Assembly: GCA_964474885.1 (NCBI GenBank)
Contig: CAYYWO010000009.1
Span: forward strand, 1-43,615
Source: Candidatus Hadarchaeota archaeon
GTDB taxonomy: Archaea; Hadarchaeota; Hadarchaeia; Hadarchaeales; JAWBSP01
Direction: 5' to 3'
Length of the DNA: 43,615 nucleotides
Every line of letters starts with the position of its first letter. The first letter of the stretch is position 1. Below are positions 1-43,615 of this stretch, piece after piece. A program made the position numbers and the translations under genes. The notes beneath the pieces are model-generated. The model saw only the letters and a list, made by a program, of their open reading frames with translations, did no database searches and was not told the origin of the DNA.

Positions 1-2
1 GG

Positions 3-107
3 AGGAGCCAAGCGGAGGTTTCCAAGGCCGAGCGCCTGCTATCCTTCAAGGCTCAGATAGATCTAGACAAGGGGCTGAAGGAGATGCTAAGAGCCGGGAA
101 AGTCTAG
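3..107 (+). CDS. 3' end of NAD-dependent epimerase/dehydratase (partial, runs off window start)
   Basis: Frame 3 reads RSQAEVSKAERLLSFKAQIDLDKGLKEMLRAGKV*, matching the C-terminal 'ADISKA..LLGF.P...L.EGL' pattern of extended SDR epimerases; not in ORF track. Confidence 0.6.
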   Translation, partial: RSQAEVSKAERLLSFKAQIDLDKGLKEMLRAGKV

Positions 108-1367
108 CTCTCCCCTCGAGATTTCCCCCCTGTATTTCTCCCATTCCTGCTGCTTGATGTAAACAAAATGCTCAAAGAGGTACTCACCCAGTATTTCCCT
201 CACAAGCTGGCTTTGCCTCATGTACTCAAGCGCCCTCCCCAAGTTGTCGGGGAGTTCGTCTATTCCTAGCGCCTTCCGCTCGAATCTATCCATCTGACTG
301 GGATCCTTTTCAATGGGTTCCGGGGGTTCCAACTTCCTCCTCACCCCTTCCAAACCAGCAGCAAGAATGATCGCAAACTGCAGGTATGGATTGCCTGCCA
401 CATCTGGAGATCTCACCTCTATAGAAGTCTCCCTGCCCCTAGCCGCTGGCACTCTAATACAGGCTCTCCGGTTCAAGTTTGACCAGCATATGTACGCTAC
501 ACCAGAAACTATCCTCTTGAAAGAATTCACCCTAGAGTTAAGGATCGCACAGATTTCCTTGGCATAATGGAGGAGGCCCGCAATGAAATGAAGGGCGACC
601 TTACTCAGCCGGTAAGGGCCCCTCGAATCGTAAAAGCCGTTTTTGCCATCCAGAGTGAAGAGAGAGCAGCATACGCGCATTCCGGAGCCTTCTATGCCTT
701 GAGCCGGCTGAGGCATGAAACTCACAAAAGCACCATTTTGTTCCGCGGTCACCTTAGCAGCATGCTTGAATCTAACGACCCAATCGGCAGAGTTCAGAGC
801 ACTCGTCCCTGCCAGACTTACTTCATGCTGGTTGGGAGCAATACCCTGGCCTGACCCCTCCACTTTCACACCCATCTGCGAAAGGTACTCGATCATGTCC
901 TCCCGCACACGCTCACCCTTGTCCGTTAATTCAACAAACCGATTTAGACCCTCCCTCGGGAACAGGAAGAAGTCGCAACTAGTTGCAGTCCGCGGAAGCC
1001 AACCTGATTTTCTGGCTTCCTCCACCACTTTCTCCAGACAAGCCCTTGGATCTCCTGAAAATCTCTTCTTCTCCTCATCCTCCACACGGCAGAGCATCGC
1101 TGCTACGTACCGTCGCCATGGGAGGACAACAAAGGTTTCGGGCAGGGGGAAGAGATAGAGGTCTCTCTTTTCGGGAGCTGGGTACCCCAGAACCAGCGAG
1201 TTATCACAAGGTACTCCCTTCTCAAAGGCATCTTCAAGCTTCGTTGCGGGGATCGTCACATTCCTCACTTCTCCGAGGAGATCTGCAAACTGGATTTGAA
1301 CGAACCTTATCCCGTTCCGCTTGACTGCCTCGAAAACTTCCCTGCTTGACATTTCCGTCTCCTTCAT
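87..1367 (-). CDS. Glutamine synthetase type I-like protein with degenerate active site
   Basis: GS fold motifs QFADLLG, GDPR, QHEV, FMPxP..GSGM, NSFKR, NR..CIRVP, IEVRSPD..NPYL present, but several catalytic/metal residues replaced (see findings). Confidence 0.85.
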   Translation of the reverse strand: MKETEMSSREVFEAVKRNGIRFVQIQFADLLGEVRNVTIPATKLEDAFEKGVPCDNSLVLGYPAPEKRDLYLFPLPETFVVLPWRRYVAAMLCRVEDEEKKRFSGDPRACLEKVVEEARKSGWLPRTATSCDFFLFPREGLNRFVELTDKGERVREDMIEYLSQMGVKVEGSGQGIAPNQHEVSLAGTSALNSADWVVRFKHAAKVTAEQNGAFVSFMPQPAQGIEGSGMRVCCSLFTLDGKNGFYDSRGPYRLSKVALHFIAGLLHYAKEICAILNSRVNSFKRIVSGVAYICWSNLNRRACIRVPAARGRETSIEVRSPDVAGNPYLQFAIILAAGLEGVRRKLEPPEPIEKDPSQMDRFERKALGIDELPDNLGRALEYMRQSQLVREILGEYLFEHFVYIKQQEWEKYRGEISRGELDFPGS

Positions 1368-1392
1368 TACTTAACCCGAATTGACTTTTTGA

Positions 1393-2253
1393 ATGAGACA
1401 TGTAAACCTTCGGCATGTCAAGAAGCTCATACCCAAGAGAAGGGGGCCCTCGCACAAGGGGGAGCACGGAGTACTTGTTATCATCGGTGGGAGTTCCCGA
1501 TATTCAGGTGCTCCAGCACTGGCGGGACTCTCGGCTTTGCGTAGTGGCGTAGATTTAGCAATCGTTTGCTCCCCGGAAGAAACAGCAAAGATCATCAGGG
1601 GCTACTCCCCTGACTTGATCGTGATCTCTCTACCTTGCACGGATCTCGACAAGAATTCTGTCAACCTCATCGTCCAAGAGCTTCAAAAAGCCACGGCGGT
1701 AGCTATAGGGCCGGGTTTGGGGACCTCACCTCACACTAAGGAAGCTGTCCGCGAACTCCTGATCAAAATGCCCGAGATCCCCGCGGTAATAGATGCCGAT
1801 GCTCTAAAGATACTCGCTGAAAGTAAAGATCTGCTGAGGAAAAATTTCGTCCTAACTCCTCACGCGGGAGAATTCAAGATCCTGACAGGCGAGGAGCTTG
1901 GAGAGGACGTAAAAGAGAGAGCGGAAGCCGTTGAGCGTTTTTCGAAGGAAATGGGGTGCACCGTTGTCCTGAAGGGTCACGTTGACATCATAGCAGGGGA
2001 TGGAAAGGTTTATGCGAACAAAACTGGAAATCCCGGCATGACCGTGGGCGGGACAGGAGATGTCCTTACTGGAGTCATCGGTAGCTTTCTCGCCCAAGGG
2101 TTGCGCCCTCTCGATGCTTCTCTGGTTGGGACCTTCGTGGTGGGAAGGGCAGGAGACTTGTGTTTAGCAGAAAAGGGTTATTGGTTCACCGCCACCGATG
2201 TGGTCGGAAAAATACCTTACATACTTAAAAAGATATGGCAAGGTTCGAGGTAG
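1393..2253 (+). CDS. nnrD: ADP-dependent NAD(P)H-hydrate dehydratase (YjeF C-terminal domain only)
   Basis: [52 protein letters not shown] motifs. Confidence 0.9.
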
Positions 2254-2381
2254 CGGAGAAGAGACTGTTCAACGTTAAGATCTGCATGAAGTGCAACGCT
2301 AGAAACCCCTGGCGGGCCGAGAAGTGCAGGAAGTGTGGGTATAAGGGGCTAAGGCCTAAAGCGAGGGAACTCAGAGCCTAA
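2235..2381 (+). CDS. rpl40e: 50S ribosomal protein L40e
   Basis: Read manually (below ORF-track cutoff): [48 protein letters not shown], the classic archaeal L40e C4 Zn finger. Confidence 0.95.
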
Positions 2382-2596
2382 AGCAACTTCCTGTGCTTTG
2401 CGCAGGATATGCAGACGTATGCCTTCCTGGGTTGGACAAATACACGCCGGCTATCCACTCCAGGGATCTTATCTAGATTGAACCTGCGGTGAATCACGAC
2501 TGCCTTTATCCTAGGCACGAGTCTCCCGCAAAAAACGCACTCAACGGGCTGGCTTCTCCCTCCGGCTTTGTACAATCCCCACTTCTTCCCCATCAA
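2378..2596 (-). CDS. rps26e: 30S ribosomal protein S26e (short form)
   Basis: [21 protein letters not shown] ... [13 protein letters not shown] matches the eS26 pattern V.C..CG..VP.DKA ... YC.SCA.H. Confidence 0.8.
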
Positions 2597-2622
2597 AATG
2601 TTGGGTCTTGTAACATAAGAAG

Positions 2623-2915
2623 GGGTGGCGTGCCGGCCGTAACCCGCCTTCTGTTCTAGGCGGCATTTGACTATGCGGGCTACCCCCGCCTCAGGCAGGA
2701 CTCATCAGCGGTGCTTGCCCTTGCACCCCGTGGGCCGGCCGTTTCATCCCCGTCCGCCCATCTCAACTTCCGTATCATCGTAGAGAGCGGAGGGGTGTCG
2801 TTTCTGTTCCGGGAGCAGGCCTCTCGGCCTAGCCCTTGCGGGCTCACGGTCCTGCCAGGTGGGCGGAGTTTCCTCAGGCCCGAAGGCCCGAAGGCCGCCC
2901 GCCGGCTCACCACCC
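2623..2915 (-). ncRNA. rnpB: RNase P RNA (archaeal, type A-like)
   Basis: Minus strand has GAGGAAACUCC (CR-I), AACAGAAACG, GAAACGGC, GGGUGCAAG and AACAGAAGGCGGGUUA (CR-V). P1 is GGGUGGUGAGCCGGC/GCCGGCACGCCACCC; P6 GGCAGGA/UCCUGCC and P8/P9 hairpins are present. TATA-like TTTAAAAA about 30 nt upstream. Confidence 0.95.
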
Positions 2916-2974
2916 TATTAAACTAGCTGTCACAGATGAAAACCTTTTTAAAGAGGGGGGATGAGTGTGTCCGA

Positions 2975-4090
2975 ATGAAGACGACCGTGTCTGTAATAAA
3001 GTGTGACGTAGGATCCCTGGCCGGGCATCACGTTGTTCCCCAACCACTGTTCAACATTGCCGAGAGAAAGATGAAAGAAGCCAAGGAGACCGGCTTGATA
3101 AATAGCTACTTTGTCTTCAACGCGGGTGACGACCTAGAGCTCCTGATGGTGCACACGAAGGGAGAAAACAACCCAGAGATACACAAACTGGCTTGGGAGA
3201 CCTTCCAAGAGGCTGCCAAGAAAGCATTGGATCTGAAGCTGTATGCTGCTGGACAGGACATCCTCAAAACAGCCTTCAGCGGAAACATAAGGGGAATGGG
3301 GCCTGGGGTTGCTGAAATGGAATTCGAGGAAAGAAAGTCGGATCCCGTAATCGTCTTTGCTGCCGATAAAACGGAACCCGGGGCCTTCAACTTCCCGCTG
3401 TTCCGCATCTTCGCGGACCCCTTCAACACAGCAGGACTTGTGATCGACCCCAATATGACGGGCGGCTTCAAGTTTGAGGTCATGGATGTCTACGAGAACA
3501 AGAAGGTCGTCCTGAAGGCTCCAGAAGAGATGTATGAAATCATTGCGTTGATCGGGAATCCAGGTCAGTACGTCGTGTCCCACGTCTGGAGAGCCAGCGA
3601 TGATCTTATCTGTGCCGCGACCAGTACGACGAGGCTGGCACTGATAGCTGGGAAGTATGTTGGAAAGGACGACCCAGTGTGTATCGTGAGAGCTCAGCAT
3701 GGACTTCCAGCAGTAGGAGAGGTTCTAGCACCCTTCATGCACTCCTTCTGGGTTGAGGGATGGATGAGAGGCAGCCACTGGGGCCCCCTGATGCCAGTGG
3801 GGCTGAAGAACTCCAGGTGCTGTGTCTTCGACGGGCCGCCTAGGATCGTTGCTCTAGGATTTCAAGTGGCTAATGGGAAGATCGCTGAGGATGACAATGG
3901 TAAACCAATGATCGCTGACCTCTTCGACGACCCGTCCTTTGACTTGGCGAGAAGAGAGGCAACCGAGTATGCCGCTATGATCAGACGGATGGGAGAGTTC
4001 GAGCCGGCTAGACTGGGTAAAGAGTCCATGGAGTACACGACGCTCCCCAGCGTCCTAGAAAAGCTCAAGAGTAGATTCGTTCCGGCCTAG
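2975..4090 (+). CDS. fbp: Bifunctional fructose-1,6-bisphosphate aldolase/phosphatase
   Basis: KCDVGS.AGH, GDDLEL, YAAGQD, DKTEPGAFN, YVGKDDP, GWMRGSH motifs; second Met (2975) chosen as start. Confidence 0.95.
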   Translation: MKTTVSVIKCDVGSLAGHHVVPQPLFNIAERKMKEAKETGLINSYFVFNAGDDLELLMVHTKGENNPEIHKLAWETFQEAAKKALDLKLYAAGQDILKTAFSGNIRGMGPGVAEMEFEERKSDPVIVFAADKTEPGAFNFPLFRIFADPFNTAGLVIDPNMTGGFKFEVMDVYENKKVVLKAPEEMYEIIALIGNPGQYVVSHVWRASDDLICAATSTTRLALIAGKYVGKDDPVCIVRAQHGLPAVGEVLAPFMHSFWVEGWMRGSHWGPLMPVGLKNSRCCVFDGPPRIVALGFQVANGKIAEDDNGKPMIADLFDDPSFDLARREATEYAAMIRRMGEFEPARLGKESMEYTTLPSVLEKLKSRFVPA

Positions 4091-4830
4091 GGTACAAACA
4101 GGTCCTCTGCTTCCGGTCTAAGGATTTCGGTTATTGGTTTTTCTCTTCTTTCATACTTAACGCCTCTCACAAGAACCGCCGGAACTCCTTCGTCTGCCTC
4201 CCCCATGACCAGATTTGCCGCAGCAGCAACCGCATCCACAATACAAACCAACGTCTTCTTCAGAGTTCTCCCATACAAATCCTTTTTCCCTCGATAGTCC
4301 AGCATCGGGTCGATGCCTGAGATCCCGATTGCATACCCTACTACACCTCTCCTGAAAGCCCTGCCACTCGTGTCACTTATTATGACGGCAAGCTTCTTCC
4401 CCGTGAATTCTTCCAACTTCTTTCTAAGGCAACGAGCGCTCCTGTCGGGATCCCGCGGCAACAGCAACAGCTCCCCGGGAGGAGCGTTGGAGCTGTCGAC
4501 CCCCGAATGAGCACAGACAAATCCATGACGGGTCCTCGTGATCAGGCTTCCCTTTGCTCTCAGCACCTGGACTGAGTTGGACAGAATCACCTCAACCTCT
4601 CTGGCATCCCTCCCAAGGCCTTCCGCCAGCCTCAGTGCCTCCGGACTGGGCTTCACTTCCGATAACCTGATGGTGCTCCCCTCGGCTTTGGACACCAACG
4701 TTTGTGCGACGACCAGTATGTCCCCGTCTTCGACCTGCAGCCCGTTTTCACGTATGGCTTTGATCAAGAGAAAAGCCAGGTCGTCTCCCTTCGACACGAG
4801 AGGTATGCCTCTTATGGGTATGAATTGCAT
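4087..4830 (-). CDS. cofE: Coenzyme F420-0:L-glutamate ligase
   Basis: GDDL, VSKAEG, GVDSSN, LLPRDPDRSA, ISDTSGRAFRRG, DLYG, GEADEGVP motifs. Confidence 0.93.
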   Translation of the reverse strand: MQFIPIRGIPLVSKGDDLAFLLIKAIRENGLQVEDGDILVVAQTLVSKAEGSTIRLSEVKPSPEALRLAEGLGRDAREVEVILSNSVQVLRAKGSLITRTRHGFVCAHSGVDSSNAPPGELLLLPRDPDRSARCLRKKLEEFTGKKLAVIISDTSGRAFRRGVVGYAIGISGIDPMLDYRGKKDLYGRTLKKTLVCIVDAVAAAANLVMGEADEGVPAVLVRGVKYERREKPITEILRPEAEDLFVP

Positions 4831-4854
4831 CTAATACTGTGACCGTATATACGG

Positions 4855-5817
4855 ATGGTTAGATTCGGCTTGGAAATAGTCCCGTACCATCCCGTGCAGA
4901 CCTGCGTCGAAATAGCGAGGAAAGCGGAGGAAATCGGTATTGACCAAGTGTGGGTCTGCGAACACTTTCACAACAGGCATGCATACTCAGTGCTCACCGC
5001 CATCTCCCTCCAAACGGCTAGAGTAAGGTTGGGCCCTGGCATCACGAATCCTTACCTGACGCATCCGGTTTTAACTGCTACTGCCATTGCTACACTGAAC
5101 GAGGTCTCAAAAGGTAGGGCTTTGCTCGGTATCTCAGCGGGGGATCCCATCTTTCTCACCACTGCCGGCATCCAGCAACGTAAACCTGTCACGGCCGTAA
5201 AAGAGGCCATTCAAATAATCCGCGGGATGCTGAGAGGTGAGACTGTCAACTTTCAGGGTGAGATATTCAACTGTCATGGAGTACGACTCCGATTCAAGGT
5301 ACAGGGTGGCATCCCGATATACGTGGGGGGCAGGAGACCTCGCATGCTGCGAATGGCTTCCGAGTTCGCCGACGGAGTGCTACTCAACGCGGGACACCCG
5401 GACGATGTCAGGGATTGCATAAGATATTTGGGAAACTCCACCATTGAAAAAGCAGCTTACGTGCCCCTCTCCTTGGAGGAGGATGTCCAGCTGGCAAAAA
5501 GACTAGTCAAAGGTGTTATTTCTTTCATGGTCTCAAGCTATCCTCCAGATTCCCTGATCCAGCATGGGATAGACCCCCAGAAAGTGAAGGAAATACGTGC
5601 ATATTTGCTTGCAGGGCGACTCAACGAGGCCAGAAGCCTAGTCGACGACAAGATGGTCGACATCTTCGCTATCTGTGACCTCAAATCACTGGAAATGCGT
5701 GTGAGTGAGCTGGAAAAGATAGGTATCGACAGAGTAATCATAGGCTCACCGATAAGCCGCAATCCTGTTCAGGCCCTTGACCGAATAAAATGTGTGATGA
5801 GCTATGAAGTGTCCTAA
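4855..5817 (+). CDS. mer: F420-dependent LLM oxidoreductase, Mer-like (methylene-H4MPT reductase family)
   Basis: FGLEIVP, WVCEHFHNR, LGPGITNPY, ATAIATLNE, LGISAGD, DGVLLNAGHP resemble Mer; divergent from cofE; exact substrate not certain. Confidence 0.7.
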   Translation: MVRFGLEIVPYHPVQTCVEIARKAEEIGIDQVWVCEHFHNRHAYSVLTAISLQTARVRLGPGITNPYLTHPVLTATAIATLNEVSKGRALLGISAGDPIFLTTAGIQQRKPVTAVKEAIQIIRGMLRGETVNFQGEIFNCHGVRLRFKVQGGIPIYVGGRRPRMLRMASEFADGVLLNAGHPDDVRDCIRYLGNSTIEKAAYVPLSLEEDVQLAKRLVKGVISFMVSSYPPDSLIQHGIDPQKVKEIRAYLLAGRLNEARSLVDDKMVDIFAICDLKSLEMRVSELEKIGIDRVIIGSPISRNPVQALDRIKCVMSYEVS

Positions 5818-6448
5818 CTGTGGCTCCAAGTTTGTAATAGAGAGTTACGATCGAACCACGGGGAGGGTGGTCTACACCTGTCCTATTTGCGGAGCTCGGT
5901 GGTTTCGGGAAGAGATCAGACTCCCCGGGGCCGAAGAAGAGGAGGAAATTGTGGAAGAGGAAGAAGTCGAAATAGAGATAGAAAGACCAAAATGGCCCAT
6001 CGCAATAGCTGCCGCCTGCATTACCATCCTTGCTGTTTATCTTTTCATGCCACAGCTGCCCCAGCAGATCGCGGGCCTCTTGAAGGGAATGCTCCCCTCG
6101 GGAGAACAGCAGAGTGAACCCGAAACACCGGAAGCTGAGGAAGTCTCCCCTTATGAGGAGCCCTTCGTTAATCTAACACAAGCTGTGAGGAATAAGGACA
6201 CCGTGCTCGCCTTCAGCTGTTTTTCCTCTAGGATAAGGAACCTCTACGTGCAACAGGAAATGGAGGAAGTTTTAAATCAGCTGAGCGGAGAAAACGTCAC
6301 TTTTGAGCTTCGGTACTTCGATCCCTTTCGCGGTGATGCGATTGTGCTTACCACAGTGGGGCCCGTCAACGGAAAATACAGGATAAGAATGGTCGAAGAG
6401 GGTGGGTACTGGCTTATCGATAACTGGATCGAGGACTTCCTCCCTTGA
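5804..6448 (+). CDS. Hypothetical membrane protein: N-terminal Zn ribbon, acidic tract, one TM helix, C-terminal NTF2-like domain
   Basis: CPNC...CPIC; EEEEEIVEEEE; hydrophobic IAIAAACITILAVYLFM; C-terminal RMVEEGGYWLID typical of NTF2/DUF4878-like folds (inference). Confidence 0.6.
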   Translation: MKCPNCGSKFVIESYDRTTGRVVYTCPICGARWFREEIRLPGAEEEEEIVEEEEVEIEIERPKWPIAIAAACITILAVYLFMPQLPQQIAGLLKGMLPSGEQQSEPETPEAEEVSPYEEPFVNLTQAVRNKDTVLAFSCFSSRIRNLYVQQEMEEVLNQLSGENVTFELRYFDPFRGDAIVLTTVGPVNGKYRIRMVEEGGYWLIDNWIEDFLP

Positions 6449-6956
6449 TGCTCTTCTCGAGTTTTGATGGAATTGACTCGATATCCCCTTCCAGACCGAA
6501 GTAGCTCAAAAACTTTTGGGTCGGACGGATGATTTTAGTTCGCTGGTAGTTGCGTGTTTCGATGAAGCCTAACTGAGAAAGCAGTCTTATGTGCTCGTAA
6601 ATATGCTTCCCCCGCAGCCTAACTATATCCTTTTGAAAAACGTGGGGGCCCTGATACGCGATCAGGGCTAGAGTTTTTAGCACACCTTTTGAAAGCCTAA
6701 CCTTGGGCACCAATCCTGATTTGGTAAGTCTCTCCAGGTATTGCTCCCGCAGACGCAGGCGAACGGAGGAGCCCTGAAGCACTAGCTTGAAAGGTCTGCC
6801 CCTCCTCTCCAGCCTCTGCCTAAGCCTCTCAAGTACCTTCTTGACATACGAGTCGGAAGAAGTACCGATAAGCCTTTTTACTTCCTCAATTGAGAGAAAA
6901 CCTTCCCTAGCGATGAGCGTCGCTTCCACCAGATTGCAATCAGCATCCAGACTCAT
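6414..6956 (-). CDS. scpB: SMC-Scp complex subunit ScpB (kite)
   Basis: VEATL, LSKGVLKTLALIAYQGP, QKDIVRLRG, GFIE, T.KFLSYFGL tandem-wHTH motifs; coupled to scpA. Confidence 0.92.
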   Translation of the reverse strand: MSLDADCNLVEATLIAREGFLSIEEVKRLIGTSSDSYVKKVLERLRQRLERRGRPFKLVLQGSSVRLRLREQYLERLTKSGLVPKVRLSKGVLKTLALIAYQGPHVFQKDIVRLRGKHIYEHIRLLSQLGFIETRNYQRTKIIRPTQKFLSYFGLEGDIESIPSKLEKSIKGGSPRSSYR

Positions 6957-7560
6957 CCTTGACCTTCACCTCCAGATCGTTTTCAAGCTGTACCAGGCTC
7001 ACCTTCTGTTCGGAAGCCAAAAAAACGAGAAGCAGAAAAAGCCTGACTATCTCCGAGCGGTCCCTTTTGGTTAGCAGATCGGAAAACCTCACAGGTCCGG
7101 GAAGCGAGTGTAGCCTGTCAAGGAGTTGACGCATGTGCTTCTCCAACTCGTGCTCAAAGTCGTGAAATACTATGCGCTCTCCTACTATCCTTGGCCTGCT
7201 GGTTTTCTTGTAGAAGATTTTTTTCGATTCCGCGATGGCTTCCTTAAGGGCATCCAGAAGTTCCCCAAGACCGACGGGGCGCGGAGAATACGTCATTGGA
7301 ACTAGCGGGCCTATGTCAGGAAGCTCAGGAACCTCTTCTTCATCTATGAGCTGCAACTGTTGCTTCCCGTTACTATTTCCGTCGGACTTCAAACGGAGAA
7401 GAGTTGAGGCTGACAGAACTCCCCTTCCGCATGTCCGAAGATCTGGTGATCTGAGTTGCTGCCGCAGCCAAGCATCCATCAGTCTGGCAATGTCTATTTC
7501 CCAGGGATCTAGTCTGCCCTCCGACACGAGTTCCAACAAAATGCTAAAAGGCTCATGCAT
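6940..7560 (-). CDS. scpA: SMC-Scp complex subunit ScpA (kleisin)
   Basis: LDPWEIDI, ASTLLRLKS, LGELLDAL, FSDLL...VRLFLLLVFL...V.L.Q motifs; ATG 7560 lies just after the smc stop. Confidence 0.92.
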   Translation of the reverse strand: MHEPFSILLELVSEGRLDPWEIDIARLMDAWLRQQLRSPDLRTCGRGVLSASTLLRLKSDGNSNGKQQLQLIDEEEVPELPDIGPLVPMTYSPRPVGLGELLDALKEAIAESKKIFYKKTSRPRIVGERIVFHDFEHELEKHMRQLLDRLHSLPGPVRFSDLLTKRDRSEIVRLFLLLVFLASEQKVSLVQLENDLEVKVKDESGC

Positions 7561-7561
7561 C

Positions 7562-9682
7562 TCAATCACCCTCAAAAGCAGATGGGTCGAGAATCCTAAC
7601 TTGGGACACCCCACCCTCCTTATACACGCCCACTAGGCGGTTGGCAGCCTCCATAACGGGTGTCCTGAAAGAGACAACGATGAGCTGCGAGTTCCTAGAG
7701 TACTCTTTCAAAAGCTCCGCAACCCTCCTGACGTTTATGGGGTCCAGGCTTGCATCCACCTCGTCAAACACATAAAGAGCGGATGGTTTGACCTGCTGCA
7801 GGGCAAAGATGAAGGACAATACAACCAAGGCCTTCTCCCCACCCGATATGCTGAAGACATCCCTCATGAGCCCGCCCTTAACAAACCTCGCCCTCATCTC
7901 CAGGCCTCCTTCAAACGGATTCTCGGGATTCTGGAGTATGAGCTTTGCTTCTCCCTCGGGTTGCAAGCGTTGGAAAATCTCAGAAAAAGCTCTGCTTATG
8001 CGGTGGAAGAGATTCATAAAGACTTCCTTTTTCTTCTGCTCGATCTCTTGGATGGCTCGCTCGATCCTTTCCTTCTCCTTTTGTTGCTTCTGATACTTCT
8101 GACTCAGTTTTTCGTACTCTGCCCTGCAGGATCTGTAGGATTGCCTCGCCTTAAAGTTAATCTCGCCCAACCTATCCTGTTCCAGTTTCAATTTCCGCAA
8201 CTTGGACTCGATCTGGCTGGGGGTTATCCCCCGAGGGATGTTCGCCCTCTTCAGGTTTTTGATCCTCTCCTCCAGTCTCCCTTTTTCCTCACGCAAGCTT
8301 GCTATTCTCAAATCAAGCTGCGCACGCTGTTGTTGCAAGCGACTGTGTAGGCTCTCCAGTCCCCTTATCTTGTTTCCCAGTGTTTCTCTCAGGCTCTCTA
8401 TCTGCTTAAGTCTGCGTCTCCCTTCCTTGACTTTCTTCCGAACCCTCTGGAACTGCTCCTCCTTTTGCTTCAGCTGCCGGCGGAGCTCCTCGATTCTGGA
8501 GTTGACCTCGCTCAGTTCTACAGCTGTTGTCGAGGGCGCTGGCAAGGGGGATGCGCACAAGAGCTCCTCTATCTCACGCAGAACATGTTCTATTTTTTTC
8601 AGAACCTTCATGGCTACCCTCGGATCGGCTGGCTTCAGTTCCGCACGCAGGCGTCTGAACTTGGAGAGAAGCTCCTGAAATCGAACCCATCTGCCTTCAG
8701 CCTCCCTAAGGCGCGCTTGCAATCTTTTTCCCCTGTCCAGCTCATCCTGCAGTTGCCTGCTAAGCATGTCGAGCTTCCCTTTCAGTGTATAGAAGTTCTC
8801 TAGTCCAAGCGACTTTTGTTGCTCCGAGATCAGACGCTCAAGCCTATCCCGTTCTCTCTTGAGCTTGGATTTCTTGTTTTCAACCGAGGCGATCTTCGAC
8901 TCCAGTTCTCTCTTCTCTTTTTGAAGCTTGCCCAGCTGGGATGCTATCGTTCTGAGACTGAGCTGGCACTTCCTGTACTCAAGACCCGATTTCCAGCTTT
9001 CCAGCTTTGAAATCTCTCTCTGCAGACTTTCATACCTCTCTATCTTCTGCAGGTCCTCCTCCAATTCGTGAAGTCTCTTTTCCACCTGCTCCAGCTGGAC
9101 CCTCTGAAGTTGGAGATTCGATTCCACTTTCTTCAGCTCTTCCACCGCCTTGGCTTTCTTCTCGTCGAACTCGGAAACCCCGGCTATCTCGTCTATCAGT
9201 TGCCGGCGCTCGATGGGACTCATAGCTGCCAAGCTGCTGACCTCACCCTGGAGGATGAAACTGTAATCGCCCAAGGAGAACTGGCTCGATGCTAAGAGAT
9301 CCAGCACTTCCTGCCTGCTCACTCTCTTTCCATTGATCAGGTATATACATCTGCCATCCCTGTCCAATTTCCTCGCGATTATCACTTCCTTGTCTGGGAG
9401 CGGCAGGCCGCGATCTGAGTTATCTAGGGTAAGTGCAACCTCTGCTGAACTGGCAGGCTTAAATCCGTTCCCTCCCGAGAAGAGCAGATCCGAGAAGCGC
9501 TCCGCCCGCATGTACTTCGCGCTCATTTCCCCGATGACAAAAAGCAATGCCTCAATTATGGTGCTCTTCCCGGATCCGTTCTTACCGACTATACAGGTGA
9601 ACCTTGGATCGAACGAGACTGAGGTTTTAAAATTACCGAAAGACTTGAAGCCCCTGAGCTCTAACTTTTTTACGTGAACCAC
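7562..9682 (-). CDS. smc: Smc ATPase, unusually short (706 aa), no recognisable hinge
   Basis: GFKSF, Walker A GKNGSGKS, R-loop, Q-loop ILQG, joint LGEINFKA, signature ISGGEK, Walker B/D-loop FDEVDASLD; first gene of smc-scpA-scpB. Confidence 0.9.
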   Translation of the reverse strand: MVHVKKLELRGFKSFGNFKTSVSFDPRFTCIVGKNGSGKSTIIEALLFVIGEMSAKYMRAERFSDLLFSGGNGFKPASSAEVALTLDNSDRGLPLPDKEVIIARKLDRDGRCIYLINGKRVSRQEVLDLLASSQFSLGDYSFILQGEVSSLAAMSPIERRQLIDEIAGVSEFDEKKAKAVEELKKVESNLQLQRVQLEQVEKRLHELEEDLQKIERYESLQREISKLESWKSGLEYRKCQLSLRTIASQLGKLQKEKRELESKIASVENKKSKLKRERDRLERLISEQQKSLGLENFYTLKGKLDMLSRQLQDELDRGKRLQARLREAEGRWVRFQELLSKFRRLRAELKPADPRVAMKVLKKIEHVLREIEELLCASPLPAPSTTAVELSEVNSRIEELRRQLKQKEEQFQRVRKKVKEGRRRLKQIESLRETLGNKIRGLESLHSRLQQQRAQLDLRIASLREEKGRLEERIKNLKRANIPRGITPSQIESKLRKLKLEQDRLGEINFKARQSYRSCRAEYEKLSQKYQKQQKEKERIERAIQEIEQKKKEVFMNLFHRISRAFSEIFQRLQPEGEAKLILQNPENPFEGGLEMRARFVKGGLMRDVFSISGGEKALVVLSFIFALQQVKPSALYVFDEVDASLDPINVRRVAELLKEYSRNSQLIVVSFRTPVMEAANRLVGVYKEGGVSQVRILDPSAFEGD

Positions 9683-9753
9683 TCAGCACTCCTCCCCACC
9701 CCCGCCAGCTTACAATAATCAGTCATAATTCTAAAAACTTTTGCTTCAATCGA

Positions 9754-10548
9754 ATGATGCCTCTGGGAATCATAGGAGGATCTGGTCTTTACGAGCTGGA
9801 TCTGGAAAAACCCAGATGGAAGAAAATCCCAACCCCTTATGGGAAGGTGACCGCCCAGTTTGGATCCTGGTCTGGAAAAGATGTTGTTTTCCTACCCAGA
9901 CATGGAAGGGGTCATGCCGTTCCCCCTCACCGCGTGAACTACCGCGCTAACATATGGGGTCTCTGGAAAGAGGGGGTGAACAGGATCCTAGCGGTAGGAG
10001 CCTGCGGCTCCATGGACCAAAGAATAAAACCGGGTCACCTAGTCCTCTTCGGGCAATTTTTGGATTTTACAAAGTCTAGACCATCGACTTTTTTCGAGGG
10101 CGGAAAACGGGGGGTCCTGCATACAGACGTGACCAAACCGTACTGTCCCGAGTTGGCCCGAATAATCCTCCAGGTTGCTAAGAGGATCGGGCTCCGCCTC
10201 CACCCTAACGTCACTTACGTCTGCACCGAAGGCCCGAGGTTCGAGACAGCTGCGGAAATCAGGGCTTTTCGCATGCTGGGCGGGCAGGTTGTTGGGATGA
10301 CTGGTGTACCCGAGTGCCCCCTGGCGAGAGAGCTGGGCATGTGCTACGCTGGAATAGGTGTGGTGACGAATATGGCGGCTGGCATCACCGAAAGGAGGCT
10401 GAGTCACGAGGAAGTCCTAGATCTGGTTTCCAAGCTGAAGGATCGAATTCAGTTGCTACTGAAGTCATGTGTTGAGGAAATCCCTGAGGATAGAACCTGC
10501 AGTTGCCAACTGACTTCCCAGCCTATTCACTCGAAGAGCTCCTCGTAA
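9754..10548 (+). CDS. MTAP/PNP-family nucleoside phosphorylase, probably 6-oxopurine/methylthioinosine-specific
   Basis: GIIGGSG, PRHG.GH..PPH.VNYRANI, EGPRFET.AE, VGMT..PE; has VTNMAAG (Asn) rather than the VTDYD of MTA-specific enzymes. Confidence 0.85.
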   Translation: MMPLGIIGGSGLYELDLEKPRWKKIPTPYGKVTAQFGSWSGKDVVFLPRHGRGHAVPPHRVNYRANIWGLWKEGVNRILAVGACGSMDQRIKPGHLVLFGQFLDFTKSRPSTFFEGGKRGVLHTDVTKPYCPELARIILQVAKRIGLRLHPNVTYVCTEGPRFETAAEIRAFRMLGGQVVGMTGVPECPLARELGMCYAGIGVVTNMAAGITERRLSHEEVLDLVSKLKDRIQLLLKSCVEEIPEDRTCSCQLTSQPIHSKSSS

Positions 10549-10775
10549 TACTCTATGGGCTCCGTTTCCAAAACCTCTACTTTTTCCTTCCTCTTTCTCT
10601 TAGGAGGAACCACTACCGGAACCTCCTTGGATTTGCCTCCTTCCTCAGCTACCTTGTAAGATTTTGTCTTCCCTCTGAGATTGAAGGTTCTTCCACAAGA
10701 CTGGCACTTCAATTTTAGTTTACCCTTTATCTTTTGAGGCAACAGCATTCCTCCGCACTTTGGGCAAAACTCCAT
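10527..10775 (-). CDS. TFS/RpoM-like protein with only the N-terminal Zn ribbon and an acidic tail (TFS2-like)
   Basis: MEFCPKCGGMLLP...CQSCG; ends IEYYEELFE with no second Zn ribbon or QTRSADE motif; TTTTTAAGTA TATA-like box 21-30 nt upstream. Confidence 0.75.
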   Translation of the reverse strand: MEFCPKCGGMLLPQKIKGKLKLKCQSCGRTFNLRGKTKSYKVAEEGGKSKEVPVVVPPKRKRKEKVEVLETEPIEYYEELFE

Positions 10776-10852
10776 AGCCGTTCTTCTAACAAGAGTACTT
10801 AAAAAGTTTTCGGTAATCACGAGTTTGTAAATAGATCGCTAATTTAACTCTT

Positions 10853-10943
10853 GGAGGCGTGCCCGCGGTGATGGTTCAAACAACTCACAGGAGGTGATGA
10901 ACCATGGTCTCCCCCCGGATACTGAAAGGTTAAGCGCGCCTCC
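10853..10943 (+). ncRNA. Candidate structured RNA / leader element
   Basis: Outer stem GGAGGCGUGC/GCGCGCCUCC and inner stem AUGGUUCA/UGAACCAU enclosing GGAGGUGAU; TTTGTAAATA at 10824-10833 upstream. Confidence 0.3.
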
Positions 10944-11427
10944 CGAAATGGACAATGCGAGGCAAGTATAAAACCGCCGCTCTAAGAGTTGCGCAAGTTG
11001 CCGCTCCCTTGGGATGCTCGAAGCGCGGGTTTTGGTAGGCGTCAGATCCTCTAGCAGTTCAAGCGAAATCACCGTCTTTATCGCAAGCGCGGGTTGGGGA
11101 AGCCGTTCTCGGCGAAATTGAGAAAAACGCCACGGTGCCCACACCCGCTGCCCGCCGTATACAACCTGCGCACTCTCATGCGCGTTTGCGCGATGGAGAA
11201 GAATGAACATTATTTTTTCATCCCTGATTTATTCGACAAACTCGCGTACGGGAACAAGGTTTGCTTTGGAACCGTTTTATATGTTTCATCATGATTCCGC
11301 TCAGTTCCAGCTTCTGACATCGATTGGGATTCGGTGCTAAAACCGCAATCCTCCTTGCTTAGGAACAGTAGAACGCTAAATACGTATCACTAAATCAAGC
11401 AAAGAATTCATTACAAAGGTGAACTGA

Positions 11428-11658
11428 CTATTTCAAAAGCCGCTTTATCTCTTCCACAGTCGGAACCCTTCCTGCCACCTTGACCTTTCCGTCCACCACA
11501 AGTGCGGGCGTTGAAACTATTCCTCTCCTTGCTATTTCGAGGGCGTCGTATACGTGCAACACTTCTGCCTTTATTCCCAGCTCCTTCACTGCCTTTCTGG
11601 CATTCTCTTCCATTTTCCTACACTTGGGGCAACCTGTTCCCAACACCTCTATTTTCAT
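11428..11658 (-). CDS. Small thioredoxin-like redox protein (MTH895/ArsE-like)
   Basis: MKIEVLGTGCPKC, TPALVVDG..KVAGRVP; last gene of permease-ArsR operon. Confidence 0.9.
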   Translation of the reverse strand: MKIEVLGTGCPKCRKMEENARKAVKELGIKAEVLHVYDALEIARRGIVSTPALVVDGKVKVAGRVPTVEEIKRLLK

Positions 11659-12029
11659 GTTCTCACCTCCGGTCTGTACTTTTTAAAATGTTTGACTATG
11701 CTCTTCCCAAGGGGGGTGAGAGAATATATGAAGTAATTCCCCAAACGCTCGGAGTGCACGAGGCCACCCTTCTTGAGTTTGGAAAGATGGTATGAGCATC
11801 TAGAATAAGAGCTCCCAATCACTTTCTTCAACATGCAGACGCACATCCGTTGACGTTTCAATGCATAAAGGATCTTCACCCGCTGAGGGTCCGAGAGAGT
11901 GTTCATAACTTTGGCCACTATCCTTATCTCCTCTCGAGGGAGCTCTTTGATGATTCGCTCAAACCCTCCTTTTTCCTCGACTTCCATCCGGATTTCTTCA
12001 GGAATCTCGAATCTCTTTTTCACTCCCAT
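11655..12029 (-). CDS. ArsR/SmtB-family metalloregulator
   Basis: LSDPQRVKIL, MCVC metal motif, SYHLSKLKKGGLV..ERLG. Confidence 0.9.
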   Translation of the reverse strand: MGVKKRFEIPEEIRMEVEEKGGFERIIKELPREEIRIVAKVMNTLSDPQRVKILYALKRQRMCVCMLKKVIGSSYSRCSYHLSKLKKGGLVHSERLGNYFIYSLTPLGKSIVKHFKKYRPEVRT

Positions 12030-12030
12030 C

Positions 12031-13044
12031 TTACAACCCCATTCCCAGTGCTAGGTAACACAAACCGGACATTATCGCCACGATCACCGCAAGAAACGCA
12101 TACGTACCGACGACTCTCCATCCCACGATACGTGAAACCCCTAGCATAGAGGGAATGGAGGCCATGGGAGCACCTATCAGGAAAGCTAGAGCGGCAGCAG
12201 GAGTCATCCCTAAATCCAAGAGGGACTTGACAAAAAATACCTCTACTAGTGTGGGCGTGTAGGTGGGAACCCCCAAGGTACCTCCCAGCAGTACTCCTTT
12301 GGTTCCAGTGAGCCATCTCGCCACTACATCCTCAGGGAGGTAAGCCTCAATGTAGGAGACGAAGAACACCCCTGCCAACAAATAAGGAATGACTCGCTTA
12401 GTGAGATCCCAAGCCACCTTTCCTGCTTCCCAGCACTTCTCCTCGAACCCCATTCGTCCGATTTCCACTGCGCGCTCGGAGGCCGTTTTTCCGAACTTTT
12501 CCTCTATACTTCGACCCCACGGGGTTCGGGCCACCGCTGCTCCGATAATGATCGCACCAATGAACGAGAATATCAATCTTGCGAGTGCGAGCTTAGCGGA
12601 TATTATCTCAAAAGTAAAGATTAGCGCCATGACGTTCGCAGCAGGTGCCATCAGTAAGAAAGATATTGCAGGACCTATGCCCGCTCCCGCCATCATTATC
12701 CCACCGAAGATTGGTATCATTGCACACGAACAAACGGTAAACACGGGTGCCAAAGCTGCAGCGAGAAAATAGTTCTTTGTTTTTTTGCTCGAGAAATGCT
12801 GCATCATTTTCTCTTTCGGGATGAAGGCTGAGAAGAATCCTCCGAGCATGAAAGCAAAAAGCAATGCTCCCCACGCACGAGTCATGTAGCTGAAGGTGTA
12901 AACAAGAGGAACTTCCCACACAGAATAGTTGTCTAGGTCTTCATACACGAAGGTTGGTGTTAGGGTGGAGCCGGTAACTTTGGGGTACACGATGATGATA
13001 AGTCCGAGAAGCAACAGACCTATTGTCAAGAGCGATTTCTTCAT
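12031..13044 (-). CDS. ArsP/DUF318-family permease
   Basis: TVCSCAMIP motif, FLLMAP, multiple TM helices; typical permease-ArsR-thioredoxin cluster. Confidence 0.85.
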   Translation of the reverse strand: MKKSLLTIGLLLLGLIIIVYPKVTGSTLTPTFVYEDLDNYSVWEVPLVYTFSYMTRAWGALLFAFMLGGFFSAFIPKEKMMQHFSSKKTKNYFLAAALAPVFTVCSCAMIPIFGGIMMAGAGIGPAISFLLMAPAANVMALIFTFEIISAKLALARLIFSFIGAIIIGAAVARTPWGRSIEEKFGKTASERAVEIGRMGFEEKCWEAGKVAWDLTKRVIPYLLAGVFFVSYIEAYLPEDVVARWLTGTKGVLLGGTLGVPTYTPTLVEVFFVKSLLDLGMTPAAALAFLIGAPMASIPSMLGVSRIVGWRVVGTYAFLAVIVAIMSGLCYLALGMGL

Positions 13045-13047
13045 TTA

Positions 13048-13073
13048 TTCAAAAAATTTTTGAAATACTTAAA
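13048..13073 (-). promoter_or_regulatory. Promoter and palindromic operator of the ars-like operon
   Basis: TTCAAAAA-A-TTTTTGAA perfect dyad (13048-13064) lies between a minus-strand TTTAAGTA TATA box (13066-13073) and ATG 13044. Confidence 0.6.
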
Positions 13074-14202
13074 TCTCTTGGGGTGGAGGTAATCGTAACG
13101 GTTTGCCCCCCAAGCATATCTGCCAGAGGTTCATCGCGGTGGCGCGATTGAGGATCGTCGCCACGGGGCTAAGGGTGCCCTTAAGGTTTCCGCCCCGAAG
13201 CACGAGAAAAGTTGCGGCTGAGCCCTCCTCCAGTGCACCCCACTCCGCGTGAAAAAACTGAGCCGGGTGAACCGTGGCAGAGAGGAGGATTCTCTTCGCC
13301 TCATCCTCTCCTGCCCGGGGGTCCGAGCAACGCAGGATCCTCCAGGCAGCTGAAAGTTCCGAGAACATATCGGGATCGCATACCATGACGTTGTCCGTGC
13401 CGAGGAAAAAGCGGACATCTTCTTCGAGCGCCATGCGAAGAGGGGGAACGCCACAGCCTAGGAGCTGGTTGGCGCGGGGGCAAAAAACGAGCGGGATCCT
13501 CTTTCTCGCCAGTGTCCGGTAGTCCTCCCTAGTCGCCCAGATGCCATGCACCAAAAAGGATGGATCCAAGTCCAGTGCCCTCTGCACCTCGGTCTTCCCG
13601 GTTTCCCGCCTGGAGGCCTCCTCCGCCTCCCTGAGCTCGGCAACATGCATTGATATATGTTTGCCGGGCGGGAGCTTGAGGTGCCTGAACTTCTCCGCTG
13701 ATCCAACGTCTGCAAATCCCAAGCCGTCCGAAATTCTCACCACTTCATCAACCGGATCCCCGTCGGGCCTGCCCAGAACGATGGACTTCGGCCACCCCGA
13801 CTCAACGCCCCTTAGCAGCTCTATCCCTTCCACACCGCCCTCCCTGAAATCACAATGGGCCAGGGTCCCCGTTCTCAACATGTGCCTCTTCGCTCCCTGT
13901 ATAGCCCGCCTCACTTCTCCTTTAGGCAGCTCGCGGACTCTATGCTTCAGTCCTCCCTCCCCGACAACCTGGGGCTGACTTTTCCCCACGTATCCTTCCC
14001 CTAGGACCGCGTCCCCCAAGTGAGTGTGCGAGTTGAAGAACGGGGGGATCACAAAACCTCCCTTAACATCAATGCAGCTGCCCTTTTTCGGCGGCAGGCC
14101 TCTGTCTATCCTCCATATCTCCCCCTCCCGGATGATCACGTTTGCAAGTGCCGGCTCAAGCCCCTCCCCGACTAGGATCCTTGCGTTGCGCAGGATGTAC
14201 AT
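13069..14202 (-). CDS. Metal-dependent amidohydrolase/nucleoside deaminase family protein
   Basis: NSHTHLGD (HxH), HVAE, LVHG, CPRAN, LGTDN; start taken at MYILRNARIL. Confidence 0.85.
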   Translation of the reverse strand: MYILRNARILVGEGLEPALANVIIREGEIWRIDRGLPPKKGSCIDVKGGFVIPPFFNSHTHLGDAVLGEGYVGKSQPQVVGEGGLKHRVRELPKGEVRRAIQGAKRHMLRTGTLAHCDFREGGVEGIELLRGVESGWPKSIVLGRPDGDPVDEVVRISDGLGFADVGSAEKFRHLKLPPGKHISMHVAELREAEEASRRETGKTEVQRALDLDPSFLVHGIWATREDYRTLARKRIPLVFCPRANQLLGCGVPPLRMALEEDVRFFLGTDNVMVCDPDMFSELSAAWRILRCSDPRAGEDEAKRILLSATVHPAQFFHAEWGALEEGSAATFLVLRGGNLKGTLSPVATILNRATAMNLWQICLGGKPLRLPPPQEI

Positions 14203-14229
14203 ACTTTCTTGCAGCACGGAGTAAATTAT

Positions 14230-14814
14230 GTGAAACTCATCGTTTACCATCTCGGGGACTGCGATCCGAAGAGGTGCACTGGACTCAAGCTGCACAAACT
14301 GAGGAGCATCAGCTTGGCCCGGAATCCTAGGGAGCTCCCTCGGGGAGCCGTGCTACTGAACCCCTTCTCGAAGAAGGCCCTTTCCCCCGCTGACCGCGTA
14401 CGTGCAGAAACAAGAGGGCTGGTCGCACTGGATTGCTCCTGGAGGGGCATCCGTCTTCGCTCTTTTTCGCTTCCCATGAGGCATCGGTGCTTGCCTTACC
14501 TGATTGCCGCTAATCCCACTAACTATGGTAGGGCCACCATGCTCAGCACGGCTGAGGCCTTTGCCGCCGCCCTCTACATCTTTGGGATGAAACGTGAAGC
14601 CTCAGAGCTCCTCGCATGCTTCAAATGGGGGCCTGCCTTCCTAGAGCTGAACAGGCCCATGCTGGATCGGTACGCGGCATGCAGAACCTCCCAAGAGATC
14701 GTCGAGGTGCAAAAGACTTTTCTTGGAAGGTGTGAGTCACAGGATGAGGAGGAGGGAAGAAAGAGGACCACCAGCGGGCGCGGGTCTGATCCGCTACTTC
14801 ACGGAGGAGGGTGA
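14230..14814 (+). CDS. tsr3: 16S rRNA aminocarboxypropyltransferase Tsr3 (DUF367)
   Basis: CDPKRCTG.KL, LDCSW, R.LPYLIAANP.NYG, LSTAEA.AAAL, FKWGP.FL.LN; GTG start. Confidence 0.93.
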   Translation: MKLIVYHLGDCDPKRCTGLKLHKLRSISLARNPRELPRGAVLLNPFSKKALSPADRVRAETRGLVALDCSWRGIRLRSFSLPMRHRCLPYLIAANPTNYGRATMLSTAEAFAAALYIFGMKREASELLACFKWGPAFLELNRPMLDRYAACRTSQEIVEVQKTFLGRCESQDEEEGRKRTTSGRGSDPLLHGGG

Positions 14815-14917
14815 AGGGATCAAGATCCCCCCAAAGGCTGTTATCTACTTTTCCATCGCCTTCATAATCTTCGAGATCCTGCTCAGGTTTATCGGGCGAC
14901 CCCTGCTAGGCTTCTAG
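14744..14917 (+). CDS. secG: Preprotein translocase subunit Sec61beta
   Basis: GAGLIRYF.EE...KI.P followed by a C-terminal TM helix; overlaps the tsr3 3' end. Confidence 0.9.
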   Translation: MRRREERGPPAGAGLIRYFTEEGEGIKIPPKAVIYFSIAFIIFEILLRFIGRPLLGF

Positions 14918-15761
14918 CGAGCTGCTCGAGCCTCTCGATCCTTTTAGCAGTTGGCGGGTGGGTGGAGAACAGCTCCAAGAGGCCAACACCTCTGAACGGG
15001 TTCACTATGAAGAGGTGGGAGGTAGAGGGGTTCCCGCTGCTCATGGGGACCAAGTACACTGCCCTCTCAAGTTTTCTCAGGGCGTTTGCCAGGGCCAAAG
15101 GTTTCCCAGATATCCTGGCCCCTTCTTCATCGGCTCCGTACTCCCTCGTCCTTGAGATCGCCAGCCTTATCAGCAGGGCAGCTATCGGGACAAGCAGTAG
15201 TGCTAGGAACCAGAGCAGATCGGAGCCCTCCTCCCTCTCCCCAAACATGAGCTGGAACCTTCCGGCCAATGCCAAGTAGGATATCGCTGCCGCCAGCATG
15301 GCTGCCATGGTCCCGATCAGCATGTCTCTGTTCCTGATGTGGGCAAGCTCGTGCCCCAAGACCCCCTCCAGTTCTTCCTCACTGAAGAGCCTCAGCGCGC
15401 CCTCCGTGACCACCACGGCTGAGTTCTGCGGGCTCCTGCCCGTAGCGAAGGCGTTGGGGGTGGATAGGGGGGCGATCCCTACCTTGGGCTTGGGGAGCCC
15501 TGCTCTCTCAGCCAGGCGCGAAACTATCGAGTGCAATCTGGGGTGCTCTTGCTCGCTCACTACCCTCACTCTATACATCCGAAGGACCCAGCGGTCTGAG
15601 TACCAGTAGGAGAAGAAGTTCAGGGCAGCTGAGAGCACGAAGGCGAAGAGCAGGGCTGTCGAGAAGCTGACGCCTGTCAGAGCGGAGAATATCCCAGCCA
15701 CTGCCGCGAAGAGCATGCTGAGCACGAAAAACATGCCGAAGGTCTTCAGGATCAGACCCAT
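14889..15761 (-). CDS. htpX: Zinc metalloprotease HtpX (M48)
   Basis: PNAFATGR, GVLGHELAH, SRTREYGAD, FSTHPP...RI. Confidence 0.95.
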   Translation of the reverse strand: MGLILKTFGMFFVLSMLFAAVAGIFSALTGVSFSTALLFAFVLSAALNFFSYWYSDRWVLRMYRVRVVSEQEHPRLHSIVSRLAERAGLPKPKVGIAPLSTPNAFATGRSPQNSAVVVTEGALRLFSEEELEGVLGHELAHIRNRDMLIGTMAAMLAAAISYLALAGRFQLMFGEREEGSDLLWFLALLLVPIAALLIRLAISRTREYGADEEGARISGKPLALANALRKLERAVYLVPMSSGNPSTSHLFIVNPFRGVGLLELFSTHPPTAKRIERLEQLARSLAGVAR

Positions 15762-15824
15762 GTTTATCCTTCCCCCTCACCCCCTAAAAGTCTTCACTTA
15801 TTCTCCGAGACAAAACAAAATTCA

Positions 15825-17105
15825 ATGTACCTCAGGAGGAGGCGCCCCTTGGTGACCTACGGGCTCATCTTGGCGAACATCTTCGTTTATCTGATCACCT
15901 CGCTGGAGAAGGGTTTTCTCGAGACCGCAGACAGGTGGATCGATGCCCTAGCCTACATCCCGAGCCTTCTGAAGTATTCGCATCACTGGTACAGGATCAT
16001 CACCTGCACCTTTGTGCACGCGGACATTTTCCACATTTTCTTTAACATGTACTTCCTGTACGTTTTCGGGAGGGGGGTAGAACTCCGGCTGGGTAGGGGT
16101 AGATACTTGCTCCTTTACATGCTCTCGGGCCTGCTGGCTACCTGCTTCCACACTGCCTTCACCCCTCTCACGGGATCCGTCGGGCTCGTCATACCCACCG
16201 TGGGTGCCTCTGGTGCGATAAGCGGGGTTCTGGGGGCGCACATGCTGATGTTCCCCACGGAGAGGCTGACGGCTTGGTTCTTCATCCCCTTCCCGATAAG
16301 AGTTGTAACTTCCTCCGCCTACTTCCTGCTCTTCTGGTTCGCGACCCAAGTCCTTTATGGCTACGGGAGGTTCGAGTCCGGAGTTGCCTTCTTCGCGCAT
16401 GCAGGGGGTTTCATAGGGGGAATCATCGGGACGTGGCTCCTCCTGAAGCGGATGAGGCTCCCGCTACATGCCCGCGGTTTGGGTAAGCTGGCCAAGGGCA
16501 TTCTGACCTGCCTCATGTTGCTGCTCTTCTTCGGAGCATACGCATGCTACAAGGAGGCTCCCTCCCTCACGGGGGTTTACGTGTTCAACATAGAAACACT
16601 CCAAGGACAGGAGCGCAGTCAAGATCAGGCCGTCTACACGACCTACGAAAATGAGGCTCTCCCGCCTGCCAGAAGCGGGCCCAGAGTGGTCTTCAACAGG
16701 CTAAACTGGGCGGGGCTGCTCGTCAACGGGCCCGGCTATGCCTGCGACTGCCGGGAGAATACGTACGTCAGCCCACCCGGCATGCCCCAGCTGCAACTGA
16801 AGCTCGAGCTGAGTGGTTACCTGTCCTATGATCATGCAGGAATCTTGAGCTTCTTCAGGGGCAGCATGACTACCGATGTCCTTCTCACCGATCGGCTGGG
16901 GAGAGTAGTCGGCGTGGAGCCTGGGGTCAGGTATGACGTGAGCCTGAAGTCGGAGGAGGTAGCGGGAGACCTGGGAGAAAGGGCCCTCCGCCCCCTCTCC
17001 CTCGTCTGCCTGCTCAGCCTGGCCCTCGCGACATGGGTGGTCCTCGCACGGAGCCACCAGCTTGCCTTTCCGCCCATGGGCTACAGGCTCATCGTGCCCG
17101 CCTGA
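15825..17105 (+). CDS. Rhomboid intramembrane serine protease with C-terminal extension
   Basis: WYR..T..FVH...HI.FNM, GASGAISG (catalytic Ser), AHAGGF (His); about 190 extra residues with additional TM helices. Confidence 0.9.
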   Translation: MYLRRRRPLVTYGLILANIFVYLITSLEKGFLETADRWIDALAYIPSLLKYSHHWYRIITCTFVHADIFHIFFNMYFLYVFGRGVELRLGRGRYLLLYMLSGLLATCFHTAFTPLTGSVGLVIPTVGASGAISGVLGAHMLMFPTERLTAWFFIPFPIRVVTSSAYFLLFWFATQVLYGYGRFESGVAFFAHAGGFIGGIIGTWLLLKRMRLPLHARGLGKLAKGILTCLMLLLFFGAYACYKEAPSLTGVYVFNIETLQGQERSQDQAVYTTYENEALPPARSGPRVVFNRLNWAGLLVNGPGYACDCRENTYVSPPGMPQLQLKLELSGYLSYDHAGILSFFRGSMTTDVLLTDRLGRVVGVEPGVRYDVSLKSEEVAGDLGERALRPLSLVCLLSLALATWVVLARSHQLAFPPMGYRLIVPA

Positions 17106-17646
17106 GCACGTACCTCTGAACATATCTACCCAGCCAATCCACTCGATCCACTACACGTTCCCCCCGCTTCAGCGCCCTGAGGAAATCCTCAATCGCCTCC
17201 TCCAAATCCCTCCTTGTCAGGTCTATCTGATGGACTTTTCGCGGGTGCCTGCGGAGGGCTTCGACCCATATGATGTCCAGGGCCTCCGCCTCCAGGTTCT
17301 CCCTGATCTTCTCTCCGCTGTAACCCCGTGCCCTCAGCCTCCGCTCGAGCCGGGTAGGATCCAGCCTGAGTACCACCACTGCATCCAGCAGCCTGTCCGG
17401 AAGGTAGTGGGAGAGGTGCCCGTCCACCACCAGCCTACCCCTAGCCACCGAACGGAACCTGCGCCTAAGCCTGCTCAGGTCCACTTCAAAGCTCCCGTCC
17501 TCTGCCTCCCTACCGAGCCCGAGCCGCCTGGCCCACTCGCTCAGGTCCAGCATCTCCGCACCCAGTTTCCGGGCCAGCTTCCGGGCAAAAGTCGTCTTCC
17601 CGGTCCCGGGCGTACCGGTTACCGCTATGATCAGATTTTTTCGCAC
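17089..17646 (-). CDS. AK6/Fap7-like adenylate kinase/ATPase
   Basis: [35 protein letters not shown]. Confidence 0.9.
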
Positions 17647-18632
17647 CTCAGATCGATCGTGTCCCAGATCCCAGGTCCTGTGGATATGAGGGTGACGGGC
17701 ACCCCCAGCTCCCGCTCGACCTCCCTGATGAATTTCCTGGCGGGCTGGGGCAGATCCCCGTACCTCCTCACAGGTCCAGTTTTGAAAAGCCTGTCCAGGC
17801 AGGTTATGGCCAGCTGGGTGGCCCCGTTTATCATGCAGGCTTTCCTCGCCAGCTCGAAATCGAACCTCCCAACCCTTCTCCTCCTCCCCGTTACCGTCCC
17901 GTGCTCGACTATCCCGGCCTTCTCGGCCTCTTCCTGGGACATCTCAGTCGGAAAAGGCCCATTTCCAACTCTCGTCGGGTAGGCCTTGAAGACTAGGAGG
18001 ACCTCATCCACCTCCGTGGGTCCCAGACCCACATCCGCCGCAAGGGAGCTGGCGGTCACGTCCTTGCTCGTTACGTATGGATATGTCCCGTAGAGGAGGG
18101 AAAGGCCGAAGCCTTGGGAGCCCTCAACCAGGATGTCCCCACCTTCTCCCATGATCTCGTGCAGCTCCGAGGGGACGTCTGCTAAGTAGGGCTGCAGCTC
18201 CTGGACCTGAGAAGCCAGCTTTGCCTGCCTCCTCACCCTCGCCACGTTCGCGGGGCCGCAGCCCGTCCCCGTGGTCCCTATCCTCCCACCCTCTCTCTTG
18301 TCCTCCTCTATGTGTGGGGGCTCGATCACCGCACACCTCCCATCAACGCCAAGCCTATCCCCACAGCCGGTTTCCTGGATCTCCCTCAGCAGAACTGGCG
18401 GGTCCACCAGCACGCCCGCGCCTATGAACAGCTTGCAGTTCGGATTCACAAAACCCGACGGCACTTGCCTTAGCCCGTATCTCTTGCCCTGAAACAGAAC
18501 GGTGTGCCCGGCATTCGGCCCGACCCCTGCCCTGGCAATGGCGCTCGGATTGTCCTTCAGTGCGAGATAAGCAACAATTTTACCTTTCCCCTCATCCCCC
18601 CACTGACCCCCCGCAACTATGGTGACAACCAT
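17631..18632 (-). CDS. purA: Adenylosuccinate synthetase (short archaeal type)
   Basis: [54 protein letters not shown]. Confidence 0.97.
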
Positions 18633-18665
18633 GTCAACATTTTTTGGGAACTAATTAAGTTTTTG

Positions 18666-19943
18666 ATGGTTTTGGATTTGACGGTTATCGCTACCGTTGG
18701 AGGGGAGGGTACAAGATTATACCCCCTCACCCTCGATCGACCGAAGTGCTTAGTCAATCTGGCCGGCAGGGCCATCATCGCCCGGGCTTTTGAATCCCTA
18801 GCTAGGCAGGGATGCAGGGAATTCATAATAGCCGCCAAGGGGGCTGAAATAAGCAACAGGCTGAAGGACTACTTCAAGGACGGTGCCGGCTTCTCCGCTA
18901 GGCTCAGGCTGGATCCTCCGGCCACTTTCCGCTACCAGAATAACTATTCCGACATGGGGAGTGCGGACTCGCTCAGACATAACCTCGAGAGGTACGACAT
19001 AGGCAGGGACGTCCTCGTGATAGCTGGGGACAGCGTTTTCGAACTCCCCCTCCGTGAAATGCTCCAAGTACACAGAGAGACAGGTGCTGTGGCCACCATA
19101 GGATTGAAGCGCGTGGAGGGGAACCTGTCACCTTTCGGTGTGGCTGAGATCGATGAGCGAATGAGAATCAAGAGGTTCGTAGAAAAGCCCAAACCAGGTG
19201 AGGCCCCTTCGAACTACGTCAACACTGCGATCTACCTCTTCTCCCCTGAGATCAAGGAGATCCTGCGCAGGATGGGGGACGAAGCGAGAGATATAGGCGG
19301 TAACCTGATCCCCTACCTGACCAGGCACGGGTACCCGGTCCAAGGATTTGAGATCCCGGGATTCTGGTGCGATGTCGGTACCCCTGCCAGCTACATGTAC
19401 ACTATACAGGCAGTCCTGCACGGGCAGACCACTTCCTTCTCCTTGGGTGAGCCCGTCGCGGATGGGATCTGGGTGCACCCCAGCACCTGGGAAATCATAA
19501 GGAGGAAGGTGGAAAGTGGGAGAGTCGTGCTAAAGCCGCCCGTTAAAATCGGGGCGGACTGCAGGATAGGGGAAAACGTCACCATCGAAAGCTCTTTCAT
19601 CGGGGACTGCGTGGAGATCGACCACAACACCTACATAAAGGGCAGCATCATCCTAGACTTCGCCAACATCGGCAGAAGCTGCAGGCTGGTGGACTGCATT
19701 ATCGGGGAGTACTCGACCGTGGGGGAGGGCTCCGTGGTGGATCAGAATCTGCCTGTCGAATTCACGGGAGGGACACCTGACAACGTCCCGACTGTGGGCA
19801 ATGATGTCTCCCTCTACCCGCGCTCTGTGATTGGGCCTAAGAAGCGTGTCTGCAAGCTCAAGGACTCGATGAAGGTACTGGCGACGGGGCGCTTCAAGGA
19901 GTTAGGATACGACGCCAGGAACTTCTACTTCATCGAGATCTGA
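18666..19943 (+). CDS. NDP-sugar pyrophosphorylase with C-terminal left-handed beta-helix
   Basis: GGEGTRLYPLT..RPK, AGD, FGVAEID, FVEKP, WCDVGTP, hexapeptide repeats; start MVLDL. Confidence 0.88.
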   Translation: MVLDLTVIATVGGEGTRLYPLTLDRPKCLVNLAGRAIIARAFESLARQGCREFIIAAKGAEISNRLKDYFKDGAGFSARLRLDPPATFRYQNNYSDMGSADSLRHNLERYDIGRDVLVIAGDSVFELPLREMLQVHRETGAVATIGLKRVEGNLSPFGVAEIDERMRIKRFVEKPKPGEAPSNYVNTAIYLFSPEIKEILRRMGDEARDIGGNLIPYLTRHGYPVQGFEIPGFWCDVGTPASYMYTIQAVLHGQTTSFSLGEPVADGIWVHPSTWEIIRRKVESGRVVLKPPVKIGADCRIGENVTIESSFIGDCVEIDHNTYIKGSIILDFANIGRSCRLVDCIIGEYSTVGEGSVVDQNLPVEFTGGTPDNVPTVGNDVSLYPRSVIGPKKRVCKLKDSMKVLATGRFKELGYDARNFYFIEI

Positions 19944-19971
19944 AGAGATGAGGTCAGGTTCGTAGATTTGG

Positions 19972-21144
19972 GTGAAAGTCTGCTCGGCTCCCGGGAGGGC
20001 GGACTTCCTTAACACCCACCAGGACTACAAGGGACTGCCCGTGGTCCCGGTTGCCATCGATCTCCGGACCCGCTGCTGGGGGAGGCGCCTGGCAGGCAGG
20101 TTCAGGATAAAGTCCCTCAACCTGGAGGAGCTAGGGGAGCCCTGCGTGGACGAGTTCGAGGTGAGAGTGAACCAAATGGAGCCGGGGTGGTTCGGAAACT
20201 ACTTCAGGGGGATCGTGAACGTGCTGCTCAAGCACGGGTACAAAATAGACGGGATGGAGGTGACCGTCCGGAGCGAGGTCCCCGTGGGCTCGGGCCTCTC
20301 CAGCTCCGCCGCCCTGGAGGTCTCCTTCCTGAAGCTGCTGGATGCAACCTACGGGCTGGGGTTAAGTAAGAGGGAGCTGGCCGAGCTTGCCTTCGAGGCA
20401 GAGAACAGGGAGGTAGGGGTGCCCTGCGGCAGGCTGGACCAGTACGGGTGCACCTTCGGGGGCATGATAAAGCTGGAGTGCAGGCCCCCCTACAGGGTGG
20501 AGGAGTTGCCCGCCCAGGGCCTGATCTTCGCCATCATAGACTCGGGAATAAGGCACTCCACGGCCGACATACACCCCATCAGGCAGCGCGAGCTGAACGA
20601 GGGGCTGAAGGCGCTGTCCGAGACCCCGCTGGGAAGGAAGCTCGGGGGGCTCACCTTCGACCAGGCGAGATGGGAGCTGCTCACCGAGGCTGAGCTGAGG
20701 CCCTACCTGGACTCCCTGCCCGAAAAGCCCGCCAAGCGCCTGCTCTTCACGGTGCTTCAGCAGCTCTCCACCGAGCTGGCGCTCAAGGTGCTAAGAGAGC
20801 AGGCTAGGGAGGGTGAGGTCAAGGAGCTGCTCGGGTGCTCGGGCTCCAAGCTAGAGGTGCTTGGGAGGATCATGAACCTGCAGCACGAGTACCTGAGGGA
20901 CCTGTACGAGGTGAGTCTGCCGGAGCTCGAGCAGCTAAGGGAGGCCTGCCTGAGGGCCGGGGCGCTTGGAGTAAAGATCTCGGGTGCGGGCATGGGAGGC
21001 AGCCTCATCGCCCTGGTCCCAGACAGGCGGACAGGGGAAAGAGTGGTCAGGGAGGCGGTGGAGAGCGGGGCCAGGGCTGGATGGGTGTCCGAGGTGGCGG
21101 AGGGCGTGAGGGAGGAGAGGCGAGAACGAAGCGTTAACAGATAA
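19972..21144 (+). CDS. GHMP sugar-1-kinase (galactokinase family, variant substrate motif)
   Basis: APGRADFLNTHQDY, PVGSGLSSSAA, CGRLDQ, KISGAGMGG. Confidence 0.88.
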   Translation: MKVCSAPGRADFLNTHQDYKGLPVVPVAIDLRTRCWGRRLAGRFRIKSLNLEELGEPCVDEFEVRVNQMEPGWFGNYFRGIVNVLLKHGYKIDGMEVTVRSEVPVGSGLSSSAALEVSFLKLLDATYGLGLSKRELAELAFEAENREVGVPCGRLDQYGCTFGGMIKLECRPPYRVEELPAQGLIFAIIDSGIRHSTADIHPIRQRELNEGLKALSETPLGRKLGGLTFDQARWELLTEAELRPYLDSLPEKPAKRLLFTVLQQLSTELALKVLREQAREGEVKELLGCSGSKLEVLGRIMNLQHEYLRDLYEVSLPELEQLREACLRAGALGVKISGAGMGGSLIALVPDRRTGERVVREAVESGARAGWVSEVAEGVREERRERSVNR

Positions 21145-21427
21145 ACAGTTCGCGAAAAGTGTTTATAACAGATAAACACTTCCTGCAAAGTGTTTGTAAC
21201 ACACAAACAGTTCCTGTGTCTGTCTGTTACTATGGTAACAGACACCTCCTCTGCAGCTTAGAAGCAACATCCACGAACCAGCCAATCTGTCTGTTACCAT
21301 GGTAACAGACAACATATCTGGAACGGAGATGATTCTCCTTTCGAAGCTTGGTTTTTGTTTCCCATTTTAGGAAACAAAACACACACATTCCATGAACCGC
21401 ACGCCTCCTGTACCATGGTAACGGACA
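21129..21427. repeat. Cluster of palindromic motifs: B x3 (31-bp phased), A x2 plus one partial, C x1
   Basis: B: 21129-21150, 21157-21181 AAGTGTTTAT-AACAG-ATAAACACTT, 21188-21212. A: 21221-21244, 21288-21311 TGTCTGTTACCATGGTAACAGACA, partial 21411-21427. C: 21353-21379 TTTTGTTTCCCA-TTT-TAGGAAACAAAA. Confidence 0.9.
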
Positions 21428-21443
21428 ACGCCCGCTGTGCCAC

Positions 21444-22859
21444 GTGCACCCCGTTAGATATGTTGGGTCTCGTAAAAAGGAGATGGAGCTGCTGGAGGAG
21501 ATCCTGAGGCGCATCAAGCCCAGCCCCCAGGAGGAGGAAGAGCTGGGGAGGGTGTCCGCCCTCCTGCTCGAGCGCACGCGCAGGGCGTGCGAGGAGGAGG
21601 GGGTGGGGAAGCCCATGCTTGTGGGCTCGGCAGCCAGGGGTACATGGCTAAGGGGGGAGAAGGACATAGACGTCTTCGTGCTCTTCCCCGAGCGGATGCC
21701 CAGGCGGGAGCTGGAGGAGGTGGGGCTGAGGATAGGGAGGAAGGTGAGCGAGGGGAGGGGTGTGGAGCGGTACGCGGAGCACCCCTTCGTGAGCTTCGAG
21801 TTCCAGGGCTTCCAGGTGGATTTAGTCCCCTGCTACGACGTCCCGGACCCCAGCAGGATAAAGAGCGCGGTGGACAGGTCCCCCCACCACCAGAGGTACG
21901 TGTCAAGCAGGCTGACGCCCGGGCTCAGGGATCAGGTGCTGCTGCTCAAGCAGTTCATGAAGGGGATAGGGGTCTACGGGGCTGAGCTGAAGGTGCACGG
22001 CTTCTCGGGCTACCTGTGCGAGCTCCTGGTCCTGCACTTCGGCTCCTTCCTGGAAGTGCTGCGCGCAGCCTCCAGCTGGAAGCCGGGGGAGGTGATCGAC
22101 CCGCTGGGCAGGTACCCGGATCCCGGCATCCCCCGCAGGCTGTTCGAGGGGGAGCCCCTCATCTTCATAGACCCCGTGGACCCTGGCAGGAACGTGGCAG
22201 CCTCCGTCTCCCTGCAAAGCCTGGCCGTCTTCGTCAGGGCCTGCCAGGACTTCCTCAGGGAGCCCAGCCAGCTCTACTTCTTCCCCAGGCCCGTCAGGCC
22301 GCTCACGGATGAGGAGATAGAGGAGCTGGTGAGGGCCAGGGGGACCAGGCTGCTCTTCCTGCTCTTCGAGCTCCCGGACGTGGTCCCTGACGTCCTCTAC
22401 CCCCAGCTCAGGAAGGCGGAGAGGGCGTTCGTCAGCGCCCTGGGGCAGGCCGGGCACAGGGTGGTGAGGAGCGAGGTCCTGGGGGAGGGGACGGGGCTCA
22501 TCCTGCTGGAGGTCCTGCCTTGCGAGGACAAGATGGAGGTGAGGGAGGGGCCGCCCCTGGGCGTGGATGCTCACAACTTCATCCGGGCTTACCTGCGGTC
22601 CCCCGCCAAGCTGGCAGGTCCCTTCATAGACGGGCAGGGGAGGGTGCTCTACGAGCTGAGGGCCAGGCGCGCGTCCCCGGAGGAGGTGGTGAGGAGGGTT
22701 GCGGGGGAGCCGCACCTGCTGGGGAAGCACGTGGGGGAGAGCATCTCCAGGGGCTACAGGCTTGCGACGGAAAAAGAGCTGAGGGAGGTCCTGAGGCTTG
22801 AGGGGGTCAGGGAGTTCCTCTCCGAGTACCTGACGCGCTGCCTGCCCTGGTACAGGTGA
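21444..22859 (+). CDS. cca: CCA-adding enzyme (archaeal class I)
   Basis: LVGSAARGTWL.G..DIDVF, YAEHPF, VDLVPCY, SAVDRSP.H, GFSGYLCELL, DPVDP.RNVAA; true start may be the ATG of MELLEE about 39 nt downstream. Confidence 0.95.
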   Translation: MHPVRYVGSRKKEMELLEEILRRIKPSPQEEEELGRVSALLLERTRRACEEEGVGKPMLVGSAARGTWLRGEKDIDVFVLFPERMPRRELEEVGLRIGRKVSEGRGVERYAEHPFVSFEFQGFQVDLVPCYDVPDPSRIKSAVDRSPHHQRYVSSRLTPGLRDQVLLLKQFMKGIGVYGAELKVHGFSGYLCELLVLHFGSFLEVLRAASSWKPGEVIDPLGRYPDPGIPRRLFEGEPLIFIDPVDPGRNVAASVSLQSLAVFVRACQDFLREPSQLYFFPRPVRPLTDEEIEELVRARGTRLLFLLFELPDVVPDVLYPQLRKAERAFVSALGQAGHRVVRSEVLGEGTGLILLEVLPCEDKMEVREGPPLGVDAHNFIRAYLRSPAKLAGPFIDGQGRVLYELRARRASPEEVVRRVAGEPHLLGKHVGESISRGYRLATEKELREVLRLEGVREFLSEYLTRCLPWYR

Positions 22860-22886
22860 AAAAGGCAAAAGGGAATTTTATTAGAT

Positions 22887-22988
22887 GCGGGGGTAGCCAA
22901 GCCAGGCTAACGGCGCCAGACTCAAGAGGCCCCCTGGGTTATCTGGTCCCGTAGGGGTTCGAGGGTTCAAATCCCTCCCCCCGCACCA
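22887..22988 (+). tRNA. tRNA-Leu(CAA) with 14-nt canonical intron (22927-22940) and encoded CCA
   Basis: GCGGGGG/CCCCCGC acceptor, CCAGA-CT-CAA-G^...^A-TCTGG, long variable arm, GGTTCAAATCC T-arm; BHB formed by CUCA pairing with intron UGGG. Confidence 0.95.
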
Positions 22989-23074
22989 TGGAGAAGTGTC
23001 TAGTTGCCCGCCCTGTTTGAGTGTTTCGACCCCAGCGGCGGGAAGCTAGAAGATTTTTGAATAGTTAAGTTCTG

Positions 23075-23471
23075 ATGGACTCTTCCTCCTTGAAGGGTCT
23101 TTCACATTGGTTCCCCCTCGCTGAGTTGGATGCAACATCCCTCCCTGAAAAATCAGAGGTTTACGTGATTCGGCTCCGAGGAGGGCTCTTCGGAAGGCTC
23201 AGAGGTAGGTCAGACATCATCTACATTAGGAAGTTCTGTGAATCTCCAGCGAAGAATTAGACAGTTCCAAAAACCGGGAAAGACGCAGCGAACGAACAAA
23301 CGTCTGAAAAAGTTACTGGAGAAGTACGGATCCAAACTGGAAATCAGCTATCGTTGTTGTGAGAAGGATCAGGCAAGAGAGCTTGAGGAAGATTTATTGA
23401 AAAGGTATCTGAAGGATCACGAGGAGCTACCCCCGCTCAACCGGTCACTGCCAAGGGGGACTGAAAGTTAA
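23075..23471 (+). pseudogene. GIY-YIG nuclease family gene with a single frameshift
   Basis: EVYVIR...DIIYI; removing one base at about 23227 restores YIGSSVNLQRRI...ELEEDLL..Y...HEELPPLN. Confidence 0.7.
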
Positions 23472-23725
23472 TGTTTCGTTTCGAGGAACCGCCGAAGTCC
23501 AGAGCTGGCAACGCCGAGGTGCACATACCCGTAAAAACAGCTTGGAAAGCGATGGCTGCAGGGATGGCGGGAGAGTGGCTCGCACTTCACGGCATAATCA
23601 GCTACTTGAGTAGATTGCCCGGAGCTGAGAGATGCAGGTTTTACGTTGTATCGGGCAGGTCTTATTTCAGCAAAAGAGGAAGAATCACCGTCGACACCAC
23701 TTCAATGGAAGGACGCTATGGGTAG
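23471..23725 (+). CDS. Hypothetical protein (islet), possibly a remnant
   Basis: 84-aa ORF coupled to the upstream stop; no motif recognised. Confidence 0.3.
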   Translation: MFRFEEPPKSRAGNAEVHIPVKTAWKAMAAGMAGEWLALHGIISYLSRLPGAERCRFYVVSGRSYFSKRGRITVDTTSMEGRYG

Positions 23726-23777
23726 GCAGTGAAAACGTTGAATTCACTTCTCACCCCTCCACGAATGGCTTCAGAGA

Positions 23778-24427
23778 GTGATAAGTGAGAAAGAGAGGAG
23801 ACCTCTTTTAGTGTTAGCGAAATGCTTGAAGCTGGAGAAGGAAACACTTGGAGAATACCTGCAAAGAGGACGTAAATCGCTAATACGTCAATTTATGTCG
23901 ATTCATAGTAAGGATAGGGCCAGCCAGCGAGCTCTCGAACGTAGACGAATGGATGAAAGGAGAAAAGAACTCAGAGAGCTTTTGAATGAGTTATCTGATC
24001 TGGAACTCGCAAGACTAGCTTATGCCGTAGATAAGTACTTCAAACAGCGGCCGTGGGGAACTTGGGAATTTCTCAGCCTCCTACGACCTAGATCCTTGCT
24101 TCCGCATCAGATTTTGAGGGAAGCTCGTGCAGAAACGAGGAAATGGAGTTGTATCTGGATGCCCTGAAGCTCTTGCAACACTACACGCCTGACTTCATGA
24201 TAATTCAAAAGCCTGATTTCATGATAAACAAAAAAACCGAAGGGGTTCGCCCCAGACTCTGGTTTGTCGAGGTAAAAGCAGGCGGGTCGAAGCTAACAAA
24301 AACGCAGAAGAGGGTGAAGGAGGAATGCGGAAGTGGGATGATAGGCTTTATCACGGTTCACCTTCCGAAAATCATTCTCCCCTCCGAGATGAGGCTCGTG
24401 ATCAGTGGTGCATCACCATCGCTCTAA
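23778..24427 (+). pseudogene. Helical domain plus VRR-NUC/PD-(D/E)xK nuclease, split into two overlapping ORFs
   Basis: 24143-24427 has PDFMI...WFVEVKAGGSKLTKTQKR; overlaps 23778-24167 by 25 nt; internal duplication CCTGAYTTCATGATAA (PDFMI twice). Confidence 0.55.
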
Positions 24428-24479
24428 AGTCCCATTTTCAAAGTTTGAAAACATCTCCACCAGATCTCTTGTTGTTTTC

Positions 24480-24500
24480 TGTTTCCTGTTTTAGGAAACA
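24480..24500. repeat. Palindromic motif C copy
   Basis: TGTTTCCTG-TTT-TAGGAAACA. Confidence 0.8.
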
Positions 24501-24558
24501 ATCTCAGCAATTCGGTTTTTCTTCTAAATGCCCCATACTTGTCTAGATTATCTTTTCG

Positions 24559-25092
24559 ATGGTGCCCGAGGTTTGGGTGCTCAGGTTCTCGCACAGGGTG
24601 GAGAGGGACAAGAGGGTGACCGCCCACGTAGCCCTGACGTCCAGGGCCTTCGGCTGTAGAGGCATGTACTACTCGGGGGACGCGGATCCGGGCCTGCACC
24701 GGACGGTCCGGGAGGTGAACGAGAGGTGGGGAGGGGAGTTCCTCATCCAGCACGTCCCGGAGCCCCTGCAGCTCGTGAGGGAGTGGAAGCGGAAGGGGAA
24801 GGTGATCCACCTGACCATGTACGGCCTGCCCCTCCCCCAGGTCATAGACGAGATAAGAAGGGACGGCTTGCCCAAGCTCGTGGTTGTAGGGGGGGAGAAG
24901 GTGCCCGCCGAGTTCTTCCAGCTGGCTGACTGGAACGTCTCCATCACCTGCCAGCCCCACTCGGAGGTGGGAGCCCTGGCCGTCTTCCTGCACGAGCTGC
25001 TGGAGGGGAGGGAGTTCGGGCTGGAGTTCAAGGGTGCCAGGCTGAGGGTCGTGCCCCAGGCAAGGGGAAAGAGGGTTGAGGAAACTAGATGA
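24559..25092 (+). CDS. trm56: tRNA (cytidine(56)-2'-O)-methyltransferase aTrm56
   Basis: VLR.SHR.ERDKRVTAHVALTSRAFG, HLTMYG, VVGGEKVP, QPHSEV.ALAVFL. Confidence 0.95.
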   Translation: MVPEVWVLRFSHRVERDKRVTAHVALTSRAFGCRGMYYSGDADPGLHRTVREVNERWGGEFLIQHVPEPLQLVREWKRKGKVIHLTMYGLPLPQVIDEIRRDGLPKLVVVGGEKVPAEFFQLADWNVSITCQPHSEVGALAVFLHELLEGREFGLEFKGARLRVVPQARGKRVEETR

Positions 25093-25174
25093 GGTTTCCA
25101 AACTGATGCGAACAAATTTGGCTGGTGAACTTACGGACGAGACTCGATGTTTTCTTAAAACCGTGTGTCCCTTC

Positions 25175-25540
25175 TTAGAAGAAGTAAGCCGTTCCTTTTG
25201 GCCTTGTTTCTTCGAGTTTTCCAGAAATCGGGTTTACCCTTAAGCCAAGCGATTCCAGAGCCTGCACGCCAAGAACCTGCTGAGCCCCTTCAAAAGTTAA
25301 GGCTATAATTGGGCCCCATCTATCGCCGAGCTCTATAGTTAAAGCATAAGCATCTGCCTCGACCGACCTTCCATCGCCCAGTTTTAGAGGAAATTTTCCG
25401 GGAAGTTTGAGGGCCCCGATCGCTTCAAGTACCTCTCTGGATAACACGGTGTACGTGGCTCCGGTATCCACAATAAGTCCTTTCAAGTTGCGTCTGCCTT
25501 TGGTACCTATTACTGATACGTCGACGCTAACGTGACCCAT
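25175..25540 (-). CDS. Clan AA (retropepsin-like) aspartic protease
   Basis: LIVDTGATYT, LGDGR, LGVQALESLGL.VNP. Confidence 0.88.
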   Translation of the reverse strand: MGHVSVDVSVIGTKGRRNLKGLIVDTGATYTVLSREVLEAIGALKLPGKFPLKLGDGRSVEADAYALTIELGDRWGPIIALTFEGAQQVLGVQALESLGLRVNPISGKLEETRPKGTAYFF

Positions 25541-25887
25541 TTTAACCTATTTGGGCATCGTAAATCGGCCTTTCGATGCCAATTTTATCCGGTGTACCAG
25601 GTGAACAAGAAAGTTGGTGATCGTCTTAGTTAAGGGCATAGGTTCCCGGAGGATACCGGAGAGATACAAGATTCAATCATGAAGGAACTCAATGATAACT
25701 TTACCTAAGTCACTCAGAGGGTACTCCCAGGCCGATGGTTACAACGCTCGACCATATCGTCGTTAAGCGCACATCCGTCCCGAGGATTTATTGCTTTGCT
25801 GAGCGAATCAGACAGAATTGCCTAAAGATCTTACTCGCAAGTTCCCAAGCTTCTCCGCTTGTTAAAAGAATTGTACACCTCCAATTG

Positions 25888-26238
25888 ATGAAACAGAAGC
25901 CCACCATCGAGCAGTACGAGTTCGGGGAGGTGGTGATAGACGGGCGGACGTACACCTCGGACGTGATCGTCTTCCCCGACCGCGTCAGGGCAAACTGGTG
26001 GAGGAAGGAGGGGCACAGGCTGGACGTGGAGGACCTGGAGGAGGTTATCGAGTACAAGCCCGAGCTGCTCATCGTGGGGACGGGCTACTCGGGATGCATG
26101 CAGGTGCCTGAGGAGACCGTCCGGTACCTGCGGATGAAGGGCATAGAAGTGCGGGCCGCGCCCACCCGAGAGGCCGTCCAGCTGTTCAACAGGGTGAAGG
26201 ATAAGAAAGTGGTCGGCTGCTTCCACCTCACCTGCTAG
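25888..26238 (+). CDS. Mth938/DUF498-like domain protein
   Basis: FG...IDG..Y.SDV, WWRKEGH, LIVGTG..G, T.EA...FN, FHLTC terminus; start MKQKP. Confidence 0.9.
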   Translation: MKQKPTIEQYEFGEVVIDGRTYTSDVIVFPDRVRANWWRKEGHRLDVEDLEEVIEYKPELLIVGTGYSGCMQVPEETVRYLRMKGIEVRAAPTREAVQLFNRVKDKKVVGCFHLTC

Positions 26239-27481
26239 GGCTGAACCTGAGGATGGCCGCCATGCCCCCGAAGGCCTTCCAGAGCTGGTTCCCCTCGTCC
26301 GTCTCCCTGGAGATGAGCTCCACCCTGCTCCCGAACTGCTGGGCGGTGTGGAAGAGCTGCTGCACCAGGTCCTCCTTGGAGCCCAGCTCAAGCCTGCCCT
26401 CCCCGCAGCTGGGGCAGGTAGCCTGCCTCAGCCTGCGCTGGAAGAACTCCGGGTCCTCCACCGTCTCCACCCAGCGGTGTCCGCAGGCCTGGCACCTGAC
26501 CTCCACCCTGTACTTGCGGAGGGACTCGGAGACCAGCAGGGTGTCCACCAGCCCCTTGCTTAGCGCGTCTCTGACTGCCTCCTCCCCCCACACCACCAGC
26601 TCCCTCCGGCTTACGAGCATGGACAAGAAGCGCTGAACCAGGTGCTTCTCCTTGGAGAGCTCCAGGTCCGTGAGCACATCCGATACCTTGTCCATGAGCT
26701 CCCTTATCCCCGATTCGTCCGTGTAGCAGCAGTCTAGGACCGCCTTCACCTTCTGCCTGAGCGGCTCCTTCAGCATGCCCAGCTTGAGGAACTCCTCCTT
26801 GGTGGGCCCCGGCCCTCCCACGATGAGCATCTGCAGGTCTGGTACCTGCATGAAGATCTCGTTCACCTCCTCCGCCACGCGCTTCAGGTACTCGTGCTCG
26901 GCTATCTCCCTCAGCCTCTCGAACCTGCGCTGGGACTGCCCACCCTTCGTGTGCTTCCCTGGCACACCGGAGGTCATCTTGCGGACGATCTCCACGTGCT
27001 TCCCCCTCAGCTTGGCTATGGTGGCCTCCTTCCTGTCCAGCACGAGCAGGCCTATCGTCCCCTTTATCTCCAGCATCTCCTCAAGCGGCCTCAGCACGAA
27101 CTCCTGGTCGCACCTGTAGAGCCTGACGGTTATGGGCTCCGGGGGCTCCACCCACCACAGCCTTATGTCCGAAACCCCCTCCTCTCCACTCACGTTCCCG
27201 CAGAAGATGGCCAGGCCGTTCCTAGGGGTCTGCCTGTGCCTCTCGATGTAGGTCTTGAGGAACTGGACTATGCGCTCCAGGGCGGAGATCACGTTCTTGC
27301 GCGTGGACTTGGACTTTATGTTGGAGGCCGTCCCCTGCTCCTCCCTGAGCTGCTGCAGGACCTTGGTGAGCTCGGCCCCCGGCGGTATGTACACGGAGAT
27401 GAGCTCCGTTCCCCTCCCCCGCTTGGACCTGAGCTCCTCCAGCAGCCTGCGGAACTGGTAGCGCTCCAGCTGCTTCGCCAT
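26228..27481 (-). CDS. prf1: Peptide chain release factor aRF1
   Basis: GTELIS, NIKS, YRCDQEF, GGQS, FGG.AAILRF. Confidence 0.97.
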   Translation of the reverse strand: MAKQLERYQFRRLLEELRSKRGRGTELISVYIPPGAELTKVLQQLREEQGTASNIKSKSTRKNVISALERIVQFLKTYIERHRQTPRNGLAIFCGNVSGEEGVSDIRLWWVEPPEPITVRLYRCDQEFVLRPLEEMLEIKGTIGLLVLDRKEATIAKLRGKHVEIVRKMTSGVPGKHTKGGQSQRRFERLREIAEHEYLKRVAEEVNEIFMQVPDLQMLIVGGPGPTKEEFLKLGMLKEPLRQKVKAVLDCCYTDESGIRELMDKVSDVLTDLELSKEKHLVQRFLSMLVSRRELVVWGEEAVRDALSKGLVDTLLVSESLRKYRVEVRCQACGHRWVETVEDPEFFQRRLRQATCPSCGEGRLELGSKEDLVQQLFHTAQQFGSRVELISRETDEGNQLWKAFGGMAAILRFSPSR

Positions 27482-27500
27482 TCATTATTACGCCAATTTA

Positions 27501-28223
27501 GTGATGAAGCTAACCCTGTGCATAGGTGGGTCCGTCCTGGTGCCCGAGGACCCGAGCGCGGAGGTCTTCCACAGGGTGTGCAGGGTCCTGCTTAAGCTCA
27601 GGGAGAAGCACCAGGTGCTCGTGGTGGTCGGAGGGGGTCGAGTAGCCAGGAAGTACATAAGCGTAGCCAAGGGGCACGTGACCGAGGCGGAGTGCCACAA
27701 GCTTGGGATAGAGGTGACCAGGCTGAACGCCAGGCTCCTGTGTCTGCTGCTCGGGGAGAGGGGGGAGCTGGCCTCCAACTTCACCCAGGCCATCATGGCC
27801 TCCCTGAGGGGGAAGATACCCGTCATGGGTGGGACCACGCCCGGCCAGACCACGGATGCGGTTGCGGCCATGCTCGCCCGGATAAGCAGGTCCGACTGGC
27901 TGATATACATCTCAGACGTGGACGGCGTTTACACCTCCGACCCCAAGGTGGATCCCCTGGCCCGGAAGCTGGACAGGGTGACGGCGGAGGAGCTGGTCAG
28001 GCTGGCGGGTGCCAAGATCTCGCCCGGCATGAGCGCGGTCATCGACCCCCTAGCTGCGCGGATCATAAGCAACTTCAGAATAAGGACGCTCTTCCTGGGC
28101 CAGCACGAGCTCGAAAACCTAGACAGGATCGTGGAGGGAGGGGGGCACACCGGCACGGAGGTGGTCTTCACGGGGTCTCCGTTCGGGTCTGAGATAGGCA
28201 TCCGAGAAAAATCAGGCATGTAG
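27501..28223 (+). CDS. pyrH: UMP kinase
   Basis: IGGSVL, VVGGG..AR.YI, GI..TRLNA, PGQTTDAVAA, DVDGVYTSDPK. Confidence 0.93.
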   Translation: MMKLTLCIGGSVLVPEDPSAEVFHRVCRVLLKLREKHQVLVVVGGGRVARKYISVAKGHVTEAECHKLGIEVTRLNARLLCLLLGERGELASNFTQAIMASLRGKIPVMGGTTPGQTTDAVAAMLARISRSDWLIYISDVDGVYTSDPKVDPLARKLDRVTAEELVRLAGAKISPGMSAVIDPLAARIISNFRIRTLFLGQHELENLDRIVEGGGHTGTEVVFTGSPFGSEIGIREKSGM

Positions 28224-28275
28224 CCCCACCGCGGCGATTCTAAGCTCGGGGGCGCTTTGCCAGAAAAGGCGCCCG

Positions 28276-28327
28276 AAGTGTTTCCAACACATAAACACTT
28301 CCGTGTCGGTTACCATGGTAACAGACA
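28276..28327. repeat. Motif B + motif A pair
   Basis: AAGTGTTTCC-AACAC-ATAAACACTT (28276-28300) followed by TGTCGGTTACCATGGTAACAGACA (28304-28327). Confidence 0.88.
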
Positions 28328-28444
28328 ACTCTCTTCGGTCCTGCTCGTGTTACGATAACCGGCATGATCGCCTGACATCGAAGGGGCTCGCTTCCTACGA
28401 GAGCTTGAAAAAGTCTATCGTATCTTGCGTAGGGTATGTTAGGT

Positions 28445-29723
28445 TTCGGGTTCTGAAAAACGGTAACAAACGTACCGTTTTTCTTGGGACTCATCACGCT
28501 CGACCCCCTCAAGGGTTCACGAGGGGCCTCCTCACGCTTCTCCCCCGTCAGGGCGAACCCTCCCACGACCCCGTCGAACCACTCCGGGTCGCGGGGAAGT
28601 CCCTCCATCTGAAGGTAAAGGTTCACGGCCGCGTTGAGCTGCCTGTTGATCCTCAGCCCGCACACCCCGCACTCGAAGGTAGCTCCTTTCGGGGCTTTAT
28701 TGAGCTCCCCACATCCTGGAGCACCTCCGGGTGGAGTCGTGCGGGTCGAGGGGCTCGCCGACGCGTGCCTTGTAGACAAGCATCGAGCGGATCATGGACC
28801 AGTTCGCCTTCGCGAGCCTCCGGTTGTGCGCCCGCCCGCCGTTGAACATGCTCCGCTTCTCCAGTCGTTCGAACCTGTGCTCGAAGCCCGGGAAGGCCCT
28901 GGCCAGCTCGGCAGTCAGCTTATGCACCGCATCCCTCGCCTTGTTGCGCTCCCTTCTCGAGTACTTCTCCAGCACCCTCCGGAGTGAGGGCTTCTTTGAC
29001 GCGAGCCTCTGCAGCCTCCTCCGCTTCAGCTCGTAGGTTCGGTGGATGTGGTAGAGCTGTCTCAGGTCAACCCGTACCCAGCCCAGCTCAGGGTCGAAGG
29101 CGTCGAGGGATGCCTCGTTCGAGTCCCATGCTAGCCTGCCCGCCGGCTCCGCGGGGGTGCGGTCCTCCCTGAAGGTCAGGATCAGCGAGTCGTCCTTCAG
29201 GATGAGCTCTCCCGGCTCCCCTCTCACCCTGCTCCAGAACCAGGCGTTTCGGAGGTCGAGTTCTAAGTACCTCTCGTGCGCGTCCAGGGTTATCCTGAGC
29301 CTCCTGTCCCTGAGCGTGTACAAGGTCTCTTTGACCCGCACGAATCTCCTCCTCATCAGCGGCTTCTCTCTCCCCCGGGTGCCCTTCAGGTAGTTTCTCC
29401 TCCAGCTCCGCAGGATGGAGTAAGCCTGCTTTATGGCCGAATCCACGTAGTGGACGGCGTGGGGCCAGTTCTCCCTCAGCTTCCCCCCTCAGCTCGCGCT
29501 TGAACTCTCTGTCCTTCGGCAGGATGGGGATGAGCCTCTTCGCGGTGTACCTGACCCCGCGGATCTTCCGCTTCACCCGCACGGGCCTCTCGACCCACCG
29601 GATGCGCTGCCATATCTCGTCTATCGCCTGCTGGAGCACGCCTGGTAGGCGGTTATGAAGTCCCCGACTTGGTGGCTGTGCCTAATTGTGTATGCCCTAA
29701 TCTTGTGAGCAGCTCGTCACCAC
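28445..29723 (-). mobile_element. tnpB: IS200/IS605-family (IS1341-like, tnpB-only) element; tnpB pseudogene with about 4 frameshifts
   Basis: Pieces IRAYTIRH / LQQAIDEIW..LIPILPK / HYVDSAIKQAYSIL..AWDSNE..FERLE..STRRCS / CG...FECGVCG..INRQLNAAVNL joined by shifts near 29705, 29640, 29485 and 28713; no tnpA seen; element ends approximate. Confidence 0.85.
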
Positions 29724-30140
29724 CACAGGTTGAAACTTACCCCCTAAAAGTAGAGAGAGTAGGCTGTAAGTAAAACTAATCATGCGTTGCTCTTTGAACC
29801 TGACTTCGAAAAGAATAGGAGCCCGCGGACTCCTGCTGATGGGGGAGAACCGGCGGTCCTCCAGCGAACCCAGTTTATCCAGTTTATAAGGAATATTTCC
29901 GTCATCTTCGGTATATCACATATTACACAAATGTTTTCGATTCTGGAAACTGCTAAAAAAGGCGACCGGAGACCAAAAAGTGCGGCGAGGTGCGGCGAAC
30001 GATAGCCGGTTGGTAAATCCAGTTTCCTTTTTGAGCACATCTATTGTACCGAGGGCCGGTTCCCTATCTAGCGTACTTCTCCCCGAGAGGGGGCAGGTTT
30101 TACCTGGAATAAGCAATATCCTCGGTGACGTTCTAAATTC

Positions 30141-30233
30141 CAAACATTATCAACGTATTAACAATGTTTGACAAAACATCATCATTACGATTATAAAGTT
30201 TTAAAGGAAAATTTGAAATATACTGATGATGTT
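30141..30233. promoter_or_regulatory. Repeated AACATYATCA operator-like sites upstream of AAA ATPase
   Basis: CAAACATTATCAA-CGTA-TTAACAATGTTTG dyad (30141-30170), AAACATCATCA (30174-30184), inverted TGATGATGTT (30224-30233) over the start codon. Confidence 0.45.
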
Positions 30234-31662
30234 CGGGGAAGATATGCTCAGGGCTCTGAGCCTTCAGAATCCTTGGTGGCGGACCGGCAAGGTCCCCCAA
30301 GAGTTCGTGGATCCGCTCGGTCTCGGCAGGCCCTTCTACCGGCGGGACTTTTACGCACTGCGCGACCGCCTGGAGGAGGAGAAGATCACCGCCCTCGTGG
30401 GGCCCAGGCAGGTGGGGAAGACCACGACGGTTTACCAGCTCATAGACTGGCTGCTCGGGAGGGTGAATCCGTCTAGGGTGATGTTCTTCTCCTTCGACTT
30501 CCCCGGTCTGCATGCGGACCTTGATCAGGTCATACGCACCTACTTGGAGCTGAAGGTGGGAAAACCGCCGCGGAGGTCGGACCCCAGGGTGTACATCTTC
30601 CTAGACGAGATCGGGAGGGTGCCGGAGTGGAGCAGGACGCTGAAGGGGTGGCAGGACCTGAAGTACAACATCAAGTTCTTCGTCACGAACTCGTCCGCCA
30701 GCGAGCTGCTGGTGGGCTCCTCCGAGTCCCTGGTGGGGAGAGTGGAGCTCTACTCCATGATGCAGCTGAAGTTCGTGGACTACCTCAGGTTTCACCTGCC
30801 GGAGCAGGCTGAGCTGGTGAACTCCGTCTCGCTGAGCCTGAGGGACCAATTCCGTGCCTCCCTGCGGAGAAGGGATCCCTCCCCCCTGCTGGAGAGCGCC
30901 CGGAGGGCGTGCATGCTCCTCGATGAGCCGGAAATCACGCGGCGCCTCGTGGAGTACCTGCTCAAGGACGGGTACCCCGAGCTCCTGAACAAGTCCCTAG
31001 CCGAGAGCTCCCTGAGGCTGCGCCAGTACCTCTCCCTCACGCTCTACAAGGATGTGGTCAGGATTTTCAGGGTGCGGAACGCGAGGGAGCTGGAGGACCT
31101 GCTGGTGTACGTCGCCAGATCCAGCGGGGGCCTGTTCGTGGACGAGTCCGCATCCAGAACGCTGGGCATCTCGGCCAACACCTTGAAGGCCTACATGGAG
31201 TACCTGAGGCTGGTCTTCCTCGTTTCGAGGTCGGAGTACTACTCCAGGAGCAGGGCAGCCCGGATAAGGAAGTGCGACAAGGTCTACCTGCTCAACGTGG
31301 GGCTGCTCAACGCCCTGCTGGGGCAGATGGACGAATCCCTGCTCGAGAACCGGGAGGCGCTCGGGAGGGTGGTGGAGACCGTCGTCTACGAGCACTGCAT
31401 GCGGCTGCGCTTCAACCTGGGCTCCCAAGCGGACCTCTTTTACTGGAGGAACAGGGGGGAGGTGGATATCGTGCTCGAGGTCGGGGGGGAGGCCATACCG
31501 ATTGAGGTCACGGTGGGGAAAGCTTCGAGGAAGCTGGGCGTGATGGAGGAGTTCATGCGGAAGCACGACAGCCCGTTCGGCATCATCATCACGGAGAAGG
31601 AGCTGAAGGTTGGGGGAGGGGTAATCTGGATCCCGCTGTGGCTGTTCCTGCTCATGTGCTGA
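30226..31662 (+). CDS. AAA_14 + DUF4143 ATPase (wHTH, C-terminal PD-(D/E)xK-like domain)
   Basis: QNPWW, GPRQVGKTT, IFLDEI, L.GR, GYP, KVYL, C-terminal EVDIV...PIEV. Confidence 0.88.
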   Translation: MMFGEDMLRALSLQNPWWRTGKVPQEFVDPLGLGRPFYRRDFYALRDRLEEEKITALVGPRQVGKTTTVYQLIDWLLGRVNPSRVMFFSFDFPGLHADLDQVIRTYLELKVGKPPRRSDPRVYIFLDEIGRVPEWSRTLKGWQDLKYNIKFFVTNSSASELLVGSSESLVGRVELYSMMQLKFVDYLRFHLPEQAELVNSVSLSLRDQFRASLRRRDPSPLLESARRACMLLDEPEITRRLVEYLLKDGYPELLNKSLAESSLRLRQYLSLTLYKDVVRIFRVRNARELEDLLVYVARSSGGLFVDESASRTLGISANTLKAYMEYLRLVFLVSRSEYYSRSRAARIRKCDKVYLLNVGLLNALLGQMDESLLENREALGRVVETVVYEHCMRLRFNLGSQADLFYWRNRGEVDIVLEVGGEAIPIEVTVGKASRKLGVMEEFMRKHDSPFGIIITEKELKVGGGVIWIPLWLFLLMC

Positions 31663-31722
31663 GTTCGAAATCATCCCCGATCCTTGCGGGCGAGCGATCC
31701 TTGGCCAGTTAAACGAGAAGGA

Positions 31723-34371
31723 TCACGAGCCGGGAGACTTCTCCGGGACGAGCATGGTCAAATCCCACTTGTCGAACCTGTAGACCCGGACGGGCCTCCC
31801 CCCGGTCTCGAACTCCCTCCTTATCCTCAGGTCCTCGGGCGCCAGGGTCACTTCCCGCCCCCGGATGCGCAGGGTGATGCCGCCCTCCTTCAGGGCATCC
31901 GCCAGCTGCGCCACACTCAGCTGCCTGAGCTGCTCCGAGATCTCACCCGTCAGCTCCCTGAACTTGGGCCCAGCCCTCCTGTAGTCCAGCTCCACCGAGA
32001 CCACCCTCTCGGAGAGCTCGGGCCTGCCCCTCAGCAGCCGAACCCTCCTCACGTTCATCGTCCCCTGCAGGTGCGCCATCAGCTCCCTAAGCGGGGACGG
32101 GTCAACCGAGTAGAGCTGGACCTCCTCTATGGGGTGATTGAGCGGGAGCCTCCGCTCCGTCTTGTACTTCCTCAGGGCGGACACCAGGGAGTTCAGGATC
32201 TCCCCCAGCTCCTCCGCGCGCTCGTCCACCAGCTCGGGTTTGGCCTCGGGCCAGCGGGAGATGTGCACGCTCCTCTCCCCACCCCCGAGCACCTGGTAAA
32301 CCTCCTCCGCGAAGTGAGGGTAGAAGGGTGCTAGCATCTTGGTCACGCTCAGCAGAACCTCCCTTAGGGTGTAGATGCAGGCCTCCGCCCACTGTTTCCT
32401 GTAGATGCGGAACTTCACCTCCTCCAGGTACATGTCGCAGAACTCCTCCCAAACGAACTTGTGCAGGGACTTCAGGGCATCGTGGAAGCGGAAGTTCTCC
32501 AGGTGCTCGGTCACCTGCTGGATCAGGCGCTGCAGCCTGCTCAGGATCCACCTGTCGGGCACCTGCAGGTCGGAGGGGGTCACCGGGCGGAGGTGAGGGC
32601 AGGCGAACCTGACGGCGTTCCAGAGCTTGTTCATGAACTTCCTGCAGAACTCCACCTCCTTCCAGCTGAAGGGCACGTCCGAGCCCGTTGCGCCTCCCAG
32701 GACCGCCCAACCCCTGAGGGCGTCCGCGCCGTGCTTCTTCCTGGCCTCGCTCGTGTCCACGTAGTTACCCAGCGACTTGGACATCTTCCTCCCGTCCGGG
32801 CCCACCACCATGCCGTTTATGAGTACCGTCCGGTAGGGTACCTGCCCAAGCAGGGCTAGGTGCCTGACCATGAGGTAGTAATCCCAGGTCCGGATGATGT
32901 CCGTCCCGTTGGGCTGCAGGTCGGCGGGGAAGAGCCTGGGATCCATGTCAGGCCAGCCCGCGTGGCAGGCTATGGTGATGGAAGAGTCCATCCAGGTGTC
33001 CAGCACGTCCCTCTCAGGCTCGAAATCCCTCCCCCCGCATTTGGGGCAGGCTTGGACGGGAGGCTTGTCCTTCCACGGGATGACGGGGACTTGGTGCTCC
33101 TCCGCCACCACAGGTTGCCCGCATGATTTGCAGTACCATGCGGGGATGGGGGTGGCGAAGATCCGCTGCCTAGAGATCACCCAGTCCCAGTCCATGGACC
33201 GCACCCAGTCTATGAAGCGCGTTTTCATGTGCTCGGGCACCCACTTCACCTCCTCAACCCTGCGCAGGACCTCGGGATTGAGCTCCAGCACCTTCAGGAA
33301 CCACTGGGGCTTCACTAGGATCTCCACGGGGGTCTTGCACCTCCAGCAAACTCCCACCTCCTGCTCCAGCTCTTCTTCTTTCTCGACCATCCCCCGAGAC
33401 CTGAGCTCCTGCACTATGCGCTCCTTCGCCTCCGCGATGGGAAGGCCCGAGAACCGGCCCGCGTTTATCAGGTTCCCCCTTTCGTCTATGGCTCTGATAA
33501 CCGGCAGGCTGTGCCTCTTCACCCACCTGACGTCCGTCTTGTCCCCGAAAGTGCAGACCATCACCACGCCTGTGCCGAAGTGCGGGTCCACCTCCTCATC
33601 CTCTATGATCCGCACCGCCTGCCCGAAGAGCGGCACCTCCAGCCGCTTCCCCACGTATCGCTTGTAGCGCCCATCCCCCGGGTGCACGGCCACCACCACG
33701 CAGGCGTGCAGGTACTCGGGCCTGGTGGTGGCTATGATCAGGTAGCCCTCCTCACCCACCAGCTTGAACTTTATATAGTAGAGCTTGGCCCGCCTGCTCT
33801 CGTACTCCACCTCCGCATCCGCTATGGCCGTCTCGCACCTTGGGCACCAGTTGACGGGGTGCTCCCCCCTGTAGATCAGGCCCTTCTTGTAAAGCTTTAT
33901 GAAGGAGAGCTGGGTCCTGCCGTAGTACTGAGGGTCCATGGTCTCGTACTCGGTGGACCAGTCGATAGAGAAGCCCAGAGACTTCATCTCCTCCCTCATG
34001 TGGGCTATGTTTTGCTTGGTCAGCTCCACACAGAGCCTCCTGAACTCCTCCGGATCCAGGTCCCCCTTCCTGATCCCGTACTTCTTTTCCACCTGGACCT
34101 CCGTGGGCAGCCCGTGGCAGTCCCACCCCTGAGGGAAGAAGACATTGTACCCGCGCATCCGCTTGTACCTCGCGACTATGTCCTGGTAGGTCCAGTTCAG
34201 GGCCGTCCCCATATGGAACTCCCCGCTGGGGTAAGGCGGAGGGGTGTCGATGACGTAGGTCGGGGACCCCCTGTCCTCCCACCTGAACCTGTAGATCCCC
34301 CACTCCTCCCACTTCCGCTGCCACTTTTCCTCGACCCTCAGGGGATCGTACTCCTTGGGGATGGATGGCAT
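31723..34371 (-). CDS. valS: Valyl-tRNA synthetase (archaeal type)
   Basis: DTPPPYPSG.FHMG, GWDCHGLPTE, ATTRPE, GTGVVMVCTFGD, DWVISRQR, KMSKS. Confidence 0.97.
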   Translation of the reverse strand: MPSIPKEYDPLRVEEKWQRKWEEWGIYRFRWEDRGSPTYVIDTPPPYPSGEFHMGTALNWTYQDIVARYKRMRGYNVFFPQGWDCHGLPTEVQVEKKYGIRKGDLDPEEFRRLCVELTKQNIAHMREEMKSLGFSIDWSTEYETMDPQYYGRTQLSFIKLYKKGLIYRGEHPVNWCPRCETAIADAEVEYESRRAKLYYIKFKLVGEEGYLIIATTRPEYLHACVVVAVHPGDGRYKRYVGKRLEVPLFGQAVRIIEDEEVDPHFGTGVVMVCTFGDKTDVRWVKRHSLPVIRAIDERGNLINAGRFSGLPIAEAKERIVQELRSRGMVEKEEELEQEVGVCWRCKTPVEILVKPQWFLKVLELNPEVLRRVEEVKWVPEHMKTRFIDWVRSMDWDWVISRQRIFATPIPAWYCKSCGQPVVAEEHQVPVIPWKDKPPVQACPKCGGRDFEPERDVLDTWMDSSITIACHAGWPDMDPRLFPADLQPNGTDIIRTWDYYLMVRHLALLGQVPYRTVLINGMVVGPDGRKMSKSLGNYVDTSEARKKHGADALRGWAVLGGATGSDVPFSWKEVEFCRKFMNKLWNAVRFACPHLRPVTPSDLQVPDRWILSRLQRLIQQVTEHLENFRFHDALKSLHKFVWEEFCDMYLEEVKFRIYRKQWAEACIYTLREVLLSVTKMLAPFYPHFAEEVYQVLGGGERSVHISRWPEAKPELVDERAEELGEILNSLVSALRKYKTERRLPLNHPIEEVQLYSVDPSPLRELMAHLQGTMNVRRVRLLRGRPELSERVVSVELDYRRAGPKFRELTGEISEQLRQLSVAQLADALKEGGITLRIRGREVTLAPEDLRIRREFETGGRPVRVYRFDKWDLTMLVPEKSPGS

Positions 34372-34401
34372 TCCGTTACTTCGACCTGCACCTATTTTGG
34401 C

Positions 34402-35511
34402 TTATACCAGGAGCCAGGGGTTCCCTATCCGGACCTTCTCCAGGCCCTCCCGTTTGCATATCCTGTAGAACCTCTCCGCATCCTCCCGCCTGGTGTAGGG
34501 CATGTCATCCATGAAGTAGGTCGGGTGGAAGGCAAGAAGCGAGTAGGGTATGGTGGGGTCCAGGTCCGCGATGAAGGAGGCTATGCCCCTGATCTCCTCG
34601 TCGTTTATGTACCCGGGAACCAGCAGGGTGCTCGCCCTCAGGAAGGGCACCTCCGGCCTCACCCGGTGCAGCTTCGCCAGCCTCCTGAAGTTCTGGAAGG
34701 GCACTCGGTGCTGGACGCCGCAGAGGGCGTACTGGACCCTCACATCCCAGGCCTTCAGGTCCGCCTTTATCCCGCCCCCGCTCTGCAGGGAGATAGGCGC
34801 AAACTCCTCCAGCTCCCGCCACTCCATGTTCAGGTTCGTCTCAAGGCATATCCTCAGGAGCCTCCCCTCACGTTGGGCCTGCTCGAACATGAGCCTGGCG
34901 GATTTCATGATGAAAGGGAACTGACCGGAGGGGTCCCCGCCGAAGAAACAGACACAACCCACGCGGTCGTGCACCTTGGAGGCGAGCTCCTGAGGGGTTA
35001 GGGCGGGCCTCCCCATCAGCGTCAGCTCCCGGAAGGAGAAGTTCTGGCAGAAGAGGCAACTGAAGGTGCAGCTACCCAGGAAGACCGCCAAGTTATAGTA
35101 ACCGATGTCCCCCTTGGGCGTTCTGCACCACTTCGGGTAGCCCGCACCCGAGGACCCCGCGCAGAAGTCAGCGGGCACGCAGTTCGTCGGGAGGGCGTCG
35201 TAGTAGTAGTGCAGCAGGCCCCTGTCCTCCCCGAAGGACCTCACCAGCCTGCCCGCCTCATTCCTTACCAGCCCGCAGTAGCCCACACCCCCCTCCGGGA
35301 TCCTGCACCTGTTTCCGCACCCCTCGCACTGAACTCCCTGGGGGTCCCTTGGGATCTCAGGAGGCAGGCCGTACCTGGACCTGAGCCTGGAGTGGGCTTC
35401 CTCCAAGAAGGGCCTCGCCTCTTCAAACCTGTCCACGATGCAGGCCTTGCAAACGCCGAGGAAGCCCGAGATGGTCCGGTCGCTTCGCCCGCAGATCCTG
35501 CAGGTGCCCAA
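34402..35511 (-). CDS. Radical SAM protein (AmmeMemoRadiSam/PFL-activase-like) with extra Cys clusters
   Basis: CTFSCLFCQN (CX3CX2C), CFFGGDP, ETN, N-terminal CRIC/CKAC/CEGC..C; TTG start. Confidence 0.85.
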   Translation of the reverse strand: MGTCRICGRSDRTISGFLGVCKACIVDRFEEARPFLEEAHSRLRSRYGLPPEIPRDPQGVQCEGCGNRCRIPEGGVGYCGLVRNEAGRLVRSFGEDRGLLHYYYDALPTNCVPADFCAGSSGAGYPKWCRTPKGDIGYYNLAVFLGSCTFSCLFCQNFSFRELTLMGRPALTPQELASKVHDRVGCVCFFGGDPSGQFPFIMKSARLMFEQAQREGRLLRICLETNLNMEWRELEEFAPISLQSGGGIKADLKAWDVRVQYALCGVQHRVPFQNFRRLAKLHRVRPEVPFLRASTLLVPGYINDEEIRGIASFIADLDPTIPYSLLAFHPTYFMDDMPYTRREDAERFYRICKREGLEKVRIGNPWLLV

Positions 35512-36066
35512 CTACTTTATGTTTATCTTCTCGCCTTCCTTCTTCTCCTCGATCCTCCGGAGGATCACGTCCAGCACTCCGTTCTCGTAAGAGGCATCCA
35601 CGTTCTTCGGGTCCACCTTCGCGGGCAACTCCACCTCCTTGTGGTACTTCCTGTCCCCCGTCTGGGCGGAGATGATCAGCTTGTTCTCGGTTGCGCGCAG
35701 GTCTATGTCCTCCCTCCTGACCCCCGGTATCTCGGCTATAACACGGATGATGTTCGGGGAGGGTATTACCTCCACAAAGGGCTCCCTGGTCTCCGATGGG
35801 ACGGGGACGGGGGCAGGTTTGATGTTTCCGAAGCTCTTGATCCTGGGGACGCCGTCCGGCCCTATCGTCATGGAGTAACCGTAGATGATGGGGCCCACCC
35901 CCCGGACCACCGTTCCGTCGGGGAGCTTTCGCTCCTTGACCAGCTCCTTGGGGAAGCGCTCGGAGAACTCCTTGAAGGCCTCCTCGAACAGCCTGTCTAT
36001 CTCCCTGAAGAACTTGGAGAGGGACCGGCGCTTGAACGGCCACCATTCCTCAAACCAGTCTTCCAT
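35512..36066 (-). CDS. Small heat-shock protein Hsp20 (archaeal type)
   Basis: GPIIYGYSMTIGPDG.P, REPFVEV, AEIPGV, ELP..VD, A.YENGVL, C-terminal INI (IxI). Confidence 0.93.
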   Translation of the reverse strand: MEDWFEEWWPFKRRSLSKFFREIDRLFEEAFKEFSERFPKELVKERKLPDGTVVRGVGPIIYGYSMTIGPDGVPRIKSFGNIKPAPVPVPSETREPFVEVIPSPNIIRVIAEIPGVRREDIDLRATENKLIISAQTGDRKYHKEVELPAKVDPKNVDASYENGVLDVILRRIEEKKEGEKINIK

Positions 36067-36234
36067 TTCAAACAAGATAAGGCAGAATTTAACCTCTTGT
36101 GGTGGAGCCCGATATTCAGCATGCCGAATTCAAGCCGGTTTTCCGTTCTCGTCCCCCAATTGTGCTTTCGCCGTGAATGGAGAGGATCGAACGGAGTTTT
36201 GATCTTGCTCATGAAAATGTTGCAACTTCCACAA

Positions 36235-36297
36235 GCTGCTTAGTTTGTTATAAACACTTCGTTCGCCAGAGTTTGTCCGTTACTATGGTAACAGACA
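36235..36297. repeat. Motif B (reverse, degenerate) + motif A pair downstream of minD-like gene
   Basis: TTGTT-ATAAACACTT (36245-36259) and TGTCCGTTACTATGGTAACAGACA (36274-36297). Confidence 0.82.
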
Positions 36298-36328
36298 GCT
36301 AATAAAGCATTCCGAGAAAAAGGTAGCG

Positions 36329-37051
36329 CTACTTGAGCCTCTTTTTGAGGATCCTCCAGAGCTCCTGACCCAGCCTCCTGAACTCTTTTGCTGAGGGTGA
36401 ATTCGGCTTATACTTTATGACTGGGGTGCCGAGTGCGGTTGCCTCACGAACCTTCGGATCATCGGGGATCTTCGCTAGAATAGGCCACCCCAGTATCTTC
36501 CTGACCTCTATATCCGAGAGCTCATAACGCTCCCCCCTCACCATGTTCAGGACAGCTCCCAGCATGTGGCTACCGCATATCTGGGCGGCCTTGAAAGTTT
36601 TCAAAGTCGATGCCACGGTTGGGGTATCTGGATTCGCAATGGCGATCACCTCATCTGCCACCCTCATGACTGCAAGTGCCTCGCTCCCGACCCCCGGTGC
36701 CGTGTCTATCAGGATGAGAGACTTCTTCTCCTTCAGCCTCTCCACATAAGGGCAGAGGTCATATGGGTGTATCTCCTTCCCGTACACCAAGGAGCCCGGA
36801 ATTATGTCCACGCCCTGAAGCTTCGTTATAGCTTTGTCCAGGCTTATCCTGTTGGCCAGCACATCGTGGATGGTGTTCCTAGGATTCAGCTCCCCGAAGT
36901 GCATCGCCAAGTTAGGAGCGGAGAGATTTGCATCAACCAAGATGAGCTTATCCTTCAGAATCTCATGGAAAAAGACTCCCAAGTTTGCCACCAGGGTTGT
37001 TTTTCCGACGCCTCCCTTGCACGATGAAAAACCGATCGCGATTCCCTTCAT
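36329..37051 (-). CDS. MinD/ParA-family ATPase (archaeal MinD-like)
   Basis: Deviant Walker A KGGVGKTT, VDANL..PNL, IDTAPG, VLN, IPDDP.VREA...GTP. Confidence 0.9.
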   Translation of the reverse strand: MKGIAIGFSSCKGGVGKTTLVANLGVFFHEILKDKLILVDANLSAPNLAMHFGELNPRNTIHDVLANRISLDKAITKLQGVDIIPGSLVYGKEIHPYDLCPYVERLKEKKSLILIDTAPGVGSEALAVMRVADEVIAIANPDTPTVASTLKTFKAAQICGSHMLGAVLNMVRGERYELSDIEVRKILGWPILAKIPDDPKVREATALGTPVIKYKPNSPSAKEFRRLGQELWRILKKRLK

Positions 37052-37479
37052 GATCTCCTCCCCTGGAGCCTGAGCAGCTCGATCATCCTCAGCTCGAGCC
37101 TTTCCCTGATCCGCTCGGGTCTCTCACCTTGCTGCACTAAGTCAACATAGTCCTGCAGGTCTTGGATCAAGAGCTCGGCGATCTTTGGATCCAAGGCCCC
37201 GGCATACAGGGACAGCTCGATGGTGCAGAAGGACCTGAAGATAGCGTCCACGGCCCTTCTCCACCTCTTCCAGGCACCGGGCCTCTGGATGCCAAGCAGC
37301 TTCCCCATGCTCTCGAAGGTCAGGTTCTCGGACCAAGCGTGGAGCAGGAGAGCCTGGAAGTCCCGCTTGGCGAAGTGCGACTTTGAAAGGAGGAACTGTG
37401 CTAGTCTGTCCCGGTTCAGCCACTGCTCCACTCTCCCGCTCAGGCCCTTTTTGTTTCCCAGAACAGGAAACAGCCTCAA
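37048..37479 (-). CDS. Putative DNA-binding protein, Tfx/sigma70-region-4-like HTH
   Basis: SHFAKRDFQALL....LTFESMGKLLGIQRPGAWKRWRRAVDAI resembles the Tfx-type HTH pattern; 4-nt ATGA overlap with the ATPase gene; start codon uncertain. Confidence 0.6.
   Translation of the reverse strand: MRLFPVLGNKKGLSGRVEQWLNRDRLAQFLLSKSHFAKRDFQALLLHAWSENLTFESMGKLLGIQRPGAWKRWRRAVDAIFRSFCTIELSLYAGALDPKIAELLIQDLQDYVDLVQQGERPERIRERLELRMIELLRLQGRRS
37452..37472. repeat. Palindromic motif C copy at the 5' end of the HTH gene
   Basis: TGTTTCC-CAGAACA-GGAAACA, same arms and 7-nt spacer length as the other C copies. Confidence 0.65.
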
Positions 37480-37499
37480 CCCAATCTAAAACTTTCCCA

Positions 37500-38582
37500 C
37501 TAATCTAAAAACTCCTCTCCCCGGATTTTCTCAGGTAAGTAATGATCGGAGATGAAGGTTATGCCCTTGGAAGAGAGAGCTGCTAGCTCGACTTTGGCTT
37601 TCAGCTCTTTCATAGCTTTGAACTGTCTCTGCCATGCCCTGTTGTTCTTGAACCACGGGTACCTGGCTATCTGCTCGAGCCGCCTCATATCCACCTCCTC
37701 AAACTTGATCAGGTGCTTCTTCAGGTCGTACTTCTCGATATCCTCGGCCACGAGACCTAAAAACTTGGCATCAGGGATTGCCAGCTTCTCCGAGATGTGC
37801 GCTAGGCCTATCGAGCCGAATTTTATGACGGAGTATATATAGAAGCCCCAAGGGTCAAAGTCCGTCAGGACGTAGATGGGCAGGCCATGCTCCAGGTGCA
37901 AGCGCTGGAGCAGCCTGCGCACACCCCTCGTAGCCTGCCCCTGACTGCAGACGATAACACAATTCAATTTTTCCCAGACCCTGTCTTCGTGCAACCTCTC
38001 CCACTCTGCCGCCTTTTCCATGTAGATGACGAACTTCGCATCGACCTTCTTGAAAACTACGTCCTCCACATTGCTCGGGATGGACCAGCCTCCGCTGCCC
38101 AGCTTGGACCAGTCTATCTCATCCCCCTTGTCCCTTATGATCACCCTCCCCGCGACCGCACCCATCTTGTTGGCGTTGAAGTGTAGCATCTCCCTGGACA
38201 GGTCAGTTATGAGTTCCAGATCCTCGATCGCCCTGTTGGACTCCTCTTGCTCGTCAACAAGGTTTATGTTTGAGTTGGGCAGGGTGCGCTTCATCCTGTA
38301 AAAGGCCTCCCTCAGGCTCAGATGCTTGTCCATCTGGTTCAGCTCCATGCTCAAAGCTGCTGCCTCCAAGGTCTGGACGAACCTGCGCACGTGCGCAACG
38401 TTGAAGAAGTATCTCTTAGCCTTCCGCTCTCCCAGCTGGAGCATCCTCGTTTCCCTGTTGTACTTGATATTGCTCAGGGATCTCACAGGGACCTCCAAGC
38501 TCGGGTTCCTGCCTTGCTCCACATCCTCCAAGACCTTCTTGCCCAGCTGGGATAGGGATCTTATCACATCAGCCTTCCTCAT
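37500..38582 (-). CDS. top6A: DNA topoisomerase VI subunit A
   Basis: LREAFY (catalytic Tyr), Q.ES...IEDLE, MEKAA, G...RGVR, DFDPWG, E..AL. Confidence 0.95.
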   Translation of the reverse strand: MRKADVIRSLSQLGKKVLEDVEQGRNPSLEVPVRSLSNIKYNRETRMLQLGERKAKRYFFNVAHVRRFVQTLEAAALSMELNQMDKHLSLREAFYRMKRTLPNSNINLVDEQEESNRAIEDLELITDLSREMLHFNANKMGAVAGRVIIRDKGDEIDWSKLGSGGWSIPSNVEDVVFKKVDAKFVIYMEKAAEWERLHEDRVWEKLNCVIVCSQGQATRGVRRLLQRLHLEHGLPIYVLTDFDPWGFYIYSVIKFGSIGLAHISEKLAIPDAKFLGLVAEDIEKYDLKKHLIKFEEVDMRRLEQIARYPWFKNNRAWQRQFKAMKELKAKVELAALSSKGITFISDHYLPEKIRGEEFLD

Positions 38583-40089
38583 CCAGCATCCCCTTCAAGC
38601 GCTCTATTATCTCCTCCTTCGGTTTTCCCGTTAGTTTTTCGAGGGACTCGGCGAGCTCGGGGATGTATCTCTCGAAGAGGCCTATCCTTGCCCGAGCCCT
38701 CCTAAGTCTCTCCTTCCTGCTGATGTACTCGAAAAGCCTCCTCCCCGCTTCCTGCAGGGCCAGTTTAGTTTCGCGGACTATCTCAGGGTAGCATGCTATG
38801 GCCTGCTTCCCCTCAGTCGTGAAGGGGACCCAGACCGAAACGAAGTGAAGCATTATCACCATGGGTGCCTGAGGGAACCCGTCGTGGGGCACCCCGTACC
38901 TCTTCCAGTCCACCTCCTTGACGGCCAAGGTCAAGGCACAGTCCCCCTGATGGTAGAGCAAGGGGACCCTGTTAGCGAAGCGGAGGAGCTGGAATTCCCC
39001 TATCTCCCCACCATACGCTATACCGCATTCAACCTGGAAGGGGTTCCCTCTGTAAACACTCGGGGAGCGGCTGACCGCCACGTACTTCTCGGCTTTGAAG
39101 AGCCTCCGCAAGCCCTCCTCGATCATCCGCTCCCCAAGAGGCGAGAGGCAGTCGAGCGGGGGTGCCTTCAGTTTCAGCTGCTGGAGAGCCCGGTGCAGGC
39201 GGCTTATCTCCTCTGCTGACAGTTTCTGCGGTGGCTGGTTGGGATTCAGTTTGGCTGTCCTGCAGGCCTCCAAGGCGGAGGTTCTGCCCATCCTGCAGAA
39301 CTCCGAAATCAGAAAGCCCAGGAGGGTCCTAGCGCCGGTCCGCTTCAGCATCCTCCCCAGCAGGCCGACCTCCACCCCGTGCGGGTGGGGTTTTATCTCC
39401 TTCGGGACTGGGGGGAGTTCCTTTATGGACCGCGGGTACTCCACAGAGTGCCCGTTGGGACCCTGGAACCTTAGGCTTGCGAAAGGGTTCACGATCGCCG
39501 TCTGCCTCAGGTACTCGGGAACCGACTGGAAGACTTTGTCGACGTATCTACCCTCGACCACGAGCTCTACCCTTACACCGTGCCACCCGTCCGGATTCGG
39601 ACGCCTCCGGTGGGAGAGTACAACCGGTTCATTCTTGGTGACGTCTATCATAAGCTCGAACTCGTGGATAGGGTCCCTCCTGCCCAAGCTCGAGACGATC
39701 CTAGCTGGCTGATTAGTGGTTAGCTGGGAGTAAAGAAGTGCACCGGAAATTCCCAGCCCCTGAATACCTCTACTTTGCCTGTACCGGTAAAACTTGCTCC
39801 CGACGAGGAACTTCGCAAAGGCTTGGGGCAGCTTGGAGGCAGGAACACCCGGACCGTTGTCCTCCACTATCACCTTGAACCTGTCCTCCCCCACCTGTTC
39901 CAGCTTCACTCGCAGCTCGGGGAGGATGCCTGCCTCTTCGGCTGCGTCCAGGGAGTTCTCGCAAGCCTCCTTCACGACAGTCAGGAGGGCCCTAGTAGGG
40001 TTCTCGTATCCCAGCAGGTGGCGGTTTTTTTCGAAAAATTCCGCGACGGATATCTCCTTTATCCGCTCCGCCAGCTCCCTTTCGTTCAT
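38569..40089 (-). CDS. top6B: DNA topoisomerase VI subunit B
   Basis: SVAEFF.KN..LLG, KE..ENSLDA, VEDNGPG, QSRG.QGLGISG, PHPHG, RFANRVPLLY; start MNERE. Confidence 0.96.
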   Translation of the reverse strand: MNERELAERIKEISVAEFFEKNRHLLGYENPTRALLTVVKEACENSLDAAEEAGILPELRVKLEQVGEDRFKVIVEDNGPGVPASKLPQAFAKFLVGSKFYRYRQSRGIQGLGISGALLYSQLTTNQPARIVSSLGRRDPIHEFELMIDVTKNEPVVLSHRRRPNPDGWHGVRVELVVEGRYVDKVFQSVPEYLRQTAIVNPFASLRFQGPNGHSVEYPRSIKELPPVPKEIKPHPHGVEVGLLGRMLKRTGARTLLGFLISEFCRMGRTSALEACRTAKLNPNQPPQKLSAEEISRLHRALQQLKLKAPPLDCLSPLGERMIEEGLRRLFKAEKYVAVSRSPSVYRGNPFQVECGIAYGGEIGEFQLLRFANRVPLLYHQGDCALTLAVKEVDWKRYGVPHDGFPQAPMVIMLHFVSVWVPFTTEGKQAIACYPEIVRETKLALQEAGRRLFEYISRKERLRRARARIGLFERYIPELAESLEKLTGKPKEEIIERLKGMLDEEG

Positions 40090-40108
40090 CGTTACATTTT
40101 TGGTAACA

Positions 40109-40732
40109 CTATATAGCGAGGAGCCTCTCCACTCTCTCCAGCACCTCTTGCACCTCTCCCTCACCGCTTACCTGGAGGAGGATGCCCCTCCGCTCGTAGT
40201 ACTCCAAAACGGGGGTGGTCTGCCTCCTGTAGACTTCCAGCCTGCTCCTTATCACGGGGGGTGTGTCGTCCTCCCTCTGGATGAGCCTGCCTCCGCACCG
40301 GTCGCAGACGCCCTCCACCTTAGGGGGCATGGTGATCAAATTGTAAATCATCCCACATCGATCGCAGGTCCGCCTGGCGGACAGCCTCCTGATCACAGTT
40401 TCGTCCGAGACCGTCAGGTTCAAAGCCCTGTCAGTCGGGAACTCCGCCTCCAGCATTTCGGCTTGGCGCAGGGTCCTGGGAAATCCATCCAAGATGTAAC
40501 CCTGCCCGCAGGAGGCAAGCCTGCTCCTCAGGACCTTCCAGACCGTCTCATCGGGAACCAGCTGCCCCTGCGCGACTATGCTCTTGATCTCCTTCCCGAT
40601 GTCCGTTTCGTGCTTTATCTCGAATCTAAGCAGCTCCCCCATATCGATGTGCGGGATGCCGAGCCTCTGCGAGAGCCCGTGCGCGATCGTCCCCTTCCCC
40701 GCCCCGGGCGGGCCGAAGATAAGGAGTTTCAC
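40109..40732 (-). CDS. adk: Adenylate kinase, bacterial-type with Zn-binding LID
   Basis: GPPGAGKGT, G.LVPD, LDGFPRT..QA, CDRC...CDRC, QREDD. Confidence 0.95.
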   Translation of the reverse strand: MKLLIFGPPGAGKGTIAHGLSQRLGIPHIDMGELLRFEIKHETDIGKEIKSIVAQGQLVPDETVWKVLRSRLASCGQGYILDGFPRTLRQAEMLEAEFPTDRALNLTVSDETVIRRLSARRTCDRCGMIYNLITMPPKVEGVCDRCGGRLIQREDDTPPVIRSRLEVYRRQTTPVLEYYERRGILLQVSGEGEVQEVLERVERLLAI

Positions 40733-41016
40733 CTTAAATCTACCCTCTGTACCTTAAACCTCGGCATCTCCGGCTTTCAGTTGCTACATCTGCGTTAGAA
40801 CATCAGAACGGGCACTGGAAAATTAAGAGCGTGCTCACGGCATCTGAATTGTGTCCTCCTTGTTTGGTCGATATTGAATGAAGCCTCTTTGGATCTACGA
40901 ATGCTTTAAACTCTCGCCTATCGCTAACCGTGCGCATCGCTGCAAATGCTACTAGCTCAGGTCTGACTTCTTTAATGCCACGCAGCACCTAAAAAATAGC
41001 TCCCGCTCGCAGCTGA

Positions 41017-41214
41017 AAGTGTTGATAACAGATAAACAGTTTGTCTGAAGTGCCGATAACACATAAACACTTTCGGGGAACTGTTGATAACAAATAAACC
41101 ACTTCGGGCGAAGTGTTAACAGATAAACACACTTTGCACGTTAAGCGGATCTTCGCGTAAAAACTGTCACCACTCAGTGCCGAGAGGCTTTTGTGTTTCC
41201 TATTTTAGGAAACA
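41017..41214. repeat. Array of four motif-B copies (31-bp period) plus motif C
   Basis: B at 41017-41041, 41048-41072, 41079-41104, 41111-41134; C at 41194-41214 TGTTTCCTA-TTT-TAGGAAACA. Confidence 0.9.
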
Positions 41215-41302
41215 AAATAGTTCGGTCCGTGCTTGATCGAAATCTGGTAATTCCTCTGATACCTTCCGCTCCAAGCAGAGCCGAGCCGCAACCAGGCTGA
41301 CC

Positions 41303-42508
41303 TTACAGCACAGCTAAGAACAAGGGGAGATCTGATTCGCTCAGCACCCGAACCCCCTTCGGGTAGCGCCGGTGAGGTTTGCCGGCTTTGATCTCGATTT
41401 TCATGTCTCCCGCAATGCAGTCTATCTCGTAGGAGTCCCTGAAGTAAAAGACCTCCCCAAAACGCCTGAGCAGGTGGGCCTGCACCACCCACTCGTAGAG
41501 GGCCGAGGGCAAAAATTCCTGGCCGCTCCAGCGCGAGAGGGCCTGCGCGAGGAAGGGATCCAGCAGGAAGACCTTCTTTTCCTTGCGGTATCTGATCCGC
41601 TCCTCGCGGAACTGGGCGAGCCCGAGGATCATCAAATTCCGAAGCACCTCCAGGTACTCGGCGACGGTTTTGTAGGAGTATCCGGAAGTGTCGCGGGCGA
41701 TGGTCGAGTAGCTCAGTGGGGCTGGGGCTTTGGAAAAAACGGACGCCAGGATCTCGCGCACCAGCTGGAGGCTCCGCCCCAGCCTGAGGACCTCCCCCTC
41801 GAGCGAACGTACCAGGTCCTCGCCGGCACGGGGATCCTCATTCACGGAAGCTGGGAAACCGCCCAGCCTGAGGTAGCGGGCGAACAGGTTCCGGATTTCG
41901 GCCTCCCGCGTCCAGGCACGTTTCATGTCGGCCTCGATGGATCCGCGGAACTCGATCTCAACGCCATGGACCTGCAGGAACTCCCGGAAGCTGAGGGGCC
42001 AGACGGACAGGTTCACCCCGTGCCCCTGCCTGCCCGGAAAGAGCTCCACGTCCCCCGCCAGCTTCAGTGAGCCGGACCCAGTGACGATCACGACATCCTC
42101 AGCCAGCACTCCCAGATCGATGTGCCCTTTGACAACTCGCCACCAGCCCCTCACCGAGGTAACCTCATCCAGGAAGATGTAGCTCGTCCGGTGCCCGGCG
42201 GCCCTCCTGAACTCGAGGTACGCCCGGAACACGCGCTCCATCGAATGCACATCGGGGAGGAAGTCGCAGTTGAAGTAGAACACCTGCTCCGGTGCCACCT
42301 GTTTCAGGAGCTTGGATATCAGGAGTTTCAGCCCCGTGGTCTTGCCCACCTGTCGCGGACCGATGACGAAGTTGAGCGAGAAGGGCTTGAGGGAGAGGTT
42401 GTCGATCCACTTCGGAACCCATTTTCTCCGCCGTTGCTGCCACGCGGAGAGATGCGGGTCCGGCAGGCCCTTCCACCAAGGGTTGTGCTCAACCATCAGA
42501 CCCTGCAT
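41303..42508 (-). CDS. AAA_14/DUF4143-like ATPase
   Basis: HNPWW, GPRQVGKTT, IFLDEV, VTGS, FPGR, GGFP, K..LLDP, EID...IEIK. Confidence 0.88.
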   Translation of the reverse strand: MQGLMVEHNPWWKGLPDPHLSAWQQRRRKWVPKWIDNLSLKPFSLNFVIGPRQVGKTTGLKLLISKLLKQVAPEQVFYFNCDFLPDVHSMERVFRAYLEFRRAAGHRTSYIFLDEVTSVRGWWRVVKGHIDLGVLAEDVVIVTGSGSLKLAGDVELFPGRQGHGVNLSVWPLSFREFLQVHGVEIEFRGSIEADMKRAWTREAEIRNLFARYLRLGGFPASVNEDPRAGEDLVRSLEGEVLRLGRSLQLVREILASVFSKAPAPLSYSTIARDTSGYSYKTVAEYLEVLRNLMILGLAQFREERIRYRKEKKVFLLDPFLAQALSRWSGQEFLPSALYEWVVQAHLLRRFGEVFYFRDSYEIDCIAGDMKIEIKAGKPHRRYPKGVRVLSESDLPLFLAVL

Positions 42509-42509
42509 T

Positions 42510-42580
42510 TAGAATTGGCGATTCTAAGTATTTAAAAAGGGTTAGAATTTACAGTTCTACGTATTTAAAAAGGGTTAGAA
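42510..42580 (-). promoter_or_regulatory. Tandemly duplicated promoter/operator of the AAA ATPase gene
   Basis: GTATTTAAAAAGGGTTAGAA at 42528-42547 and 42561-42580 (33-bp period; TTTAAATA on minus strand), interleaved with TAGAA-N7-TTCTA dyads. Confidence 0.65.
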
Positions 42581-42664
42581 CCAATTCGAAATTTCGTCGT
42601 TAAGGGATTCCTCGACACTCGGGCTGCCTGTGCTATCCCAATAAACGATCGTTCATTGATTGAA

Positions 42665-43085
42665 ACGATTAGCCCGGGTTCCGCTAGGCGCTACTGCACG
42701 CCTTCCACGAGGCGGGGTTGCTTGAGCACAGGAGACTCGAGAACCTCACCCTTTACCGCGGGAACCGGAAAACCCGGCCTTTCGCCAGCCCAAGGTTGCG
42801 CGCACGGTCGTCTAGCTCGTGCGCTCGGGCTTTGTGGAGCACCTAGTTTCAGAGGCCAACTTCGTGATCCTTTTCGGGAGTGCGGCGCGTGACGACGACA
42901 AGGCAAGCGCCCTCGACCTGCTTGTCTCGTCCAAGCAGAGACCAGGCGGGATAGAGAGGCTCGAGGATTGCCTAGGGAAAGGTGAATCTTATACATTACG
43001 ATCAAAGGGCTGGAGGCGGGAGGTGCAGGGGGAGTTTCTACAGTCCTTGGTGATTAAGGTGTGGTGCCCCACAGCCGTGGCCTAG
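42665..43085 (+). pseudogene. Decayed wHTH + minimal nucleotidyltransferase (MNT antitoxin-like) gene
   Basis: Across frames: ISPGSARRYC / FHEAGLLEHRRLENLTLYRGNR / NPAFRQPKV..* / SGFVEHL..VILFGSAARDDDKASALDLLV, a degenerate GS..RG....SDxD motif. Confidence 0.55.
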
Positions 43086-43459
43086 ATGCCTTGATGGAGC
43101 GGGGCTGCTCAGGCGCACGAGACTAATCCGCGCAAGGTAAGCGGTTACTGCAGGTCGCATGGCAGAGAGGCTAGAGAGTGTTCAGGAGGATCTACACGGG
43201 CTCCTTAGATTGCGTGGTGCAGCAGGACGGGTTCCGTTCCGGCTCATCGCGTGATCGAGCTCGGCAAAGGTTTAAATACAAGGTGGACGATCGCTGGTTG
43301 GAACCACGAGCGCGGGGCTTACCTTGAGATATTTGAGGCACGCTCGGCTAAAAACCGCCTGAAGCTGGAAAGCTAAGAAGGAGAATATGAAAAAACTTCC
43401 ATAAACTGTTACATTCCATAGGCAGTTTTAAAGTAGTTCCAAACATCATCAATCCTCCT

Positions 43460-43615
43460 CTATTTTCCGGAATGCGGGCTGCTCAGGCTTTCAGCAATTT
43501 TTACAAAAGGTGTCGGTACTTTTAGTAGTATTCTTGCTATGCTCTCACAAATTCTCACCCATAAGCTTTTGCTCTGTAATTTGTATTTTGTTCTAGCCAT
43601 TTCGAGTGCAATCGC
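43460..43615 (-). CDS. 3' end of an AT-rich hypothetical gene (partial)
   Basis: Open frame from window end: AIALEMARTKYKLQSKSLWVRICESIARILLKVPTPFVKIAESLSSPHSGK*. Confidence 0.3.
   Translation of the reverse strand, partial: AIALEMARTKYKLQSKSLWVRICESIARILLKVPTPFVKIAESLSSPHSGK

What the first reader, a model, noticed from the sequence alone, without database searches (positions are those of the whole stretch)
6414..9682. Hinge-less, half-length Smc in an intact smc-scpA-scpB operon
Seen: a continuous 706-aa ORF with all Smc head motifs (GKNGSGKS, ILQG, ISGGEK, FDEVDASLD) and the joint (LGEINFKA), followed by full-length, tightly coupled scpA and scpB. Each coiled-coil arm is only about 160-170 residues. 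The apex (residues about 330-390, nt about 8513-8695) reads RWVRFQELLSKFRRLRAELK-PADP-RVAMKVLKKIEHVLREIEELLC-ASPLPAPSTT, a short helical hairpin plus a Pro-rich linker. Established: prokaryotic Smc is about 1170-1190 aa with arms of about 330 residues and an alpha/beta hinge of about 150 residues carrying GX6GX3GG; Rad50 uses a CXXC hook. Neither motif is present (only one Cys at the apex). Inference: a miniaturised condensin that closes its ring through a different helical dimerisation module, or works without apex dimerisation. I know of no described ScpAB-associated Smc like this.
Basis: partly seen in the sequence, partly recalled or inferred. Interest (0 to 1): 0.85.

Follow-up and report, generated by a model that had tools for sequence, protein, structure and literature searches.

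The report
Hingeless half-length Smc of Hadarchaeales
This archaeon's chromosome-folding motor protein (Smc) naturally lacks the hinge that normally joins two Smc molecules and has arms about half the usual length, a form kept across its whole order, so it is a natural test of what the hinge is needed for.

Summary
Window 7562-9682(-) is an intact 706-aa Smc followed by tightly coupled scpA and scpB. It has canonical heads and joint (PDB 5xei: hmmsearch E 1e-210, VIA Z 43.9). It has no hinge by Pfam, by profile-profile comparison (probability 0.1-0.6%; positive control 100%) or in an all-helical AlphaFold model (pLDDT 84.7).

It is neither an assembly artefact nor a recent lesion. The short form occurs in 62 of 65 genomes of the order (Hadarchaeales, by one homologue's name). 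SMC_hinge occurs in 0 of 65. The one genome of the phylum outside the order has a 1144-aa open frame with a hinge. Head phylogeny places the protein among canonical archaeal Smc, apart from a second, also hingeless, SMC5/6-type operon in the same genome.

The arm ends in a helix-turn-helix tip with conserved hydrophobic positions. I infer, but could not test, that this tip replaces the hinge as the dimerisation contact; the complex predictor was unavailable.

The finding is not unprecedented. A 2025 paper reports hinge-less SMCs in marine Actinobacteria, Burmann 2017 showed the hinge fold is replaceable, and earlier notes of this scan describe other hingeless archaeal SMCs. I did not find this order-wide hingeless Smc-ScpAB in the papers searched. 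Verdict: new variant of a known kind, interest 0.6.

The parts
7562..9682 (-). smc: 706-aa hinge-less, short-armed canonical Smc (stop codon 7562-7564)
9179..9682 (-). N-terminal head half (residues 1-168): Walker A GKNGSGKS at 33-40, Q-loop ILQG at 143-146
   Evidence: AF2 strands and helices; 5xei alignment
8693..9178 (-). ascending arm helix (residues 169-330; AF2 helices 169-291 and 294-347)
8555..8692 (-). tip hairpin (residues 331-376): helix 1 with F335/L338/F342/L345/L349, turn 348-353, helix 2 with L361/I364/V367/L368/I371/L375
   Evidence: conservation; hydrophobic density; AF2; alignment
8507..8554 (-). variable Pro-rich break after helix 2 (residues 377-392; AF2 loop 377-382); 28-56 residues in other genera
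8048..8506 (-). descending arm (residues 393-545) including the joint loop (residues 476-487, nt 8222-8257) and LGEINFKA (505-512)
   Evidence: 5xei head+joint match
7565..8047 (-). C-terminal head half (residues 546-706): signature ISGGEK at 612-617, Walker B/D-loop FDEVDASLD at 639-647
9691..9695 (-). GGAGG ribosome-binding-like motif 8 nt upstream of the GTG start
   Evidence: read directly from the sequence; function inferred
6940..7560 (-). scpA (kleisin), 206 aa from ATG 7560, 1 nt after the smc stop; the longest frame starts at GTG 7614
   Evidence: relatives start at the equivalent M-E/H-x-P-F
6414..6956 (-). scpB (kite), 180 aa, overlapping scpA by 17 nt

Best explanation
The gene is the canonical (condensin-type) archaeal Smc of this lineage. 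I call the order Hadarchaeales from the name of one close homologue. At or before the base of the order, the hinge and the hinge-proximal half of both coiled-coil strands were lost. What remains is the heads, neck, joint and roughly 80 more residues of coiled coil per strand, closed by a conserved helix-turn-helix tip. The protein still works with ScpA (kleisin) and ScpB (kite), now fused into one operon, as an ATP-driven DNA-holding and chromosome-organising complex with arms of roughly 25 nm instead of about 50 nm (my estimate from residue counts). Shown: the architecture, orthology, conservation and purifying selection. Inferred: two Smc are held together by head engagement and by ScpA bridging neck and cap, as in Smc-ScpAB generally. 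Also inferred: the tips associate, probably as a small helical bundle built on the unusually hydrophobic helix 2, so the tip takes over the dimerisation role of the hinge.
For: Orthology: TIGR02169 scores 517.8 bits against 97 for ASRP and 77 for Rad50. A profile of the family matches Pyrococcus Smc head+joint 5xei at E 1.1e-210. The AF2 model matches 5xei at Foldseek E 4.9e-43 and VIA Z 43.9, rmsd 3.2, 503 of 517 residues aligned. In a tree of head columns (67 rows) the protein sits in a starred (97) clade of 27 canonical archaeal Smc, together with the hinge-bearing outgroup. The paralogue family sits on a branch of length 4.09.

No hinge: Pfam gives none at E<=1. hhalign of the apex against a 62-sequence hinge alignment gives probability 0.1-0.6%, while the control of 29 hinge-bearing ~800-aa Smc gives 100%, E 1.2e-62. 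AF2 (pLDDT 84.7) shows only helices between residues 169 and 573.

Ancient and maintained: 62 of 65 genomes of the order carry the short form at E<=1e-40. SMC_hinge occurs in 0 of 65 and in 1 of 1 outside the order, in a 1144-aa open frame. The 18 short rows are one clade in the best tree, SH-aLRT 79. Of the 31 loci in the order that I fetched (L009-L041), ScpA was found beside the short smc in 30 and ScpB in 29. dN/dS, where not saturated, is 0.03-0.10 in heads, 0.08-0.63 in arms and 0.11-0.43 in the tip.

Tip: F335 (90%), F342 (95%), L345 (86%) and L368 (90%) are among the few conserved residues in the middle 280. Among the 19-residue windows spanning residues 175-545, only the seven that start at 357-364 (that is, over helix 2) hold 6 columns with >=80% large hydrophobic residues. 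Insertions before helix 1 and after helix 2 grow together across genera (9/17 up to 55/56 residues), as expected for a paired hairpin below a fixed tip.

Plausibility: in B. subtilis, loss of hinge dimerisation inactivates Smc, but a Rad50 zinc hook can replace the hinge (PMC5344682, passages read).
Against: Tip dimerisation is not shown: no multimer prediction could be run and there is no experiment. Overall the tip evolves about as fast as the arms. Its pLDDT is only 65-83. The extra hydrophobic face of helix 2 could serve intramolecular packing. Three of 65 genomes lack both this smc and scpB, one of them 93% complete, so the complex may be dispensable where the SMC5/6-type paralogue remains. 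The monophyly of the short forms has only moderate support (79). The order name rests on a single homologue's name.
Confidence: 0.55

Rival explanations
1. Same orthologue and same partners, but the tip is only a cap. The two Smc are joined solely at the head end (ATP engagement, ScpA bridge, ScpB dimer), so the complex is an open-topped clamp or tweezer without a closed Smc lumen.
For: The tip is a simple hairpin in the AF2 model. Its overall dN/dS equals that of the arms. The same genomes keep a second SMC-kleisin-kite set that is also hingeless, so hinge-free operation may be normal here. No Cys pair or metal site exists at the apex.
Against: Near-invariant aromatic and Leu positions, and the densest hydrophobic stripe of the whole arm, lie exactly at the tip. 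In B. subtilis, loss of hinge dimerisation abolishes function (PMC5344682). That result comes from another organism.
Confidence: 0.3
2. The short Smc has changed its job, or is decaying, and chromosome organisation is carried out by the SMC5/6-type paralogue. The operon persists for a minor or different role.
For: Three of 65 genomes lack the whole operon. The paralogue is present in the relatives examined.
Against: All ATPase motifs are intact. Head dN/dS is 0.03-0.10. The frame is open, with no internal stops reported, in every match across 62 genomes at 30-50% identity. ScpA and ScpB are co-retained in 30 and 29 of 31 loci.
Confidence: 0.08
3. It is not the canonical Smc but another SMC-superfamily member: Rad50, ASRP, SMC5/6-related, or a defence ATPase of the Lamassu, Wadjet or MADS type.
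For: PADLOC mad3 scores 219 bits and LmuB 103 bits. ASRP scores 97 bits. The short hingeless architecture resembles those families.
Against: All these scores are far below TIGR02169 (518 bits) and reflect the shared head. ScpA and ScpB have no PADLOC hit. The genome has its own Rad50, next to a 409-aa gene that I did not name, and its own SMC5/6-type operon. The tree places the protein among canonical Smc. The neighbouring genes are housekeeping genes.
Confidence: 0.03
4. Assembly collapse or a recent in-frame deletion in this one genome.
For: The source is a metagenome-assembled genome with 60 contigs.
Against: Contigs from two other runs cover the apex with 0 differences. The short form occurs in 62 of 65 genomes of 5 families. 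Twelve of the best 150 representative clusters match end to end.
Confidence: 0.01

Closest known systems
Canonical archaeal/bacterial Smc-ScpAB (e.g. Pyrococcus Smc, PDB 5xei, 5xns, 4i99; TIGR02169)
   Same: Heads, neck and joint are the same. All ATPase motifs are present. ScpA kleisin and ScpB kite partners are present. The protein is placed within canonical archaeal Smc.
   Different: There is no hinge. About 550 of the 1165 profile positions are absent. Arms are about half as long. The apex is a helix-turn-helix hairpin. smc is fused into one operon with scpAB, whereas in the outgroup genome smc (C16) and scpAB (C94) lie apart.
Engineered B. subtilis Mini-Smc and Smc(zinc hook) of Burmann et al. 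2017 (PMC5344682; section 8 and passages read)
   Same: Both show shortened arms and replacement of the hinge by an unrelated apex. That paper reports a minor natural arm-length mode at 163 aa, close to this protein's arm below the tip.
   Different: Those are laboratory constructs that keep a proven dimerisation domain; here the apex is natural and its dimerisation is unproven. Their natural-sequence survey was seeded with hinge alignments. From this I infer that hingeless forms could not appear in it.
'Hinge-less' SMC clade of marine Actinobacteria (PMC12153180, 2025; passages read)
   Same: SMC heads with an antiparallel coiled coil, no hinge and no CxxC, interpreted there as variants within SMC diversity.
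   Different: That clade is bacterial, from environmental gene-catalogue sequences. 'ScpA' occurs 0 times in the text, and arm length is not stated in the passages I read. I could not compare sequences. Here there is genome context, an operon, order-wide conservation and a hinge-bearing outgroup.
Archaeal SMC5/6-related SMC-kleisin-kite operons (Yoshinaga & Inagaki 2021, PMC8665677, passages; van Hooff et al. preprint 10.1101/2024.01.07.573240, passages)
   Same: Three-gene SMC/kleisin/kite operon. Short, hingeless examples occur in this genome (G000:C8, 675 aa).
   Different: It is a different paralogue: 28% identity, a 4.09-long branch in the head tree, a weak Nse4_C hit on its kleisin instead of ScpA, and no tip similarity.
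Rad50/SbcC
   Same: An SMC-superfamily head on an antiparallel coiled coil without a hinge.
   Different: No CxxC zinc hook: 0 of 42 family members have one in the middle third. Rad50 models score 77 bits or less. The genome has a separate Rad50.
Short-armed, hinge-bearing ~800-aa Smc found in the same search (e.g. P0021, named Candidatus Micrarchaeota)
   Same: Canonical Smc with arms of similar length.
   Different: They keep a normal SMC_hinge (P0021: E 7.2e-35).

Membership tests
Canonical prokaryotic Smc (Smc-ScpAB; TIGR02169/TIGR02168) | ABC-type SMC head with Walker A, Q-loop, signature motif, Walker B/D-loop | tested here: met
   Motifs at residues 33, 143, 612 and 639; SMC_N 5.6e-67; 5xei E 1.1e-210
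Canonical prokaryotic Smc (Smc-ScpAB; TIGR02169/TIGR02168) | Head-proximal coiled coil with joint, as in solved Smc structures | tested here: met
   AF2 model against 5xei_A: VIA Z 43.9, rmsd 3.2, 503 of 517 residues aligned; Foldseek E 4.9e-43
Canonical prokaryotic Smc (Smc-ScpAB; TIGR02169/TIGR02168) | Central alpha/beta hinge dimerisation domain (PF06470; Gly-rich motif) | tested here: not met
   No Pfam hit at E<=1; hhalign probability 0.1-0.6% against a control of 100%; all-helical AF2 model; no GX6GX3GG; 0 of 65 genomes of the order
Canonical prokaryotic Smc (Smc-ScpAB; TIGR02169/TIGR02168) | Full-length score above the NCBIfam cut-off (729.4 bits) | tested here: not met
   517.8 bits in two stretches; the shortfall corresponds to the absent profile positions 346-897
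Canonical prokaryotic Smc (Smc-ScpAB; TIGR02169/TIGR02168) | Dedicated ScpA kleisin and ScpB kite | tested here: met
   Adjacent, overlapping genes; ScpA beside smc in 30 and ScpB in 29 of 31 loci of the order. Physical binding was not tested.
Canonical prokaryotic Smc (Smc-ScpAB; TIGR02169/TIGR02168) | Phylogenetic placement with canonical archaeal Smc | tested here: met
   Head tree: starred clade of 27 rows that includes hinge-bearing Smc. This was a quick search, rooted on a single Rad50.
Archaeal SMC5/6-related SMC | Groups with the SMC5/6-related clade; Nse4-like kleisin and Nse1/3-like kite | tested here: not met
   The separate paralogue on G000:C8 carries those features. The window protein is far from it in the tree. 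No external reference SMC5/6-related sequences were included.
Rad50/SbcC | CxxC zinc hook at the apex; Mre11/SbcD partner | tested here: not met
   No CxxC; the neighbours are ScpA and ScpB; Rad50 models score 77 bits or less
ASRP (NF045487) | Score above the cut-off of 300 bits | tested here: not met
   97.1 bits
Hinge-less SMC variants (architecture class; PMC12153180) | SMC head plus antiparallel coiled coil ending without a hinge or zinc hook | tested here: met
   Relatedness to the actinobacterial clade was not tested, because no sequences were available to me.
Any hinge substitute | Apex-mediated homodimerisation | not testable with these tools
Only indirect conservation evidence exists.

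The most novel reading that the evidence does not exclude
A natural Smc-ScpAB that works with no apex dimerisation at all: a short, open-topped motor held together only at the heads. That would mean chromosome organisation by a canonical Smc-kleisin-kite complex does not require a closed Smc ring or any hinge function. A milder version: the tip is a previously undescribed helical dimerisation module, one of several independent natural hinge replacements in archaeal Smc. Others would be the mid-length CPxC apex seen here in ~955-aa Smc named Pacearchaeota, Woesearchaeota and Nanoarchaeota.
Probability: 0.27. Interest if true: 0.85.

Novelty: new variant of a known kind. Interest (0 to 1): 0.6.

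Why it matters
The SMC hinge is usually treated as an essential part of the complex. It is described as the dimerisation site, a DNA-binding site and, in the abstract of a 2025 paper (PMC12647877, seen only in the listing), a gate for obstacle bypass. Here a whole archaeal order has kept a canonical Smc-ScpAB for a long time with no hinge and with arms that stop roughly 80 residues beyond the joint. In the same cells, a second SMC complex is also hingeless.

This gives a compact natural complex (706 + 206 + 180 aa) that can be expressed. It could be used to test which SMC activities (ring closure, DNA entrapment, loop extrusion, arm mechanics) need a hinge or long arms. It also sits close to the minor 163-aa natural arm-length mode reported by Burmann et al. 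2017, and extends that series to a hingeless form. Together with the side observations, it suggests that hinge loss or replacement has happened repeatedly in archaeal Smc. Surveys seeded on hinge alignments would not have picked up such forms (my inference from the methods passage read).

Tried and rejected
1. Assembly collapse: rejected.

2. Second full-length smc in the genome: not found. Neither PF06470 nor TIGR02169 gave another copy in the 92%-complete assembly.

3. Remote hinge in residues 300-400, or in the relatives' longer inserts: rejected.

4. GX6GX3GG hits in 11 of 42 family members: all lie at the C-head signature motif, not at a hinge.

5. Tip copied from the SMC5/6-type paralogue by gene conversion: no support. 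hhalign gave probability 48% only over a generic coiled-coil stretch outside the tip.

6. Defence-system reading: rejected.

The all-helical apex is therefore modelled for the window protein only. For relatives I rely on Pfam and hhalign.

9. Expression: no RNA holder was listed.

10. dN/dS as a test of a specially constrained tip: uninformative, since the tip scores about the same as the arms and many pairs are saturated.

11. BLASTP against the full-length outgroup to map deletion borders: coiled-coil alignments were too ambiguous, so I used the TIGR02169 profile coordinates instead.

12. ESM Atlas: the nearest clusters are 747-882-aa bacterial SMC_N proteins. The output does not say whether they have a hinge, and there was no structure search.

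13. Literature (full-text library only): 'Hadarchae*' + SMC gave 6 papers and 'Hadesarchae*' + SMC gave 2. Judged from titles and abstract starts only, none is about Smc architecture. SMC + 'zinc hook' + DPANN gave 0 papers. I did not open the supplements of the SMC evolution papers, and they may list these proteins.

Full report
OBSERVATION

The window holds a single uninterrupted frame at 7562..9682 on the minus strand (706 aa, GTG start). GGAGG lies 8 nt upstream of the start.

scpA follows. Its likely start, ATG 7560, lies 1 nt after the smc stop and gives 206 aa; the longest frame starts at GTG 7614. scpB (6414..6956, 180 aa) overlaps scpA by 17 nt.

Pfam gives SMC_N (5.6e-67), SMC_ScpA (4e-10) and SMC_ScpB (1.1e-26), with no SMC_hinge row at E<=1. 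The NCBIfam Smc model TIGR02169 matches in two pieces, profile positions 1-345 and 898-1161 of 1165. About 550 positions are therefore missing: the distal half of both arm strands and the hinge. The total score (517.8 bits) falls below the family cut-off of 729.4 for that reason.

NOT AN ARTEFACT, NOT RECENT

Contigs from two other sequencing runs cover 8402-8793 and 8456-8795, which includes the apex codons, with 0 differences and no joints. A third run that spans the whole stretch may be the source of this assembly.

The genome (1.18 Mb, 60 contigs, 92% complete) has no SMC_hinge match and no other canonical Smc.

Across the 66 genomes held for the phylum:
- The short form is found at E<=1e-40 in 62 of the 65 genomes of the window's order, in open frames of at most 800 aa. 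One 915-aa frame is an upstream extension of a 720-aa gene.
- SMC_hinge is found in 0 of those 65.
- The single genome outside the order has a hinge-bearing Smc in a 1144-aa open frame.
- Three genomes of the order (75%, 93% and 88% complete) lack both this smc and scpB.

Of the 31 loci in the order that I fetched (L009-L041), ScpA was found next to the short smc in 30 and ScpB in 29. In the outgroup genome, smc lies alone on one contig and scpA-scpB on another.

A profile of the family, searched against 1.84 billion representative proteins, gave end-to-end single-stretch matches for 12 of the best 150 (632-770 aa). All other listed hits are 810 aa or longer and match in two or more pieces.

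One close homologue is named 'Candidatus Hadarchaeales archaeon' by NCBI. That is my only basis for the order's name.

WHICH SMC IS IT?

I therefore tested whether the window gene is that paralogue. It is not.

The genome has a separate operon on contig C8. It encodes a 675-aa SMC-like ATPase, a 247-aa protein with a weak Nse4_C hit, and a 179-aa protein. This operon is conserved in the six relatives I fetched. The genome also has a Rad50.

In a maximum-likelihood tree of head columns (67 rows, 404 columns, quick search), the window protein lies in a starred (97) clade of 27 canonical archaeal Smc. That clade includes the hinge-bearing outgroup and hits named Methanocella, Methanoperedenaceae and Bathyarchaeota. 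The C8-type proteins sit on a branch of length 4.09. The 18 short forms are one clade in the best tree, with SH-aLRT 79, which is moderate support.

The best solved relatives are Pyrococcus Smc head-plus-joint structures: 5xei at E 1.1e-210 by profile. Published work already says that many archaea carry two complete SMC-kleisin-kite operons (PMC8665677, passages read; preprint 10.1101/2024.01.07.573240, passages read).

ANATOMY OF THE APEX

AlphaFold2, run with a 42-sequence alignment, gives mean pLDDT 84.7 (pTM 0.54). The predicted elements are:
- helices 169-291 and 294-347
- a turn at 348-353
- helix 354-376
- a loop at 377-382
- helix 383-475
- the joint loop at 476-487
- helices 488-504 and 512-573

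There is no strand anywhere between the two head halves. The model superposes on 5xei_A with Z 43.9, rmsd 3.2 A, over 503 of 517 residues.

Profile-profile comparison of the apex with a hinge alignment built from 62 full-length archaeal Smc gives probability 0.1-0.6%. That holds whether or not the relatives' longer inserts are treated as match columns. The same test on 29 hinge-bearing ~800-aa Smc gives 100%, E 1.2e-62.

Across the order the tip is the only conserved feature of the middle ~280 residues. F335 (90%), F342 (95%), L345 (86%) and L368 (90%) are conserved, with heptad-spaced hydrophobic positions on both helices and a Ser-rich turn.

Helix 2 carries extra hydrophobic positions at 367 and 374. 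Among the 19-residue windows spanning residues 175-545, only the seven that start at 357-364 have six columns with >=80% large hydrophobic residues.

Length variation among genera (706-797 aa) comes from paired insertions just before helix 1 and just after helix 2: 9/17 residues in the window's genus and up to 55/56 elsewhere. This fits a coiled-coil hairpin that lengthens below a fixed tip. Measured to the turn, the strands are 182 and 190 residues here, against medians of 199.5 and 219 across the alignment. Below the tip the arm is about 160-165 residues, near the minor natural mode of 163 aa reported by Burmann et al. 2017 (PMC5344682, section 8).

SELECTION

For pairs that were not saturated, dN/dS is 0.03-0.10 in the heads, 0.08-0.63 in the arms and 0.11-0.43 in the tip. 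The whole gene is under purifying selection, but the tip as a block is no more constrained than the arms. Only specific positions are.

HOW IT MOST LIKELY WORKS

Shown: a canonical Smc head, neck and joint, intact ATPase motifs, dedicated kleisin and kite genes, and long-term maintenance without a hinge.

Inferred from the established Smc-ScpAB model: two Smc are bridged by ScpA (its N-terminal domain on one neck, its C-terminal winged helix on the other cap), with an ScpB dimer on ScpA, and ATP drives head engagement.

Inferred here: the tip substitutes for the hinge as a constitutive dimer contact, probably as a small helical bundle that uses the broad hydrophobic face of helix 2. Two published results make this plausible (passages read). 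In B. subtilis, abolishing hinge dimerisation inactivates Smc. [quoted passage not shown]

I put 0.55 on this full account and 0.3 on the alternative that the tip is only a cap and the complex is open at the top.

COMPARISON AND NOVELTY

Short natural arms and engineered hinge swaps are known (PMC5344682). A 'hinge-less' SMC clade in marine Actinobacteria was published in 2025 (PMC12153180; passages read). That text does not mention ScpA, and the passages I read give no genome or operon context. Earlier notes of this scan report hingeless SMC5/6-type operons in several archaea and a hingeless long-armed Smc in Lokiarchaeia (I did not test these).

I found no paper that links Hadarchaeota or Hadesarchaea with Smc architecture. 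My searches returned 6 and 2 papers, which I judged from titles and abstract starts only.

I therefore rate this a new variant of a known kind. It is a canonical Smc-ScpAB that is hingeless and half-length across an entire order, with a hinge-bearing outgroup that brackets the loss.

SIDE OBSERVATIONS THAT WIDEN THE PICTURE

All 12 of the 12 proteins of ~951-991 aa in my hit list share three features. They score as canonical Smc (for example TIGR02168 at 513 bits against Rad50 at 96 for P0110). They have no hinge. They carry one CPxC or CLVC motif exactly at mid-length, with weak Rad50_zn_hook hits for 2 of the 5 that I scanned. Six of them form a clade inside the canonical Smc part of the head tree. 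This looks like a natural counterpart of the engineered zinc-hook Smc. A search for SMC + 'zinc hook' + DPANN found 0 papers.

Three further short proteins that score as canonical Smc (P0100, P0044, P0164) also lack both a hinge and a CxxC.

LIMITS

- The order name rests on a single homologue's name.
- The tree was a quick search rooted on one Rad50, without external SMC5/6-related references.
- The apex structure is a prediction, with pLDDT 65-83 at the tip.
- Only one family member was modelled.
- No binding or dimerisation was tested.

Noticed in passing
P0078, P0086, P0087, P0092, P0094, P0102, P0104, P0106, P0107, P0109, P0110, P0116; loci L052-L071 (match at about 4001-6865 in most): A group of ~951-991-aa archaeal proteins, from records named Pacearchaeota, Woesearchaeota and Nanoarchaeota, scores as canonical Smc (489-601 bits against 96-118 for Rad50 in the two scanned). 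They have no hinge but carry one CPxC/CLVC exactly at mid-length in 12 of 12, with weak Rad50_zn_hook hits in 2 of 5 scanned. This may be a natural zinc-hook Smc. Neighbours vary; one locus (L052 7724-8860, minus strand) has an ORF that looks Mre11-like by eye. A search for SMC + 'zinc hook' + DPANN found 0 papers.
   Followed up: partly
P0100 (751 aa, C-terminally cut), P0044 (798 aa), P0164 (838 aa): Three other short proteins score as canonical Smc (TIGR02169 at 496-600 bits). They have no SMC_hinge at E<=0.1, no CxxC and a helical-looking middle. Their lineages are unknown. Hinge loss therefore seems to recur outside this order.
   Followed up: partly
G000:C8 = L043:1752-5045 (minus strand); relatives L044-L049: A second three-gene SMC operon in the same genome: a 675-aa hingeless SMC-like ATPase, a 247-aa protein with a weak Nse4_C hit, and a 179-aa protein. 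It is conserved in the six relatives fetched, and in five of those six a ~230-250-aa gene of unknown function lies beside it. It matches the published archaeal SMC5/6-related kind.
   Followed up: partly
G005, G010, G030 (genomes of the order): These three genomes (75%, 93% and 88% complete) lack both the short smc and scpB, while the SMC5/6-type paralogue is found. This is either a real loss of the operon or an assembly gap.
   Followed up: partly
smc start codons, window 9680-9682 and loci L010-L041: The predicted start of the short smc is GTG or TTG in the window and in all 30 relatives examined; none uses ATG. This could be a conserved way to keep Smc translation low relative to ScpAB.
   Followed up: no
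P0046 (1155 aa) and P0098 (1158 aa); P0046 is named Nitrososphaerota: These are full-length Smc with no SMC_hinge hit (P0046) or only a weak partial one (P0098, E 0.0012). The hinge may be degenerate or replaced in that lineage.
   Followed up: no
G000:C10, around 17527-17988: A weak coiled-coil match lies inside a 7554-aa open frame. An earlier scan note (e1-2550377) describes a giant SPEARE-type adhesin-ATPase in Hadarchaeales, which may be the same kind of gene.
   Followed up: no
window 23000-26000 versus 20000-23000 and 26000-29000: G+C swings between 0.48-0.54 and 0.59-0.66 within the contig. The low-GC stretch holds ORFs without Pfam hits (23778-25101) and a small gag-type aspartyl-protease-like ORF (25178-25540).
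   Followed up: no
window 30226-31659(+) and 41306-42508(-): There are two AAA_14/DUF4143 ATPase genes in one 43-kb window. Topoisomerase VI A/B (37503-40164) and a MinD/ParA-type ATPase (36332-37051) lie between them.
   Followed up: no
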